Positions 1 through 64,000 of a stretch of DNA of 64,000 nucleotides are shown here, one piece after another. The notes below the pieces were generated by a model. It had not been told where the DNA came from and ran no database searches. It saw only the letters and a list, made by a program, of their open reading frames with translations. Origin of the DNA: Escherichia coli. GTDB taxonomy: Bacteria; Pseudomonadota; Gammaproteobacteria; Enterobacterales; Enterobacteriaceae. The DNA lies in assembly GCF_024298765.1 (NCBI RefSeq), contig NZ_CP101210.1. The stretch is one strand, 5' to 3'. The number at the start of each line of letters is the position of its first letter. Position 1 is the stretch's first letter. The translations under genes and the position numbers were made by a program.

Positions 1-188
1 CTGGTTGCATTGTGCTGGAGTTCTACAACTCCGGTAAGCTGCCGCTGGCGCTGCGTCCGGGCATGTTAATTGGTGCGCTGAGCTTTGAGCCGCTTTCCGG
101 CCCGGCGGCGCGACCTTACAACCGCCGTGAAGATGCGAAATATCGCAACCAGCAGGGCGCGGTAGCCAGCCGAATCGATAAAGACTAA
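1..188 (+). CDS. dcd: dCTP deaminase, 3' end only (start lies upstream of window)
   Basis: Frame 3 reads off the 5' edge and ends ...[23 protein letters not shown], stop at 186-188; matches recalled Dcd C-terminus; dcd-asmA synteny. Confidence 0.8.
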
Positions 189-209
189 TTCAGGCCCATT
201 GAGGATACC

Positions 210-2063
210 ATGAGACGATTTCTGACGACGCTGATGATACTCCTGGTCGTGCTGGTGGCCGGGTTATCTGCGTTAGTGTTGCTGGTGAATCCGAATGATT
301 TCCGCGACTATATGGTCAAGCAAGTTGCTGCACGTAGCGGTTATCAATTGCAGCTCGACGGGCCACTGCGTTGGCACGTCTGGCCGCAGCTTAGTATCCT
401 CTCCGGGCGAATGTCTCTCACCGCCCAGGGCGCAAGCCAGCCACTGGTTCGCGCCGACAACATGCGTCTGGACGTGGCGCTTTTACCACTACTGAGTCAT
501 CAACTGAGCGTTAAGCAGGTGATGCTAAAAGGGGCAGTGATCCAACTGACGCCGCAGACGGAAGCGGTGCGCAGTGAAGACGCTCCGGTTGCACCGCGCG
601 ACAATACCTTGCCGGATCTGTCAGACGATCGCGGATGGTCGTTTGATATATCCAGTCTTAAGGTGGCGGACAGCGTGCTGGTGTTCCAGCATGAAGATGA
701 CGAGCAGGTGACAATCCGCAATATCCGCCTGCAAATGGAACAAGATCCCCAACATCGTGGCTCATTTGAGTTCTCCGGGCGGGTTAATCGCGATCAGCGC
801 GATCTCACGATATCCCTTAACGGTACGGTAGATGCTTCTGATTATCCGCATGATTTAACGGCGGCTATTGAACAAATTAACTGGCAGTTGCAGGGTGCAG
901 ATTTACCAAAACAAGGTATTCAGGGGCAGGGGAGTTTCCAGGCCCAGTGGCAGGAGTCACATAAACGCCTTTCATTTAACCAAATCAGCTTGACCGCCAA
1001 TAACAGCACGCTGAGCGGGCAAGCACAGGTCACGCTGACAGAGAAACCTGAATGGCAGCTGAGACTGCAATTCCCGCAACTGAATCTTGACAACCTCATC
1101 CCGCTTAATGAAACAGCGAATGGTGAAAACGGTGCCGCGCAGCAGGGGCAGAGCCAATCAACATTGCCGCGCCCGGTCATTTCTTCGCGTATTGATGAAC
1201 CGGCATATCAGGGACTGCAAGGCTTTACGGCTGATATTTTGTTGCAGGCCAGTAACGTGCGCTGGCGCGGAATGAATTTTACAGATGTTGCCACGCAAAT
1301 GACCAACAAGTCGGGTTTGCTGGAAATTACTCAACTGCAGGGCAAGCTTAACGGTGGACAGGTTTCACTGCCGGGCACGCTGGACGCGACATCAATAAAT
1401 CCGCGGATAAACTTCCAGCCACGGCTGGAAAACGTTGAGATTGGTACCATTCTGAAGGCGTTTAACTATCCGATTTCGTTGACCGGAAAAATGTCACTGG
1501 CTGGTGATTTCTCCGGTGCTGACATAGATGCCGACGCATTCCGCCACAACTGGCAAGGACAGGCACATGTCGAAATGACCGACACGCGCATGGAAGGGAT
1601 GAACTTCCAGCAGATGATTCAGCAAGCGGTAGAGCGTAATGGCGGTGATGTGAAGGCCGCTGAAAACTTTGATAACGTGACGCGGCTTGACCGCTTTACC
1701 ACCGATTTGACGTTGAAGGATGGCGTCGTGACGTTAAACGACATGCAAGGTCAATCGCCTGTGCTGGCGCTGACAGGGGAAGGCATGTTGAATCTGGCAG
1801 ATCAAACCTGCGACACCCAGTTTGATATTCGGGTCGTGGGTGGCTGGAACGGGGAAAGCAAACTGATTGATTTCCTCAAAGAAACGCCAGTACCGCTGCG
1901 GGTTTATGGCAACTGGCAGCAACTCAATTACAGTCTGCAAGTGGATCAGTTACTGCGCAAACATCTACAGGACGAAGCGAAACGTCGCCTGAATGACTGG
2001 GCCGAGCGGAATAAAGATTCCCGCAATGGCAAAGATGTGAAGAAGTTGCTGGAGAAGATGTAG
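210..2063 (+). CDS. asmA: AsmA, outer-membrane assembly protein
   Basis: 617-aa ORF with N-terminal signal/anchor (MRRFLTTLMILLVVLVAGLSALVLLV); length and synteny fit AsmA. Confidence 0.9.
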   Translation: MRRFLTTLMILLVVLVAGLSALVLLVNPNDFRDYMVKQVAARSGYQLQLDGPLRWHVWPQLSILSGRMSLTAQGASQPLVRADNMRLDVALLPLLSHQLSVKQVMLKGAVIQLTPQTEAVRSEDAPVAPRDNTLPDLSDDRGWSFDISSLKVADSVLVFQHEDDEQVTIRNIRLQMEQDPQHRGSFEFSGRVNRDQRDLTISLNGTVDASDYPHDLTAAIEQINWQLQGADLPKQGIQGQGSFQAQWQESHKRLSFNQISLTANNSTLSGQAQVTLTEKPEWQLRLQFPQLNLDNLIPLNETANGENGAAQQGQSQSTLPRPVISSRIDEPAYQGLQGFTADILLQASNVRWRGMNFTDVATQMTNKSGLLEITQLQGKLNGGQVSLPGTLDATSINPRINFQPRLENVEIGTILKAFNYPISLTGKMSLAGDFSGADIDADAFRHNWQGQAHVEMTDTRMEGMNFQQMIQQAVERNGGDVKAAENFDNVTRLDRFTTDLTLKDGVVTLNDMQGQSPVLALTGEGMLNLADQTCDTQFDIRVVGGWNGESKLIDFLKETPVPLRVYGNWQQLNYSLQVDQLLRKHLQDEAKRRLNDWAERNKDSRNGKDVKKLLEKM

Positions 2064-2077
2064 GTTACCAGGTGACC

Positions 2078-2125
2078 TGTCCTGTAGGCCTGATAAGACG
2101 CGTAAAGCGTCGCATCAGGCGTTCG
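2078..2125. repeat. REP (palindromic unit) downstream of asmA
   Basis: GTAGGCCTGATAAGACGCG...CGTCGCATCAGGCG motif typical of enterobacterial REP. Confidence 0.7.
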
Positions 2126-2336
2126 CGGCGGCACCATTATATTCTGAATATGTAAGATCGAAGGCTGTTCCGTTCACTTGATGTTCCTCACTACTATGGA
2201 ACGCTCAAGCCGGTGAACGTGCCAGGGTGGCTCAATCGCCACCACCCTGGCAACCCGGGCTCCCGGCGGTAAATCGCCGCTGGCGCGGTTCCCTCATCTT
2301 ATTCCTTTCGGCTATCGGGTAAAATGACCGATACCA

Positions 2337-3920
2337 TCACACCTCGTACTCCAACTCGCCATCCTTATGCAGCGGAATAATCTGCACCTTCTGCACGCGA
2401 TGGCTTTCCACCTGCAACGTTTTAAGCAAATAATCCCCCACCTGAACTTCTTCGCCAGGTTTTGGAATACGCTGTAAATATTCCATCAACAGCCCGGCAA
2501 TGGTGTGATATTCACGTTTTTCATCCAGCGGCAGCGGCACATATTGCACCAGATCTTCCAGCGGCATATGACCATTCGCCGTCCAGGAACCGTCCGCATT
2601 CTTCTGAATATCATGGCGGGCGTCGATCTCTTCCACTTCGTTCGGTAAGTTACCGGCAATGGTTTCAGTGACGTCACTTAATGTCACAATCCCTTCCACC
2701 GAGCCAAACTCATCCACCACAAAAGCAAAGTGCGTGCGGGCATTACGGAACTGCTCCAGGGCAGGTAACAACGGCAAGGTTTCCGGGAACACCAGCGGCT
2801 GGCGAATCAACACCCGCAGGTTGAGCGGTTCGCCACGCAGTGACTGTTGTAGCAGGTCGATAACGTGAACAACACCGAGCAAATCTTCTGCGTCATCACC
2901 GTCGGTAACCACCAGCCGCGTATGCTGATTTCGCTCCAGCAACTGGCGGATCTCGTCTTCCGGCGCGTTGAGATCGATATGCTCAATATCGTGGCGCGAC
3001 GTCATAATGCTGCTGACAGTACGCTGGTTAAGATTAAGTACCCGCTCAATCATCCGCCGTTCCTGCGGATTAAAGATCTGCTGGTTACCATGATCCACCA
3101 GCATGGACGCGGTTTCGGCGTCCAGTTCCGCATCTTCTTTTTGCCCGCTAAGCAGGCGCATTACCGCTTCGGTAGTCCGCTGGCGTAGCGTCTGGTTAGC
3201 GGAAAGAAAACGTCGCCGGTTAAAGATAGCCAACTGATTGAGCGCCTCGATCATCACCGAGAAACCAATGGCAGCGTACAGGTAGCCTTTCGGAATGACG
3301 AAGCCGAAACCTTCTGCCACCAGGCTAAAGCCAATCATCAACAGGAAGCTTAAGCAGAGAATAACGATGGTCGGGTGACTGTTAACAAATTGCGTTAACG
3401 GCTTGCTGGCCATCAACATCAGGCTGATAGCGATAACCACGGCGGCCATCATGACCAGTAAATGGTCGACCATCCCGACGGCGGTAATCACTGAGTCGAG
3501 TGAGAAGATGGCGTCCAGTACCACAATTTGTGTCACCACCCCCCAGAACTTCGCACCTTTGCGTTGTGTGGGATTATTGCTGTCTTTCCCTTCCAGCCGT
3601 TCGTTCAGCTCCATCGTGGCTTTGAACAACAGGAAGAAACCACCAAACAGCATGATTAAGTCGCGGGCGCTAAAGGTAAACGAGCGGAAGCTGAACAGCG
3701 GTTGCGTCAGGGTGACCAGCCAGGAGATTGACGCCAGCAGTAACAGGCGCATTAACATCGCCAGCAGCAGCCCGGTAACCCGTGCGCGGTCGCGCTGCTT
3801 CGGCGGTAGTTTTTCGGCGAGGATGGCAATAAAGACCAGGTTATCAATGCCGAGGACCAGTTCGATCACAATCAGCGTGATTAACCCGGCCCAGATAGAC
3901 GGATCGGCAATCCATTCCAT
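2337..3920 (-). CDS. yegH: TerC-family inner membrane protein with CBS/CorC domains
   Basis: ORF track gives 549 aa; likely true start is [10 protein letters not shown] (527 aa); hydrophobic N-terminal half then CBS-like C-terminal half. Confidence 0.85.
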
Positions 3921-4361
3921 AGTAAGTACAAAACCTATTCGTTGTATGACAAATGTCACAATTCGATCATGGATAAATCGGGGCAAAAATGCAATGTTGC
4001 AGCACTATTTATCTCATATTATTTGAGGGTAATAACCTCACATTATCCCTGAATTAAAAGTGGTAATAATAAAACATTATTTAAGAAATATCGCATGTGG
4101 AGGCGCAATATTAAATATTGTCAACCTAAAGAAACTCCTAAAAACCATATTGAATGACACTTAATATAATTCTTAAAAATAGCCAATTGCCGAATTGTTA
4201 CCTTGCCTGCTATTCCGTTAGCTGTAACACTTCCTCCTGCATTATTGGAGAGCCAATATTCAATTACCATAATGTCACCTTATATTCGGAAGTTAATTTC
4301 CGCAATAACCCTTTCTCATCAACGATTGTATGCAGAGAGGGTTTGAAAAATTAAGCTAAAT

Positions 4362-4400
4362 CAGTGTATTGGTAGCTAAAAAGCCAGGGGCGGTAGCGTG
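4362..4400 (+). promoter_or_regulatory. JUMPstart element with ops (GGCGGTAGCGTG, 4389-4400) in colanic acid operon leader
   Basis: cagtgtattggtagctaaaaagccaggggcggtagcgtg about 180 bp upstream of wza; ops is the RfaH recruitment site. Confidence 0.85.
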
Positions 4401-4578
4401 TCTGGATGCCTGAAAGACCAGTCTGAATTATTCTGTCAATAGCCTGCGGATGAAATCAATTTTTTTAGGACTGATGCCAGTTAAATTTGTATTCAATTAA
4501 CTGCAAGGTAAATGTGCATGGCGACATTGCTATTAATAGTGCACAGGATAATTACTCTGCCAAAGTGATAAATAAACA

Positions 4579-5718
4579 ATGATGAAATCCAAAATGAAAT
4601 TGATGCCATTATTGGTGTCAGTAACCTTGATAAGCGGTTGCACAGTACTTCCGGGCAGCAATATGTCGACGATGGGCAAAGACGTCATCAAACAGCAGGA
4701 CGCTGATTTCGATCTCGACAAAATGGTGAATGTTTATCCGCTGACCCCGCGCCTGATTGACCAATTACGCCCACGCCCGAATGTAGCGCGCCCCAATATG
4801 ACGCTGGAAAGTGAGATCGCGAATTACCAGTATCGCGTCGGGCCGGGCGACGTTCTGAATGTCACCGTCTGGGATCACCCGGAACTCACCACGCCAGCCG
4901 GTCAGTACCGCAGCTCCAGCGACACCGGCAACTGGGTACAGCCTGACGGCACTATGTTTTACCCGTATATCGGCAAGGTCCACGTAGTCGGGAAAACGCT
5001 CGCTGAAATCCGCAGTGATATTACCGGGCGCTTAGCGACGTACATCGCTGACCCGCAGGTGGATGTTAATATCGCCGCCTTCCGCTCGCAAAAGGCCTAT
5101 ATCTCAGGTCAGGTGAATAAATCCGGTCAACAGGCGATCACCAACGTACCACTGACCATTCTCGACGCCATCAACGCCGCAGGTGGCCTGACCGACACCG
5201 CTGACTGGCGCAACGTGGTGCTAACACACAATGGTCGTGAAGAACGCATTTCTTTGCAGGCGCTGATGCAAAACGGCGACCTCAATCAGAACCGACTGCT
5301 TTACCCCGGCGATATTCTCTACGTGCCGCGTAATGATGATCTGAAAGTGTTTGTGATGGGTGAAGTGAAGAAACAGAGCACCCTGAAAATGGACTTTAGC
5401 GGCATGACCCTGACTGAAGCCCTGGGCAATGCCGAAGGTATCGACATGACCACCTCCAACGCCAGCGGCATCTTTGTCATTCGTCCGCTGAAAGGCGAGG
5501 GCGGGCGTAACGGCAAGATTGCCAATATCTACCAGCTGGATATGTCCGATGCCACGTCGCTGGTGATGGCGACAGAATTCCGCCTGCAACCTTATGACGT
5601 GGTGTATGTCACCACCGCCCCGGTTTCCCGCTGGAACCGTCTGATCAATCAGTTGCTGCCAACTATTAGCGGTGTCCGTTACATGACGGATACAGCCAGC
5701 GACATTCATAACTGGTAA
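4579..5718 (+). CDS. wza: Outer membrane polysaccharide export lipoprotein
   Basis: 379 aa, lipoprotein signal (LISGC); first gene of colanic acid cluster. Confidence 0.95.
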
Positions 5719-5723
5719 TCGTC

Positions 5724-6167
5724 ATGTTTAACAACATCTTAGTTGTCTGTGTCGGCAATATTTGCCGTTCCCCGACGGCGGAACGCTTACTGCAACGTTA
5801 TCACCCGGAGCTGAAAGTGGAGTCCGCTGGACTCGGCGCGCTGGTCGGTAAGGGCGCTGATCCTACCGCTATCAGCGTCGCCGCAGAACATCAACTGTCT
5901 CTGGAAGGTCACTGTGCCCGTCAAATCAGCCGCCGTCTGTGTCGCAACTACGACCTGATTTTGACCATGGAAAAGCGCCATATCGAACGCTTATGCAAGA
6001 TGGCACCCGAGATGCGCGGCAAAGTGATGCTGTTTGGTCACTGGGATAACGAATGTGAAATCCCCGATCCGTATCGCAAAAGCCGGGAAACGTTTGCAGC
6101 GGTGTACACATTACTTGAACGGTCTGCCCGCCAGTGGGCGCAGGCATTGAACGCAGAGCAGGTATAA
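5724..6167 (+). CDS. wzb: Low-molecular-weight protein-tyrosine phosphatase
   Basis: 147 aa, N-terminal CVGNICRSP P-loop motif. Confidence 0.95.
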   Translation: MFNNILVVCVGNICRSPTAERLLQRYHPELKVESAGLGALVGKGADPTAISVAAEHQLSLEGHCARQISRRLCRNYDLILTMEKRHIERLCKMAPEMRGKVMLFGHWDNECEIPDPYRKSRETFAAVYTLLERSARQWAQALNAEQV

Positions 6168-6169
6168 GA

Positions 6170-8332
6170 ATGACAGAAAAAGTAAAACAACATGCCGCTC
6201 CGGTAACGGGCAGTGATGAAATCGATATTGGTCGCCTGGTCGGCACCGTCATTGAAGCGCGCTGGTGGGTGATTGGCATCACCGCTGTATTTGCCCTCTG
6301 TGCCGTGGTTTACACCTTCTTCGCCACGCCGATTTATAGTGCCGACGCACTGGTACAAATCGAGCAAAACAGCGGCAATTCGTTAGTGCAGGATATCGGA
6401 TCGGCGTTAGCCAACAAACCGCCTGCATCGGACGCCGAGATCCAGTTGATTCGTTCGCGTCTGGTGCTTGGTAAAACGGTGGACGATCTCGACCTCGATA
6501 TTGCAGTGAGCAAAAACACGTTCCCGATTTTCGGTGCGGGCTGGGATCGCCTGATGGGACGTCAGAACGAGACGGTGAAAGTGACCACCTTTAACCGCCC
6601 GAAAGAGATGGCGGATCAGGTGTTTACGCTTAATGTGCTGGACGATAAAAACTACACCCTGAGCAGCGACGGCGGCTTTAGCGCCCGTGGGCAAGCGGGC
6701 CAGATGCTGAAAAAAGAAGGCGTCACGCTGATGGTTGAAGCCATTCACGCCCGCCCGGGCAGTGAGTTTACCGTCACCAAATACTCCACGTTGGGGATGA
6801 TCAACCAACTGCAAAACAGCCTGACGGTAACGGAGAACGGCAAAGACGCAGGCGTACTGAGCCTGACTTATACCGGTGAAGATCGCGAACAGATCCGCGA
6901 CATTCTTAACAGCATCGCCCGTAACTATCAGGAACAAAATATTGAGCGCAAATCGGCGGAAGCGTCGAAAAGCCTCGCTTTCCTCGCGCAACAGTTACCG
7001 GAAGTACGTAGCCGCCTCGATGTTGCCGAAAACAAACTGAATGCCTTCCGTCAGGATAAAGATTCTGTTGATCTGCCGCTGGAAGCGAAAGCGGTGCTCG
7101 ATTCGATGGTGAACATCGACGCGCAGTTGAACGAACTGACCTTTAAAGAGGCGGAAATCTCCAAGCTGTACACCAAAGTTCACCCGGCGTACCGCACGCT
7201 GCTGGAGAAACGTCAGGCGCTGGAAGAAGAGAAAGCCAAACTTAACGGTCGCGTAACGGCGATGCCGAAAACCCAGCAGGAGATTGTGCGCCTGACCCGC
7301 GATGTCGAGTCTGGTCAGCAGGTCTATATGCAACTGCTGAATAAAGAGCAGGAGCTGAAAATCACCGAAGCCAGCACCGTCGGCGATGTGCGCATTGTTG
7401 ACCCGGCAATCACCCAGCCTGGCGTGCTGAAACCGAAGAAAGGGCTGATTATCCTCGGCGCGATTATCCTTGGCCTGATGCTTTCTATCGTGGGTGTGCT
7501 GCTGCGCTCGTTGTTTAATCGCGGCATCGAAAGCCCGCAGGTGCTGGAAGAACACGGTATCAGCGTCTATGCCAGCATCCCGCTGTCGGAATGGCAGAAA
7601 GCGCGCGATAGCGTCAAAACCATCAAAGGGATTAAACGCTATAAACAGAGCCAGCTACTGGCGATGGGGAATCCAACCGATCTGGCGATTGAAGCCATCC
7701 GCAGTCTGCGTACCAGTTTGCACTTCGCGATGATGCAGGCACAGAACAATGTGTTGATGATGACCGGGGTTAGCCCGTCAATCGGTAAAACCTTTGTCTG
7801 CGCCAACCTGGCGGCGGTGATCAGCCAGACCAATAAACGGGTGTTGTTGATCGACTGCGATATGCGCAAAGGCTACACCCACGAGCTGCTGGGCACTAAT
7901 AACGTTAATGGCCTGTCGGAAATTCTGATTGGTCAGGGCGATATTACTACCGCTGCTAAACCGACCTCTATTGCCAAATTTGACCTGATCCCGCGCGGTC
8001 AGGTGCCGCCAAATCCTTCTGAACTGTTGATGAGCGAACGCTTTGCCGAACTGGTGAACTGGGCGAGTAAAAACTATGACCTGGTGTTGATTGATACGCC
8101 GCCGATTCTGGCAGTGACCGATGCGGCAATTGTTGGTCGTCATGTCGGAACCACATTAATGGTGGCGCGTTATGCGGTCAACACATTGAAAGAAGTGGAA
8201 ACCAGTCTGAGCCGCTTTGAGCAAAACGGTATTCCGGTGAAAGGGGTGATTCTGAACTCCATCTTCCGCCGCGCCAGCGCGTATCAGGATTATGGCTATT
8301 ACGAATACGAATATAAGTCGGATGCGAAATAA
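6170..8332 (+). CDS. wzc: Tyrosine autokinase / polysaccharide co-polymerase
   Basis: Start taken at MTEKVKQ (720 aa), not the upstream track start 6134; Walker A GVSPSIGKT; Tyr-rich C-terminus YQDYGYYEYEYKSD. Confidence 0.95.
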   Translation: MTEKVKQHAAPVTGSDEIDIGRLVGTVIEARWWVIGITAVFALCAVVYTFFATPIYSADALVQIEQNSGNSLVQDIGSALANKPPASDAEIQLIRSRLVLGKTVDDLDLDIAVSKNTFPIFGAGWDRLMGRQNETVKVTTFNRPKEMADQVFTLNVLDDKNYTLSSDGGFSARGQAGQMLKKEGVTLMVEAIHARPGSEFTVTKYSTLGMINQLQNSLTVTENGKDAGVLSLTYTGEDREQIRDILNSIARNYQEQNIERKSAEASKSLAFLAQQLPEVRSRLDVAENKLNAFRQDKDSVDLPLEAKAVLDSMVNIDAQLNELTFKEAEISKLYTKVHPAYRTLLEKRQALEEEKAKLNGRVTAMPKTQQEIVRLTRDVESGQQVYMQLLNKEQELKITEASTVGDVRIVDPAITQPGVLKPKKGLIILGAIILGLMLSIVGVLLRSLFNRGIESPQVLEEHGISVYASIPLSEWQKARDSVKTIKGIKRYKQSQLLAMGNPTDLAIEAIRSLRTSLHFAMMQAQNNVLMMTGVSPSIGKTFVCANLAAVISQTNKRVLLIDCDMRKGYTHELLGTNNVNGLSEILIGQGDITTAAKPTSIAKFDLIPRGQVPPNPSELLMSERFAELVNWASKNYDLVLIDTPPILAVTDAAIVGRHVGTTLMVARYAVNTLKEVETSLSRFEQNGIPVKGVILNSIFRRASAYQDYGYYEYEYKSDAK

Positions 8333-8356
8333 CGACGCCTGCATTCGCACCGCCCC

Positions 8357-8391
8357 GTAGGCCGGATAAGGCGCTCACGCCGCATCCGGCA
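8357..8391. repeat. REP element downstream of wzc
   Basis: GTAGGCCGGATAAGGCGC...GCCGCATCCGGCA palindromic unit. Confidence 0.7.
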
Positions 8392-8424
8392 AGCAAACCA
8401 GCTCATAAGCCGGGAGAACAACCT

Positions 8425-9264
8425 ATGAAAGACAATCCGCTGATCTCAATCTATATGCCGACCTGGAACCGCCAACAACTGGCGATTCGGGCGATAAAAT
8501 CGGTCTTGCGCCAGGACTACAGCAACTGGGAGATGATCATCGTGGATGATTGCTCCACCTCCTGGGAACAGCTTCAGCAGTACGTCACCGCCCTCAACGA
8601 TCCGCGTATTACCTACATTCACAACGACATTAACAGCGGGGCGTGCGCGGTACGTAACCAGGCGATTATGCTGGCGCAAGGGGAATACATCACCGGGATC
8701 GATGATGATGATGAATGGACGCCCAACCGCCTGAGCGTCTTCCTCGCCCATAAACAGCAACTGGTCACCCACGCCTTTTTGTACGCTAACGACTACGTTT
8801 GTCAGGGCGAAGTCTATTCCCAACCGGCAAGTTTGCCGCTGTATCCCAAATCGCCGTATTCACGCCGCCTGTTCTACAAACGCAATATCATTGGCAATCA
8901 GGTCTTTACCTGGGCGTGGCGTTTCAAAGAGTGTTTGTTCGATACCGAACTGAAAGCGGCACAGGATTACGACATCTTCCTGCGGATGGTGGTGGAGTAT
9001 GGCGAACCGTGGAAAGTGGAAGAAGCGACGCAGATCCTGCATATCAATCACGGTGAAATGCAGATCACCTCGTCACCGAAAAAATTCTCCGGATACTTCC
9101 ACTTTTACCGCAAGCACAAAGACAAATTCGACCGGGCCAGCAAAAAATATCAGCTGTTTACCCTCTACCAGATCCGCAATAAACGTATGACCTGGCGCAC
9201 TTTGCTGACGCTGCTGTCGGTGCGTAACGGCAAACGTCTGGCTGATGGTATTCGGGGGCGCTAA
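8425..9264 (+). CDS. wcaA: Colanic acid glycosyltransferase (GT2)
   Basis: 279 aa; GT2 N-terminal motifs (ISIYMPTWN, IIVDDCS). Confidence 0.9.
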   Translation: MKDNPLISIYMPTWNRQQLAIRAIKSVLRQDYSNWEMIIVDDCSTSWEQLQQYVTALNDPRITYIHNDINSGACAVRNQAIMLAQGEYITGIDDDDEWTPNRLSVFLAHKQQLVTHAFLYANDYVCQGEVYSQPASLPLYPKSPYSRRLFYKRNIIGNQVFTWAWRFKECLFDTELKAAQDYDIFLRMVVEYGEPWKVEEATQILHINHGEMQITSSPKKFSGYFHFYRKHKDKFDRASKKYQLFTLYQIRNKRMTWRTLLTLLSVRNGKRLADGIRGR

Positions 9265-9266
9265 AG

Positions 9267-9755
9267 ATGCTGGAAGATCTGCGCGCCAACAGCTGGAGTT
9301 TACGCCCGTGCTGCATGGTTCTTGCCTATCGCGTTGCTCATTTTTGTTCGGTGTGGCGCAAAAAGAACGTCCTCAACAATCTGTGGGCGGCCCCGCTGCT
9401 GGTGCTGTATCGCATTATCACCGAATGCTTTTTCGGTTATGAAATCCAGGCCGCCGCGACCATTGGCCGCCGCTTTACTATCCATCACGGTTACGCCGTA
9501 GTGATCAATAAAAACGTGGTAGCGGGGGATGATTTCACCATTCGCCACGGCGTCACTATCGGCAATCGTGGTGCCGATAACATGGCATGTCCACACATTG
9601 GCAACGGCGTCGAACTCGGAGCCAACGTCATTATTCTTGGTGATATCACGCTTGGTAACAACGTCACCGTGGGCGCGGGCAGCGTGGTGCTCGACTCTGT
9701 CCCGGACAACGCGCTGGTGGTGGGAGAAAAAGCGCGAGTGAAGGTAATTAAATGA
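9267..9755 (+). CDS. wcaB: Colanic acid acetyltransferase (hexapeptide-repeat)
   Basis: 162 aa; left-handed beta-helix hexapeptide repeats. Confidence 0.9.
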   Translation: MLEDLRANSWSLRPCCMVLAYRVAHFCSVWRKKNVLNNLWAAPLLVLYRIITECFFGYEIQAAATIGRRFTIHHGYAVVINKNVVAGDDFTIRHGVTIGNRGADNMACPHIGNGVELGANVIILGDITLGNNVTVGAGSVVLDSVPDNALVVGEKARVKVIK

Positions 9756-10969
9756 ATATTCTGCAATTTAATGTGCGACTGGCGGAAGGCGGGGCAGCAG
9801 GTGTGGCGTTAGATCTCCACCAGCGTGCGCTGCAACAGGGGCTGGCGTCACATTTTGTCTACGGTTACGGCAAAGGCGGCAAAGAGAGCGTCAGCCATCA
9901 GAACTATCCGCAGGTCATCAAACATACGCCGCGGATGACCGCAATGGCGAATATTGCACTGTTTCGTCTGTTTAATCGCGATCTGTTTGGCAATTTCAAT
10001 GAGTTATATCGCACCATTACTCGCACACCGGGTCCGGTGGTCCTGCATTTTCATGTGCTGCACAGCTACTGGCTAAATCTTAAGAGCGTGGTGCGCTTTT
10101 GCGAAAAGGTGAAAAACCACAAACCGGATGTCACTCTGGTCTGGACGCTGCATGACCACTGGAGCGTTACCGGGCGCTGCGCCTTTACCGACGGTTGTGA
10201 AGGCTGGAAAACGGGCTGCCAGAAATGCCCGACCTTAAATAACTATCCGCCGGTGAAGATTGATCGGGCGCACCAGCTGGTGGCGGGCAAACGCCAGTTA
10301 TTCCGCGAGATGCTGGCGCTGGGCTGTCAGTTTATTTCCCCCAGCCAGCATGTGGCTGACGCTTTCAATAGTCTGTACGGGCCAGGGCGTTGCCGGATTA
10401 TCAATAATGGTATTGATATGGCAACCGAAGCAATTCTGGCGGACTTGCCTCCGGTGCGCGAAACCCAGGGCAAGCCGAAAATCGCGGTGGTGGCGCATGA
10501 TCTGCGTTACGACGGCAAAACTAACCAGCAACTGGTACGCGAGATGATGGCGCTGGGCGACAAAATCGAACTGCATACCTTTGGTAAGTTTTCGCCGTTC
10601 ACCGCTGGCAACGTGGTTAATCACGGCTTTGAAACCGACAAACGTAAGCTGATGAGCGCGCTCAATCAGATGGATGCGCTGGTGTTCAGTTCTCGTGTCG
10701 ATAACTACCCGCTGATTTTGTGTGAGGCGTTATCAATTGGCGTGCCGGTGATTGCCACCCATAGCGACGCGGCGCGTGAAGTGTTGCAAAAATCCGGCGG
10801 TAAAACCGTCAGCGAAGAAGACGTGCTGCAACTGGTCCAGTTAAGCAAACCGGAAATCGCGCAGGCGATATTTGGTACCACGCTGGCTGAGTTCAGCCAA
10901 CGCAGCCGCGCCGCCTACAGTGGACAACAGATGCTGGAGGAGTATGTCAACTTCTATCAGAATCTGTAG
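9752..10969 (+). CDS. wcaC: Colanic acid glycosyltransferase (GT4-like)
   Basis: 405 aa; 4-bp overlap with wcaB; synteny. Confidence 0.9.
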   Translation: MNILQFNVRLAEGGAAGVALDLHQRALQQGLASHFVYGYGKGGKESVSHQNYPQVIKHTPRMTAMANIALFRLFNRDLFGNFNELYRTITRTPGPVVLHFHVLHSYWLNLKSVVRFCEKVKNHKPDVTLVWTLHDHWSVTGRCAFTDGCEGWKTGCQKCPTLNNYPPVKIDRAHQLVAGKRQLFREMLALGCQFISPSQHVADAFNSLYGPGRCRIINNGIDMATEAILADLPPVRETQGKPKIAVVAHDLRYDGKTNQQLVREMMALGDKIELHTFGKFSPFTAGNVVNHGFETDKRKLMSALNQMDALVFSSRVDNYPLILCEALSIGVPVIATHSDAAREVLQKSGGKTVSEEDVLQLVQLSKPEIAQAIFGTTLAEFSQRSRAAYSGQQMLEEYVNFYQNL

Positions 10970-12161
10970 CTACCTGTTGTTGCCGCTGATTTATCTGCTG
11001 GTTAACGTCAAAATCGCCCAGCTTGGCGAAAGTTTCCCCATCACCATCGTCACTTTTTTACCTGTCTTGTTACTGCTGTTTTTAGAACGCATCAGCGTTA
11101 AAAAATTGATGATTGCCTTAGGGATTGGCGCGGGACTCACGGCGTTTAACTATCTGTTTGGTCAGTCGCTGGATGCCAGTAAATACGTCACTTCAACTAT
11201 GCTGTTTGTCTATATTGTGATCATTATTGGCATGGTGTGGAGTATTCGTTTTAAAACAATTTCGCCACACAACCATCGCAAGATATTACGTTTCTTTTAT
11301 CTGGTGGTCGGGCTGGTGGTGGCGCTGGCGGCGGTGGAGATGGCACAAATTATCCTCACCGGTGGCAGCAGTATTATGGAGTCGATTTCGAAATATCTGA
11401 TTTACAGCAACAGCTATGTGCTGAATTTCATTAAATTCGGCGGCAAGCGCACGACAGCACTTTATTTCGAACCGGCATTTTTCGCTCTGGCATTAATCTC
11501 AATTTGGCTCAGCATCAAACAGTTTGGTATCAAAACGCCTAAAACCGATGCTATGATTCTCGCAGGGATAATATTATCCGGATCGTTTTCAGGGGTTATG
11601 ACCTTTATCCTGTTTTATTTGCTGGAGTGGGCATTTCAATATCTGAATAAAGAGGCGATTAAGAAAAAGTTACCGTTAGCATTGATTTCTCTGGCTGTAT
11701 TCCTGGTTGGTGTGGTAATTGCATTTCCTTATATTTCCACCCGTCTGGGCGATTTAGGTACGGAAGGATCGTCATCGTATTATCGTATTGTCGGTCCGCT
11801 GGTGATGGTCGGTTATTCTTTGACCCATATTGACGGTGTAGTCAGATTTGGCTCACTTTATGAATATGTCGCATCATTCGGAATATTTAACGGTGCGGAT
11901 GTCGGAAAAACCATAGACAATGGTTTGTATCTGCTGATTATTTATTTTTCCTGGTTCGCAGTGTTTTTATCGCTGTGGTACATGGGGAAAGTGATAAAAA
12001 TGATGATCAACGCTTTTGGTGATAACCGCAATTTTCGCGTGCAATTATATCTTTTTACTCCGGTGTCGCTGTTTTTTACCGGTTCGATATTTAGCCCGGA
12101 ATATGCATTTTTAATCGTCTGTCCGTTTATTTTGCGAAAAGCGTTAAATATTACGAGGTAA
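10944..12161 (+). CDS. wcaD: Colanic acid polymerase (Wzy-like)
   Basis: Start taken at [10 protein letters not shown] (405 aa), not the longer track ORF from 10872; polytopic membrane protein. Confidence 0.85.
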
Positions 12162-12171
12162 GAATAAGAAC

Positions 12172-12918
12172 ATGTTGCTTAGCATAATCACTGTCGCGTT
12201 TCGTAACCTCGAAGGGATAGTCAAAACACATGCCTCGCTGGCGCATCTGGCGCAGGCGGAAGATATCAGCTTCGAATGGATTGTTGTCGATGGCGGTTCC
12301 AATGACGGCACCCGTGAGTATCTGGAAAATCTCAATGGTATCTATAACCTACGCTTTGTCAGCGAGCCAGATAACGGTATCTACGACGCCATGAACAAAG
12401 GCATTACGATAGCACAAGGCAAGTTCGCGTTGTTTCTCAATTCGGGCGATATTTTTCATCAGGATGCCGCAAATTTTGTCCGTAAGTTAAAAATGCAAAA
12501 AGATAACATGATGATCACCGGCGATGCGCTGCTGGATTTTGGCGACGGGCATAAAATTAAACGTAGCGCCAAACCGGGCTGGTATATTTATCACAGCCTG
12601 CCCGCCAGTCATCAGGCGATATTTTTCCCTGTATCCGGCTTGAAAAAATGGCGTTATGACCTGGAATATAAAGTTTCTTCCGACTACGCGCTGGCAGCCA
12701 AAATGTATAAAGCCGGTTATGCATTTAAAAAACTCAATGGCCTGGTGTCTGAATTTTCCATGGGTGGGGTATCTACCACCAATAATATGGAATTGTGTGC
12801 TGACGCGAAAAAAGTCCAACGACAAATATTACATGTACCTGGCTTTTGGGCTGAATTATCCTGGCATTTACGCCAACGTACTACCTCAAAGACGAAAGCC
12901 TTATATAACAAAGTCTGA
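12172..12918 (+). CDS. wcaE: Colanic acid glycosyltransferase (GT2)
   Basis: 248 aa; GT2 motifs; synteny. Confidence 0.9.
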
Positions 12919-12933
12919 ATATAAGGAGAACCA

Positions 12934-13482
12934 ATGCAAGATTTAAGCGGTTTCTCGGTGCCGAAAGGGTTCCGGGGCGGCAACGCTATTAAAGTGCAAT
13001 TATGGTGGGCAGTACAGGCAACAATATTTGCCTGGTCGCCACAAGTATTGTATCGCTGGCGGGCATTTTTATTACGTTTATTCGGCGCAAAAATAGGAAA
13101 AAACGTAGTTATTCGTCCGTCAGTAAAAATTACCTATCCGTGGAAATTAACCTTAGGTGATTACGCGTGGGTCGGCGATGACGTCAATTTATATACCCTC
13201 GGTGAAATAACCATTGGCGCACATTCGGTGATATCGCAAAAAAGTTATTTATGCACCGGTAGCCACGACCATGCAAGTCAACATTTCACCATTAATGCTA
13301 CGCCTATTGTGATTGGCGAGAAATGCTGGCTGGCAACCGATGTTTTTGTTGCCCCTGGCGTCACGATTGGCGACGGCACCGTCGTGGGTGCACGAAGCAG
13401 TGTTTTTAAAACGCTTCCGGCAAATGTGGTTTGCCGGGGGAATCCCGCAGTGGTGATACGCGAACGCGTTGAAACTGAATAA
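12934..13482 (+). CDS. wcaF: Colanic acid acetyltransferase (hexapeptide-repeat)
   Basis: 182 aa; hexapeptide repeat beta-helix. Confidence 0.9.
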   Translation: MQDLSGFSVPKGFRGGNAIKVQLWWAVQATIFAWSPQVLYRWRAFLLRLFGAKIGKNVVIRPSVKITYPWKLTLGDYAWVGDDVNLYTLGEITIGAHSVISQKSYLCTGSHDHASQHFTINATPIVIGEKCWLATDVFVAPGVTIGDGTVVGARSSVFKTLPANVVCRGNPAVVIRERVETE

Positions 13483-13508
13483 ATTCAAAAAATACAGAGG
13501 AATAAGAC

Positions 13509-14630
13509 ATGTCAAAAGTCGCTCTCATCACCGGTGTAACCGGACAAGACGGTTCTTACCTGGCAGAGTTTCTGCTGGAAAAAGGTTACGAGGTGCATGG
13601 TATTAAGCGTCGTGCATCGTCATTCAACACCGAGCGCGTGGATCACATTTATCAGGATCCGCACACCTGCAACCCGAAATTCCATCTGCATTATGGCGAC
13701 CTGAGTGATACCTCCAACCTGACACGCATTTTGCGTGAAGTGCAGCCGGATGAAGTTTACAACCTGGGCGCAATGAGCCACGTTGCGGTTTCTTTTGAGT
13801 CACCGGAATATACCGCAGACGTCGATGCGATGGGTACGCTGCGCCTGCTCGAGGCGATCCGCTTCCTCGGTCTGGAAAAGAAAACCCGTTTCTATCAGGC
13901 TTCCACCTCTGAACTGTATGGTCTGGTGCAGGAAATTCCGCAGAAAGAAACCACGCCGTTCTACCCACGCTCTCCGTATGCTGTCGCCAAACTGTACGCC
14001 TACTGGATCACCGTTAACTACCGCGAATCCTACGGCATGTACGCCTGTAACGGTATTCTCTTCAACCATGAATCCCCGCGCCGCGGCGAAACCTTCGTTA
14101 CCCGCAAAATCACCCGCGCAATCGCCAATATCGCCCAGGGGCTGGAGTCGTGCCTGTACCTCGGCAATATGGATTCCCTGCGTGACTGGGGCCACGCCAA
14201 AGACTACGTAAAAATGCAGTGGATGATGCTGCAACAGGAACAGCCGGAAGATTTCGTTATCGCGACCGGCGTTCAGTACTCCGTGCGTCAGTTCGTGGAA
14301 ATGGCAGCGGCACAGCTGGGCATCAAACTGCGCTTTGAAGGCACGGGTGTTGAAGAGAAGGGCATTGTGGTTTCCGTCACCGGGCATGACGCGCCGGGCG
14401 TTAAACCGGGTGATGTGATTATCGCCGTTGATCCGCGTTACTTCCGTCCGGCTGAAGTTGAAACGCTGCTCGGCGACCCGACCAAAGCGCACGAAAAACT
14501 GGGCTGGAAACCGGAAATCACCCTCAGAGAGATGGTGTCTGAAATGGTGGCTAATGACCTCGAAGCGGCGAAAAAACACTCTCTGCTGAAATCTCACGGC
14601 TACGACGTGGCGATCGCGCTGGAGTCATAA
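13509..14630 (+). CDS. gmd: GDP-mannose 4,6-dehydratase (colanic acid copy)
   Basis: 373 aa; Rossmann [10 protein letters not shown]; SDR active-site region. Confidence 0.95.
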
Positions 14631-14632
14631 GC

Positions 14633-15598
14633 ATGAGTAAACAACGCATTTTTATCGCTGGCCATCGTGGGATGGTCGGTTCTGCCATCAGGCGGCAGCT
14701 CAAACAGCGCGGTGATGTGGAACTGGTATTACGCACCCGCGACGAGCTGAACCTGCTGGACAGCCGCGCGGTGCATGATTTCTTTGCCAGCGAACGCATT
14801 GACCAGGTCTATCTGGCGGCGGCGAAAGTGGGCGGCATTGTTGCCAACAACACCTATCCGGCGGATTTCATCTACCAGAACATGATGATTGAGAGCAACA
14901 TCATTCACGCCGCGCATCAGAACGACGTGAACAAACTGCTGTTTCTCGGATCGTCCTGTATCTACCCGAAACTGGCAAAACAGCCGATGGCAGAAAGCGA
15001 GTTATTGCAGGGCACGCTGGAGCCGACCAACGAGCCTTACGCCATTGCCAAAATCGCCGGGATCAAACTGTGCGAATCTTACAACCGCCAGTATGGACGC
15101 GATTACCGCTCAGTCATGCCGACCAACCTGTACGGGCCGCACGACAACTTCCACCCGAGTAACTCGCACGTGATCCCTGCATTGCTGCGTCGCTTCCACG
15201 AGGCGACGGCACAGAATGCGCCGGACGTGGTGGTGTGGGGCAGCGGTACACCGATGCGCGAATTTCTGCACGTTGATGATATGGCAGCGGCGAGCATTCA
15301 TGTGATGGAGCTGGCGCACGAAGTCTGGCAGGAGAACACCCGGCCGATGCTGTCGCACATTAACGTCGGCACGGGCGTTGACTGCACTATCCGTGAGCTG
15401 GCGCAAACCATCGCCAAAGTGGTGGGTTACAAAGGTCGGGTGGTTTTTGATGCCAGCAAACCGGATGGTACGCCGCGCAAACTGCTGGATGTGACGCGCC
15501 TGCATCAGCTTGGCTGGTATCACGAAATCTCACTGGAAGCGGGGCTTGCCAGCACTTACCTGTGGTTCCTTGAGAATCAAGACCGCTTTCGGGGGTAA
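14633..15598 (+). CDS. fcl: GDP-L-fucose synthase (colanic acid copy)
   Basis: 321 aa; N-terminal GHRGMVGSA; immediately after gmd. Confidence 0.95.
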
Positions 15599-16080
15599 TG
15601 ATGTTTTTACGTCAGGAAGACTTTGCCACGGTAGTGCGCTCCACCCCGCTTGTCTCCCTCGACTTTATTGTTGAGAACAGTCGCGGCGAGTTTCTGCTTG
15701 GCAAAAGAACCAACCGCCCGGCGCAGGGTTACTGGTTTGTGCCGGGAGGGCGCGTGCAGAAAGACGAAACGCTGGAAGCCGCATTTGAGCGGCTGACGAT
15801 GGCGGAACTGGGGCTGCGTCTGCCGATAACAGCAGGCCAGTTTTACGGTGTCTGGCAGCACTTTTATGACGATAACTTCTCCGGCACGGATTTCACCACT
15901 CACTATGTGGTGCTCGGTTTTCGCTTCAGAGTAGCGGAAGAAGAACTGTTACTGCCGGATGAGCAGCATGACGATTACCGCTGGCTGACGCCGGACGCAC
16001 TGCTCGCCAGTGACAATGTTCACGCTAACAGCCGCGCCTATTTTCTCGCTGAGAAGCGTGCCGGAGTACCCGGATTATGA
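15598..16080 (+). CDS. gmm: GDP-mannose mannosyl hydrolase (Nudix)
   Basis: 160 aa; synteny after fcl. Confidence 0.9.
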
Positions 16081-17300
16081 AAATACTGGTCTACGGCATT
16101 AACTACTCGCCGGAGTTAACCGGCATCGGCAAATACACCGGAGAAATGGTGGAATGGCTGGCGGCGCAAGGTCATGAGGTGCGGGTTATTACCGCACCGC
16201 CTTACTACCCGCAGTGGCAGGTGGGCGAGAACTATTCCGCCTGGCGCTACAAACGAGAAGAGGGGGCCGCCACGGTGTGGCGCTGCCCGCTGTACGTGCC
16301 AAAACAGCCGAGCACCCTGAAACGCCTGTTGCATCTCGGCAGTTTTGCCGTCAGCAGTTTTTTCCCGTTGATGGCGCAACGTCGCTGGAAGCCGGTTCGC
16401 ATTATCGGCGTGGTGCCAACGCTGTTTTGCACGCCGGGAATGCGCCTGCTGGCGAAACTCTCTGGTGCGCGTACCGTGCTGCATATTCAGGATTACGAAG
16501 TGGACGCCATGCTGGGGCTGGGCCTTGCCGGAAAAGGCAAAGGCGGCAAAGTGGCACAGCTGGCAACGGCGTTCGAACGTAGCGGACTGCATAACGTCGA
16601 TAACGTCTCCACGATTTCGCGTTCGATGATGAATAAAGCCATCGAAAAAGGCGTGGCGGCGGAAAACGTCATCTTCTTCCCCAACTGGTCGGAAATCGCC
16701 CGTTTTCAGCATGTTGCAGACACCGATGTTGATGCCCTTCGTAACCAGCTTGGCCTGCCGGATAACAAAAAAATCATTCTTTACTCCGGCAATATTGGTG
16801 AAAAGCAGGGGCTGGAAAACGTTATTGAAGCTGCCGATCGTCTGCGCGATGAACCGCTGATTTTTGCCATTGTCGGGCAGGGCGGCGGCAAAGCGCGGCT
16901 GGAAAAAATGGCGCAGCAGCGTGGACTGCGCAACATGCAATTTTTCCCGCTGCAATCGTATGACGCTTTACCCGCACTGCTGAAGATGGGCGATTGCCAT
17001 CTGGTGGTGCAAAAACGCGGCGCGGCAGATGCCGTATTGCCGTCGAAACTGACCAATATTCTGGCGGTAGGCGGTAACGCGGTGATTACCGCAGAAGCCC
17101 ACACAGAACTGGGACAGCTTTGCGAAACCTTTCCGGGCATTGCGGTTTGCGTGGAACCGGAATCGGTCGAGGCGCTGGTGGCGGGGATCCGTCAGGCGCT
17201 CCTGCTGCCCAAACACAACACGGTGGCACGTGAATATGCCGAACGCACACTCGATAAAGAGAACGTGTTACGTCAATTTATAAATGATATTCGGGGATAA
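16077..17300 (+). CDS. wcaI: Colanic acid glycosyltransferase
   Basis: 407 aa; GT-B type; synteny. Confidence 0.9.
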
Positions 17301-17302
17301 TT

Positions 17303-18739
17303 ATGGCGCAGTCGAAACTCTATCCAGTTGTGATGGCAGGTGGCTCCGGTAGCCGCTTATGGCCGCTTTCCCGCGTACTTTACCCCAAGCAGTTTTTATG
17401 CCTGAAAGGCGATCTCACCATGCTGCAAACCACCATCTGCCGCCTGAACGGCGTGGAGTGCGAAAGCCCGGTGGTGATTTGCAATGAGCAGCACCGCTTT
17501 ATTGTCGCGGAACAGCTGCGTCAACTGAACAAACTCACCGAGAACATTATTCTCGAACCGGCAGGGCGTAACACTGCACCTGCCATTGCACTGGCGGCGC
17601 TGGCGGCAAAACGTCATAGCCCGGAGAGCGACCCGTTAATGCTGGTGCTGGCGGCGGATCATGTGATTGCCGATGAAGACGCGTTCCGTGCCGCCGTGCG
17701 TAATGCCATGCCGTATGCCGAAGCGGGCAAGCTGGTGACCTTCGGCATTGTGCCGGATCTACCTGAAACCGGATATGGCTATATTCGTCGCGGTGAAGTG
17801 TCGGCGGGTGAGCAGGATACGGTGGCCTTTGAAGTGGCGCAGTTTGTCGAAAAACCGAATCTGGAAACCGCCCAGGCCTATGTGGCAAGCGGCGAATATT
17901 ACTGGAACAGCGGCATGTTCCTGTTCCGCGCCGGACGCTATCTCGAAGAACTGAAAAAATATCGCCCGGATATTCTCGACGCCTGTGAACAAGCGATGAG
18001 CGCCGTCGATCCGGATCTCGATTTTATTCGCGTGGATGAAGAAGCGTTTCTGGCCTGCCCGGAAGAGTCGGTGGATTACGCGGTCATGGAACGTACGGCA
18101 GATGCCGTTGTGGTGCCGATGGATGCGGGCTGGAGCGATGTCGGTTCCTGGTCTTCATTATGGGAGATCAGCGCCCACACCGCCGAGGGCAACGTTTGCC
18201 ACGGTGATGTGATTAATCACAAAACTGAAAACAGCTATGTGTACGCCGAATCTGGCCTGGTCACCACCGTCGGGGTGAAAGATCTGGTAGTGGTGCAGAC
18301 CAAAGATGCGGTGCTGATTGCCGACCGTAACGCGGTGCAGGATGTGAAAAAAGTGGTCGAGCAGATCAAAGCCGATGGTCGCCATGAGCATCGGGTGCAT
18401 CGCGAAGTGTATCGTCCGTGGGGCAAATATGACTCTATCGACGCGGGCGACCGCTACCAGGTGAAACGCATCACCGTGAAACCGGGCGAGGGCTTGTCGG
18501 TACAGATGCACCATCACCGCGCGGAACACTGGGTAGTGGTCGCGGGAACGGCAAAAGTCACCATTGATGGTGATATCAAACTGCTTGGTGAAAACGAGTC
18601 CATTTATATTCCGCTGGGGGCGACGCACTGCCTGGAAAACCCGGGGAAAATTCCGCTCGATTTAATTGAAGTGCGCTCCGGCTCTTATCTCGAAGAGGAT
18701 GATGTGGTGCGCTTCGCGGATCGCTACGGACGGGTGTAA
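17303..18739 (+). CDS. cpsB: Mannose-1-phosphate guanylyltransferase (colanic acid copy)
   Basis: 478 aa; N-terminal nucleotidyltransferase [12 protein letters not shown]; C-terminal cupin domain. Confidence 0.95.
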
Positions 18740-18845
<106 letters not shown>

Positions 18846-18931
18846 AATGCGAAACCGAGATGTAAATAACGACAAAAACAAAATTGGCCGTTTCGGTCAG
18901 GGCCAACTATTGCCTGAAAAAGGGTAACGAC

Positions 18932-20302
18932 ATGAAAAAATTAACCTGCTTTAAAGCCTATGATATTCGCGGGAAATTAGGCGAAGAACTGAATGAAGAT
19001 ATCGCCTGGCGCATTGGTCGCGCCTATGGCGAATTTCTCAAACCGAAAACCATTGTGTTAGGCGGTGATGTCCGTCTCACCAGCCAAACCTTAAAACTGG
19101 CGCTGGCAAAAGGTTTACAGGATGCGGGCGTTGACGTGCTGGATATTGGTATGTCCGGCACCGAAGAGATCTATTTCGCCACGTTCCATCTCGGCGTGGA
19201 TGGCGGCATTGAAGTTACCGCCAGCCATAATCCGATGGATTATAACGGCATGAAGCTGGTTCGCGAGGGGGCTCGCCCGATCAGCGGAGATACCGGACTG
19301 CGCGACGTCCAGCGTCTGGCTGAAGCCAACGACTTTCCTCCCGTCGATGAAACCAAACGCGGTCGCTATCAGCAAATCAACCTGCGTGACGCTTACGTTG
19401 ATCACCTGTTCGGTTATATCAATGTCAAAAACCTCACGCCGCTCAAGCTGGTGATTAACTCCGGGAATGGCGCAGCGGGTCCGGTGGTGGACGCCATTGA
19501 AGCCCGCTTTAAAGCCCTTGGCGCACCCGTGGAATTAATCAAAGTGCACAACACGCCGAACGGCAATTTCCCCAACGGTATTCCTAACCCGCTACTGCCG
19601 GAATGCCGCGACGACACCCGCAATGCGGTCATCAAACACGGCGCGGATATGGGCATTGCCTTTGATGGCGATTTTGACCGCTGCTTCCTGTTTGACGAAA
19701 AAGGGCAGTTTATCGAAGGCTACTACATTGTCGGCCTGCTGGCAGAAGCGTTCCTCGAAAAAAATCCCGGCGCGAAGATCATCCACGATCCACGTCTCTC
19801 CTGGAATACCGTTGATGTGGTGACTGCCGCTGGCGGCACGCCGGTGATGTCGAAAACCGGACACGCCTTTATTAAAGAACGTATGCGCAAGGAAGACGCC
19901 ATCTACGGTGGCGAAATGAGCGCCCACCATTACTTCCGTGATTTCGCTTACTGCGACAGCGGCATGATCCCGTGGCTGCTGGTCGCCGAACTGGTGTGCC
20001 TGAAAGATAAAACGCTGGGCGAACTGGTACGCGACCGGATGGCGGCGTTTCCGGCAAGCGGTGAGATCAACAGCAAACTGGCGCAACCCGTTGAGGCGAT
20101 TAACCGCGTGGAACAGCATTTTAGCCGTGAGGCGCTGGCGGTGGATCGCACCGATGGCATCAGCATGACCTTTGCCGACTGGCGCTTTAACCTGCGCACC
20201 TCCAATACCGAACCGGTGGTGCGCCTGAATGTGGAATCGCGCGGTGATGTGCCGCTGATGGAAGCGCGAACGCGAACTCTGCTGACGTTGCTGAACGAGT
20301 AA
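18932..20302 (+). CDS. cpsG: Phosphomannomutase (colanic acid copy)
   Basis: Start taken at [14 protein letters not shown] (456 aa), not the track start 18884; phosphohexomutase fold with TASHNP. Confidence 0.95.
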
Positions 20303-20312
20303 TGTCATTACT

Positions 20313-20417
20313 TTCCCCCTCACCCTGACGCTCTACTGCCTGCGGAGAGAAGTGAGCACGGAACTTTCTTCTCCCCCTCGCCCCTTTGGGGAGAGGGCCG
20401 GGGTGAGGGGCGAGGCG
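20313..20417. repeat. GC-rich imperfect palindromic element between cpsG and wcaJ
   Basis: CCCCCTCACCC (20316-20326) pairs with GGGTGAGGGG (20401-20410); inner CTCCCCCTCGCCCC / GGGGAGAGGG arms. Confidence 0.5.
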
Positions 20418-20437
20418 ACAATAGAACAGGAACAACG

Positions 20438-21832
20438 ATGACAAATCTAAAAAAGCGCGAGCGAGCGAAAACCAATGCATCGTTAATCTCTATGGTGCAA
20501 CGCTTTTCAGATATCACCATCATGTTTGCCGGACTATGGCTGGTTTGCGAAGTCAGCGGACTGTCATTCCTCTACATGCACCTGTTGGTGGCGCTGATTA
20601 CGCTGGTGGTGTTCCAGATGCTGGGCGGCATCACCGATTTTTATCGCTCATGGCGCGGTGTTCGGGCAGCGACAGAATTTGCCCTGTTGCTACAAAACTG
20701 GACCTTAAGCGTGATTTTCAGCGCCGGACTGGTGGCGTTCAACAATGATTTCGACACGCAACTGAAAATCTGGCTGGCGTGGTATGGGCTGACCAGTATC
20801 GGACTGGTGGTTTGCCGTTCATGTATTCGTATTGGGGCGGGCTGGCTGCGTAATCATGGCTATAACAAGCGCATGGTCGCCGTAGCGGGGGATTTAGCCG
20901 CCGGACAAATGCTGATGGAGAGCTTCCGTAATCAGCCGTGGTTAGGGTTTGAAGTGGTGGGGGTTTACCACGACCCGAAACCGGGCGGCGTTTCTAACGA
21001 CTGGGCGGGCAATCTTCAACAGCTGGTCGAGGACGCGAAAGCGGGCAAGATTCATAACGTCTATATCGCGATGCAAATGTGCGACGGCGCGCGAGTGAAA
21101 AAACTGGTCCATCAATTGGCGGACACCACCTGTTCGGTGTTGCTGATCCCCGATGTCTTTACCTTCAACATTCTCCATTCACGTCTTGAAGAGATGAACG
21201 GCGTTCCGGTGGTGCCGCTTTACGACACGCCGCTTTCCGGGGTTAACCGCCTGCTCAAACGTGCGGAAGACATTGTGCTGGCGACGCTTATTCTGCTGCT
21301 GATCTCCCCGGTGCTGTGCTGTATTGCGCTGGCGGTGAAACTCAGTTCACCAGGGCCGGTTATTTTCCGCCAGACTCGCTATGGCATGGATGGCAAACCG
21401 ATCAAAGTGTGGAAGTTCCGTTCGATGAAAGTGATGGAGAACGACAAAGTGGTGACTCAGGCGACGCAGAACGATCCGCGCGTCACCAAAGTGGGGAACT
21501 TTCTGCGCCGCACCTCGCTGGATGAACTGCCGCAGTTTATCAATGTGCTGACCGGGGGGATGTCGATTGTGGGGCCACGTCCGCACGCAGTAGCGCATAA
21601 CGAACAGTATCGCCAGCTCATTGAAGGCTACATGCTGCGCCATAAAGTGAAACCGGGCATTACTGGCTGGGCGCAGATTAACGGCTGGCGCGGCGAAACC
21701 GACACGCTGGAGAAAATGGAAAAACGCGTCGAGTTCGACCTTGAGTACATCCGCGAATGGAGCGTCTGGTTCGATATCAAAATCGTTTTCCTGACGGTGT
21801 TCAAAGGTTTCGTTAACAAAGCGGCATATTGA
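20438..21832 (+). CDS. wcaJ: Undecaprenyl-phosphate glucose-1-phosphate transferase
   Basis: 464 aa; N-terminal TM segments and C-terminal sugar-transferase domain. Confidence 0.9.
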   Translation: MTNLKKRERAKTNASLISMVQRFSDITIMFAGLWLVCEVSGLSFLYMHLLVALITLVVFQMLGGITDFYRSWRGVRAATEFALLLQNWTLSVIFSAGLVAFNNDFDTQLKIWLAWYGLTSIGLVVCRSCIRIGAGWLRNHGYNKRMVAVAGDLAAGQMLMESFRNQPWLGFEVVGVYHDPKPGGVSNDWAGNLQQLVEDAKAGKIHNVYIAMQMCDGARVKKLVHQLADTTCSVLLIPDVFTFNILHSRLEEMNGVPVVPLYDTPLSGVNRLLKRAEDIVLATLILLLISPVLCCIALAVKLSSPGPVIFRQTRYGMDGKPIKVWKFRSMKVMENDKVVTQATQNDPRVTKVGNFLRRTSLDELPQFINVLTGGMSIVGPRPHAVAHNEQYRQLIEGYMLRHKVKPGITGWAQINGWRGETDTLEKMEKRVEFDLEYIREWSVWFDIKIVFLTVFKGFVNKAAY

Positions 21833-21833
21833 T

Positions 21834-23312
21834 ATGAGCTTACGTGAAAAAACCATCAGCGGCGCGAAGTGGTCGGCGATTGCCACGGTGATCATCATCG
21901 GCCTCGGGCTGGTGCAGATGACCGTGCTGGCGCGGATTATCGACAACCACCAGTTCGGCCTGCTGACTGTGTCGCTGGTGATTATCGCGCTGGCAGATAC
22001 GCTTTCTGACTTTGGTATCGCTAACTCGATTATTCAGCGAAAAGAAATCAGTCACCTTGAACTCACCACGTTGTACTGGCTGAACGTCGGGCTGGGGATC
22101 GTGGTGTGCGTGGCGGTGTTTTTGTTGAGTGATCTCATCGGCGACGTGCTGAATAACCCGGACCTGGCACCGTTGATTAAAACATTGTCGCTGGCGTTTG
22201 TGGTGATCCCCCACGGGCAACAGTTCCGCGCGTTGATGCAGAAGGAGCTGGAGTTCAACAAAATCGGCATGATCGAAACCAGCGCGGTACTGGCGGGCTT
22301 CACTTTTACGGTGGTTAGCGCCCATTTCTGGCCGCTGGCGATGACCGCGATCCTCGGTTATCTGGTCAATAGTGCGGTAAGAACGCTGCTGTTTGGCTAC
22401 TTTGGTCGCAAAATTTATCGCCCCGGTCTGCATTTCTCGCTGGCGTCGGTGGCACCGAACTTACGCTTTGGTGCCTGGCTGACGGCGGACAGCATCATCA
22501 ACTATCTCAATACCAACCTTTCAACGCTGGTGCTGGCGCGTATTCTCGGCGCGGGCGTGGCAGGGGGATACAACCTGGCGTACAACGTGGCCGTTGTGCC
22601 ACCGATGAAGCTGAACCCAATCATCACCCGCGTGTTGTTTCCGGCATTCGCCAAAATTCAGGACGATACCGAAAAGCTGCGCGTTAACTTCTACAAGCTG
22701 CTGTCGGTAGTGGGGATTATCAACTTTCCGGCGCTGCTGGGGCTGATGGTGGTGTCGAATAACTTTGTACCGCTGGTCTTTGGTGAGAAGTGGAACAGCA
22801 TTATTCCGGTGCTGCAATTGCTGTGTGTGGTGGGTCTGCTGCGTTCCGTAGGTAACCCGATTGGTTCGCTGCTGATGGCGAAAGCGCGGGTCGATATCAG
22901 CTTTAAATTCAACGTATTCAAAACCTTTCTGTTTATTCCGGCGATTGTTATTGGTGGGCAGATGGCGGGCGCAATTGGCGTCACGCTCGGCTTCCTGTTG
23001 GTACAGATTATCAACACCATTCTGAGTTACTTCGTGATGATTAAACCGGTTCTTGGTTCCAGTTATCGCCAGTACATCCTGAGTTTGTGGCTGCCGTTTT
23101 ATCTCTCGTTGCCGACGCTGGTGGTCAGTTATGCGCTGGGCATTGTGCTGAAAGGGCAACTGGCGCTGGGGATGCTGCTGGCGGTGCAAATAGCCGCGGG
23201 CGTGCTGGCGTTTGTGGTGATGATTGTGCTGTCGCGCCATCCGCTGGTGGTGGAAGTGAAGCGTCAGTTTTGTCGCAGCGAAAAAATGAAAATGCTTTTA
23301 CGGGCGGGGTGA
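21834..23312 (+). CDS. wzxC: Colanic acid repeat-unit flippase
   Basis: 492 aa polytopic membrane protein; synteny. Confidence 0.9.
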   Translation: MSLREKTISGAKWSAIATVIIIGLGLVQMTVLARIIDNHQFGLLTVSLVIIALADTLSDFGIANSIIQRKEISHLELTTLYWLNVGLGIVVCVAVFLLSDLIGDVLNNPDLAPLIKTLSLAFVVIPHGQQFRALMQKELEFNKIGMIETSAVLAGFTFTVVSAHFWPLAMTAILGYLVNSAVRTLLFGYFGRKIYRPGLHFSLASVAPNLRFGAWLTADSIINYLNTNLSTLVLARILGAGVAGGYNLAYNVAVVPPMKLNPIITRVLFPAFAKIQDDTEKLRVNFYKLLSVVGIINFPALLGLMVVSNNFVPLVFGEKWNSIIPVLQLLCVVGLLRSVGNPIGSLLMAKARVDISFKFNVFKTFLFIPAIVIGGQMAGAIGVTLGFLLVQIINTILSYFVMIKPVLGSSYRQYILSLWLPFYLSLPTLVVSYALGIVLKGQLALGMLLAVQIAAGVLAFVVMIVLSRHPLVVEVKRQFCRSEKMKMLLRAG

Positions 23313-23329
23313 GTTGCTGTTTTCGGTTC

Positions 23330-23535
23330 CGACAACGGTTGCCGGATGCGGCGTAAAACGCCTTATCCATCCTACGGTTCCGTGCTCGGGACCTGTAGGC
23401 CTGATAAGACGCGTCAGCGTCGCATCAGGCACTGAATGCCGGATGCGGCGTGAACGCCTTATCCGGCCTACGGTTCTGTGCTCGGGTCTTGTAGGCCTGA
23501 TAAGACGCGTCAGCGTCGCATCAGGCAAAAAGCGG
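23330..23535. repeat. BIME: about four REP palindromic units in alternating orientation, with an internal ~96-bp tandem duplication
   Basis: Alternating GCCGGATGCGGCGT(A/G)AACGCCTTATCC and GGCCTGATAAGACGCGTCAGCGTCGCATCAGGC units; the long track ORF 23314-24867 reads through them artefactually. Confidence 0.8.
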
Positions 23536-23586
23536 CAACGAACAAAACAAACACAGCCCACCTGGCATCAAATTTATGAGGAAAAA

Positions 23587-24867
23587 ATGAAATTACTTAT
23601 TCTGGGCAACCACACTTGCGGCAATCGTGGCGACAGCGCCATCCTGCGCGGCTTACTTGATGCCATCAACATCCTCAATCCACACGCCGAAGTGGACGTG
23701 ATGAGCCGCTATCCGGTCAGTTCTTCCTGGCTGCTCAACCGCCCGGTAATGGGCGATCCGCTGTTCCTGCAAATGAAACAACACAACAGCGCGGCGGGCG
23801 TTGTCGGGCGCGTTAAAAAAGTCCTCCGTCGCCGCTACCAGCATCAGGTATTGCTCTCACGCGTCACCGACACTGGCAAGCTGCGTAATATCGCCATCGC
23901 CCAGGGATTCACCGACTTCGTGCGCCTGCTGTCAGATTACGACGCCATTATTCAGGTCGGCGGATCGTTTTTTGTCGATCTCTACGGCGTGCCGCAGTTT
24001 GAACATGCACTTTGCACGTTTATGGCGAAAAAGCCGCTGTTTATGATTGGTCACAGCGTCGGTCCCTTCCAGGATGAGCAATTTAACCAACTGGCGAACT
24101 ACGTTTTTGGTCACTGCGACGCGCTGATCCTGCGCGAATCGGTCAGCCTTGATCTGATGAAACGCAGCAATATCACTACCGCAAAAGTGGAACATGGCGT
24201 CGATACCGCGTGGCTGGTCGATCACCACACAGAAGAATTCACCGCCAGCTATGCCGTTCAACACTGGCTGGACGTTGCCGCACAACAGAAAACGGTGGCA
24301 ATTACCCTGCGCGAACTGGCACCGTTCGACAAACGTCTCGGCACCACTCAACAAGCGTATGAAAAAGCCTTTGCCGGGGTGGTCAATCGCATTCTCGACG
24401 AAGGCTATCAGGTTATTGCGCTCTCCACCTGTACGGGCATCGACAGCTATAATAAAGACGACCGCATGGTGGCGCTCAATCTTCGCCAGCACATCAGCGA
24501 TCCTGCCCGTTACCACGTGGTGATGGATGAACTCAACGATCTGGAAATGGGCAAAATTCTCGGAGCCTGTCAACTCACCGTCGGTACGCGTCTGCACTCA
24601 GCCATTATCTCGATGAATTTCTCCACTCCGGCAATTGCCATCAACTACGAACATAAATCCGCCGGGATTATGCAGCAGCTGGGGCTGCCAGAGATGGCGA
24701 TCGATATCCGTCATTTATTAGATGGCAGCCTGCAAGCGATGGTTGCGGATACCTTAGGCCAGCTTCCGGCGCTGAACGCACGACTTAGCGAAGCCGTCAG
24801 TCGCGAACGTCAGACGGGAATGCAGATGGTGCAATCTGTGCTTGAGCGCATCGGGGAGGTGAAATGA
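23587..24867 (+). CDS. wcaK: Colanic acid pyruvyl transferase
   Basis: Start taken at MKLLILGNH (426 aa) downstream of the REP cluster; synteny. Confidence 0.9.
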   Translation: MKLLILGNHTCGNRGDSAILRGLLDAINILNPHAEVDVMSRYPVSSSWLLNRPVMGDPLFLQMKQHNSAAGVVGRVKKVLRRRYQHQVLLSRVTDTGKLRNIAIAQGFTDFVRLLSDYDAIIQVGGSFFVDLYGVPQFEHALCTFMAKKPLFMIGHSVGPFQDEQFNQLANYVFGHCDALILRESVSLDLMKRSNITTAKVEHGVDTAWLVDHHTEEFTASYAVQHWLDVAAQQKTVAITLRELAPFDKRLGTTQQAYEKAFAGVVNRILDEGYQVIALSTCTGIDSYNKDDRMVALNLRQHISDPARYHVVMDELNDLEMGKILGACQLTVGTRLHSAIISMNFSTPAIAINYEHKSAGIMQQLGLPEMAIDIRHLLDGSLQAMVADTLGQLPALNARLSEAVSRERQTGMQMVQSVLERIGEVK

Positions 24868-26084
24868 AGGTCGGTTTCTTCTTATTGAAATTTCCGCTGT
24901 CGTCAGAAACCTTCGTTCTTAACCAAATCACTGCGTTTATTGATATGGGCTTTGAAGTGGAGATTGTCGCGTTGCAAAAAGGCGATACAGAGAACACCCA
25001 CGCGGCTTGGACGAAATACAACCTTGCTGCCAGAACCCGCTGGTTACAGGACGAACCTACGGGCAAAGTGGCGAAACTGCGCCACCGCGCCAGCCAGACC
25101 TTACGCGGCATTCATCGTAAAAATACCTGGCAGGCGCTCAACCTCAAACGCTATGGTGCCGAGTCGCGGAACCTGATTTTGTCTGCCATTTGCGGCCAGG
25201 TCGCAACCCCGTTTCATGCCGATGTGTTCATCGCTCATTTTGGACCTGCGGGGGTAACCGCAGCAAAACTACGGGAACTGGGTGTCATTCGCGGCAAAAT
25301 TGCCACCATTTTCCACGGCATTGATATCTCCAGTCGGGAAGTGCTCAACCGCTACACCCCCGAATATCAACAACTGTTTCGCCGTGGCGACCTGATGCTA
25401 CCGATAAGCGATCTGTGGGCCGGAAGGCTGCAAAAAATGGGCTGCCCGAGGGAAAAAATCGCCGTATCGCGTATGGGTGTGGACATGACGCGCTTTAGCC
25501 CGCGTCCGGTGAAAGCGCCTGCAACGCCGCTGGAAATCATTTCCGTCGCACGCTTAACCGAGAAAAAAGGCCTGCATGTGGCGATCGAAGCCTGCCGTCA
25601 GTTGAAAGAGCAGGGTGTGGCATTTCGCTATCGCATCCTCGGCATTGGCCCGTGGGAACGACGCTTGCGCACGCTCATCGAACAATATCAACTGGAAGAT
25701 GTGGTGGAGATGCCGGGCTTTAAACCGAGCCATGAAGTGAAGGCGATGCTCGACGACGCGGATGTCTTCCTCCTGCCATCGGTAACGGGCGCGGACGGTG
25801 ATATGGAAGGTATTCCGGTGGCGCTGATGGAAGCGATGGCGGTCGGCATTCCGGTGGTTTCTACTCTGCATAGCGGAATACCAGAGCTGGTCGAGGCCGA
25901 TAAATCCGGCTGGCTGGTGCCTGAGAACGATGCTCGCGCACTGGCGCAACGACTGGCGGCGTTTAGCCAACTGGACACTGACGAACTGGCTCCGGTTATC
26001 AAACGTGCTCGCGAAAAAGTCGAACACGATTTTAACCAGCAGGTGATCAATCGAGAACTCGCCAGCTTGCTGCAAGCTTTATAG
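24864..26084 (+). CDS. wcaL: Colanic acid glycosyltransferase (GT4)
   Basis: 406 aa; 4-bp overlap with wcaK; GT-B type. Confidence 0.9.
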
Positions 26085-26094
26085 AGGAGAACGC

Positions 26095-27489
26095 ATGCCA
26101 TTTAAAACACTCTCCCGACGCACCTTCCTGACGGCAAGCTCGGCGCTTGCCTTCCTCCATACCCCTTTCGCTCGCGCACTTCCCGCCCGACAAAGCGTTA
26201 ACATTAACGACTACAACCCACACGACTGGATCGCCTCATTTAAACAAGCCTTCAGCGAAGGGCGAACGGTCGTCGTGCCTGCCGGATTGGTTTGTGACAA
26301 TATCAACACCGGCATCTTCATTCCTCCCGGCAAAACGTTACACATCCTTGGAAGCCTGCGCGGCAATGGCAGAGGGCGATTTGTCTTACAGGACGGCAGC
26401 CAGGTGACAGGGGAGGAGGGCGGCAGTATGCATAACATCACCCTGGATGTGCGTGGCTCTGACTGCACCATCAAAGGGCTGACGATGAGCGGCTTTGGTC
26501 CGGTAACGCAGATTTATATCGGCGGCAAAAACAAACGAGTAATGCGTAACCTCTCCATCGATAACCTGACCGTTAGCCACGCTAATTACGCCATCTTACG
26601 CCAGGGATTTCATAACCAGATTATCGGTGCCAACATCACCAACTGTAAATTTAGTGATTTACAGGGCGACGCCATTGAATGGAACGTGGCGATTAACGAC
26701 CGTGATATTTTGATATCTGACCATGTCATCGAGCGCATCAACTGTACCAACGGCAAAATCAACTGGGGTATCGGCATAGGCCTTGCGGGAAGTACCTACG
26801 ATAATAACTACCCGGAAGACCAGGCAGTGAAAAACTTTGTCGTGGCGAATATCACGGGATCGGATTGTCGGCAGTTGATCCATGTTGAAAATGGTAAACA
26901 TTTTGTTATTCGTAATATCAAAGCCCGCAATATCACGCCGGATTTCAGTAAGAAAGCAGGTATTGATAACGCGACGGTCGCTATTTACGGTTGTGACAAT
27001 TTCGTGATTGATAATATTGAAATGATTAATAGCGCCGGAATGTTAATCGGCTATGGGGTAATTAAAGGCACATATCTCTCGATACCGCAAAATTTCCGAG
27101 TGAATAATATTCAACTGGATAATACCCACCTTGCTTACAAATTGCGCGGCATCCAAATCTCTGCCGGGAATGCCGTCTCCTTTGTGGCACTGACTAACAT
27201 TGAGATGAAGCGTGCGTCGCTGGAGTTACACAACAAACCGCAACATCTTTTTATGCGAAATATCAAGGTGATGCAGGAATCCTCAGTTGGACCCGCATTG
27301 AGCATGAACTTTGACATGCGCAAAGACGTTCGCGGCGTATTTATGGCGAAAAAAGAAACACTACTGTCTCTTGCAAATGTTCATGCGGTGAATGAAAAAG
27401 GGCAAAGCTCCGTCGATATCGACAGGATTAATCACCATATTGTTAATGTGGAAAAGATTAACTTTAGATTGCCGGAACGGAGGGAGTAG
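26095..27489 (+). CDS. wcaM: Colanic acid biosynthesis protein WcaM (signal peptide, predicted beta-helix)
   Basis: 464 aa; N-terminal Tat-like signal [13 protein letters not shown]; last gene of the wca cluster. Confidence 0.9.
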
Positions 27490-27646
27490 ATTTGCGACCA
27501 TTCATAAACTTACTGGATATAATGTTCTAAAAGATTATAATCCTCACACTAACTGTTAAAGCTGGGGCTGGGCAGCATTGACTACTCAGGGAAGGTACTC
27601 ATCTTTATCTTGTGTTTCTTACGTAACAACCAGACTAAAGTGATTT

Positions 27647-28642
27647 ATGAACGATAACGTTTTGCTCATAGGAGCTTCCGGATTCGTAGGAACCCGACTA
27701 CTTGAAACGGCAATTGCTGACTTTAATATCAAGAACCTGGACAAACAGCAGAGCCACTTTTATCCAGAAATCACACAGATTGGCGATGTTCGCGATCAAC
27801 AGGCACTCGACCAGGCATTAGTTGGTTTTGACACTGTTGTACTACTGGCAGCGGAACACCGCGATGACGTCAGCCCTACTTCTCTCTATTATGATGTCAA
27901 CGTTCAGGGTACCCGCAATGTGCTGGCGGCCATGGAAAAAAATGGCGTTAAAAATATCATCTTTACCAGTTCCGTTGCTGTTTATGGTTTGAACAAACAT
28001 AACCCTGACGAAAACCATCCACACGACCCTTTCAACCACTACGGCAAAAGTAAGTGGCAGGCAGAGGAAGTGCTGCGTGAATGGTATAACAAAGCACCAA
28101 CAGAACGTTCATTAACCATCATCCGTCCTACCGTTATCTTCGGTGAACGCAACCGCGGTAACGTCTATAACTTGCTGAAACAGATCGCTGGCGGCAAGTT
28201 TATGATGGTGGGCGCAGGGACTAACTATAAGTCCATGGCTTATGTTGGAAACATTGTTGAGTTTATCAAGTACAAACTGAAGAATGTTGCCGCAGGTTAT
28301 GAGGTTTATAACTACGTTGATAAGCCAGACCTGAACATGAACCAGTTGGTTGCTGAAGTTGAACAAAGTCTGAACAAAAAGATCCCTTCTATGCACTTGC
28401 CTTACCCACTAGGAATGCTGGGTGGATATTGCTTTGATATCCTGAGCAAAATTACGGGCAAAAAATACGCTGTCAGCTCTGTGCGCGTGAAAAAGTTCTG
28501 CGCAACTACACAGTTTGACGCAACGAAAGTGCATTCGTCAGGTTTTGTTGCACCGTATACGCTGTCGCAAGGTCTGGATCGAACTCTGCAGTATGAATTC
28601 GTCCATGCCAAAAAAGACGACATAACGTTTGTTTCTGAGTAA
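27647..28642 (+). CDS. gne: NAD-dependent UDP-N-acetylhexosamine 4-epimerase (Gne-like SDR)
   Basis: 331 aa; Rossmann GASGFVGTRL; sits between wcaM and galF where some E. coli lineages carry gne. Confidence 0.8.
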   Translation: MNDNVLLIGASGFVGTRLLETAIADFNIKNLDKQQSHFYPEITQIGDVRDQQALDQALVGFDTVVLLAAEHRDDVSPTSLYYDVNVQGTRNVLAAMEKNGVKNIIFTSSVAVYGLNKHNPDENHPHDPFNHYGKSKWQAEEVLREWYNKAPTERSLTIIRPTVIFGERNRGNVYNLLKQIAGGKFMMVGAGTNYKSMAYVGNIVEFIKYKLKNVAAGYEVYNYVDKPDLNMNQLVAEVEQSLNKKIPSMHLPYPLGMLGGYCFDILSKITGKKYAVSSVRVKKFCATTQFDATKVHSSGFVAPYTLSQGLDRTLQYEFVHAKKDDITFVSE

Positions 28643-28884
28643 TGCAGACGAGTCAGAGAAAAAAGGACTAGGTTGGACTACGATTATTCGGAAAGAGGTA
28701 CTGATTAAATTATCAGTATGTGGATTTCCGAGTAATCCGAGTAACCCAGATGCTGATGGTGTGTAGTGTTATCGTAAGGTTTAAGCAAAGTTATGCGGAA
28801 CTAAGCTTTGGTATATAGCCATAACGTTTGGCTAACCTATGGCAATAATTTACGCACTATCAGCCACTTAGAGGTAGGAAAAGA

Positions 28885-29778
28885 ATGACGAATTTAAAAG
28901 CAGTTATACCGGTAGCAGGTCTTGGGATGCATATGTTGCCTGCCACTAAGGCGATTCCCAAAGAGATGCTACCGATCGTCGACAAGCCAATGATTCAGTA
29001 CATTGTTGACGAGATTGTGGCTGCAGGGATCAAAGAAATCCTCCTGGTAACTCATGCGTCCAAGAACGCGGTCGAAAACCACTTCGACACCTCTTATGAA
29101 TTAGAATCTCTCCTTGAACAGCGCGTGAAGCGTCAGCTGCTGGCGGAAGTGCAGTCCATCTGTCCGCCTGGCGTGACCATTATGAACGTGCGTCAGGGTG
29201 AACCTTTAGGTTTGGGCCACTCCATTTTATGTGCACGACCCGCCATTGGTGACAACCCATTTGTCGTGGTGCTGCCAGACGTTGTGATCGATGACGCCAG
29301 CGCCGACCCGCTGCGCTACAACCTTGCTGCCATGATTGCGCGCTTCAACGAAACGGGCCGCAGCCAGGTGCTGGCAAAACGTATGCCGGGTGACCTCTCT
29401 GAATACTCCGTCATTCAGACCAAAGAACCGCTGGACCGTGAAGGCAAAGTCAGCCGCATTGTTGAATTTATCGAAAAACCGGATCAGCCGCAGACGCTGG
29501 ACTCAGACATCATGGCCGTAGGTCGTTATGTGCTTTCTGCTGATATTTGGCCGGAACTGGAACGTACTCAGCCTGGTGCATGGGGGCGTATTCAGCTTAC
29601 TGATGCTATTGCCGAACTGGCGAAAAAACAGTCCGTTGATGCCATGCTGATGACTGGAGACAGCTACGACTGCGGTAAAAAAATGGGCTATATGCAGGCG
29701 TTTGTGAAGTATGGGCTGCGCAACCTGAAAGAAGGGGCGAAGTTCCGCAAAGGTATTGAGAAGGTGTTAAGTGAATAA
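28885..29778 (+). CDS. galF: UTP-glucose-1-phosphate uridylyltransferase paralogue (GalU-like regulatory subunit)
   Basis: 297 aa; nucleotidyltransferase motif [25 protein letters not shown]. Confidence 0.95.
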
Positions 29779-30011
29779 AAATTGATCATCCATATATGGT
29801 GGATTGAATAAAAATAGAACTGCAGTGAACATTCAAAAGAAAAGATGATTACGTTATAAGAATGTTCCTGTCTTTTATTGAAAGTATTTAATAACAATAA
29901 GTTACAGCATGTATCGCTCGTACATAGATTTTCCTTGTATTTGACTTCGTTTGATTAGACTATTGGAAAATAGTGAAAAGTATTAAATAATTAGTACCTA
30001 TGATTCATTTT

Positions 30012-30050
30012 CAGTGAGTTGGTAACTGTTAAGCCAAGGGCGGTAGCGTG
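30012..30050 (+). promoter_or_regulatory. JUMPstart element with ops (GGCGGTAGCGTG, 30039-30050) in O-antigen operon leader
   Basis: cagtgagttggtaactgttaagccaagggcggtagcgtg; same 39-bp architecture as the wza leader copy. Confidence 0.85.
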
Positions 30051-30085
30051 TGTTTTGATCCTACCCACGTAATATGGACACAGGC

Positions 30086-30841
30086 CTAAGCGAGGTTCTG
30101 GTTTTCAAATTGTTCCGGACTGAGGCCGCCACACCAACTGTGCCGCCGCCACCGATTGTAATCACATTCGATATAATTAAACACCGTTGCCCGCATTATT
30201 TCCCGGCTGATAAAGTGTTCTCCATGGATACATTCCACTTTCAGCGAATGAAAGAAGCTTTCCACGCAGGCATTATCGTAGCAGCAACCTTTTGCGCTCA
30301 TACTTCCACGCAGATTATGCCGCTTCAGTTGCGCCGTCATGCGTGGCGACATTGACCAGCCAATAACGGCACGTGACCACAGGTCAATGACCACTGCCAG
30401 ATACAGCCAGCCTTCATCTGTACGTAAGTACGTGATGTCTCCTGCCCACTTCTGGTTCGGGCCACTGGCGTAAAAATCCTGCTCCAACAGATTTTCTGAC
30501 ACAGGCAGGCCGTGTGCGCGGTAGCTGACCGGGCTGAACTTCCGGGAGGCCTTTGCCCTCAGTCCCTGACGGCGCAGGCTTGCCGCCACGGTTTTTACGT
30601 TAAAGGGGTAACCCTGAGCACGCAGTTCATCCGTCAGGCGTGGGGCACCGTAACGCTGTTTTGACCGGGTAAAAGCCGCGAGGACAACGCTGTCGCAGTG
30701 TTGGCGGAACTGCTGACGCGTGCTTATCCTTGTCCGCCGCTGACACCACGTATACCAGCCGCTGCGGGCCACCCGGAGCACGCGGCACATTGCTTTGATG
30801 CTGAACTCAGCCTGATGTTTTTCAATAAAGACATACTTCAT
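30086..30841 (-). pseudogene. insF: IS3 OrfB transposase catalytic domain, apparently truncated by in-frame internal deletion (251 aa versus recalled 288 aa)
   Basis: [19 protein letters not shown]...; junction PRMTAQL|KRHNLRG at about 30326/30327; recalled intact OrfB has about 37 extra residues here including HTDRGGQY. Confidence 0.7.
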
Positions 30842-31146
30842 TTCAGGCGCTTCGCGAAGTATGTCGCGGCCTTTTGGAGGATAGCCAGCTCTTCATCCCG
30901 TTCTGCCAGCTGGCGTTTGAGACGTGCAATCTCGGTAGACATCTCCAGTTCACGTTCAGAAGACGTCTGCTGATTTTGCTGTTTACTGCGCCAGTTGTAG
31001 AGCTGTGATTCATACAGGCTGAGTTCACGGGCTGCGGCAGTAACACCGATGCGTTCAGCAAGCTTCAGGGCTTCACTGCGAAATTCAGGCGAATGCTGTT
31101 TACGGGGTTTTTTACTGGTTGATACTGTTTTTGTCATGTGAGTCAC
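30838..31146 (-). CDS. insE: IS3 OrfA (transposase N-terminal HTH protein)
   Basis: 102-aa ORF ...[50 protein letters not shown]...; leucine-zipper-like C-terminus. Confidence 0.9.
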
Positions 31147-31237
31147 CTCTGACTGAGAGTTTACTCACTTAGCCGCGTGTCCACTATTGCTGGGTAAGAT
31201 CATTTTTCTCTCAATCCTCATGATAAAGGAGGTTTAT

Positions 31238-32257
31238 ATGGTGATTTTCGTAACAGGCGGTGCAGGATATATTGGATCCCATACCATACTTGAGTTACTT
31301 AATAATGGTCATGATGCCGTTTCGATAGATAATTTTGCCAATTCCTCTATAGAATCATTAAAAAGAGTAGAGCAAATAACTAATAAGAAAATTATTTCTT
31401 ATCAAGGTGATATCCGTGATAAAAATCTACTTGATGAGATTTTTTCAAGACATCATATCGATGCTGTAATTCATTTTGCATCGTTAAAATCTGTAGGTGA
31501 GTCAAAGTTAAAGCCCTTAGAGTATTATTCTAATAATGTTGGTGGAACTTTAGTATTACTTGAATGCATGAAGAGATATAACATTAATAAAATGATATTT
31601 AGCTCTTCTGCTACTGTTTATGGGAATAACAGTATCCCTCCCCATACGGAAGATAGACGAATTGGTGAAACTACAAACCCATATGGGACATCGAAGTTTA
31701 TAATAGAAATGATTTTGAGTGATTATTGTGATAGCGATAATAATAAATCAGTAATTGCACTACGTTATTTTAATCCAATCGGAGCACATAAGTCCGGGAT
31801 GATTGGTGAAAATCCTAACGGGATTCCTAATAATCTGGTTCCTTATATATCTAAAGTTGCACAAAATCAACTTCCTGTATTAAATATTTATGGCAACGAT
31901 TATCCAACTAAAGATGGTACAGGAGTAAGAGACTATATACATGTCTGTGATTTGGCTAAAGGGCATGTTAAAGCATTAGAATATATGTTTTTAAATGATG
32001 TCAATTATGAGGCTTTTAATTTAGGTACTGGTCAAGGTTATTCTGTTTTAGAGATTGTAAAAATGTTTGAGATAGTCACTAAAAAGAGTATACCTTTTGC
32101 TATTTGTAATAGACGTGAGGGGGATGTTGCTGAGTCATGGGCGTCTGCTGATTTGGCACATGAAAAGCTTTCCTGGAAAGCGGAAAAAAAATTGAAAGAA
32201 ATGATCGAAGATGTATGGCGTTGGCAAACAAAAAATCCAAATGGATATAAAAAATAA
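31238..32257 (+). CDS. UDP-hexose 4-epimerase (GalE/Gne family), first O-antigen gene
   Basis: Start at ATG 31238 with AGGAGG RBS (track ORF begins 31187, overlapping the IS end); 339 aa; TGGAGYIGSHT Rossmann, NPYGTSK, YxxxK; AT-rich. Confidence 0.85.
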   Translation: MVIFVTGGAGYIGSHTILELLNNGHDAVSIDNFANSSIESLKRVEQITNKKIISYQGDIRDKNLLDEIFSRHHIDAVIHFASLKSVGESKLKPLEYYSNNVGGTLVLLECMKRYNINKMIFSSSATVYGNNSIPPHTEDRRIGETTNPYGTSKFIIEMILSDYCDSDNNKSVIALRYFNPIGAHKSGMIGENPNGIPNNLVPYISKVAQNQLPVLNIYGNDYPTKDGTGVRDYIHVCDLAKGHVKALEYMFLNDVNYEAFNLGTGQGYSVLEIVKMFEIVTKKSIPFAICNRREGDVAESWASADLAHEKLSWKAEKKLKEMIEDVWRWQTKNPNGYKK

Positions 32258-32275
32258 TTTTTGGAATTTTGATAT

Positions 32276-33292
32276 ATGAAAAATGTTGGTTTTATTGTTA
32301 CAAAATCAGAAATTGGTGGTGCACAAACATGGGTAAATGAAATATCTAACCTTATTAAAGAGGAATGTAATATATTTCTTATTACATCTGAAGAAGGATG
32401 GCTCACACATAAAGATGTCTTTGCTGGAGTTTTTGTCATACCAGGTATTAAAAAATATTTTGACTTCCTTACATTGTTTAAATTGAGAAAAATTTTAAAA
32501 GAAAATAATATTTCAACATTAATAGCAAGTTCTGCTAATGCCGGAGTTTATGCTAGGTTAGTTCGATTACTAGTCGACTTTAAATGTATTTATGTTTCGC
32601 ATGGATGGTCTTGTTTATATAATGGTGGTCGACTAAAATCAATTTTTTGTATTGTGGAGAAATACCTTTCTTTATTAACTGATGTTATATGGTGTGTTTC
32701 CAAAAGTGATGAAAAAAAAGCAATTGAGAAAATTGGTATAAAAGAAACAAAGATAATCACAGTATCGAATTCAGTGCCTCAGATGCCAAGATGTAATAAT
32801 AAACCACTCCAGTATAAAGTTCTGTTTGTTGGTAGGTTAACACACCCTAAGCGCCCCGAATTGTTAGCGAATGTAATATCGAAAAAGCCCCAGTATAGCC
32901 TCCATGTCGTAGGAGGGGGGGAAAGGTTAGAATCATTGAAGAAACAATTCAGTGAATGTGAAAATATTCATTTTATGGGTGAGGTCAATAATTTTTATAA
33001 CTATCATGAGTATGATTTATTTTCACTGATATCCGATAGTGAAGGTTTGCCTATGTCAGGCCTTGAGGCTCACACAGCTGCAATACCACTCCTTTTAAGT
33101 GATGTGGGCGGATGTTTTGAATTAATTGAGGGTAATGGGGTACTTGTGGAAAATACTGAAGACGACATTGGATATAAATTGGATAAAATATTCGATGACT
33201 ATGAAAATTATCGGGAACAGGCAATTCGTGCCTCCGGAAAATTTGTTATCGAGAACTATGCTTCAGCATATAAAAGCATTATTTTAGGTTGA
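32276..33292 (+). CDS. Glycosyltransferase, GT4 family (retaining, GT-B)
   Basis: 338 aa; EX7E-type motif SEGLPMSGLEAHTAAIPLL; AT-rich. Confidence 0.75.
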   Translation: MKNVGFIVTKSEIGGAQTWVNEISNLIKEECNIFLITSEEGWLTHKDVFAGVFVIPGIKKYFDFLTLFKLRKILKENNISTLIASSANAGVYARLVRLLVDFKCIYVSHGWSCLYNGGRLKSIFCIVEKYLSLLTDVIWCVSKSDEKKAIEKIGIKETKIITVSNSVPQMPRCNNKPLQYKVLFVGRLTHPKRPELLANVISKKPQYSLHVVGGGERLESLKKQFSECENIHFMGEVNNFYNYHEYDLFSLISDSEGLPMSGLEAHTAAIPLLLSDVGGCFELIEGNGVLVENTEDDIGYKLDKIFDDYENYREQAIRASGKFVIENYASAYKSIILG

Positions 33293-33318
33293 GTATTTTT
33301 TAGAACAGGAAATGTAAA

Positions 33319-34440
33319 ATGGCTAAAGTCGCTCTCATTACTGGCATAACCGGACAAGACGGTTCTTACCTGGCAGAGTTTCTGCTGGAAAAAGGTTACG
33401 AGGTGCATGGTATTAAGCGTCGTGCATCGTCATTCAACACCGAGCGCGTGGATCACATTTATCAGGATCCGCACACCTGCAACCCGAAATTCCATCTGCA
33501 TTATGGCGACCTGAGTGATACCTCCAACCTGACGCGCATTTTGTGTGAAGTGCAGCCGGATGAAGTGTACAACCTTGGCGCAATGAGTCACGTTGCGGTC
33601 TCTTTTGAGTCACCGGAATATACCGCAGACGTTGATGCGATGGGTACGCTGCGCCTGCTCGAGGCGATCCGCTTCCTCGGTCTGGAAAAGAAAACCCGTT
33701 TCTATCAGGCTTCCACTTCTGAACTGTACGGTCTGGTGCAGGAGATTCCGCAGAAAGAGACCACGCCGTTCTACCCACGCTCTCCGTATGCAGTCGCCAA
33801 ACTGTACGCCTACTGGATCACCGTTAACTACCGCGAATCCTACGGCATGTACGCCTGTAACGGTATTCTCTTTAACCATGAATCCCCGCGCCGCGGCGAA
33901 ACCTTCGTTACCCGCAAAATCACCCGCGCAATCGCCAACATCGCACAGGGGCTGGAGTCGTGCCTGTACCTCGGCAATATGGATTCCCTGCGTGACTGGG
34001 GCCACGCCAAAGACTACGTAAAAATGCAGTGGATGATGCTGCAACAGGAACAGCCGGAAGATTTCGTCATCGCTACCGGCGTTCAGTATTCCGTGCGTCA
34101 GTTCGTGGAAATGGCGGCAGAGCGAGTCGGAATCAAACTGCGTTTTGAAGGCGCAGGTGTAGATGAGAAAGGGATAGTGGTTTCTGTTAATGGTGAGGAT
34201 GCTCCAGCAGTTAAACCTGGAGATGTAATCGTTAAGGTTGACCCGCGTTACTTCCGTCCGGCTGAAGTTGAAACACTGCTCGGCGACCCGACCAAAGCGC
34301 ACGAAAAACTGGGCTGGAAACCGGAAATCACCCTCAGAGAGATGGTGTCTGAAATGGTGGCTAATGACCTCGAAGCGGCGAAAAAACACTCTCTGCTGAA
34401 ATCTCACGGCTACGACGTGGCGATCGCGCTGGAGTCATAA
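33319..34440 (+). CDS. gmd: GDP-mannose 4,6-dehydratase (O-antigen copy)
   Basis: 373 aa; near-identical to colanic acid gmd apart from a divergent patch at about 34110-34255. Confidence 0.95.
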
Positions 34441-34442
34441 GC

Positions 34443-35408
34443 ATGAGTAAACAACGCATTTTTATCGCTGGCCATCGTGGGATGGTCGGTTCTGCCATCA
34501 GGCGGCAGCTCAAACAGCGCGGTGATGTGGAACTGGTATTACGCACCCGCGACGAGCTGAACCTGCTGGACAGCCGCGCGGTGCATGATTTCTTTGCCAG
34601 CGAACGCATTGACCAGGTCTATCTGGCGGCGGCGAAAGTGGGCGGCATTGTTGCCAACAACACCTATCCGGCGGATTTCATCTACCAGAACATGATGATT
34701 GAGAGCAACATCATTCACGCCGCGCATCAGAACGACGTGAACAAACTGCTGTTTCTCGGATCGTCCTGTATCTACCCGAAACTGGCAAAACAGCCGATGG
34801 CAGAAAGCGAGTTATTGCAGGGCACGCTGGAGCCGACCAACGAGCCTTACGCCATTGCCAAAATCGCCGGGATCAAACTGTGCGAATCTTACAACCGCCA
34901 GTATGGACGCGATTACCGCTCAGTCATGCCGACCAACCTGTACGGGCCGCACGACAACTTCCACCCGAGTAACTCGCACGTGATCCCTGCATTGCTGCGT
35001 CGCTTCCACGAGGCGACGGCACAGAATGCGCCGGACGTGGTGGTGTGGGGCAGCGGTACACCGATGCGCGAATTTCTGCACGTTGATGATATGGCAGCGG
35101 CGAGCATTCATGTGATGGAGCTGGCGCACGAAGTCTGGCAGGAGAACACCCGGCCGATGCTGTCGCACATTAACGTCGGCACGGGCGTTGACTGCACTAT
35201 CCGTGAGCTGGCGCAAACCATCGCCAAAGTGGTGGGTTACAAAGGTCGGGTGGTTTTTGATGCCAGCAAACCGGATGGTACGCCGCGCAAACTGCTGGAT
35301 GTGACGCGCCTGCATCAGCTTGGCTGGTATCACGAAATCTCACTGGAAGCGGGGCTTGCCAGCACTTACCTGTGGTTCCTTGAGAATCAAGACCGCTTTC
35401 GGGGGTAA
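34443..35408 (+). CDS. fcl: GDP-L-fucose synthase (O-antigen copy)
   Basis: 321 aa; nucleotide-identical to colanic acid fcl across the whole gene by line-by-line comparison. Confidence 0.95.
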
Positions 35409-35911
35409 TGATGTTTTTACGTCAGGAAGACTTTGCCACGGTAGTGCGCTCCACCCCGCTTGTCTCCCTCGACTTTATTGTTGAGAACAGTCGCGGCGAG
35501 TTTCTGCTTGGCAAAAGAACCAACCGCCCGGCGCAGGGTTACTGGTTTGTGCCGGGAGGGCGCGTGCAGAAAGACGAAACGCTGGAAGCCGCATTTGAGC
35601 GGCTGACGCTTGCGGAACTGGGGTTGCGTCTGCCGATAACAGCAGGCCAGTTTTACGGTGTCTGGCAGCACTTTTATGACGATAACTTCTCCGGCTCGGA
35701 TTTCACCACTCACTATGTGGTGCTCGGTTTTCGCATCAGAGTAGCGGAAGAAAAGCTGTTACTGCCGGATGAGCAGCATGACGATTACCGCTGGCTGACG
35801 CCGGACGCGTTGCTCGCCAGTGACAATGTTCACGCTAACAGCCGAGCTTATTTTAATCATGATCCAAGAGCTGTTATTGGTTTAGATAAAAAGGATGTCA
35901 AAAATGTCTGA
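35408..35911 (+). CDS. gmm: GDP-mannose mannosyl hydrolase (O-antigen copy, divergent C-terminus)
   Basis: 167 aa; first ~145 aa near-identical to colanic gmm, then diverges after ...NSRAYF; 3' end overlaps manC. Confidence 0.85.
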
Positions 35912-37352
35912 TGTACCGTTGATTGCTGTTGTAATGGCTGGTGGTACGGGTAGCCGTCTTTGGCCCCTCTCAAGAGAGCACTATCCGAAGCAATTTCTGC
36001 AATTATCAGGTGAGAATACTTTATTACAGTCAACCTTATTACGACTATCCCCGCTTTCTTGCGAAACTCCATTAGTAATAACAAATGAGCAACATCGCTT
36101 TGTGGTTGCAGAACAATTACGTCAAATTGATCAGTTAAGAGATAATATTATTCTTGAGCCATGTGGAAGAAATACGGCTCCCGCCATAGCTCTTTCAGCA
36201 TTTACAGCTTTGAAGCGTAATGAACAACAGGATCCTATTTTGTTGATTCTCGCAGCTGACCATATTATAAGCAAAGCGGATGTTTTTTGTGACGCTATTC
36301 AAAAATCGAAAACTGTAGCTGAACAGGGGAATATTGTAACCTTTGGGATTATACCTGAATATGCGGAAACAGGTTATGGTTATATAAAAAAAGGAGATCC
36401 TTTTAAAATTTTACCAAATATTACTGATGATAAGTTTTATCATGTCCAACAATTTATTGAAAAACCTAACCATTCGACGGCAGAAGAGTATGTTTCCACA
36501 GGAGAATATCTCTGGAATAGTGGAATGTTTATGTTTAAAGCATCAGTATATTTAGAGGAATTGAAAAAGCACAGGCCTGATATATACGAAATCTGTGAGC
36601 AGACAGCTTCATTATCCTATAACGATCTTGATTTCATACGATTGCCTAAACATATTTTCCAAGATTGTCCGTCGGAATCAATTGATTTTGCGGTTATGGA
36701 AAAAACAAAAAATTGCATTGTTCGTCCAGTAGACATCGGGTGGAGTGATGTAGGCTCTTGGCATTCTTTGTGGGATATTAGTGATAAAACGCAGGATGGA
36801 GATGTCTGTAAAGGTGATATTCTAACTTATAACACTAAAAACAATTATATATATTGTGAATCAGCCCTAGTGGCTGCTGTAGGTGTAGAAGATATAGTTA
36901 TTGTTCAAACAAAAGATGCTATTCTCGTGTCCAAAAAAACTGAGGTTCAGGATGTAAAAAAAATAGTAGAAATGCTTAAGGAACATGAGCGCTCAGAGTA
37001 TATATCGCATCGAGAGGAGTTTCGGCCTTGGGGAAAATTTGATGCGATAGATCAGGGAGAACGATATAAAGTTAAAAAGATAGTTGTGAAACCCGGCGAA
37101 GGACTATCCTTACGAATGCACCATCATCGTTCTGAGCATTGGATTGTTCTTTCCGGCACAGCAAAAGTAACTTTAAACGATAAAACAGTATTGCTTGCTG
37201 CAAATGAATCAATCTACATTCCTCTAGGAGCAACGTATAGTCTTGAAAATCCAGGAATAATCCCTCTGAATCTTATTGAGGTTAGTTCAGGCGATTATTT
37301 AGGTGAGGATGATATTGTACGGCAAAAAGAACGCTACAGAATAGATGACTAA
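35895..37352 (+). CDS. manC: Mannose-1-phosphate guanylyltransferase (O-antigen copy, divergent and AT-rich)
   Basis: 485 aa; [12 protein letters not shown] nucleotidyltransferase motif; clearly diverged from cpsB in protein and composition. Confidence 0.9.
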
Positions 37353-37355
37353 TAT

Positions 37356-38735
37356 ATGAAAAAATTAACCTGCTTTAAAGCCTATGATATTCGCGGGAAA
37401 TTAGGTGAAGAACTGAATGAAGATATCGCCTGGCGCATTGGTCGCGCCTATGGCGAATTTCTCAAACCGAAAACCATTGTGTTAGGCGGTGATGTCCGCC
37501 TCACCAGCGAAACCTTAAAACTGGCGCTGGCAAAAGGTTTGCAGGATGCGGGCGTCGATGTGCTGGATATTGGTATGTCCGGCACCGAAGAGATCTATTT
37601 CGCCACGTTCCATCTCGGCGTGGATGGCGGCATTGAAGTTACCGCCAGTCATAATCCGATGGATTACAACGGCATGAAACTGGTGCGCGAAGGGGCTCGC
37701 CCGATCAGCGGCGATACCGGACTGCGCGATGTCCAGCGTCTGGCAGAAGCCAACGACTTTCCTCCCGTTGATGAAACCAAACGCGGTCGCTATCAGCAAA
37801 TCAACCTGCGTGACGCTTACGTTGATCACCTGTTCGGTTATATCAGTGTCAAAAACCTTACGCCGCTCAAGCTGGTGATTAACTCCGGGAACGGCGCGGC
37901 GGGTCCGGTGGTGGACGCCATTGAAGCCCGCTTTAAAGCCCTCGGCGCACCGGTGGAATTAATCAAAGTACACAACACGCCGGACGGCAATTTCCCCAAC
38001 GGTATTCCTAACCCGTTGCTGCCGGAATGCCGCGACGACACCCGTCATGCGGTCATCAAACACGGCGCGGATATGGGCATTGCCTTTGATGGCGATTTTG
38101 ACCGCTGTTTCCTGTTTGACGAAAAAGGGCAGTTTATCGAGGGCTACTACATTGTCGGCTTGCTGGCACAAGCGTTCCTCGAAAAAAATCCCGGCGCGAA
38201 GATCATCCACGATCCACGTCTCTCCTGGAACACCGTTGATGTGGTGACTGCCGCAGGCGGCACCCCGGTAATGTCGAAAACCGGACACGCCTTTATTAAA
38301 GAACGGATGCGCAAGGAAGACGCCATCTACGGTGGCGAAATGAGCGCCCACCATTACTTCCGTGATTTTGCTTACTGCGACAGCGGCATGATCCCGTGGC
38401 TGCTGGTCGCCGAACTGGTGTGTCTGAAAGGAAAAACGCTGGGCGAACTGGTGCGCGACCGGATGGCAGCATTTCCGGCAAGCGGTGAGATCAACAGCAA
38501 ACTGGCGGACCCCGTTGAGGCGATTAACCGCGTGGAACAGCATTTTAGCCGTGAGGCGCTGGCGGTGGATCGCACCGATGGCATCAGTATGACCTTTGCC
38601 GACTGGCGCTTTAACCTGCGCTCCTCCAACACCGAACCGGTGGTGCGCCTGAATGTGGAATCGCGCGGTAATATAGCATTAATGAATGAACAGGTTGAAT
38701 TTATTACAAAATTTTTAAACGGTGATGGTTTATGA
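37356..38735 (+). CDS. manB: Phosphomannomutase (O-antigen copy)
   Basis: 459 aa; near-identical to cpsG in the stretches compared except the last ~20 codons. Confidence 0.95.
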
Positions 38736-39289
38736 GAATATTAAAAATTATTATAAGTGTATTGTTGTTTATAAAAAAGAAAAGAAAAAAAATACCGGAC
38801 TCAGCAATAATAAACTTAACAAGTCATGTGGATAAACATTCAGTAATTGGAAAGTGTTGTTATATAGGGAAAAATGTATATATAACTAAAAGTATCATTG
38901 GGAATTACACATCTATTGCAAATAATGTCTCAATTGGTCAAGGTGAACATAAGGTTGATGCAGTTAGTACAAGTTCGATGTTCTACGATAATGAATTCGA
39001 AGATTTAACACAAAACGATTGTATTATAGGTAATGATGTGTGGCTCGGTACAGGAGTTACTGTATTACGAGGGGTAAGAATTGGTGATGGTGCTATTATT
39101 GGTGCTAATGCCGTTGTCACAAAAAATATTCCAGATTATTGTATTGCGGTAGGAGTACCTGCGAAAGTAATCAAAAGAAGATTACCAGTAAATGTTACTG
39201 AAAAAATAAAAGAGACTAAATGGTGGAATGATGAATATGAAGTGGCGAAGGATAAAATTATTTGCTTAACAAATGAATTAAAGTTATGA
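38732..39289 (+). CDS. O-acetyltransferase, hexapeptide-repeat (LbH) family
   Basis: 185 aa; repeats such as [31 protein letters not shown]; 4-bp overlap with manB; AT-rich. Confidence 0.75.
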
Positions 39290-40728
39290 ACAAAAAAGAA
39301 ATAATTATCTTGCTTATAGCCAGAATTCTACAGATTCTCATTAGTTTATTCACAATGAGATTGATGACAACGATTTTAAGCAATGAGCAAATGGGGGAGT
39401 ATTATATTTTTTTAGCAATCTATATGTTGGCATCATTGGGTATAATTAATCCAATAGGACAATATGTGAATCGCAACACTTATTTATGGTGGAGAGAGGG
39501 AGTACTAACCCAATATATTGATCGATATATTAATTTTGTTTTGTGTTTTTCGCTTATTTATGTGATTTTGTATGGACTTGGTGAATGTTTGTTTAAAGGA
39601 ATAAATACACCATTTTGGATGTTATTCTGTTATTTATATATAGTATGTTTATCTCTAAACCAATTTCTATTACATACTTTAAATATCTTAAATTTTAAGA
39701 TAGTATTTTCCATTATGACGTTGATGACTTCTGTATTAAGTTTATCAGGGGCATATTTATTTATTGAATATAGCATAGCTAAACAAACTGTTAGTATATA
39801 TTACTGGGTTGCAGGAATCATAATTGGCAATTTTATTTCTTTATGTATATGCGTTGTATATCTGAGATGTAGAAATACGTTCCAAAAATCAATTCCTAAA
39901 TCTATCAATGTAAGCATAAAAGAAGTTTTTAATTTTTGCTGTCCAATTATGATAACAACTTTGTTCATTTGGTTTCAAAGCTCTGGATATCGATTTGCTG
40001 TCGAGCAAATGTTTGGCTTAAAGTTTTTAGGTATACTAGCTGTATGTTTTGCTGTGTCAGGGCAAATAATGTCAGTGATTGAGTCTTTAGTGACACAGAT
40101 ATTTCAACCAACATTATTTAAGCATATGGATAATGTCAAAAATAGAAAGCAACATCTAGATTTTTATATTAATGAAAATATAGCAATTTATGCTAGTGTA
40201 TTATTTTTTTGTACTTTCTTTATGCGCGAAATATTTTTGGTTTTAGTTGACAATAAATATCTTCCTTACTTCTATATAGGTATAATAGCTTTATGGAGTG
40301 AATTTTTTAGGATATCAACCAATACTTTGTCTTTAGTGTTTTTTTGCGAAAAGAAAATGAAGGTGGGAATTTTTCCTTATTTAATTGGCTCATTAAGTCT
40401 GGCTTTTTCGATCGTCTTGTTCAGGTTGTTAAATGTAAATTTGGGTATTTTAATAGCTTTTGCTATTGGGATTGCACAATTGGCCTCCTTTATCGTTTGC
40501 TTAATTACGGTAAAAAAAATCTCTTATTTTAAAATAAATTCCATCTTCTTAATGAAGAGGATAATAATAGTACTACCTTCTGTGTTAATTGCCCATTGCA
40601 TTCCTAAATTTGAAATGATTAATGCTGTCCATTTTATTATCATTTTCGGTGTCGGTTTATTTTACTTAATCTCTTTAGTTACTTCTTTTATGTTTATTAA
40701 ACAACCAGGAGGTGTTTATGGAAGTTAA
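39286..40728 (+). CDS. wzx: O-antigen flippase (Wzx-like polytopic membrane protein)
   Basis: 480 aa, very hydrophobic with about 12 predicted TM segments; position in O-antigen cluster. Confidence 0.7.
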   Translation: MNKKEIIILLIARILQILISLFTMRLMTTILSNEQMGEYYIFLAIYMLASLGIINPIGQYVNRNTYLWWREGVLTQYIDRYINFVLCFSLIYVILYGLGECLFKGINTPFWMLFCYLYIVCLSLNQFLLHTLNILNFKIVFSIMTLMTSVLSLSGAYLFIEYSIAKQTVSIYYWVAGIIIGNFISLCICVVYLRCRNTFQKSIPKSINVSIKEVFNFCCPIMITTLFIWFQSSGYRFAVEQMFGLKFLGILAVCFAVSGQIMSVIESLVTQIFQPTLFKHMDNVKNRKQHLDFYINENIAIYASVLFFCTFFMREIFLVLVDNKYLPYFYIGIIALWSEFFRISTNTLSLVFFCEKKMKVGIFPYLIGSLSLAFSIVLFRLLNVNLGILIAFAIGIAQLASFIVCLITVKKISYFKINSIFLMKRIIIVLPSVLIAHCIPKFEMINAVHFIIIFGVGLFYLISLVTSFMFIKQPGGVYGS

Positions 40729-41569
40729 AATTATTGGGGGACTTGGCAATCAGATGTTTCAGTATGCAACTGCATTTGCTATTGCAAAAAGAACTCATCA
40801 AAATTTGACTGTTGATATATCTGATGCAGTAAAATATAAAACTCATCCATTAAGATTAGTTGAATTATCTTGTAGTTCAGAATTTGTAAAAAAAGCATGG
40901 CCATTTGAAAAATACTTATTTTCCGAAAAAATCCCACATTTCATGAAAAAAGAAATGTTCAGAAAGCATTACGTTGAGAAAAGTTTAGAGTATGATCCAG
41001 ATATTGATACTAAAAGTATAAATAAAAAAATCGTCGGTTATTTTCAAACTGAAAAATATTTTAAGGAATTTAGGCATGAGTTGATAAAGGAATTTCAACC
41101 TAAAACTAAGTTTAATAGTTATCAAAATGAATTGCTTAATTTAATTAAAGAAAATGATACTTGTTCATTGCATATTAGAAGAGGTGATTATGTTTCCAGT
41201 AAAATAGCAAATGAAACTCATGGTACATGTAGTGAAAAATATTTTGAACGTGCCATTGATTATTTGATGAATAAAGGTGTTATTAATAACAAAACCCTTC
41301 TCTTCATTTTTTCTGATGATATAAAGTGGTGCAGGGAAAATATATTTTTTAATAATCAAATATGTTTTGTTCAAGGTGATGCTTATCATGTTGAATTAGA
41401 TATGTTGCTTATGAGTAAATGTAAAAATAATATAATTTCAAATAGTTCTTTCAGTTGGTGGGCTGCTTGGTTAAATGAAAATAAAAATAAAACAGTAATT
41501 GCTCCGAGTAAATGGTTTAAGAAAGATATTAAACATGATATTATTCCCGAATCGTGGGTAAAATTATGA
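40718..41569 (+). CDS. Alpha-1,2-fucosyltransferase (GT11 family)
   Basis: Start at ATG 40718 with AGGAGG RBS; GT11 signature HIRRGDYV; N-terminal GGLGNQMFQYA; co-located with GDP-fucose genes. Confidence 0.8.
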   Translation: MEVKIIGGLGNQMFQYATAFAIAKRTHQNLTVDISDAVKYKTHPLRLVELSCSSEFVKKAWPFEKYLFSEKIPHFMKKEMFRKHYVEKSLEYDPDIDTKSINKKIVGYFQTEKYFKEFRHELIKEFQPKTKFNSYQNELLNLIKENDTCSLHIRRGDYVSSKIANETHGTCSEKYFERAIDYLMNKGVINNKTLLFIFSDDIKWCRENIFFNNQICFVQGDAYHVELDMLLMSKCKNNIISNSSFSWWAAWLNENKNKTVIAPSKWFKKDIKHDIIPESWVKL

Positions 41570-42432
41570 TGGAAGATACAAAAGAATTAATAACAGTAAT
41601 AATGCCTGTTTATAATGCGGAAAAATACATATATGAATCTATAAAAAGTATTTTGGTGCAGTCATATTCTAATTTTGAGTTCATCATTATTAATGATGGC
41701 TCAAAAGATTCTTCTGGAAAAATTATTGAAAACTTTCTCGATGATACGAGGATACGATATATAAATCGTGAAAATAAAGGTTTGGTCTTCACTCTGAATG
41801 AAGCTATTTCGTTATCAAGAGGAAATTATATTGCTCGAATGGATGCTGATGATATTTCACATCCCCTACGATTAGAAAAGCAACTAAATTTTCTACTAGA
41901 AAATCCAGATATAGCCGTAGTTGGGTGTTCTTCTTTTATTATTGACCAAAATTCTAAGGTTATAAATACGCGAAAACCACCTTTGACACCTTTAGTAAAT
42001 AAAGCATTGCTATTTTTTGGCCCAACATTAACTCATCCATCAGTGATGTTTAATAAAATACTACTTGGAGATCAGCTTTACTACAGTGATAAATATCTTC
42101 ATGTTGAAGATTATGACTTGTGGTTGAGGTTAATTAATCAATACAAAATAGCTAATATCAAAGATGTTCTTTTTTACTATCGAATTAATGAGTCAGGTGT
42201 TTCACAGACTAATTTATTTGAACAAAAAATTAATGCTGCTAAAGCATATAGTGAAATTAAATATGATGGTAAGTATAAAGACTTACTGGAAAAGTTAGAA
42301 GTCATACACCTGAGACATGAAATGGAGAAAAGTAAGGTCTTTCAGGCCGTATTATATATATTATTAAAGTATGAACATGATTCATTATTATTTTTAAAAT
42401 TAGGATATATATTACGATGGTTAATAAAATAA
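41554..42432 (+). CDS. Glycosyltransferase, GT2 family
   Basis: 292 aa; VIMPVYNAEKYI...IIINDGSKDSS and ARMDADD (DXD-type) motifs. Confidence 0.8.
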   Translation: MGKIMMEDTKELITVIMPVYNAEKYIYESIKSILVQSYSNFEFIIINDGSKDSSGKIIENFLDDTRIRYINRENKGLVFTLNEAISLSRGNYIARMDADDISHPLRLEKQLNFLLENPDIAVVGCSSFIIDQNSKVINTRKPPLTPLVNKALLFFGPTLTHPSVMFNKILLGDQLYYSDKYLHVEDYDLWLRLINQYKIANIKDVLFYYRINESGVSQTNLFEQKINAAKAYSEIKYDGKYKDLLEKLEVIHLRHEMEKSKVFQAVLYILLKYEHDSLLFLKLGYILRWLIK

Positions 42433-43316
42433 AAATAGCACTAATAAGTACAGAAAAAGCTAATCTTCCTGAAATTGAAGCCTATAAGGAGTATTTTTCG
42501 GAGCCATTTGATGTCTCTGTTGTTAATAAAAATGATGATTTAAGTTGTTATGATGTTTTATGGTACTTTATGGGGTTTAAAGGTAATAAAATAAACTCTA
42601 AACAGTTCTTGATTCATGAGTTTTCCTCAATTTCAGTACCACCATTTCCAAAAATAAAAAACGTTATCAAGAAATTTATTTTGCCTAAACCTAATTTGAG
42701 GGTTTTTTTAAATAAATCAGTGCAACAACAATTCGATTTTAATGATAGAGTTCCTTTTTGTTACCGAGATATGGGCGTCAATTATAAACCAGTAGTTGAA
42801 AGAAATAATAAAAAATATGATATATTATATGTGGGGGCAATTACTGGTAGAAAACTAGATGATGCATTAAATTTGATTTTGTCATATAAATTAGATTGTA
42901 AAATCGCAATTCTTGGTAAAGTGCCAGAAAAGTTCAAAGAAAAATATAAAAATACTGATGTTATATTTCTTGGGCAAGTTCCTTATAATCGGGTAGCCAC
43001 CATTATTGCAGAATCTAACTTGTGTTTAAATTGGATTCCGAATATTTATCCATATAACATGCAGACATCAACAAAATTCTTAGAGTATCTGGCACAAAAT
43101 AAACAAATAATATCGAATAGCTACCCTTGGGTTGACTCTTATTGTCAACAGCATAATATTGACTATATTAATGTCAATGATTCCAATTCTATTCGACAAG
43201 CATTGAACTCAGTCATAATCCAAAAATCAACACATATCCCCCCAAGTTGGCGAGAGGTTATTATGAATAGCGGGATAGAGAATCACATTAAATCATATTT
43301 TGAGGTAACAAAATGA
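42417..43316 (+). CDS. Putative glycosyltransferase (family not recognisable from motifs)
   Basis: 299 aa, AT-rich, 16-bp overlap with upstream GT2 gene; C-terminal region loosely resembles a GT-B C-terminal domain. Confidence 0.5.
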   Translation: MVNKIKIALISTEKANLPEIEAYKEYFSEPFDVSVVNKNDDLSCYDVLWYFMGFKGNKINSKQFLIHEFSSISVPPFPKIKNVIKKFILPKPNLRVFLNKSVQQQFDFNDRVPFCYRDMGVNYKPVVERNNKKYDILYVGAITGRKLDDALNLILSYKLDCKIAILGKVPEKFKEKYKNTDVIFLGQVPYNRVATIIAESNLCLNWIPNIYPYNMQTSTKFLEYLAQNKQIISNSYPWVDSYCQQHNIDYINVNDSNSIRQALNSVIIQKSTHIPPSWREVIMNSGIENHIKSYFEVTK

Positions 43317-44356
43317 TTTCTTACGGAGTGCTATTTCTCTTCTCTTATATCAATGCTGTACTTCAGAAGAGAGTAACCGTAACGTTACTATTTTTTATAA
43401 TGATAATTGTTTCTTTCTTTAAATATAATATTGGATTTGATTGGGGGAATTATCATGAAATTTACCTTCAGCAAGGAGATGGCTTTTTTTTTAATGAACC
43501 CCTATTTTCTCTCTTAATTATTCTTTCCAATAAGGTTGCATTAGAATATAAATATTTTATATCAATGTGCTCATTAATTACACTGATTGTTTATTATTCT
43601 GGTATGCGGTGTTTTGCAAGAGATATAAAAGAGTTAGCTTTAGCATTAACTTATTTTGTTGTCTCTTATTGCTACTTTGAACACTTTAATATTATTCGAC
43701 AAGCTTTAGCAATCGCTTTATTCTTTTATAGTTGGAAATATATTATTGAGACTAACTTTATAATGTATAGCCTCTTTATTTTTTTTGCATCTATGATTCA
43801 TGCGGCGGCGGTTGTATTGCTCCCATTTTACTTTTTCCTTAGAATTGATAATTTTAAACCTGTATATTATGGTATAGTGGTCTTATTTATTATTATTGTT
43901 GTTAGATTCGATATTAACAGCATCCTTTTAAGTTCACTTAATTTATTTAAAAATTTCGATTTTGTAGCCAGGTATTTAGCAAATTCAACAGATTTGGCTG
44001 ACTTTGCATCAAAAAAATCTGATCTTGGATTAAGTAAGATATACCCAGCAATTATATTTGTTTTCTGTTGTTTTTGGGGAGGGATTAGGTTAGAGTCTCG
44101 AAGAGACTATGTTTTTTTTAATGCTGGCTTTATTGCAATAACTTTACTGCTCTTAAGCTATCAGGTTGATATTTTGTTTAGATTTTTCTCTTTTTTTGAG
44201 ACTTCATTTGTCTTGTTGTACTGCATTATTTTTTCTGGTTTTAATAAAAAAAGTAAAATTATACTGCATATGGTTAATTTAATTGTATATACGGTAATGA
44301 CATTTAACATGTTATCAGTAATGGGCTTGATTCCTTATGAATCATACATTTTCTAA
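43313..44356 (+). CDS. wzy: O-antigen polymerase (Wzy-like polytopic membrane protein)
   Basis: 347 aa, highly hydrophobic and Phe/Ile/Leu-rich, very AT-rich; 4-bp overlap with upstream gene. Confidence 0.6.
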   Translation: MISYGVLFLFSYINAVLQKRVTVTLLFFIMIIVSFFKYNIGFDWGNYHEIYLQQGDGFFFNEPLFSLLIILSNKVALEYKYFISMCSLITLIVYYSGMRCFARDIKELALALTYFVVSYCYFEHFNIIRQALAIALFFYSWKYIIETNFIMYSLFIFFASMIHAAAVVLLPFYFFLRIDNFKPVYYGIVVLFIIIVVRFDINSILLSSLNLFKNFDFVARYLANSTDLADFASKKSDLGLSKIYPAIIFVFCCFWGGIRLESRRDYVFFNAGFIAITLLLLSYQVDILFRFFSFFETSFVLLYCIIFSGFNKKSKIILHMVNLIVYTVMTFNMLSVMGLIPYESYIF

Positions 44357-44837
44357 TAAGCTTCCCTCAGTTGTTTGTTGTATAGTAATATTTTAATATC
44401 ATTGCAGTGTGTAATTATTGTCAATAAGCTAATTTCTGTTATTTGCATGATTAATTCAGTTTGCAATGCTTGATGTAAAAAGATAAAGTGCACCCGTTTA
44501 CACAATGTTTATTTTGGCATGTCAAGTATAAGTTCTAAATAATACGTTTGTAATGTTTAGCATGTAAACATAATAGTTAAATAATATTAAACATGCAACA
44601 TGCCATTTGTTATTCTAATAAAACATATGTGTTGTGTGAATTATTTAATGTGGAAAGTGGTTGCGTATTATAAATTGTTCATATTGACGTTTAAGTCTTT
44701 TATAACTCCATGCTTGCATGTTAAAAACATTTCGCTATATATTCGCTATATATTATGGTAGGTGGTTTTTATCTAGGCAGATTTGTCTATTTAACTCTAA
44801 ATCTAAATCGCTTAAGAAAGTATGAGTAGGAGTATTT

Positions 44838-45857
44838 ATGGCTATTCTCGTTACAGGTGGTGCTGGTTATATTGCATCACATACTATACTGAGTTTGATA
44901 GAGCAGGGTAATGAAGTAATTATTATTGATAATTTATCAAATTCATATTATGATTCGTTATTGAAAATAAAAGAGATTACTGGATGTGATTGTCTTTTTT
45001 ATAAAGGAGATATCCTTGACAAAAAACTCTTGCTAAAAATATTTGATGAAAATAATATCACTGCTGTGATGCATTTTGCTGGTGCAAAGTCTGTAAGTGA
45101 ATCTGTTATCAGACCTTTGCAATACTATCGAAATAATGTCTCTGGCACTTTTTCTTTAGTTGAGGCAATGGAGGAGTCTGGTGTAGAAAATTTAATATTT
45201 AGCTCTTCAGCAACTGTCTATGGTGAGCCAAAGATTATTCCTGTGAATGAAAGTTGTGCTATAGGTGGTACTACAAATCCGTATGGAACGTCCAAGTTAT
45301 TTGTAGAGAACTTTTTGCGGGATTATTCTAAGGCATCCCCTAATTTTAAAACTATAGTATTAAGATATTTTAACCCTATCGGTGCTCACTCATCTGGAAA
45401 AATAGGTGAAGATCCTAACGGAATTCCGAATAACTTGATGCCCTTTATATGCCAGGTTGCTATCGGTAAACAAAAAACGCTCAAGATCTACGGAAATGAT
45501 TATCCTACTAAAGATGGTACTGGGATTCGCGATTATATTCATGTTATGGATCTTGCTGAAGGTCATGTTGCTGCATTAAATAATATTAATCAAGGAGCTA
45601 ATTATAGAGTTTACAACCTTGGAACAGGAATTGGATACTCTGTGTTGGAATTATTAGAAGCATTTCAGAAAGTTACAACTCGGAGAGTTCCCTATGTTTT
45701 TACTAAAAGGCGTTCAGGTGATATCGCTGAATGTTGGTCTGATCCTACCAAAGCGTATGAAGAATTAGGATGGAAAGCAAGGCGAGGGTTAGAAGATATG
45801 ATTCGTGATGCATGGAATTGGCAGCAAAAAAATCCAAATGGATTTAAGAAAGTTTAA
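44838..45857 (+). CDS. UDP-hexose 4-epimerase (GalE/Gne family), last O-antigen gene
   Basis: 339 aa; TGGAGYIASHT, NPYGTSK, IYGNDYPTKDGTGIRDYIHV; paralogous to the 31238 gene. Confidence 0.85.
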   Translation: MAILVTGGAGYIASHTILSLIEQGNEVIIIDNLSNSYYDSLLKIKEITGCDCLFYKGDILDKKLLLKIFDENNITAVMHFAGAKSVSESVIRPLQYYRNNVSGTFSLVEAMEESGVENLIFSSSATVYGEPKIIPVNESCAIGGTTNPYGTSKLFVENFLRDYSKASPNFKTIVLRYFNPIGAHSSGKIGEDPNGIPNNLMPFICQVAIGKQKTLKIYGNDYPTKDGTGIRDYIHVMDLAEGHVAALNNINQGANYRVYNLGTGIGYSVLELLEAFQKVTTRRVPYVFTKRRSGDIAECWSDPTKAYEELGWKARRGLEDMIRDAWNWQQKNPNGFKKV

Positions 45858-45963
45858 TAAAAATGAAACGATATATTAAGTGTTAGCTTGTTTAATTAAT
45901 TTAAAGTTAATATTATTTACATTAATATGTAATGAAAGTGATATTCTATGACAGGAGTAAACA

Positions 45964-47370
45964 ATGTCAAAGCAACAGATCGGCGTAGTCGGTATGGCAG
46001 TGATGGGGCGCAACCTTGCGCTCAACATCGAAAGCCGTGGTTATACCGTCTCTATTTTCAACCGTTCCCGTGAAAAGACGGAAGAAGTGATTGCCGAAAA
46101 TCCAGGCAAGAAACTGGTTCCTTACTATACGGTGAAAGAGTTTGTTGAATCTCTGGAAACGCCTCGTCGCATCCTGTTAATGGTGAAAGCAGGTGCAGGC
46201 ACGGATGCTGCTATTGATTCCCTCAAGCCATACCTCGATAAAGGTGACATCATTATTGATGGTGGTAATACCTTCTTCCAGGATACCATTCGTCGTAACC
46301 GTGAGCTTTCTGCCGAAGGTTTTAACTTCATTGGTACCGGTGTCTCCGGTGGTGAAGAAGGCGCGCTGAAAGGTCCTTCCATCATGCCTGGTGGGCAGAA
46401 AGAAGCCTATGAACTGGTTGCACCGATCCTGACCAAAATCGCCGCCGTTGCTGAAGATGGCGAACCGTGCGTTACCTATATTGCTGCCGATGGCGCGGGT
46501 CACTATGTGAAGATGGTTCACAACGGTATTGAATACGGTGATATGCAACTGATTGCTGAAGCCTATTCTCTCCTGAAAGGCGGCCTGAATCTTTCTAACG
46601 AAGAACTGGCACAGACCTTTACCGAGTGGAATAACGGTGAACTGAGCAGCTACCTGATCGACATCACCAAAGACATCTTCACTAAAAAAGATGAAGACGG
46701 TAACTACCTGGTTGATGTGATCCTGGATGAAGCGGCTAACAAAGGTACCGGTAAATGGACCAGCCAGAGCGCGCTGGATCTCGGAGAACCGCTGTCGCTG
46801 ATTACCGAGTCTGTGTTTGCACGTTATATCTCTTCTCTGAAAGATCAGCGTGTTGCAGCGTCTAAAGTTCTCTCTGGTCCGCAAGCGCAGCCTGCTGGCG
46901 ACAAGGCTGAGTTCATCGAAAAAGTTCGTCGTGCTCTGTATCTGGGCAAAATCGTTTCTTACGCCCAAGGCTTCTCTCAGCTGCGTGCTGCGTCTGAAGA
47001 GTACAACTGGGATCTGAACTACGGCGAAATCGCGAAGATTTTCCGTGCTGGCTGCATCATCCGTGCGCAGTTCCTGCAGAAAATCACCGATGCTTATGCC
47101 GAAAATCCGCAGATCGCTAACCTGCTGCTGGCTCCGTACTTCAAGCAAATTGCCGATGACTACCAGCAGGCGCTGCGTGATGTCGTTGCTTATGCAGTAC
47201 AGAACGGTATCCCGGTTCCGACCTTCGCGGCTGCGGTTGCCTATTATGACAGCTACCGCGCCGCAGTTCTGCCTGCAAACCTGATCCAGGCACAGCGTGA
47301 CTATTTCGGTGCGCATACTTATAAGCGCATTGATAAAGAAGGTGTGTTCCATACTGAATGGCTGGATTAA
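45964..47370 (+). CDS. gnd: 6-phosphogluconate dehydrogenase, decarboxylating
   Basis: 468 aa; N-terminal [19 protein letters not shown]-binding motif. Confidence 0.97.
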
Positions 47371-47395
47371 TCTGATTTAACCAACAATAAAATTG

Positions 47396-47429
47396 AGGCC
47401 CGGCGTATATTGCACCGGGCTTTTTTTTG
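47396..47429 (+). terminator. Rho-independent terminator after gnd
   Basis: GC hairpin GCCCGG...CCGGGC followed by a T8 run. Confidence 0.8.
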
Positions 47430-47609
47430 CCAAATATCTTATAGACTAAATTTCACTGCTTAATATTAACTTAATAAATATCAGCTATTCTTATAAAGAA
47501 AATCTGAATTGTTTTTCGTTGCGTTGACCATCTGACAACGTAGCGTTAAAACTTTTAACTCTTATCAGGATGCTAAAAACATCATGATTCACAGTTAAGT
47601 TAATTCTGA

Positions 47610-48785
<1,176 letters not shown>

Positions 48786-48927
48786 CATCCTGTTATCAGG
48801 GCGATTTTCGCCCTGATTGTCTTTTGTTACCTCCGCAATAATTCATTATTTTTATCACTTATCCTATAGCATTCACTAGGATTATCGCTAAACTATGCGG
48901 ACTTGGAAATTTCCGTCAGTTAGGGTA

Positions 48928-49908
48928 ATGATGAGAGTAGAAAATAATAATGTTTCTGGGCAAAACCATGACCCGGAACAGATTGATTTGATTGATTTAC
49001 TAGTGCAGTTGTGGCGTGGCAAGATGACAATCATCATTTCCGTCATTGTGGCTATTGCCCTGGCTATTGGATATTTGGCAGTAGCGAAGGAGAAATGGAC
49101 GTCAACAGCAATTATCACTCAGCCCGACGTGGGGCAAATTGCTGGCTATAACAATGCCATGAATGTTATCTATGGTCAGGCTGCACCGAAAGTATCGGAT
49201 TTACAGGAGACGTTAATTGGTCGCTTCAGTTCTGCATTCTCTGCATTAGCAGAAACGCTGGATAATCAGGAAGAACCAGAAAAACTTACCATCGAACCTT
49301 CTGTTAAGAACCAGCAATTACCATTGACAGTTTCTTATGTTGGGCAAACTGCAGAGGGAACACAAATGAAGTTGGCCCAATACATTCAGCAAGTTGATGA
49401 TAAAGTGAATCAAGAGCTAGAAAAGGATCTCAAGGACAACATTGCTCTGGGACGGAAAAACTTGCAGGACTCTTTAAGAACTCAGGAAGTAGTCGCGCAA
49501 GAGCAGAAAGATCTGCGTATCCTTCAGATTCAGGAAGCGTTGCAGTATGCGAATCAGGCGCAGGTGACAAAGCCACAGGTTCAGCAGACTGAAGATGTGA
49601 CACAAGATACGTTGTTCCTTTTGGGGAGCGAAGCGCTGGAGTCGATGATTAAGCATGAGGCGACCCGTCCGTTGGTGTTCTCACCAAACTACTATCAGAC
49701 TCGTCAAAACCTGCTGGATATCGAAAGCTTAAAAGTTGATGATCTTGATATTCATGCTTACCGTTATGTAATGAAACCGACGTTACCTATTCGTCGCGAT
49801 AGTCCGAAAAAGGCAATCACCTTGATTCTGGCGGTGCTACTGGGCGGCATGGTTGGCGCGGGGATTGTGCTGGGGCGTAATGCTCTGCGTAATTACAACG
49901 CGAAATAA
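48928..49908 (+). CDS. wzzB: O-antigen chain-length regulator (polysaccharide co-polymerase)
   Basis: About 326 aa from MMRVENNN (start ambiguous among 48895, 48928, 48931); TM near both termini. Confidence 0.9.
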   Translation: MMRVENNNVSGQNHDPEQIDLIDLLVQLWRGKMTIIISVIVAIALAIGYLAVAKEKWTSTAIITQPDVGQIAGYNNAMNVIYGQAAPKVSDLQETLIGRFSSAFSALAETLDNQEEPEKLTIEPSVKNQQLPLTVSYVGQTAEGTQMKLAQYIQQVDDKVNQELEKDLKDNIALGRKNLQDSLRTQEVVAQEQKDLRILQIQEALQYANQAQVTKPQVQQTEDVTQDTLFLLGSEALESMIKHEATRPLVFSPNYYQTRQNLLDIESLKVDDLDIHAYRYVMKPTLPIRRDSPKKAITLILAVLLGGMVGAGIVLGRNALRNYNAK

Positions 49909-49927
49909 TCTTTGCAGTTTTAAAGAA

Positions 49928-49998
49928 AACGGGCAGAGTGGTGACACCTTGCCCGTTTTTTTTTGCCGGATGCGACTACAACATCGCATCCGGTCAGT
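49928..49998. terminator. Convergent terminator region between wzzB (+) and hisI (-)
   Basis: Hairpin AACGGGCAG...TTGCCCGTT then T9 on plus strand; second hairpin CCGGATGCGA...TCGCATCCGG adjacent, serving the minus strand. Confidence 0.75.
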
Positions 49999-50005
49999 CC
50001 GCAAC

Positions 50006-50610
50006 TCACTGATGCCGTTTACGCAGGTTCTCAATCACCGTTGTTAAATCCAGATCCTGATCCTGCAACAATACCAGCAGGTGATACATCAAATCAGATG
50101 CCTCGTTAGTTAGTTCAAAGCGGTCATGTACCGTTGCTGCCAGTGCGGTTTCCACCCCTTCTTCGCCCACTTTCTGCGCAATGCGTTTGGTGCCGCTGGC
50201 ATACAGTTTGGCGGTATAGGAAGTTTCCGGGTCGGCAGATTTGCGTGCGGCGAGCAGTTGTTCCAGTTGATACAGGAACAGCCATTGGTGAGCGGTGTCG
50301 CCGAAGCAGCCGCTGGTGCCTTTGTGGCAGGTTGGTCCGATAGGATTCGCCAGTACCAGTAGCGTGTCGTTGTCGCAATCCGGGACAATACTCACTACGT
50401 TGAGGAAATTGCCCGACATTTCGCCTTTGGTCCACAGCCGTTGTTTAGTGCGCGAGAAGAAGGTGACTTTGCCGCTTTCGATGGTTTTGTCTAAAGCTTC
50501 CGGGTTCATATAGCCCAGCATTAGCACTTCGCCGGATACCGCGTGTTGTACAATCACCGGCATAAGTCCGTCGGTTTTTTCCCAGTCCAGTTCGCGACGT
50601 TGTTGTTCTG

Positions 50611-50617
<7 letters not shown>
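50006..50617 (-). CDS. hisI: Bifunctional phosphoribosyl-AMP cyclohydrolase / phosphoribosyl-ATP pyrophosphatase
   Basis: 203 aa; last gene of his operon. Confidence 0.95.
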
Positions 50618-56134
<5,517 letters not shown>

Positions 56135-56139
56135 GGCGA

Positions 56140-57039
56140 TCACTCCATCATCTTCTCAATCGGCAGGACCAGGATTGAACTGGCACCCAGCGCTTTCAGT
56201 TTTTCCATCGTTTCCCAGAACAGGGTTTCGCTACTGACCATGTGCATCGCTACACGCTGTTGGTCACCCGCCAGCGGCAGAATGGTTGGGCGTTCGGCAC
56301 CTGGCAGCAGGGCGATGACTTCATCCAGACGTTCGGTCGGTGCGTGCATCATGATGTATTTTGATTCGCGCGCCTGGATCACACCCTGAATACGGGTCAG
56401 CAGTTTGTCGATCAGTTGCTGTTTGGATTCTTCCATTTCGCCATCGCGCTGGATCAGGCAGGCTTTCGAGCGGTAGATAACTTCGACTTCGCGCAGGCCG
56501 TTTGCTTCCAGCGTGGCACCGGTGGAAACCAGATCGCAAATCGCATCCGCCAGTCCGGCACGCGGGGCGACTTCAACAGAACCGTTCAGTAAGCAGGATT
56601 TAAAAGAGATGCCTTTCTGGTCGAGATAACGCTTGAGCAGGTGAGGATAAGAGGTGGCGATACGTTTACCGTTTAAGGAGAGCGGGCCATCCCAGGCTTC
56701 ATCAACCGGCGTTGCCAGCGAAAGACGGCAGCCGCCGAAATCCAGACGACGCAGGGTAAAGTAGCGTGGATCTTCACCCTGGGCGCGGCGGTTAAGCAGC
56801 TCTTCTTCCAGCACGTTTTCGCCGATAATCCCGAGGTCAACCACGCCGTCCATTACCAGACCGGGAATGTCGTCGTCACGCACGCGCAGAATATCAATCG
56901 GCATGTTTTCTGCCATCGCGATCAGGCGCTGGGTGTGAAGATTGATTTTAATGCCACAGCGCGCCAGCAATTCACGTGAGTCATCACTTAAACGGCCGGA
57001 TTTCTGCATAGCTATGCGTAAACGAGTGTTGTCTGTCAT
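56140..57039 (-). CDS. hisG: ATP phosphoribosyltransferase
   Basis: Start taken at [15 protein letters not shown] (299 aa) within the 312-aa track ORF. Confidence 0.95.
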
Positions 57040-57084
57040 TTTCTTATTCCTCTTTAAACCTGTCTGAACCGTTATCAACCGCGC

Positions 57085-57120
57085 AATAAAAAAGCCCCCG
57101 GAAGGTGATCTTCCGGGGGC
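57085..57120 (-). terminator. his attenuator terminator hairpin
   Basis: GCCCCCGGAAG...CTTCCGGGGGC stem followed on the minus strand by a T-run; lies between hisL and hisG. Confidence 0.85.
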
Positions 57121-57184
57121 TTTCTCATGCGTTCATGTACCACTGGAAGATCTGAATGTCTTCCAGCACACATCGCCTGAAAGA

Positions 57185-57235
57185 CTAGTCAGGATGATGG
57201 TGATGATGGTGGTGTTTAAATTGAACGCGTGTCAT
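57185..57235 (-). CDS. hisL: his operon leader peptide (7 consecutive His codons)
   Basis: Minus-strand ORF ATG ACA CGC GTT CAA TTT AAA CAC CAC CAT CAT CAC CAT CAT CCT GAC TAG = MTRVQFKHHHHHHHPD. Confidence 0.95.
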   Translation of the reverse strand: MTRVQFKHHHHHHHPD

Positions 57236-57484
57236 AAAAGTCTCTGTGAATTTTTATTCAACTGATGTCTTTTAACCTAAACCACTTTCACGTTAGAAAG
57301 CAAGGGCTTTTTTATATATTTTATGGCAATGGATTTGTTTAATGAATGAGCGGGGAAAGGAGGGGGCTAAGAGGACTGTCCTCTAAGCTGACGGCACCAA
57401 AAATAGCGAAGCCTGGATTTTCGTCTCACTGACAATACCTTGATCTACAAACTAATTAATAAATAGTTAATTAACGCCCATCAT

Positions 57485-57502
57485 TGTACAATGAACTGTA
57501 CA
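57485..57502 (+). promoter_or_regulatory. yefM-yoeB operator: two TGTACA core motifs with 12-bp centre spacing
   Basis: cattgTACAatgaacTGTACAaaag immediately upstream of the yefM RBS; matches the recalled YefM/YoeB autoregulatory site architecture. Confidence 0.7.
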
Positions 57503-57517
57503 AAAGAGGAGATTGAC

Positions 57518-57769
57518 ATGCGTACAATTAGCTACAGCGAAGCGCGTCAGAATTTGTCGGCAACAATGATGAAAGCCGTTGAAGATCATGCCCCGATCCT
57601 TATTACTCGTCAGAATGGAGAGGCTTGTGTTCTGATGTCACTCGAAGAATACAACTCGCTGGAAGAGACGGCTTATCTACTGCGCTCCCCCGCTAACGCC
57701 CGGAGATTGATGGACTCAATCGATAGCCTGAAATCAGGCAAAGGAACAGAAAAGGACATTATTGAGTGA
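57518..57769 (+). CDS. yefM: Antitoxin YefM (Phd/YefM family)
   Basis: 83 aa from [13 protein letters not shown]; the track ORF begins 27 bp upstream. Confidence 0.95.
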
Positions 57770-58020
57770 AACTAATCTGGTCTGAGGAATCATGGGATGA
57801 TTATCTGTACTGGCAGGAAACAGATAAGCGAATTGTTAAAAAGATCAATGAACTTATCAAAGATACCCGCAGAACGCCATTTGAATGTAAGGGGAAGCCA
57901 GAACCCCTGAAACATAATTTGTCAGGTTTCTGGTCCCGACGCATTACAGAGGAGCACCGTCTGGTATACGCGGTTACCGACGATTCACTGCTCATTGCAG
58001 CATGTCGTTATCATTATTGA
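57766..58020 (+). CDS. yoeB: Toxin YoeB (ribosome-dependent mRNA interferase, RelE/ParE superfamily)
   Basis: 84 aa; 4-bp overlap with yefM. Confidence 0.95.
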
Positions 58021-58102
58021 ACAGATTCATTCATAGAATGAATTGTCAGTTTTGATACGCTAGCGTAGCCTTATAGATCTAAGGTGTATCAGGAGATAAC
58101 GG

Positions 58103-58927
58103 ATGAAAAAGGTCGCAATTGTCGGGTTAGGGTGGTTAGGCATGCCGCTGGCGATGTCACTTTCAGCGCGAGGCTGGCAAGTCACCGGGAGTAAAACCAC
58201 ACAAGATGGTGTCGAAGCGGCCCGAATGAGTGGCATTGATAGCTATCTGCTTCGCATGGAGCCTGAGTTAGTTTGCGATTCTGACGATCTGGATGCCCTG
58301 ATGGATGTCGATGCGCTGGTCATTACGCTTCCGGCACGTCGTAGCGGCCCCGGCGATGAGTTCTATTTACAAGCGGTACAAGAGTTAGTGGATAGCGCGC
58401 TGGCCCATCGTATTCCCCGCATTATTTTTACCAGCTCAACATCTGTCTATGGCGACGCGCAAGGCACGGTGAAAGAAACTACCCCGCGTAATCCGGTAAC
58501 CAACAGTGGACGAGTATTAGAAGAACTCGAAGACTGGCTGCACAATTTACCCGGTACTTCGGTCGATATTCTGCGTCTTGCGGGGCTGGTCGGACCGGGA
58601 CGTCATCCCGGACGCTTCTTTGCCGGAAAAACCGCGCCTGATGGTGAACATGGTGTTAATTTAGTCCATTTAGAAGATGTTATTGGCGCTATCACTCTGT
58701 TGTTACAGGCACCTAAAGGCGGACACATCTATAATATATGTGCGCCAGCTCACCCTGCGCGTAATGTTTTCTATCCGCAGATGGCCCGTTTACTGGGGCT
58801 GGAGCCTCCGCAGTTCAGAAATAGTCTGGACAGCGGCAAAGGTAAGATTATTGATGGCAGTCGGATTTGTAATGAACTGGGATTTGAATACCAGTATCCC
58901 GATCCGCTGGTAATGCCGCTGGAGTAA
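58103..58927 (+). CDS. yeeZ: NAD(P)-binding Rossmann-fold protein (epimerase/dehydratase-like)
   Basis: 274 aa; N-terminal VAIVGLGWLG. Confidence 0.85.
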   Translation: MKKVAIVGLGWLGMPLAMSLSARGWQVTGSKTTQDGVEAARMSGIDSYLLRMEPELVCDSDDLDALMDVDALVITLPARRSGPGDEFYLQAVQELVDSALAHRIPRIIFTSSTSVYGDAQGTVKETTPRNPVTNSGRVLEELEDWLHNLPGTSVDILRLAGLVGPGRHPGRFFAGKTAPDGEHGVNLVHLEDVIGAITLLLQAPKGGHIYNICAPAHPARNVFYPQMARLLGLEPPQFRNSLDSGKGKIIDGSRICNELGFEYQYPDPLVMPLE

Positions 58928-58972
58928 ACGATCACGCCAGCAGGACGCCGCATGCACTGCAAGGGGGCGTGT

Positions 58973-59902
58973 ATGAAACCACTGCTGGATGTGTTGATGA
59001 TCCTCGATGCCTTAGAAAAAGAAGGCAGTTTTGCGGCGGCGTCGGCCAAACTCTATAAGACGCCGTCCGCTCTGAGTTACACCGTTCACAAGCTGGAAAG
59101 CGACCTTAATATTCAATTGCTTGATCGTAGCGGTCACCGCGCTAAATTCACCCGTACCGGAAAAATGTTATTAGAGAAAGGGCGGGAAGTTCTGCATACC
59201 GTGCGAGAACTGGAAAAGCAGGCGATCAAACTGCATGAAGGCTGGGAAAACGAGCTGGTGATTGGCGTGGACGACACGTTTCCTTTTTCTCTGCTTGCGC
59301 CACTGATTGAAGCTTTTTATCAACATCATAGCGTGACGCGCCTGAAGTTTATCAATGGCGTACTCGGTGGTTCCTGGGATGCCCTGACTCAGGGGCGAGC
59401 GGATATTATTGTTGGCGCGATGCATGAGCCACCATCTTCCAGTGAGTTTGGTTTTTCACGGTTGGGCGATCTGGAACAAGTCTTTGCGGTCGCGCCTCAT
59501 CATCCGTTAGCCCTGGAAGAAGAGCCGTTAAACCGTCGTATTATTAAGCGATATCGGGCGATTGTGGTGGGGGATACTGCGCAGGCAGGCGCTTCTACGG
59601 CCTCACAACTTCTCGACGAACAAGAAGCCATTACCGTTTTCGATTTTAAAACCAAGCTGGAGCTGCAAATTAGCGGCCTCGGCTGCGGCTATTTACCCCG
59701 TTATCTGGCACAACGTTTTCTCGATAGTGGCGCGTTAATCGAGAAGAAAGTGGTCGCCCAAACTCTCTTTGAACCCGTCTGGATTGGCTGGAACGAACAG
59801 ACCGCAGGGCTTGCCAGCGGCTGGTGGCGGGATGAAATTTTAGCAAATAGTGCGATCGCCGGTGTTTATGCAAAATCTGATGACGGAAAATCAGCCATTT
59901 AA
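58973..59902 (+). CDS. yeeY: LysR-family transcriptional regulator
   Basis: Start taken at MKPLLDVL (309 aa); HTH N-terminus plus LysR substrate-binding domain. Confidence 0.85.
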   Translation: MKPLLDVLMILDALEKEGSFAAASAKLYKTPSALSYTVHKLESDLNIQLLDRSGHRAKFTRTGKMLLEKGREVLHTVRELEKQAIKLHEGWENELVIGVDDTFPFSLLAPLIEAFYQHHSVTRLKFINGVLGGSWDALTQGRADIIVGAMHEPPSSSEFGFSRLGDLEQVFAVAPHHPLALEEEPLNRRIIKRYRAIVVGDTAQAGASTASQLLDEQEAITVFDFKTKLELQISGLGCGYLPRYLAQRFLDSGALIEKKVVAQTLFEPVWIGWNEQTAGLASGWWRDEILANSAIAGVYAKSDDGKSAI

Positions 59903-59987
59903 AGAAAAATTATTATGACAAGCCTCTCATTCTCTTGTCATTTCCCCCCCATTTAGGCACAATGCGCCGCTGTCAAAAAATGACTAA

Positions 59988-60020
59988 AAACCGACGTTTC
60001 ATCAGCGTCGGTTATTTTTT
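59988..60020 (+). terminator. Rho-independent terminator after yeeY
   Basis: AACCGACG...CGTCGGTT hairpin followed by ATTTTTT. Confidence 0.7.
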
Positions 60021-60168
60021 GCTTCAAACCAATCATTCATACCAAGAGGCCGGGCTTCGTACCGGATAGATATTTACTAAAAATCGACAGTTGTTGTCGC
60101 TGAGGAATCCAAAAAAATGGGGCAATTTTTTGCTTACGCGACGGTTATCACCGTAAAGGAGAATGACC

Positions 60169-61527
60169 ATGTCGCATAACGTTACTCCAAACACCTCTCG
60201 CGTGGAATTGCGTAAAACGCTTACGTTAGTTCCGGTTGTAATGATGGGTCTTGCCTATATGCAGCCGATGACGCTGTTTGATACTTTTGGTATCGTTTCA
60301 GGCCTCACGGATGGTCATGTGCCGACAGCCTATGCGTTCGCATTGATTGCGATCCTGTTTACGGCTCTGAGCTACGGGAAACTGGTTCGCCGCTATCCTT
60401 CTGCTGGCTCTGCATACACTTACGCCCAGAAATCCATTAGCCCGACTGTCGGCTTTATGGTGGGTTGGTCTTCTCTGCTCGACTATCTGTTCGCGCCGAT
60501 GATCAACATTCTGCTGGCGAAAATCTATTTTGAAGCTCTGGTGCCTTCCATCCCATCGTGGATGTTTGTGGTGGCGCTGGTGGCCTTTATGACCGCCTTT
60601 AACCTGCGTAGTCTGAAATCCGTAGCGAACTTCAACACTGTAATCGTCGTGTTGCAGGTAGTGCTGATCGCGGTGATTCTGGGCATGGTTGTTTATGGCG
60701 TATTTGAAGGTGAAGGCGCTGGTACGCTGGCGAGCACTCGTCCGTTCTGGTCTGGCGATGCGCATGTTATCCCGATGATTACCGGGGCGACAATCCTGTG
60801 CTTCTCCTTTACCGGCTTTGACGGCATCAGCAACCTGTCGGAAGAAACCAAAGATGCAGAGCGCGTGATCCCGCGTGCGATTTTCCTGACCGCGCTGATT
60901 GGCGGCATGATCTTCATCTTTGCAACTTACTTCCTGCAGCTGTACTTCCCGGATATCTCTCGCTTTAAAGATCCGGATGCGTCACAGCCTGAAATCATGC
61001 TGTATGTTGCAGGTAAAGCATTCCAGGTTGGTGCGCTGATCTTCTCCACCATTACCGTACTGGCGTCTGGTATGGCGGCGCACGCAGGCGTTGCGCGACT
61101 GATGTACGTAATGGGTCGTGACGGCGTATTCCCGAAAAGCTTCTTCGGTTATGTTCACCCGAAATGGCGTACTCCGGCAATGAACATCATCCTGGTTGGC
61201 GCGATTGCCCTGCTGGCAATCAACTTCGACCTGGTAATGGCTACGGCGCTGATCAACTTTGGTGCGTTGGTGGCGTTCACCTTCGTTAACCTGTCGGTCA
61301 TCTCGCAGTTCTGGATCCGTGAGAAGCGTAACAAGACGCTGAAAGATCACTTCCAGTATCTGTTCCTGCCGATGTGTGGTGCGCTGACCGTTGGTGCGCT
61401 GTGGGTTAACCTGGAAGAAAGCTCAATGGTTCTGGGTCTGATCTGGGCTGCTATCGGTCTGATTTACCTGGCTTGCGTCACCAAGAGCTTCCGTAACCCG
61501 GTTCCGCAGTACGAAGACGTAGCATAA
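60169..61527 (+). CDS. plaP: Putrescine importer (APC-family amino acid/polyamine permease)
   Basis: Start taken at [10 protein letters not shown] (452 aa); 12-TM APC transporter. Confidence 0.9.
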
Positions 61528-61545
61528 TCATCTTTTCTAATAATC

Positions 61546-61583
61546 AACCGGAGTCGAATGAATATTTGGCTCCGGTTTTTTTA
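61546..61583 (+). terminator. Rho-independent terminator after plaP
   Basis: AACCGGAGTCGAATGAATATTTGGCTCCGGTT hairpin followed by a T-run. Confidence 0.75.
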
Positions 61584-61705
61584 TTCTTTTTTATCGAAAT
61601 CCTCATTAATAACCATTTGTTCTAATTTAGAGAATTTGGTTATTGGTCTGCATTCCACCAGTCATGAATAATTTCCTCATTAACATTCATCTGGTTAATT
61701 AATTT

Positions 61706-62764
61706 ATGTTTTCAATGATATTAAGCGGGCTAATTTGTGGTGCTCTGCTGGGATTTGTCATGCAGCGTGGGCGTTTTTGCCTGACAGGTGGTTTTCGCGA
61801 TATGTATATCGCGAAAAATAATCGCATGTTTTACGCCTTGCTGATTGCAATTTCGGTACAAAGCGTGGGGGTTTTTGCGTTAATTCAGGCGGGCCTACTG
61901 ACTTACGAAGCCGGGGCGTTCCCGTGGCTTGGTACTGTTATAGGTGGGTATCTTTTCGGGCTGGGAATTGTTCTGGCGGGTGGATGTGCCACCGGGACCT
62001 GGTATCGCGCGGGTGAGGGATTGATCGGCAGTTGGATCGCGCTTTTCACTTATATGGTGATGAGTGCGGTGATGCGTTCTCCACACGCCAGTGGTTTAAA
62101 TCAAACCTTGCAGCACTACACTACTGAACATAACTCTATTGCTGATACTTTTAATTTGTCTGTGTGGCCGTTGGTTGCCGTTTTGCTGGTGATAACGCTC
62201 TGGGTGGTGATGAAAGAGTTGAAGAAGCCAAAACTCAAAGTCGCGACCTTACCGCCGCGCCGAGCCGGGATCGCTCATATTCTGTTTGAAAAACGCTGGC
62301 ATCCCTTTGTCACAGCTGTACTCATCGGTTTGATTGCGCTTTTAGCCTGGCCCCTGAGTGAAGCAACCGGACGTATGTTTGGGTTAGGCATCACTTCCCC
62401 AACGGCCAATATTCTGCAATTTCTGGTCGCGGGTGACGTGAAATACATTAACTGGGGCGTTTTCCTGGTGTTAGGGATCTTCGTGGGGTCATTTATTGCC
62501 GCCAAAGCGAGCCGTGAGTTCCGCGTTCGCGCTGCTGATGCACAAACAACATTACGTAGCGGGTTAGGTGGTGTACTGATGGGCTTCGGTGCCAGCATTG
62601 CAGGTGGTTGCTCTATCGGTAATGGACTGGTCATGACTGCAATGATGACCTGGCAGGGCTGGATTGGCCTTGTATTTATGATTCTCGGAGTCTGGACTGC
62701 GTCCTGGCTTGTGTATGTTCGACCGCAGCGTAAGGCGCGACTGGCAACTGCTGCGGCAAATTAA
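61706..62764 (+). CDS. yeeE: YeeE/YedE-family inner membrane transporter (thiosulfate uptake-type)
   Basis: 352 aa; internal duplication with two GGCxxG-type motifs (GGCATGTWYRAGEG and GGCSIGNG). Confidence 0.85.
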   Translation: MFSMILSGLICGALLGFVMQRGRFCLTGGFRDMYIAKNNRMFYALLIAISVQSVGVFALIQAGLLTYEAGAFPWLGTVIGGYLFGLGIVLAGGCATGTWYRAGEGLIGSWIALFTYMVMSAVMRSPHASGLNQTLQHYTTEHNSIADTFNLSVWPLVAVLLVITLWVVMKELKKPKLKVATLPPRRAGIAHILFEKRWHPFVTAVLIGLIALLAWPLSEATGRMFGLGITSPTANILQFLVAGDVKYINWGVFLVLGIFVGSFIAAKASREFRVRAADAQTTLRSGLGGVLMGFGASIAGGCSIGNGLVMTAMMTWQGWIGLVFMILGVWTASWLVYVRPQRKARLATAAAN

Positions 62765-62777
62765 GTAAGGTGTAAAG

Positions 62778-63005
62778 ATGGCGATTAAAAAGCTGGATGT
62801 GGTGACGCAGGTCTGTCCGTTTCCACTCATAGAAGCAAAAGCAGCACTGGCAGAAATGGCCAGCGGCGATGAGTTGGTAATTGAGTTTGATTGCACCCAG
62901 GCAACTGAAGCAATCCCACAGTGGGCGGCAGAAGAAGGACATGCCATCACCGATTATCAGCAGATTGGCGATGCAGCGTGGAGCATCACCGTTCAAAAAG
63001 CCTGA
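62778..63005 (+). CDS. yeeD: TusA-like sulfurtransferase
   Basis: 75 aa; conserved CPFP motif (QVCPFPLIEAK); immediately downstream of yeeE. Confidence 0.9.
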   Translation: MAIKKLDVVTQVCPFPLIEAKAALAEMASGDELVIEFDCTQATEAIPQWAAEEGHAITDYQQIGDAAWSITVQKA

Positions 63006-63016
63006 CTCAACATTGT

Positions 63017-63040
63017 CCTCCGCCGTACCAGCGGCGGAGG
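63017..63040. terminator. Bidirectional terminator hairpin between yeeD (+) and sbcB (-)
   Basis: CCTCCGCCG tacca GCGGCGGAGG perfect inverted repeat between convergent stop codons. Confidence 0.7.
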
Positions 63041-63047
63041 CTTCAAA

Positions 63048-64000
63048 TTAGACGATCTCTTCCGCGTACTGCCAAAGCGCTTTTAACAGCGCCACTTTCT
63101 CTTTGTCATCGGCATACTGTTGTGCCAGCATCTGCAATTCATCAGCGTAGCCCTGCAAAAACTCTGGCGTGAAGACCTGGCGGCGGTGCTCAAGCCAGCG
63201 TTGCTGCTCGGCATAATCCAGCGTCCCCGGGAAGTTGCGCGCCCGATAATTGAACAACAGTTTTTCAATTCGTTTATCAACAAAAGTGATATCCAGTGCC
63301 GGTAAATTACGCGGCTCGGTTTCCAGCACAATTTTCATTGCTGCACGATCGGCGTCACTGAAAAAGCCGTTATAAAGCTGTGCATCCACGTTATCTGAAG
63401 GCGTAAACGGTTCGGCTTCCGCGAATATCGCCACCACTTTTTCACGCACTTGCGGATTTTCACGCAGAATTTTTAGGTTATCGAGGCAATGCTGACGATT
63501 AATTCCCAGTCGGTCGGCATCTTCCGGGCGTAGCGTATTCGCCTGGGCCAGTACCGGACATTTATTGATGTGCACCAGCTTAATCGGAACGGCGGCGTTA
63601 TCGCCAAGATCGGCTTTTGCGGTATATAAACGCTCGCGCAATGTGTCGCTATCCAGCTCCAGTAATGGCGAAATGTCTCCTGCCAAATCCACCATAATTA
63701 CGGCATTGCGATTTTCAGGATGCCACGCCAGCGGTGCCACCCAGCTGGTATTGCCGCGCCATGCCCCAAACATTCCGGAAACGTGAACCAGGGGTTTCAT
63801 CTGCGGAACATCAATCAACGCCATCAGTTTGTGTTTATTACGATGGGTAAAGAGATATTCAAACAGACGTGGCTGACGCGTTTTTACCAGTTTCGCCATC
63901 GCAATAGTGGCGTACACATCAGCCATCGCATCGTGGGCGTTGCTATGTTCAATTCCATTCGCTTTGGTTAAATGCTCAAGGCGAAAGCTCGGTAGACCGT
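63048..64000 (-). CDS. sbcB: Exodeoxyribonuclease I, C-terminal part (N-terminus beyond window end)
   Basis: Minus-strand frame open to the window edge; ...MADVYATIAMAKLVKTRQPRLFEYLF... through ...LKALWQYAEEIV*; the track start 63926 is an internal Met. Confidence 0.85.
   Translation of the reverse strand, partial: GLPSFRLEHLTKANGIEHSNAHDAMADVYATIAMAKLVKTRQPRLFEYLFTHRNKHKLMALIDVPQMKPLVHVSGMFGAWRGNTSWVAPLAWHPENRNAVIMVDLAGDISPLLELDSDTLRERLYTAKADLGDNAAVPIKLVHINKCPVLAQANTLRPEDADRLGINRQHCLDNLKILRENPQVREKVVAIFAEAEPFTPSDNVDAQLYNGFFSDADRAAMKIVLETEPRNLPALDITFVDKRIEKLLFNYRARNFPGTLDYAEQQRWLEHRRQVFTPEFLQGYADELQMLAQQYADDKEKVALLKALWQYAEEIV

Follow-up and report, generated by a model that had tools for sequence, protein, structure and literature searches.

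A leader with all elements of the classical his attenuator, and a rare natural substitution at position +129, in the his region of Escherichia coli

The trpL, thrL, leuL, pheL and ilvL leaders have in common a short ORF rich in codons for the cognate amino acid, hairpins that are mutually exclusive, a pause that couples transcription with translation and an intrinsic terminator ahead of the first structural gene (PMC9291695, PMC1183508). The his leader shows all of these properties, yet its regulatory codons are others and its sequence is unrelated to theirs. It has six segments (A to F) whereas trp has four, and it works without a repressor. For leaders identical or nearly identical to the one described here, read-through has been published to rise when charged tRNA(His) is limiting (PMC4046918), and the readout reported for the Salmonella system spans about 30-fold (PMC4046918).

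The his leader studied here lies on the minus strand of a 64-kb stretch of Escherichia coli DNA, referred to below as the window. It is almost certainly the E. coli hisL leader/attenuator operating by classical ribosome-mediated transcription attenuation, an element that is already known from textbooks and in which there is nothing new. When compared with hisL of E. coli K-12 and Salmonella enterica (RF00514), the leader peptide (MTRVQFKHHHHHHHPD), the A-F segments, the pause hairpin, the pause site and the terminator were the same, and so were the distance to hisG and the neighbours, yefM-yoeB upstream and hisGDCBHAFI downstream. The Rfam His_leader model RF00514 matched positions 57086 to 57209 on the minus strand over its entire length (model positions 1-126 of 126) with 131.7 bits, the gathering score being 49 (E = 1.3e-22), and the match was repeated when the whole window was scanned at gathering level. 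The Thr_leader model, in contrast, reached only 23.6 bits against its threshold of 55 and covered the terminator alone. Other weak matches to the terminator alone (NsiR1, two miRNA families and a plus-strand His_leader of 31.9 bits) were below threshold as well and were discarded together with Thr_leader; such matches appear because the terminator hairpin is palindromic. No T-box or other histidine-responsive RNA was matched in Rfam at E <= 1 between 54000 and 60000, nor at gathering level in the whole window.

Of 5426 complete E. coli genomes, 5423 gave a match to a 471-nt query spanning the locus (57500-57030). In at least 12 of them the identity is 100%, and there RefSeq labels the region as hisL, 'His leader region' and hisG. 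The alignment with K-12 MG1655 showed 465 of 471 identical nucleotides and six substitutions, at 57478, 57392, 57385, 57252, 57138 and 57043, none of them inside the A-F helix arms. Gene order is also shared. In E. coli MRY15-131 the upstream neighbours are plaP, yoeI, yeeY, yeeZ, yoeB and yefM, with hisL-hisG-hisD-hisC-hisB following, and the ORFs upstream of the leader in the window, from yefM/yoeB out to 59902, fit yefM, yoeB, yeeZ and yeeY in size and order. On the downstream side, an ORF at 56140-57039 (minus strand), annotated in the identical sequence as the ATP phosphoribosyltransferase gene hisG, is the first structural gene under the attenuator; it is followed on the same strand by hisD, hisC and the remaining genes of the hisGDCBHAFI operon.

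The vicinity of the leader shows some further particularities. The yefM-yoeB pair, divergent from hisL, is intact except that the YoeB toxin (57766-58020, plus strand) has Cys instead of the Gly41 of K-12, with 83 of 84 residues identical. Between yefM and hisL, at about 57375-57395, K-12 has a perfect 10-bp palindrome, CTAAGAGGAC-A-GTCCTCTTAG, in which the T at 57385 of the window introduces one mismatch; no annotation of this palindrome was found in the genome records viewed. A TGTACA motif adjoins the yefM start (57475-57500) and may resemble the YefM-YoeB operator palindromes; a second copy would lie just beyond 57500. Farther away, an ORF of 251 aa at 30086-30841 (minus strand) contains integrase-core (rve, rve_2, rve_3) and HTH_21 domains and is probably, judging from these domains, a transposase-like fragment of IS3 type; it is found directly after a JUMPstart element (30012-30050) and before the first gene of the O-antigen cluster. 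Two 373-aa ORFs of equal length, at 13509-14630 and 33319-34440 (both plus strand), are each followed by a 321-aa ORF, and by position these pairs look like candidate duplicate gmd/fcl-type GDP-sugar genes of the colanic-acid and O-antigen clusters. Four other Rfam matches were above their gathering scores: naRNA4 (23398-23468, minus strand, 79.7 bits), algC RNA (18878-18927, plus strand, 78.2 bits), the sRNA STnc240 downstream of the yeeY-like ORF (59948-60022, plus strand, 68.2 bits) and a second JUMPstart (4362-4400, plus strand, 57.3 bits) in front of the ORFs beginning at 4579.

A leader ORF had been proposed at 57185-57235 of the minus strand, and when read off the sequence it runs from 57235 to 57185, which makes the original prediction exact to the base. 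The ORF (ATG ACA CGC GTT CAA TTT AAA CAC CAC CAT CAT CAC CAT CAT CCT GAC TAG) consists of 16 codons for MTRVQFKHHHHHHHPD followed by UAG, and the identical sequence is annotated in RefSeq as hisL (WP_001364200.1). It is missing from the ORF list only because the minimum length for listing was 20 aa. The seven consecutive His codons that had been claimed (CAC CAC CAT CAT CAC CAT CAT) occupy 57214 to 57194, and a pattern of seven CAY codons occurs once in the 64-kb window, at hisL, as compared with 0.00 times in 100 dinucleotide-preserving shuffles. The GC hairpin and U-run expected within 57085-57120 were found as GCCCCCGGAAG-ATCAC-CTTCCGGGGGC at 57120-57094 followed by TTTTTTATT at 57093-57085. 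Between the end of the U-run and the ATG of hisG (57039), which is on the same strand, there are 45 nt, in accordance with the location upstream of hisG given for the hairpin and U-run. The classification as textbook his attenuation is also supported, since all the classical elements are present in the right order and both the Rfam match and the RefSeq annotation of the identical sequence agree with it. The regulatory unit is larger than the span first outlined and extends from a transcription start near 57266 to 57085.

Concerning the promoter, its position suggests a putative -35 hexamer TTGCTT (57298-57303, minus strand), identical to the K-12 sequence and 18 nt upstream of the -10. The putative -10 hexamer TAGGTT (57274-57279, minus strand) matches three of six consensus positions, is followed by an A-rich spacer (AAAAGAC) and stands 7 nt upstream of the deduced +1, an A at 57266. 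This start was deduced by fitting the numbering of PMC10989985: it is the sole one that gives U49, G127, U128 and G129 in K-12 plus the reverse DnaA-box-like sequence GGTTGATAA at 187-195 (PMC10989985), and it also places the pause at U102. A consensus promoter/terminator scan of the region 56900-57600 reported neither the his promoter nor the attenuator terminator. We rejected this silence as proof of absence. The promoter is absent from the scan because its hexamers are weak, the -10 with three of six positions lying below the scan threshold, and the terminator was most likely missed through a greedy A-U/G-U extension of the stem, which pairs the U-run with the upstream A-tract.

The six segments were delimited by folding of the minus-strand RNA. 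Segment A, which comprises the His5-His7, Pro and Asp codons (57188-57202) and corresponds to Rfam helix 1, is the partner of segment B (57167-57185), and B can alternatively pair with segment C (CUGGAAGAC, 57158-57166). The other partner of C is segment D (GAUCUUCCAG, 57143-57152), which forms the antiterminator when it pairs with E instead. Segment E (GAGAAAGCCCCCGGAAG) supplies the 5' arm of the terminator; the segment itself lies at 57123-57110, and with the whole stem, which reaches 57126, it spans 57110-57126. It is followed by the terminator loop AUCAC (57105-57109), whose AUC also pairs with D when the antiterminator forms. The 3' arm (CUUCCGGGGGC, Rfam helix 3) is segment F at 57104-57091, and together with the U-run UUUUUUAUU it occupies 57085-57104. 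A GGAAGA/UCUUCC motif is repeated through segments B to F and therefore each segment is able to pair with either neighbour. In local folds, A:B, B:C, C:D and D:E gave hairpins of -11.8, -12.1, -12.7 and -16.7 kcal/mol, respectively, and one G is common to A:B and C:D. The terminator E:F, whose stem extends to 57126 with the flanking A/U pairs, reached -30.8 kcal/mol. The whole leader folded at -67.5 kcal/mol as compared with -39.1 +/- 4.1 for its shuffled versions (z = -6.93), and none of 200 shuffles was as stable.

These values also bear on whether a His-codon ORF and a hairpin are adjacent here by chance, or whether the hairpin is the terminator of an upstream gene, without coupled regulation in either case. 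The single point in favour of such a reading, which we regard as vanishingly improbable, is the silence of the generic promoter/terminator scan. Against chance stand the 0.00 expected occurrences of seven CAY codons, the fold z-score of -6.93, the full-length Rfam match of 131.7 bits and the same layout upstream of hisG at 67 loci of other Enterobacteriaceae species among the matches listed. As for an upstream terminator, yefM is transcribed divergently and therefore no upstream gene on the hisL strand needs one.

The hisL pause has been defined by a G-10 Y-1 G+1 consensus, a hairpin with a 5-bp stem and an 8-nt loop, and a distance of 10 nt (PMC9291695). In the window, the his pause hairpin CCUGA-CUAGUCUU-UCAGG (57176-57193, minus strand) has a 5-bp stem and an 8-nt loop, forms the inner part of A:B and is invariant in the 60 leaders aligned below. 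A 10-nt spacer and GCU|G, at the pause site, come next, and the pause signal (57164-57174, minus strand) reads G-10 at 57174, U-1 at 57165, which is U102, and G+1 at 57164. Each element of the published definition is found, which points to an intact hairpin-stabilised RNA polymerase pause site.

RNA folding for alternative pairings, the check suggested along with the original prediction, produced the expected switch between terminator and antiterminator. In equilibrium folds of the full-length leader the terminator persisted whichever ribosome mask was applied, as expected for a kinetic decision. The switch was examined by thermodynamic modelling only, on a nascent transcript that ends at the terminator loop, before F, and by sequential folds; it is visible solely in these truncated transcripts and relies on a kinetic argument. 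Without a ribosome, the nascent transcript was predicted to form A:B and C:D, and the GGAAG core within E was largely unpaired (P(paired) 0.26). With the A site of the ribosome on any codon from His1 to His6, the predicted fold was B:C plus D:E, and the same core was paired with a probability of 0.96-1.00. From His7 onward the ribosome footprint entered B and the B:C pairing was lost, which fits the published observation that derepression is strongest when the ribosome stalls at His5 (PMC4046918). When the ribosome was placed on the stop codon, C:D formed in sequential folding once D emerged, the direct path from C:D to D:E had a barrier of 12.6 kcal/mol, and the terminator dominated (-40 to -47 kcal/mol) as soon as F was made. 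At equilibrium, the truncated transcript with the ribosome at the stop slightly preferred D:E (-18.4 kcal/mol) over C:D, and therefore termination in this state would depend on the folding order and on the much stronger E:F helix. Passage from the antiterminator state to the terminator fold met a barrier of 15.6 kcal/mol, a modelled value consistent with read-through once the antiterminator has formed. In these models, the A:B/C:D/E:F and B:C/D:E pairings are mutually exclusive and the position of the ribosome sets the choice between them.

The sequence of events can be proposed as follows. Transcription would begin near 57266, and with the small pause hairpin formed RNA polymerase would pause at U102 (57165), giving a ribosome time to begin the translation of hisL. 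With plentiful His-tRNA(His), the ribosome would pass the seven His codons and reach UAG, covering A and B; C:D would then pair as D emerges, E would be left free for F, and the E:F hairpin with its U-run would end transcription 45 nt short of hisG. Under a shortage of charged tRNA(His), the ribosome would stall on the His codons and cover A only, so that B:C and D:E would form, the terminator would be blocked and the polymerase would enter hisGDCBHAFI. In the absence of any translation, A:B, C:D and E:F would form and lead to termination. How the leader responds to tRNA charging, and in which kinetic order these steps follow, we infer from published genetics of Salmonella and E. coli.

Leaders of other species gave comparative evidence. 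When one genome of each species was searched for seven CAY codons followed by CCN-GAY, at least 120 places were found. Among the matches listed, hisG was present within 700 nt at 67 of 120 places, and all the named ones belong to genera of the Enterobacteriaceae; the other 53, for example in Frankia, Roseomonas and archaeal MAGs, had no hisG within that distance and were discarded. We aligned 59 distinct Enterobacteriaceae leaders, each followed by hisG, together with the window, 60 sequences in all. Mean identity was 0.973 in the 97 columns that belong to any helix arm (73 invariant), 0.918 in the 30 other columns from His1 to the U-run (16 invariant) and 0.623 in the 48 columns from the U-run to hisG (one invariant). 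Using a structure derived from one of the aligned sequences, the pairs of the terminator state were standard in 99.4% and those of the antiterminator state in 97.8% across the 60 leaders, as compared with 37-57% when the 3' partners were slid by one to three columns. The B:C pairs were kept in 100% of the cells. Segment C has one variable base, A in 42 sequences and G in 18, that faces U in both B and D and is therefore compatible with both conformations. No pair was changed on both sides among the 60 leaders and every shuffle gave the observed value; since the helix arms are invariant, this covariation test is powerless and speaks neither for nor against the structure. Two variations on the leader ORF were also seen in this family: in an enterobacterial his leader (L121:1160-1345, minus strand) the uninterrupted run of His codons counts ten, not seven (MSVQFKHHHHHHHHHHPD), and in several leaders of Enterobacter type a start at an ATG farther upstream in the same frame would yield a peptide of 25 aa (MNKHSSRIYMTRVQFK...).

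The peptides encoded at the 67 hisG-linked loci among the matches listed end in VQFKHHHHHHHPD, with two exceptions, one with VQCK and one with ten His. A near-invariant sequence from VQFK to PD in those 67 species could be taken to mean that HisL is a functional small peptide itself and that the RNA structure is secondary. We find this hardly credible, as the same nucleotides are constrained by A:B and by two outer helices described below, and the conservation of the peptide is explained by that constraint. Furthermore, the N-terminal residues vary freely (MT/MS/MI/MN/MC/MK, some with N-terminal extensions), and the readout depends on the speed of translation and not on the peptide (PMC4046918).

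Among the six differences from K-12, only the one at 57138 (minus strand) affects a predicted pair. This is a rare natural SNP at leader position +129, A in the window and G in K-12 according to the alignment. Counted with a 55-mer centred on 57138, so that the position falls inside every 28-nt seed, A was found in 72 and G in 5346 of the 5426 complete E. coli genomes. The affected pair, C53:G129 of the ribosome-free fold, is broken in the window only among the 60 enterobacterial leaders. It is part of an outer helix in which the His1-His2 codons CACCAC (57214-57209, leader positions +53-58) are joined to GUGGUG (57143-57138, +124-129). A second outer helix joins GCGUUCA (57228-57222, +39-45) with UGAACGC (57135-57129, +132-138), also on the minus strand, and in the minimum-energy fold obtained with no ribosome A:B and C:D lie inside both helices. 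Neither helix is in the Rfam consensus structure; both are 98.6% paired across the 60 leaders, with wobble changes only. They may match the tRNA-like fold that has been described for the his leader. Isogenic folds of the full leader gave -67.5 kcal/mol with A and -70.4 kcal/mol with G, a predicted cost of 2.9 kcal/mol. In the nascent transcript, A129 reduced the margin of terminator-permissive over D:E-permitting folds from 4.2 to 1.2 kcal/mol, whereas the stalled-ribosome antiterminator was the same with A129 and G129 (-28.8 kcal/mol).

Position 129 is also part of a different proposal for this RNA, in which the leader acts as a riboswitch that depends on DnaA, either in addition to classical attenuation or as its main role (Yao et al. 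2023, PMC10989985). In that model, rDnaA boxes 1/2 at +46-56, 3 at +126-134 and 4 at +187-195 are located on the RNA, and bound DnaA blocks the ribosome and prevents D:E, which makes attenuation DnaA-dependent (PMC10989985). The RNA, the AB/CD/EF and BC/DE helices and the box positions are the same as those considered here; the difference is the proposed extra protein layer. Its authors reported a 4-fold derepression in dnaA A345S cells and an enrichment of the leader RNA in RIP that was lower in box 1/2 and box 3 mutants (PMC10989985). In the window, boxes 1/2 (ATTTAAACACC) and 4 (GGTTGATAA) are found at the positions of the model and are identical to K-12. Yet the same authors saw no DnaA-RNA binding in vitro and concede that direct binding is without conclusive proof (PMC10989985), and each box has two mismatches and overlaps sequence that is constrained by coding and by RNA helices. 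Box 3 reads GGTACATGA in the window and GGTGCATGA in K-12, so that the window naturally carries the artificial G129A change of that study, an allele that persists in 72 complete genomes. The engineered G129A lowered DnaA-RIP enrichment about 3-fold, with similar reporter expression in wild-type cells (PMC10989985). We consider the DnaA riboswitch unlikely, and in any case it adds a contested layer to this RNA rather than giving it another identity.

Within the hisL attenuator, the A129 SNP is most likely neutral natural variation. There is a slim chance that it moves the basal set point of his attenuation in the absence of a ribosome, either through the weakened outer helix predicted by folding or through a weakened proposed DnaA box 3.

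The hisL leader serves here as a positive control only: it is among the best-characterised bacterial regulatory RNAs, and its mechanism was recovered computationally. The failure of the generic scan to report a very strong attenuator terminator indicates that a negative from such a promoter/terminator scan is weak evidence. The hisL region anchors the window as the his/O-antigen/colanic-acid region of E. coli. If the effect on the set point were true, A129 would represent natural variation in the regulation by a textbook attenuator. As an allele already present in nature it would also be a cheap means of testing the disputed DnaA-riboswitch model.

Follow-up and report, generated by a model that had tools for sequence, protein, structure and literature searches.

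Is the small gene pair between hisL and yeeZ in this 64,000-nucleotide stretch of the E. coli chromosome (hereafter the window) simply the yefM-yoeB type II toxin-antitoxin (TA) operon, and, if it is intact, does that word extend from the reading frames to the activity of the toxin? The system is among the best characterised of its type (crystal structures and ribosome complexes are available, and the operator has been mapped), and one more E. coli genome with an intact copy adds nothing new. Judged by its sequence, the locus is almost certainly the known chromosomal operon, expected to work as it does in K-12, and it offers nothing new in structure or mechanism. No observation contradicts this identification, and the one caveat concerns function. 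The only unusual point of the locus is a rare replacement of Gly41 by Cys (G41C) in the toxin. This allele, and the structure of the locus as a presence/absence cassette, are minor additions. The value of the analysis is modest: the annotation of the window is confirmed, a cassette of about 650 bp that is either present or absent is shown, and a rare toxin variant is flagged.

The gene pair and its protein families

According to the sequence and the list of open reading frames (ORFs), yefM runs for 83 codons from the ATG at 57518 to the TGA at 57767-57769, and yoeB for 84 codons from the GTG at 57766 to the TGA at 58018-58020, with no internal stop or frameshift in either frame. The antitoxin gene comes first, the toxin gene lies directly downstream on the same strand, and the two share the four bases GTGA (57766-57769). 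The original prediction had proposed an 83-aa YefM and an 84-aa YoeB with a 4-bp overlap, and every coordinate that it gave is borne out; it had also named a frameshift or stop within either ORF as the observation that would count against it, and re-examination turned up neither. A sequencing error is unlikely to have hidden a frameshift, since the same bases are found in the complete genomes listed. Among the matches listed, 18 RefSeq complete E. coli genomes are 100% identical to the window over 57079-58102, with yefM and yoeB annotated, the latter as an intact gene.

Where does the antitoxin begin? In the mechanical ORF list, yefM opens at an ATG further upstream (57491), which would give a protein of 92 aa. 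This longer frame is rejected, and the 83-aa reading preferred, because the transcription start mapped by primer extension lies downstream of that ATG (PMC1802561). Expressed YefM begins at the second ATG (PMC1802561).

Both proteins fall squarely within known families. YefM matches the Phd/YefM antitoxin family of Pfam (PF02604, 96.8 bits against a cut-off of 29.8), which makes it a member of that family, and the NCBIfam equivalog NF008499 (186.6 bits, cut-off 121). YoeB matches the YoeB toxin family (PF06769, 142.2 bits, cut-off 27), which places it in the YoeB/Txe family with the RNase fold of the RelE superfamily, and the Txe/YoeB equivalog TIGR02116 (130.7 bits, cut-off 51.8). The comparison with characterised YefM and YoeB that had been suggested as a check gave 83 of 83 identical residues for YefM against chain A of PDB 2A6Q (E = 1.8e-49) and 83 of 84 for YoeB against chain E (E = 1.9e-55), the sole mismatch being at position 41. 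YoeB matches the YoeB chains of 2A6R, 2A6S, 4V8X and the ribosome complexes with codes beginning 6O at the same 83/84. In a residue-by-residue alignment to the crystallised protein, Glu46, Arg65, His83 and Tyr84 are all present in the YoeB of the window. Arg65 and Tyr84 were reportedly assigned a catalytic role by Kamada and Hanaoka in 2005. Glu46 and His83 are catalytic residues of YoeB (PMC3814384, PMC6821326). "Intact" is thus shown, at the level of sequence, for the reading frame and the catalytic residues of the toxin.

Table 1. Coordinates of the yefM-yoeB locus, its regulatory elements and the remaining content of the window.
Feature	Position	Strand	Basis and remarks
asmA	1-2063		annotated E. 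coli DNA alignment
yegH to wcaM	2336-27503		annotated E. coli DNA alignment
O-antigen epimerase gene	27647-28642		annotated E. coli DNA alignment
galF	28885-29778		annotated E. coli DNA alignment
Degraded IS3-family element	30057-31202	minus	
O128 cluster	31203-45949		annotated E. coli DNA alignment
gnd to sbcB	45949-64000		annotated E. coli DNA alignment
yefM-yoeB indel unit (promoter, operator, both genes)	57374-58025	+	O157:H7 NE92 alignment; presence counts
-35 hexamer TAGTTA of the yefM-yoeB promoter (pyy)	57464-57469	+	sequence; PMC7730913; identical in K-12
L (long) operator palindrome TCATTGTACAATGA, primary YefM site	57481-57494	.	core TGTACA at 57485-57490; footprint in PMC1802561; identical in K-12
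-10 hexamer TACAAT, inside the L palindrome	57487-57492	+	sequence; PMC7730913
S (short) operator repeat, core TGTACA	57497-57502	.	surrounds the transcription start; PMC1802561, PMC7730913
Shine-Dalgarno AGAGGAG	57505-57511	+	6 nt before the yefM ATG; sequence; PMC1802561
yefM	57518-57769	+	antitoxin and autorepressor, 83 aa; 100% identity with K-12 YefM
yoeB	57766-58020	+	84-aa toxin, GTG start; 83/84 identical to the K-12 protein
yoeB codon 41, TGT (Cys); GGT (Gly) in K-12	57886-57888	+	rare allele
AT-rich hairpin, then GUCAGUUUUG (short U run)	58026-58042	+	RNA fold; just past the yoeB stop; outside the indel unit

The regulatory region

The operator follows the published description closely. 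In K-12, the long (L) repeat is defined as 5'-TCATTGTACAATGA-3' and the short (S) repeat as another TGTACA at a distance of 12 bp (PMC1802561). In the window, the L sequence is a perfect 14-bp palindrome that holds the first TGTACA core, and the second core follows at 12 bp centre to centre, so that both positions and the spacing named in the original prediction are correct. The arrangement TGTACA-N6-TGTACA occurs once in the 64-kb window, on both strands searched, against an expectation of 0.00 (none of 100 dinucleotide-preserving shuffles had the motif).

In K-12, the transcription start was mapped by primer extension with the yefM ATG at +21, and the ribosome binding site lies 6 bp from this ATG (Kedzierska et al., PMC1802561). 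Derived from that figure, the transcription start in the window is base 57498, the G of the second TGTACA. The DNase I footprint of YefM and of YefM-YoeB covers the -10 box and its flanks (PMC1802561). A 2020 study assigned pyy the -10 TACAAT and the -35 TAGTTA with a spacer of 17 bp, and described the L repeat as spanning the whole -10 and the S repeat as flanking the start site, such that bound YefM-YoeB excludes RNA polymerase (PMC7730913). The weaker -35 box accounts for pyy being a weaker promoter than pat (PMC7730913).

The L and S repeats, the -10 and the -35 are identical to those of K-12 base for base, and the earlier description of the operator as intact is therefore supported. The only difference from K-12 nearby is at 57478, where the window has C and K-12 has T; this base of the promoter spacer precedes the L palindrome by 3 bp and is within the flanks of the published footprint. 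A scan of 57079-58102 for sigma-70 promoter and terminator consensus sequences missed the real promoter of yefM, because only 3 of the 6 bases of its -35 agree with the consensus, a miss that fits the weak -35 published for pyy (PMC7730913). (All that the same scan returned was a promoter-like site and a terminator-like site, both within yoeB on the minus strand; these are attributed to chance, being no more than the shuffles give.)

The chromosomal setting

The window is a piece of E. coli chromosome with a colanic-acid cluster and an O128-type O-antigen cluster. Around the TA pair the genes stand in K-12 order, with hisG and hisL on the minus strand, followed by yeeZ, yeeY, yoeI, plaP, tsuA, tsuB and sbcB; the order hisG-hisL / yefM-yoeB-yeeZ-yeeY is annotated both in K-12 and in strain MRY15-131. 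On the minus strand, hisL occupies 57185-57235, and Rfam places the His leader at 57086-57209 (131.7 bits). Since hisL and yefM are divergent, with start codons 282 bp apart, it was fair to describe the module as abutting the his promoter.

The 1024 bp from 57079 to 58102 differ from K-12 MG1655 at nine positions, and both operator repeats (L and S), both promoter hexamers, the ribosome binding site and both start codons are free of changes. Of the nine differences, four are coding (G41C and three synonymous changes), one is the promoter-spacer base, and four are other intergenic or leader bases. G41C is the only non-synonymous change.

The similarity to MRY15-131, a strain with the O1 antigen, extends further. 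From 56840 to 60380 (inside hisG to plaP) the two sequences are base-for-base identical, whereas to the left of 56840, through the his operon and gnd, there are 7 to 35 differences per 500 bp. This change from identity to divergence indicates a putative recombination breakpoint inside hisG, beside the O-antigen region.

How unusual is the toxin?

The identification of the locus as yefM-yoeB, with all its parts matching K-12, was sound; what the original prediction missed is the replacement at position 41 of YoeB, and its "intact" is accordingly not extended here to activity. Does G41C weaken or alter the toxin, whether by lower affinity for the ribosome, by lower stability, or by introducing a cysteine that is redox-sensitive or open to modification? 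Such an effect is unlikely on balance, but the substitution is unusual and its place in the protein looks well suited to matter.

Several observations favour an effect. Position 41 lies in the loop between alpha2 and beta2 of YoeB, where the neighbouring residues Phe39, Glu40, Lys42, Gly43 and Lys44 contact helix H69 of the 23S rRNA, protein S12, h18 and C519 of the 16S rRNA and the decoding centre (PMC3814384, PMC6821326). Glycine is strongly conserved at this position, being found in 139 (93%) of 150 aligned sequences, with Cys in four, Glu in three, Ser and Val in one each and a gap in two; these 150 were the best representatives of 50%-identity clusters from a library of 1.8 billion proteins, and are thus diverse. 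The allele is also rare. It was counted with a 55-nt megablast query centred on the variant base, which seeds only on genomes that carry the T; the query hit 21 of the 5426 complete E. coli genomes, each at 100% identity, and the allele is thus in about 0.5% of the 4216 that carry the module. It is moreover the sole non-synonymous change among the four coding differences from K-12.

On the other hand, cysteine is the commonest alternative at this position. Three of the four homologues with Cys41 are full length with Glu46, Arg65, His83 and Tyr84 intact, and cysteine is therefore tolerated in nature, to judge by these sequences. Neither of the two ribosome-structure papers names Gly41 itself as a contact ("Gly41" and "G41" have no mentions in PMC3814384 or PMC6821326), and in genomes from many hosts the allele persists with yefM and the operator both intact. 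The G41C protein is presumed to be about as active as that of K-12.

If G41C did alter the toxin, this lineage would carry an attenuated or functionally drifting TA pair and not a fully active one, and the locus would be a natural case of a chromosomal toxin tuned or disarmed by a point mutation while its antitoxin and operator stayed intact. In either event, this infrequent natural allele, which changes a conserved residue of the toxin, could serve to probe how important the glycine of the alpha2-beta2 loop is.

Presence and absence among E. coli genomes

The module is present in 4216 of the 5426 complete E. coli genomes; in the remaining 1210 (22%) it is absent and hisL and yeeZ are kept. 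Comparison with O157:H7 strain NE92 defines the unit that comes and goes. Homology with NE92 stops after 57373 and resumes at about 58026, leaving 652 bp in between (the right boundary is accurate to about 2 bp only), and the cassette so defined ends 5 bp past the yoeB stop codon. In its place, NE92 has about 210 bp of unrelated REP-like sequence (segment ~675-885), which on reading holds two putative REP-type palindromic units. The left junction of the cassette is straddled by a 7-bp inverted repeat, AGAGGAC-T-GTCCTCT (57370-57384), which could be due to chance or could be a trace of cassette gain or loss. A literature search found nothing specific on how yefM-yoeB is distributed over the E. 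coli population.

Just outside the cassette on the right is an AT-rich hairpin, with a folding energy of -14 kcal/mol for a context of 64 nt (z = -2.27). The terminator scan made no call at this hairpin, and alignment shows that it is kept in O157:H7, which lacks the TA module. It could act as a weak terminator; alternatively, it could be part of the upstream region of yeeZ.

That the locus is a decayed or chance pair of ORFs beside coincidental TGTACA repeats is next to impossible: no observation speaks for it, and against it stand the full-length identity or near-identity of both products to crystallised proteins, a paired TGTACA motif for which chance predicts no occurrence, and the retention of the locus in 4216 genomes, with at least 97.6% identity in the records that were sampled along the ranking.

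The rest of the window

Does the window hold any recognisable TA or defence module besides yefM-yoeB? The first suggestion was that it does not, and at the level of annotation transfer this statement held, the rest of the sequence mapping to annotated E. coli genes concerned with neither TA nor defence (Table 1). A search with Rfam found no type I TA RNA in the window. In MRY15-131, a RelE/ParE-family toxin with a helix-turn-helix (HTH) antitoxin lies between asmA and yegH (at 9166-9784 of its segment); the corresponding interval of the window, 2064-2336, has no match to this pair and holds an unrelated 273-bp spacer with no ORF of 32 aa or more. Two features that are extra relative to the comparator genomes, the epimerase gene and the IS3-family element, were considered as TA or defence candidates, and neither is one.

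The IS3-family element consists of a 102-aa orfA-like ORF and a shortened, 251-aa orfB-like ORF. It sits between a JUMPstart (30012-30050) and the first gene for the O128 O antigen, and is absent from the O128 strain 504239. Rfam matches at gathering level were obtained for naRNA4, which is REP-derived (23398-23468, minus strand), for the algC RNA upstream of cpsG (18878-18927, plus strand), for STnc240 upstream of yoeI/plaP (59948-60022, plus strand) and for a JUMPstart element upstream of wza (4362-4400, plus strand).

How the operon would work

The mechanism proposed here is carried over from work on the K-12 locus (PMC1802561, PMC7730913, PMC3814384, PMC6821326). The weak sigma-70 promoter, with its -35 TAGTTA and -10 TACAAT, would give rise to a bicistronic yefM-yoeB mRNA, on which translation of yoeB is probably coupled to that of yefM through the GTGA overlap, as the anatomy of the junction suggests. 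In K-12, the operon is transcriptionally autorepressed by YefM, and more strongly in the presence of YoeB; repression is due primarily to the YefM dimer, with YoeB as corepressor in a YefM2-YoeB complex (PMC1802561). The same autorepression, with the same enhancement by YoeB, is inferred for the locus in the window because the YefM protein and the operator are identical to those of K-12. The YefM dimer would bind the L palindrome and then the S repeat, covering the -10 and the transcription start and keeping RNA polymerase off, and YoeB, as part of the complex, would tighten this binding.

The complex would also hold the toxin in check. K-12 YoeB alone is toxic through ribosome-dependent cleavage of mRNA and is neutralised by YefM (PMC1802561, PMC3814384), one folded C-terminus of which covers the ribonuclease site (PMC1802561); YefM would presumably mask the active site here as well. 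Overproduction of the Lon protease activates YoeB-dependent mRNA cleavage (PMC1802561), and YoeB in its free form binds to the A site of the ribosome and cleaves mRNA (PMC3814384, PMC6821326). Once YefM is depleted, with Lon implicated, the freed YoeB of the window would likewise be expected to enter the A site and to cut the mRNA there by means of Glu46, Arg65, His83 and Tyr84, bringing translation to a halt.

Relation to known systems

How does the locus compare with other members of its family? Other solved pairs are those of Staphylococcus aureus (6L8E) and Mycobacterium tuberculosis (RelJK 3OEI, 6N90), which share the Pfam families and the fold class (toxin matches at E = 1e-23 to 1e-30, antitoxin matches at about 1e-13 to 1e-15). 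These are distant in sequence and are not the same orthologue, and their operators and oligomeric states differ (PMC7544224).

Axe-Txe, from the Enterococcus faecium plasmid pRUM, is a homologous pair with TGTACA cores at the same 12-bp spacing and the same -10 TACAAT (PMC7730913). It is carried on a plasmid, however, its L repeat occupies the spacer of the promoter instead of the -10, its -35 is stronger, and it has the additional promoters pat2 and paxe and is less tightly repressed (PMC7730913). The locus in the window has the geometry of pyy, not that of pat.

The closest known system is YefM-YoeB of E. coli K-12 (b2017/b4539; PDB 2A6Q, 2A6R, 2A6S, 4V8X, 6OTR), found in the same species at the same chromosomal site with the same gene order, and the original assessment of the pair as a known system agrees with this match in proteins, gene order, overlap, operator and genomic position. 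The window differs from K-12 by G41C in YoeB, the three synonymous changes, the base at 57478 and the four other intergenic or leader bases, whereas YefM, both operator repeats (L and S), both promoter hexamers, the GTGA overlap and the ribosome binding site are identical in the two.
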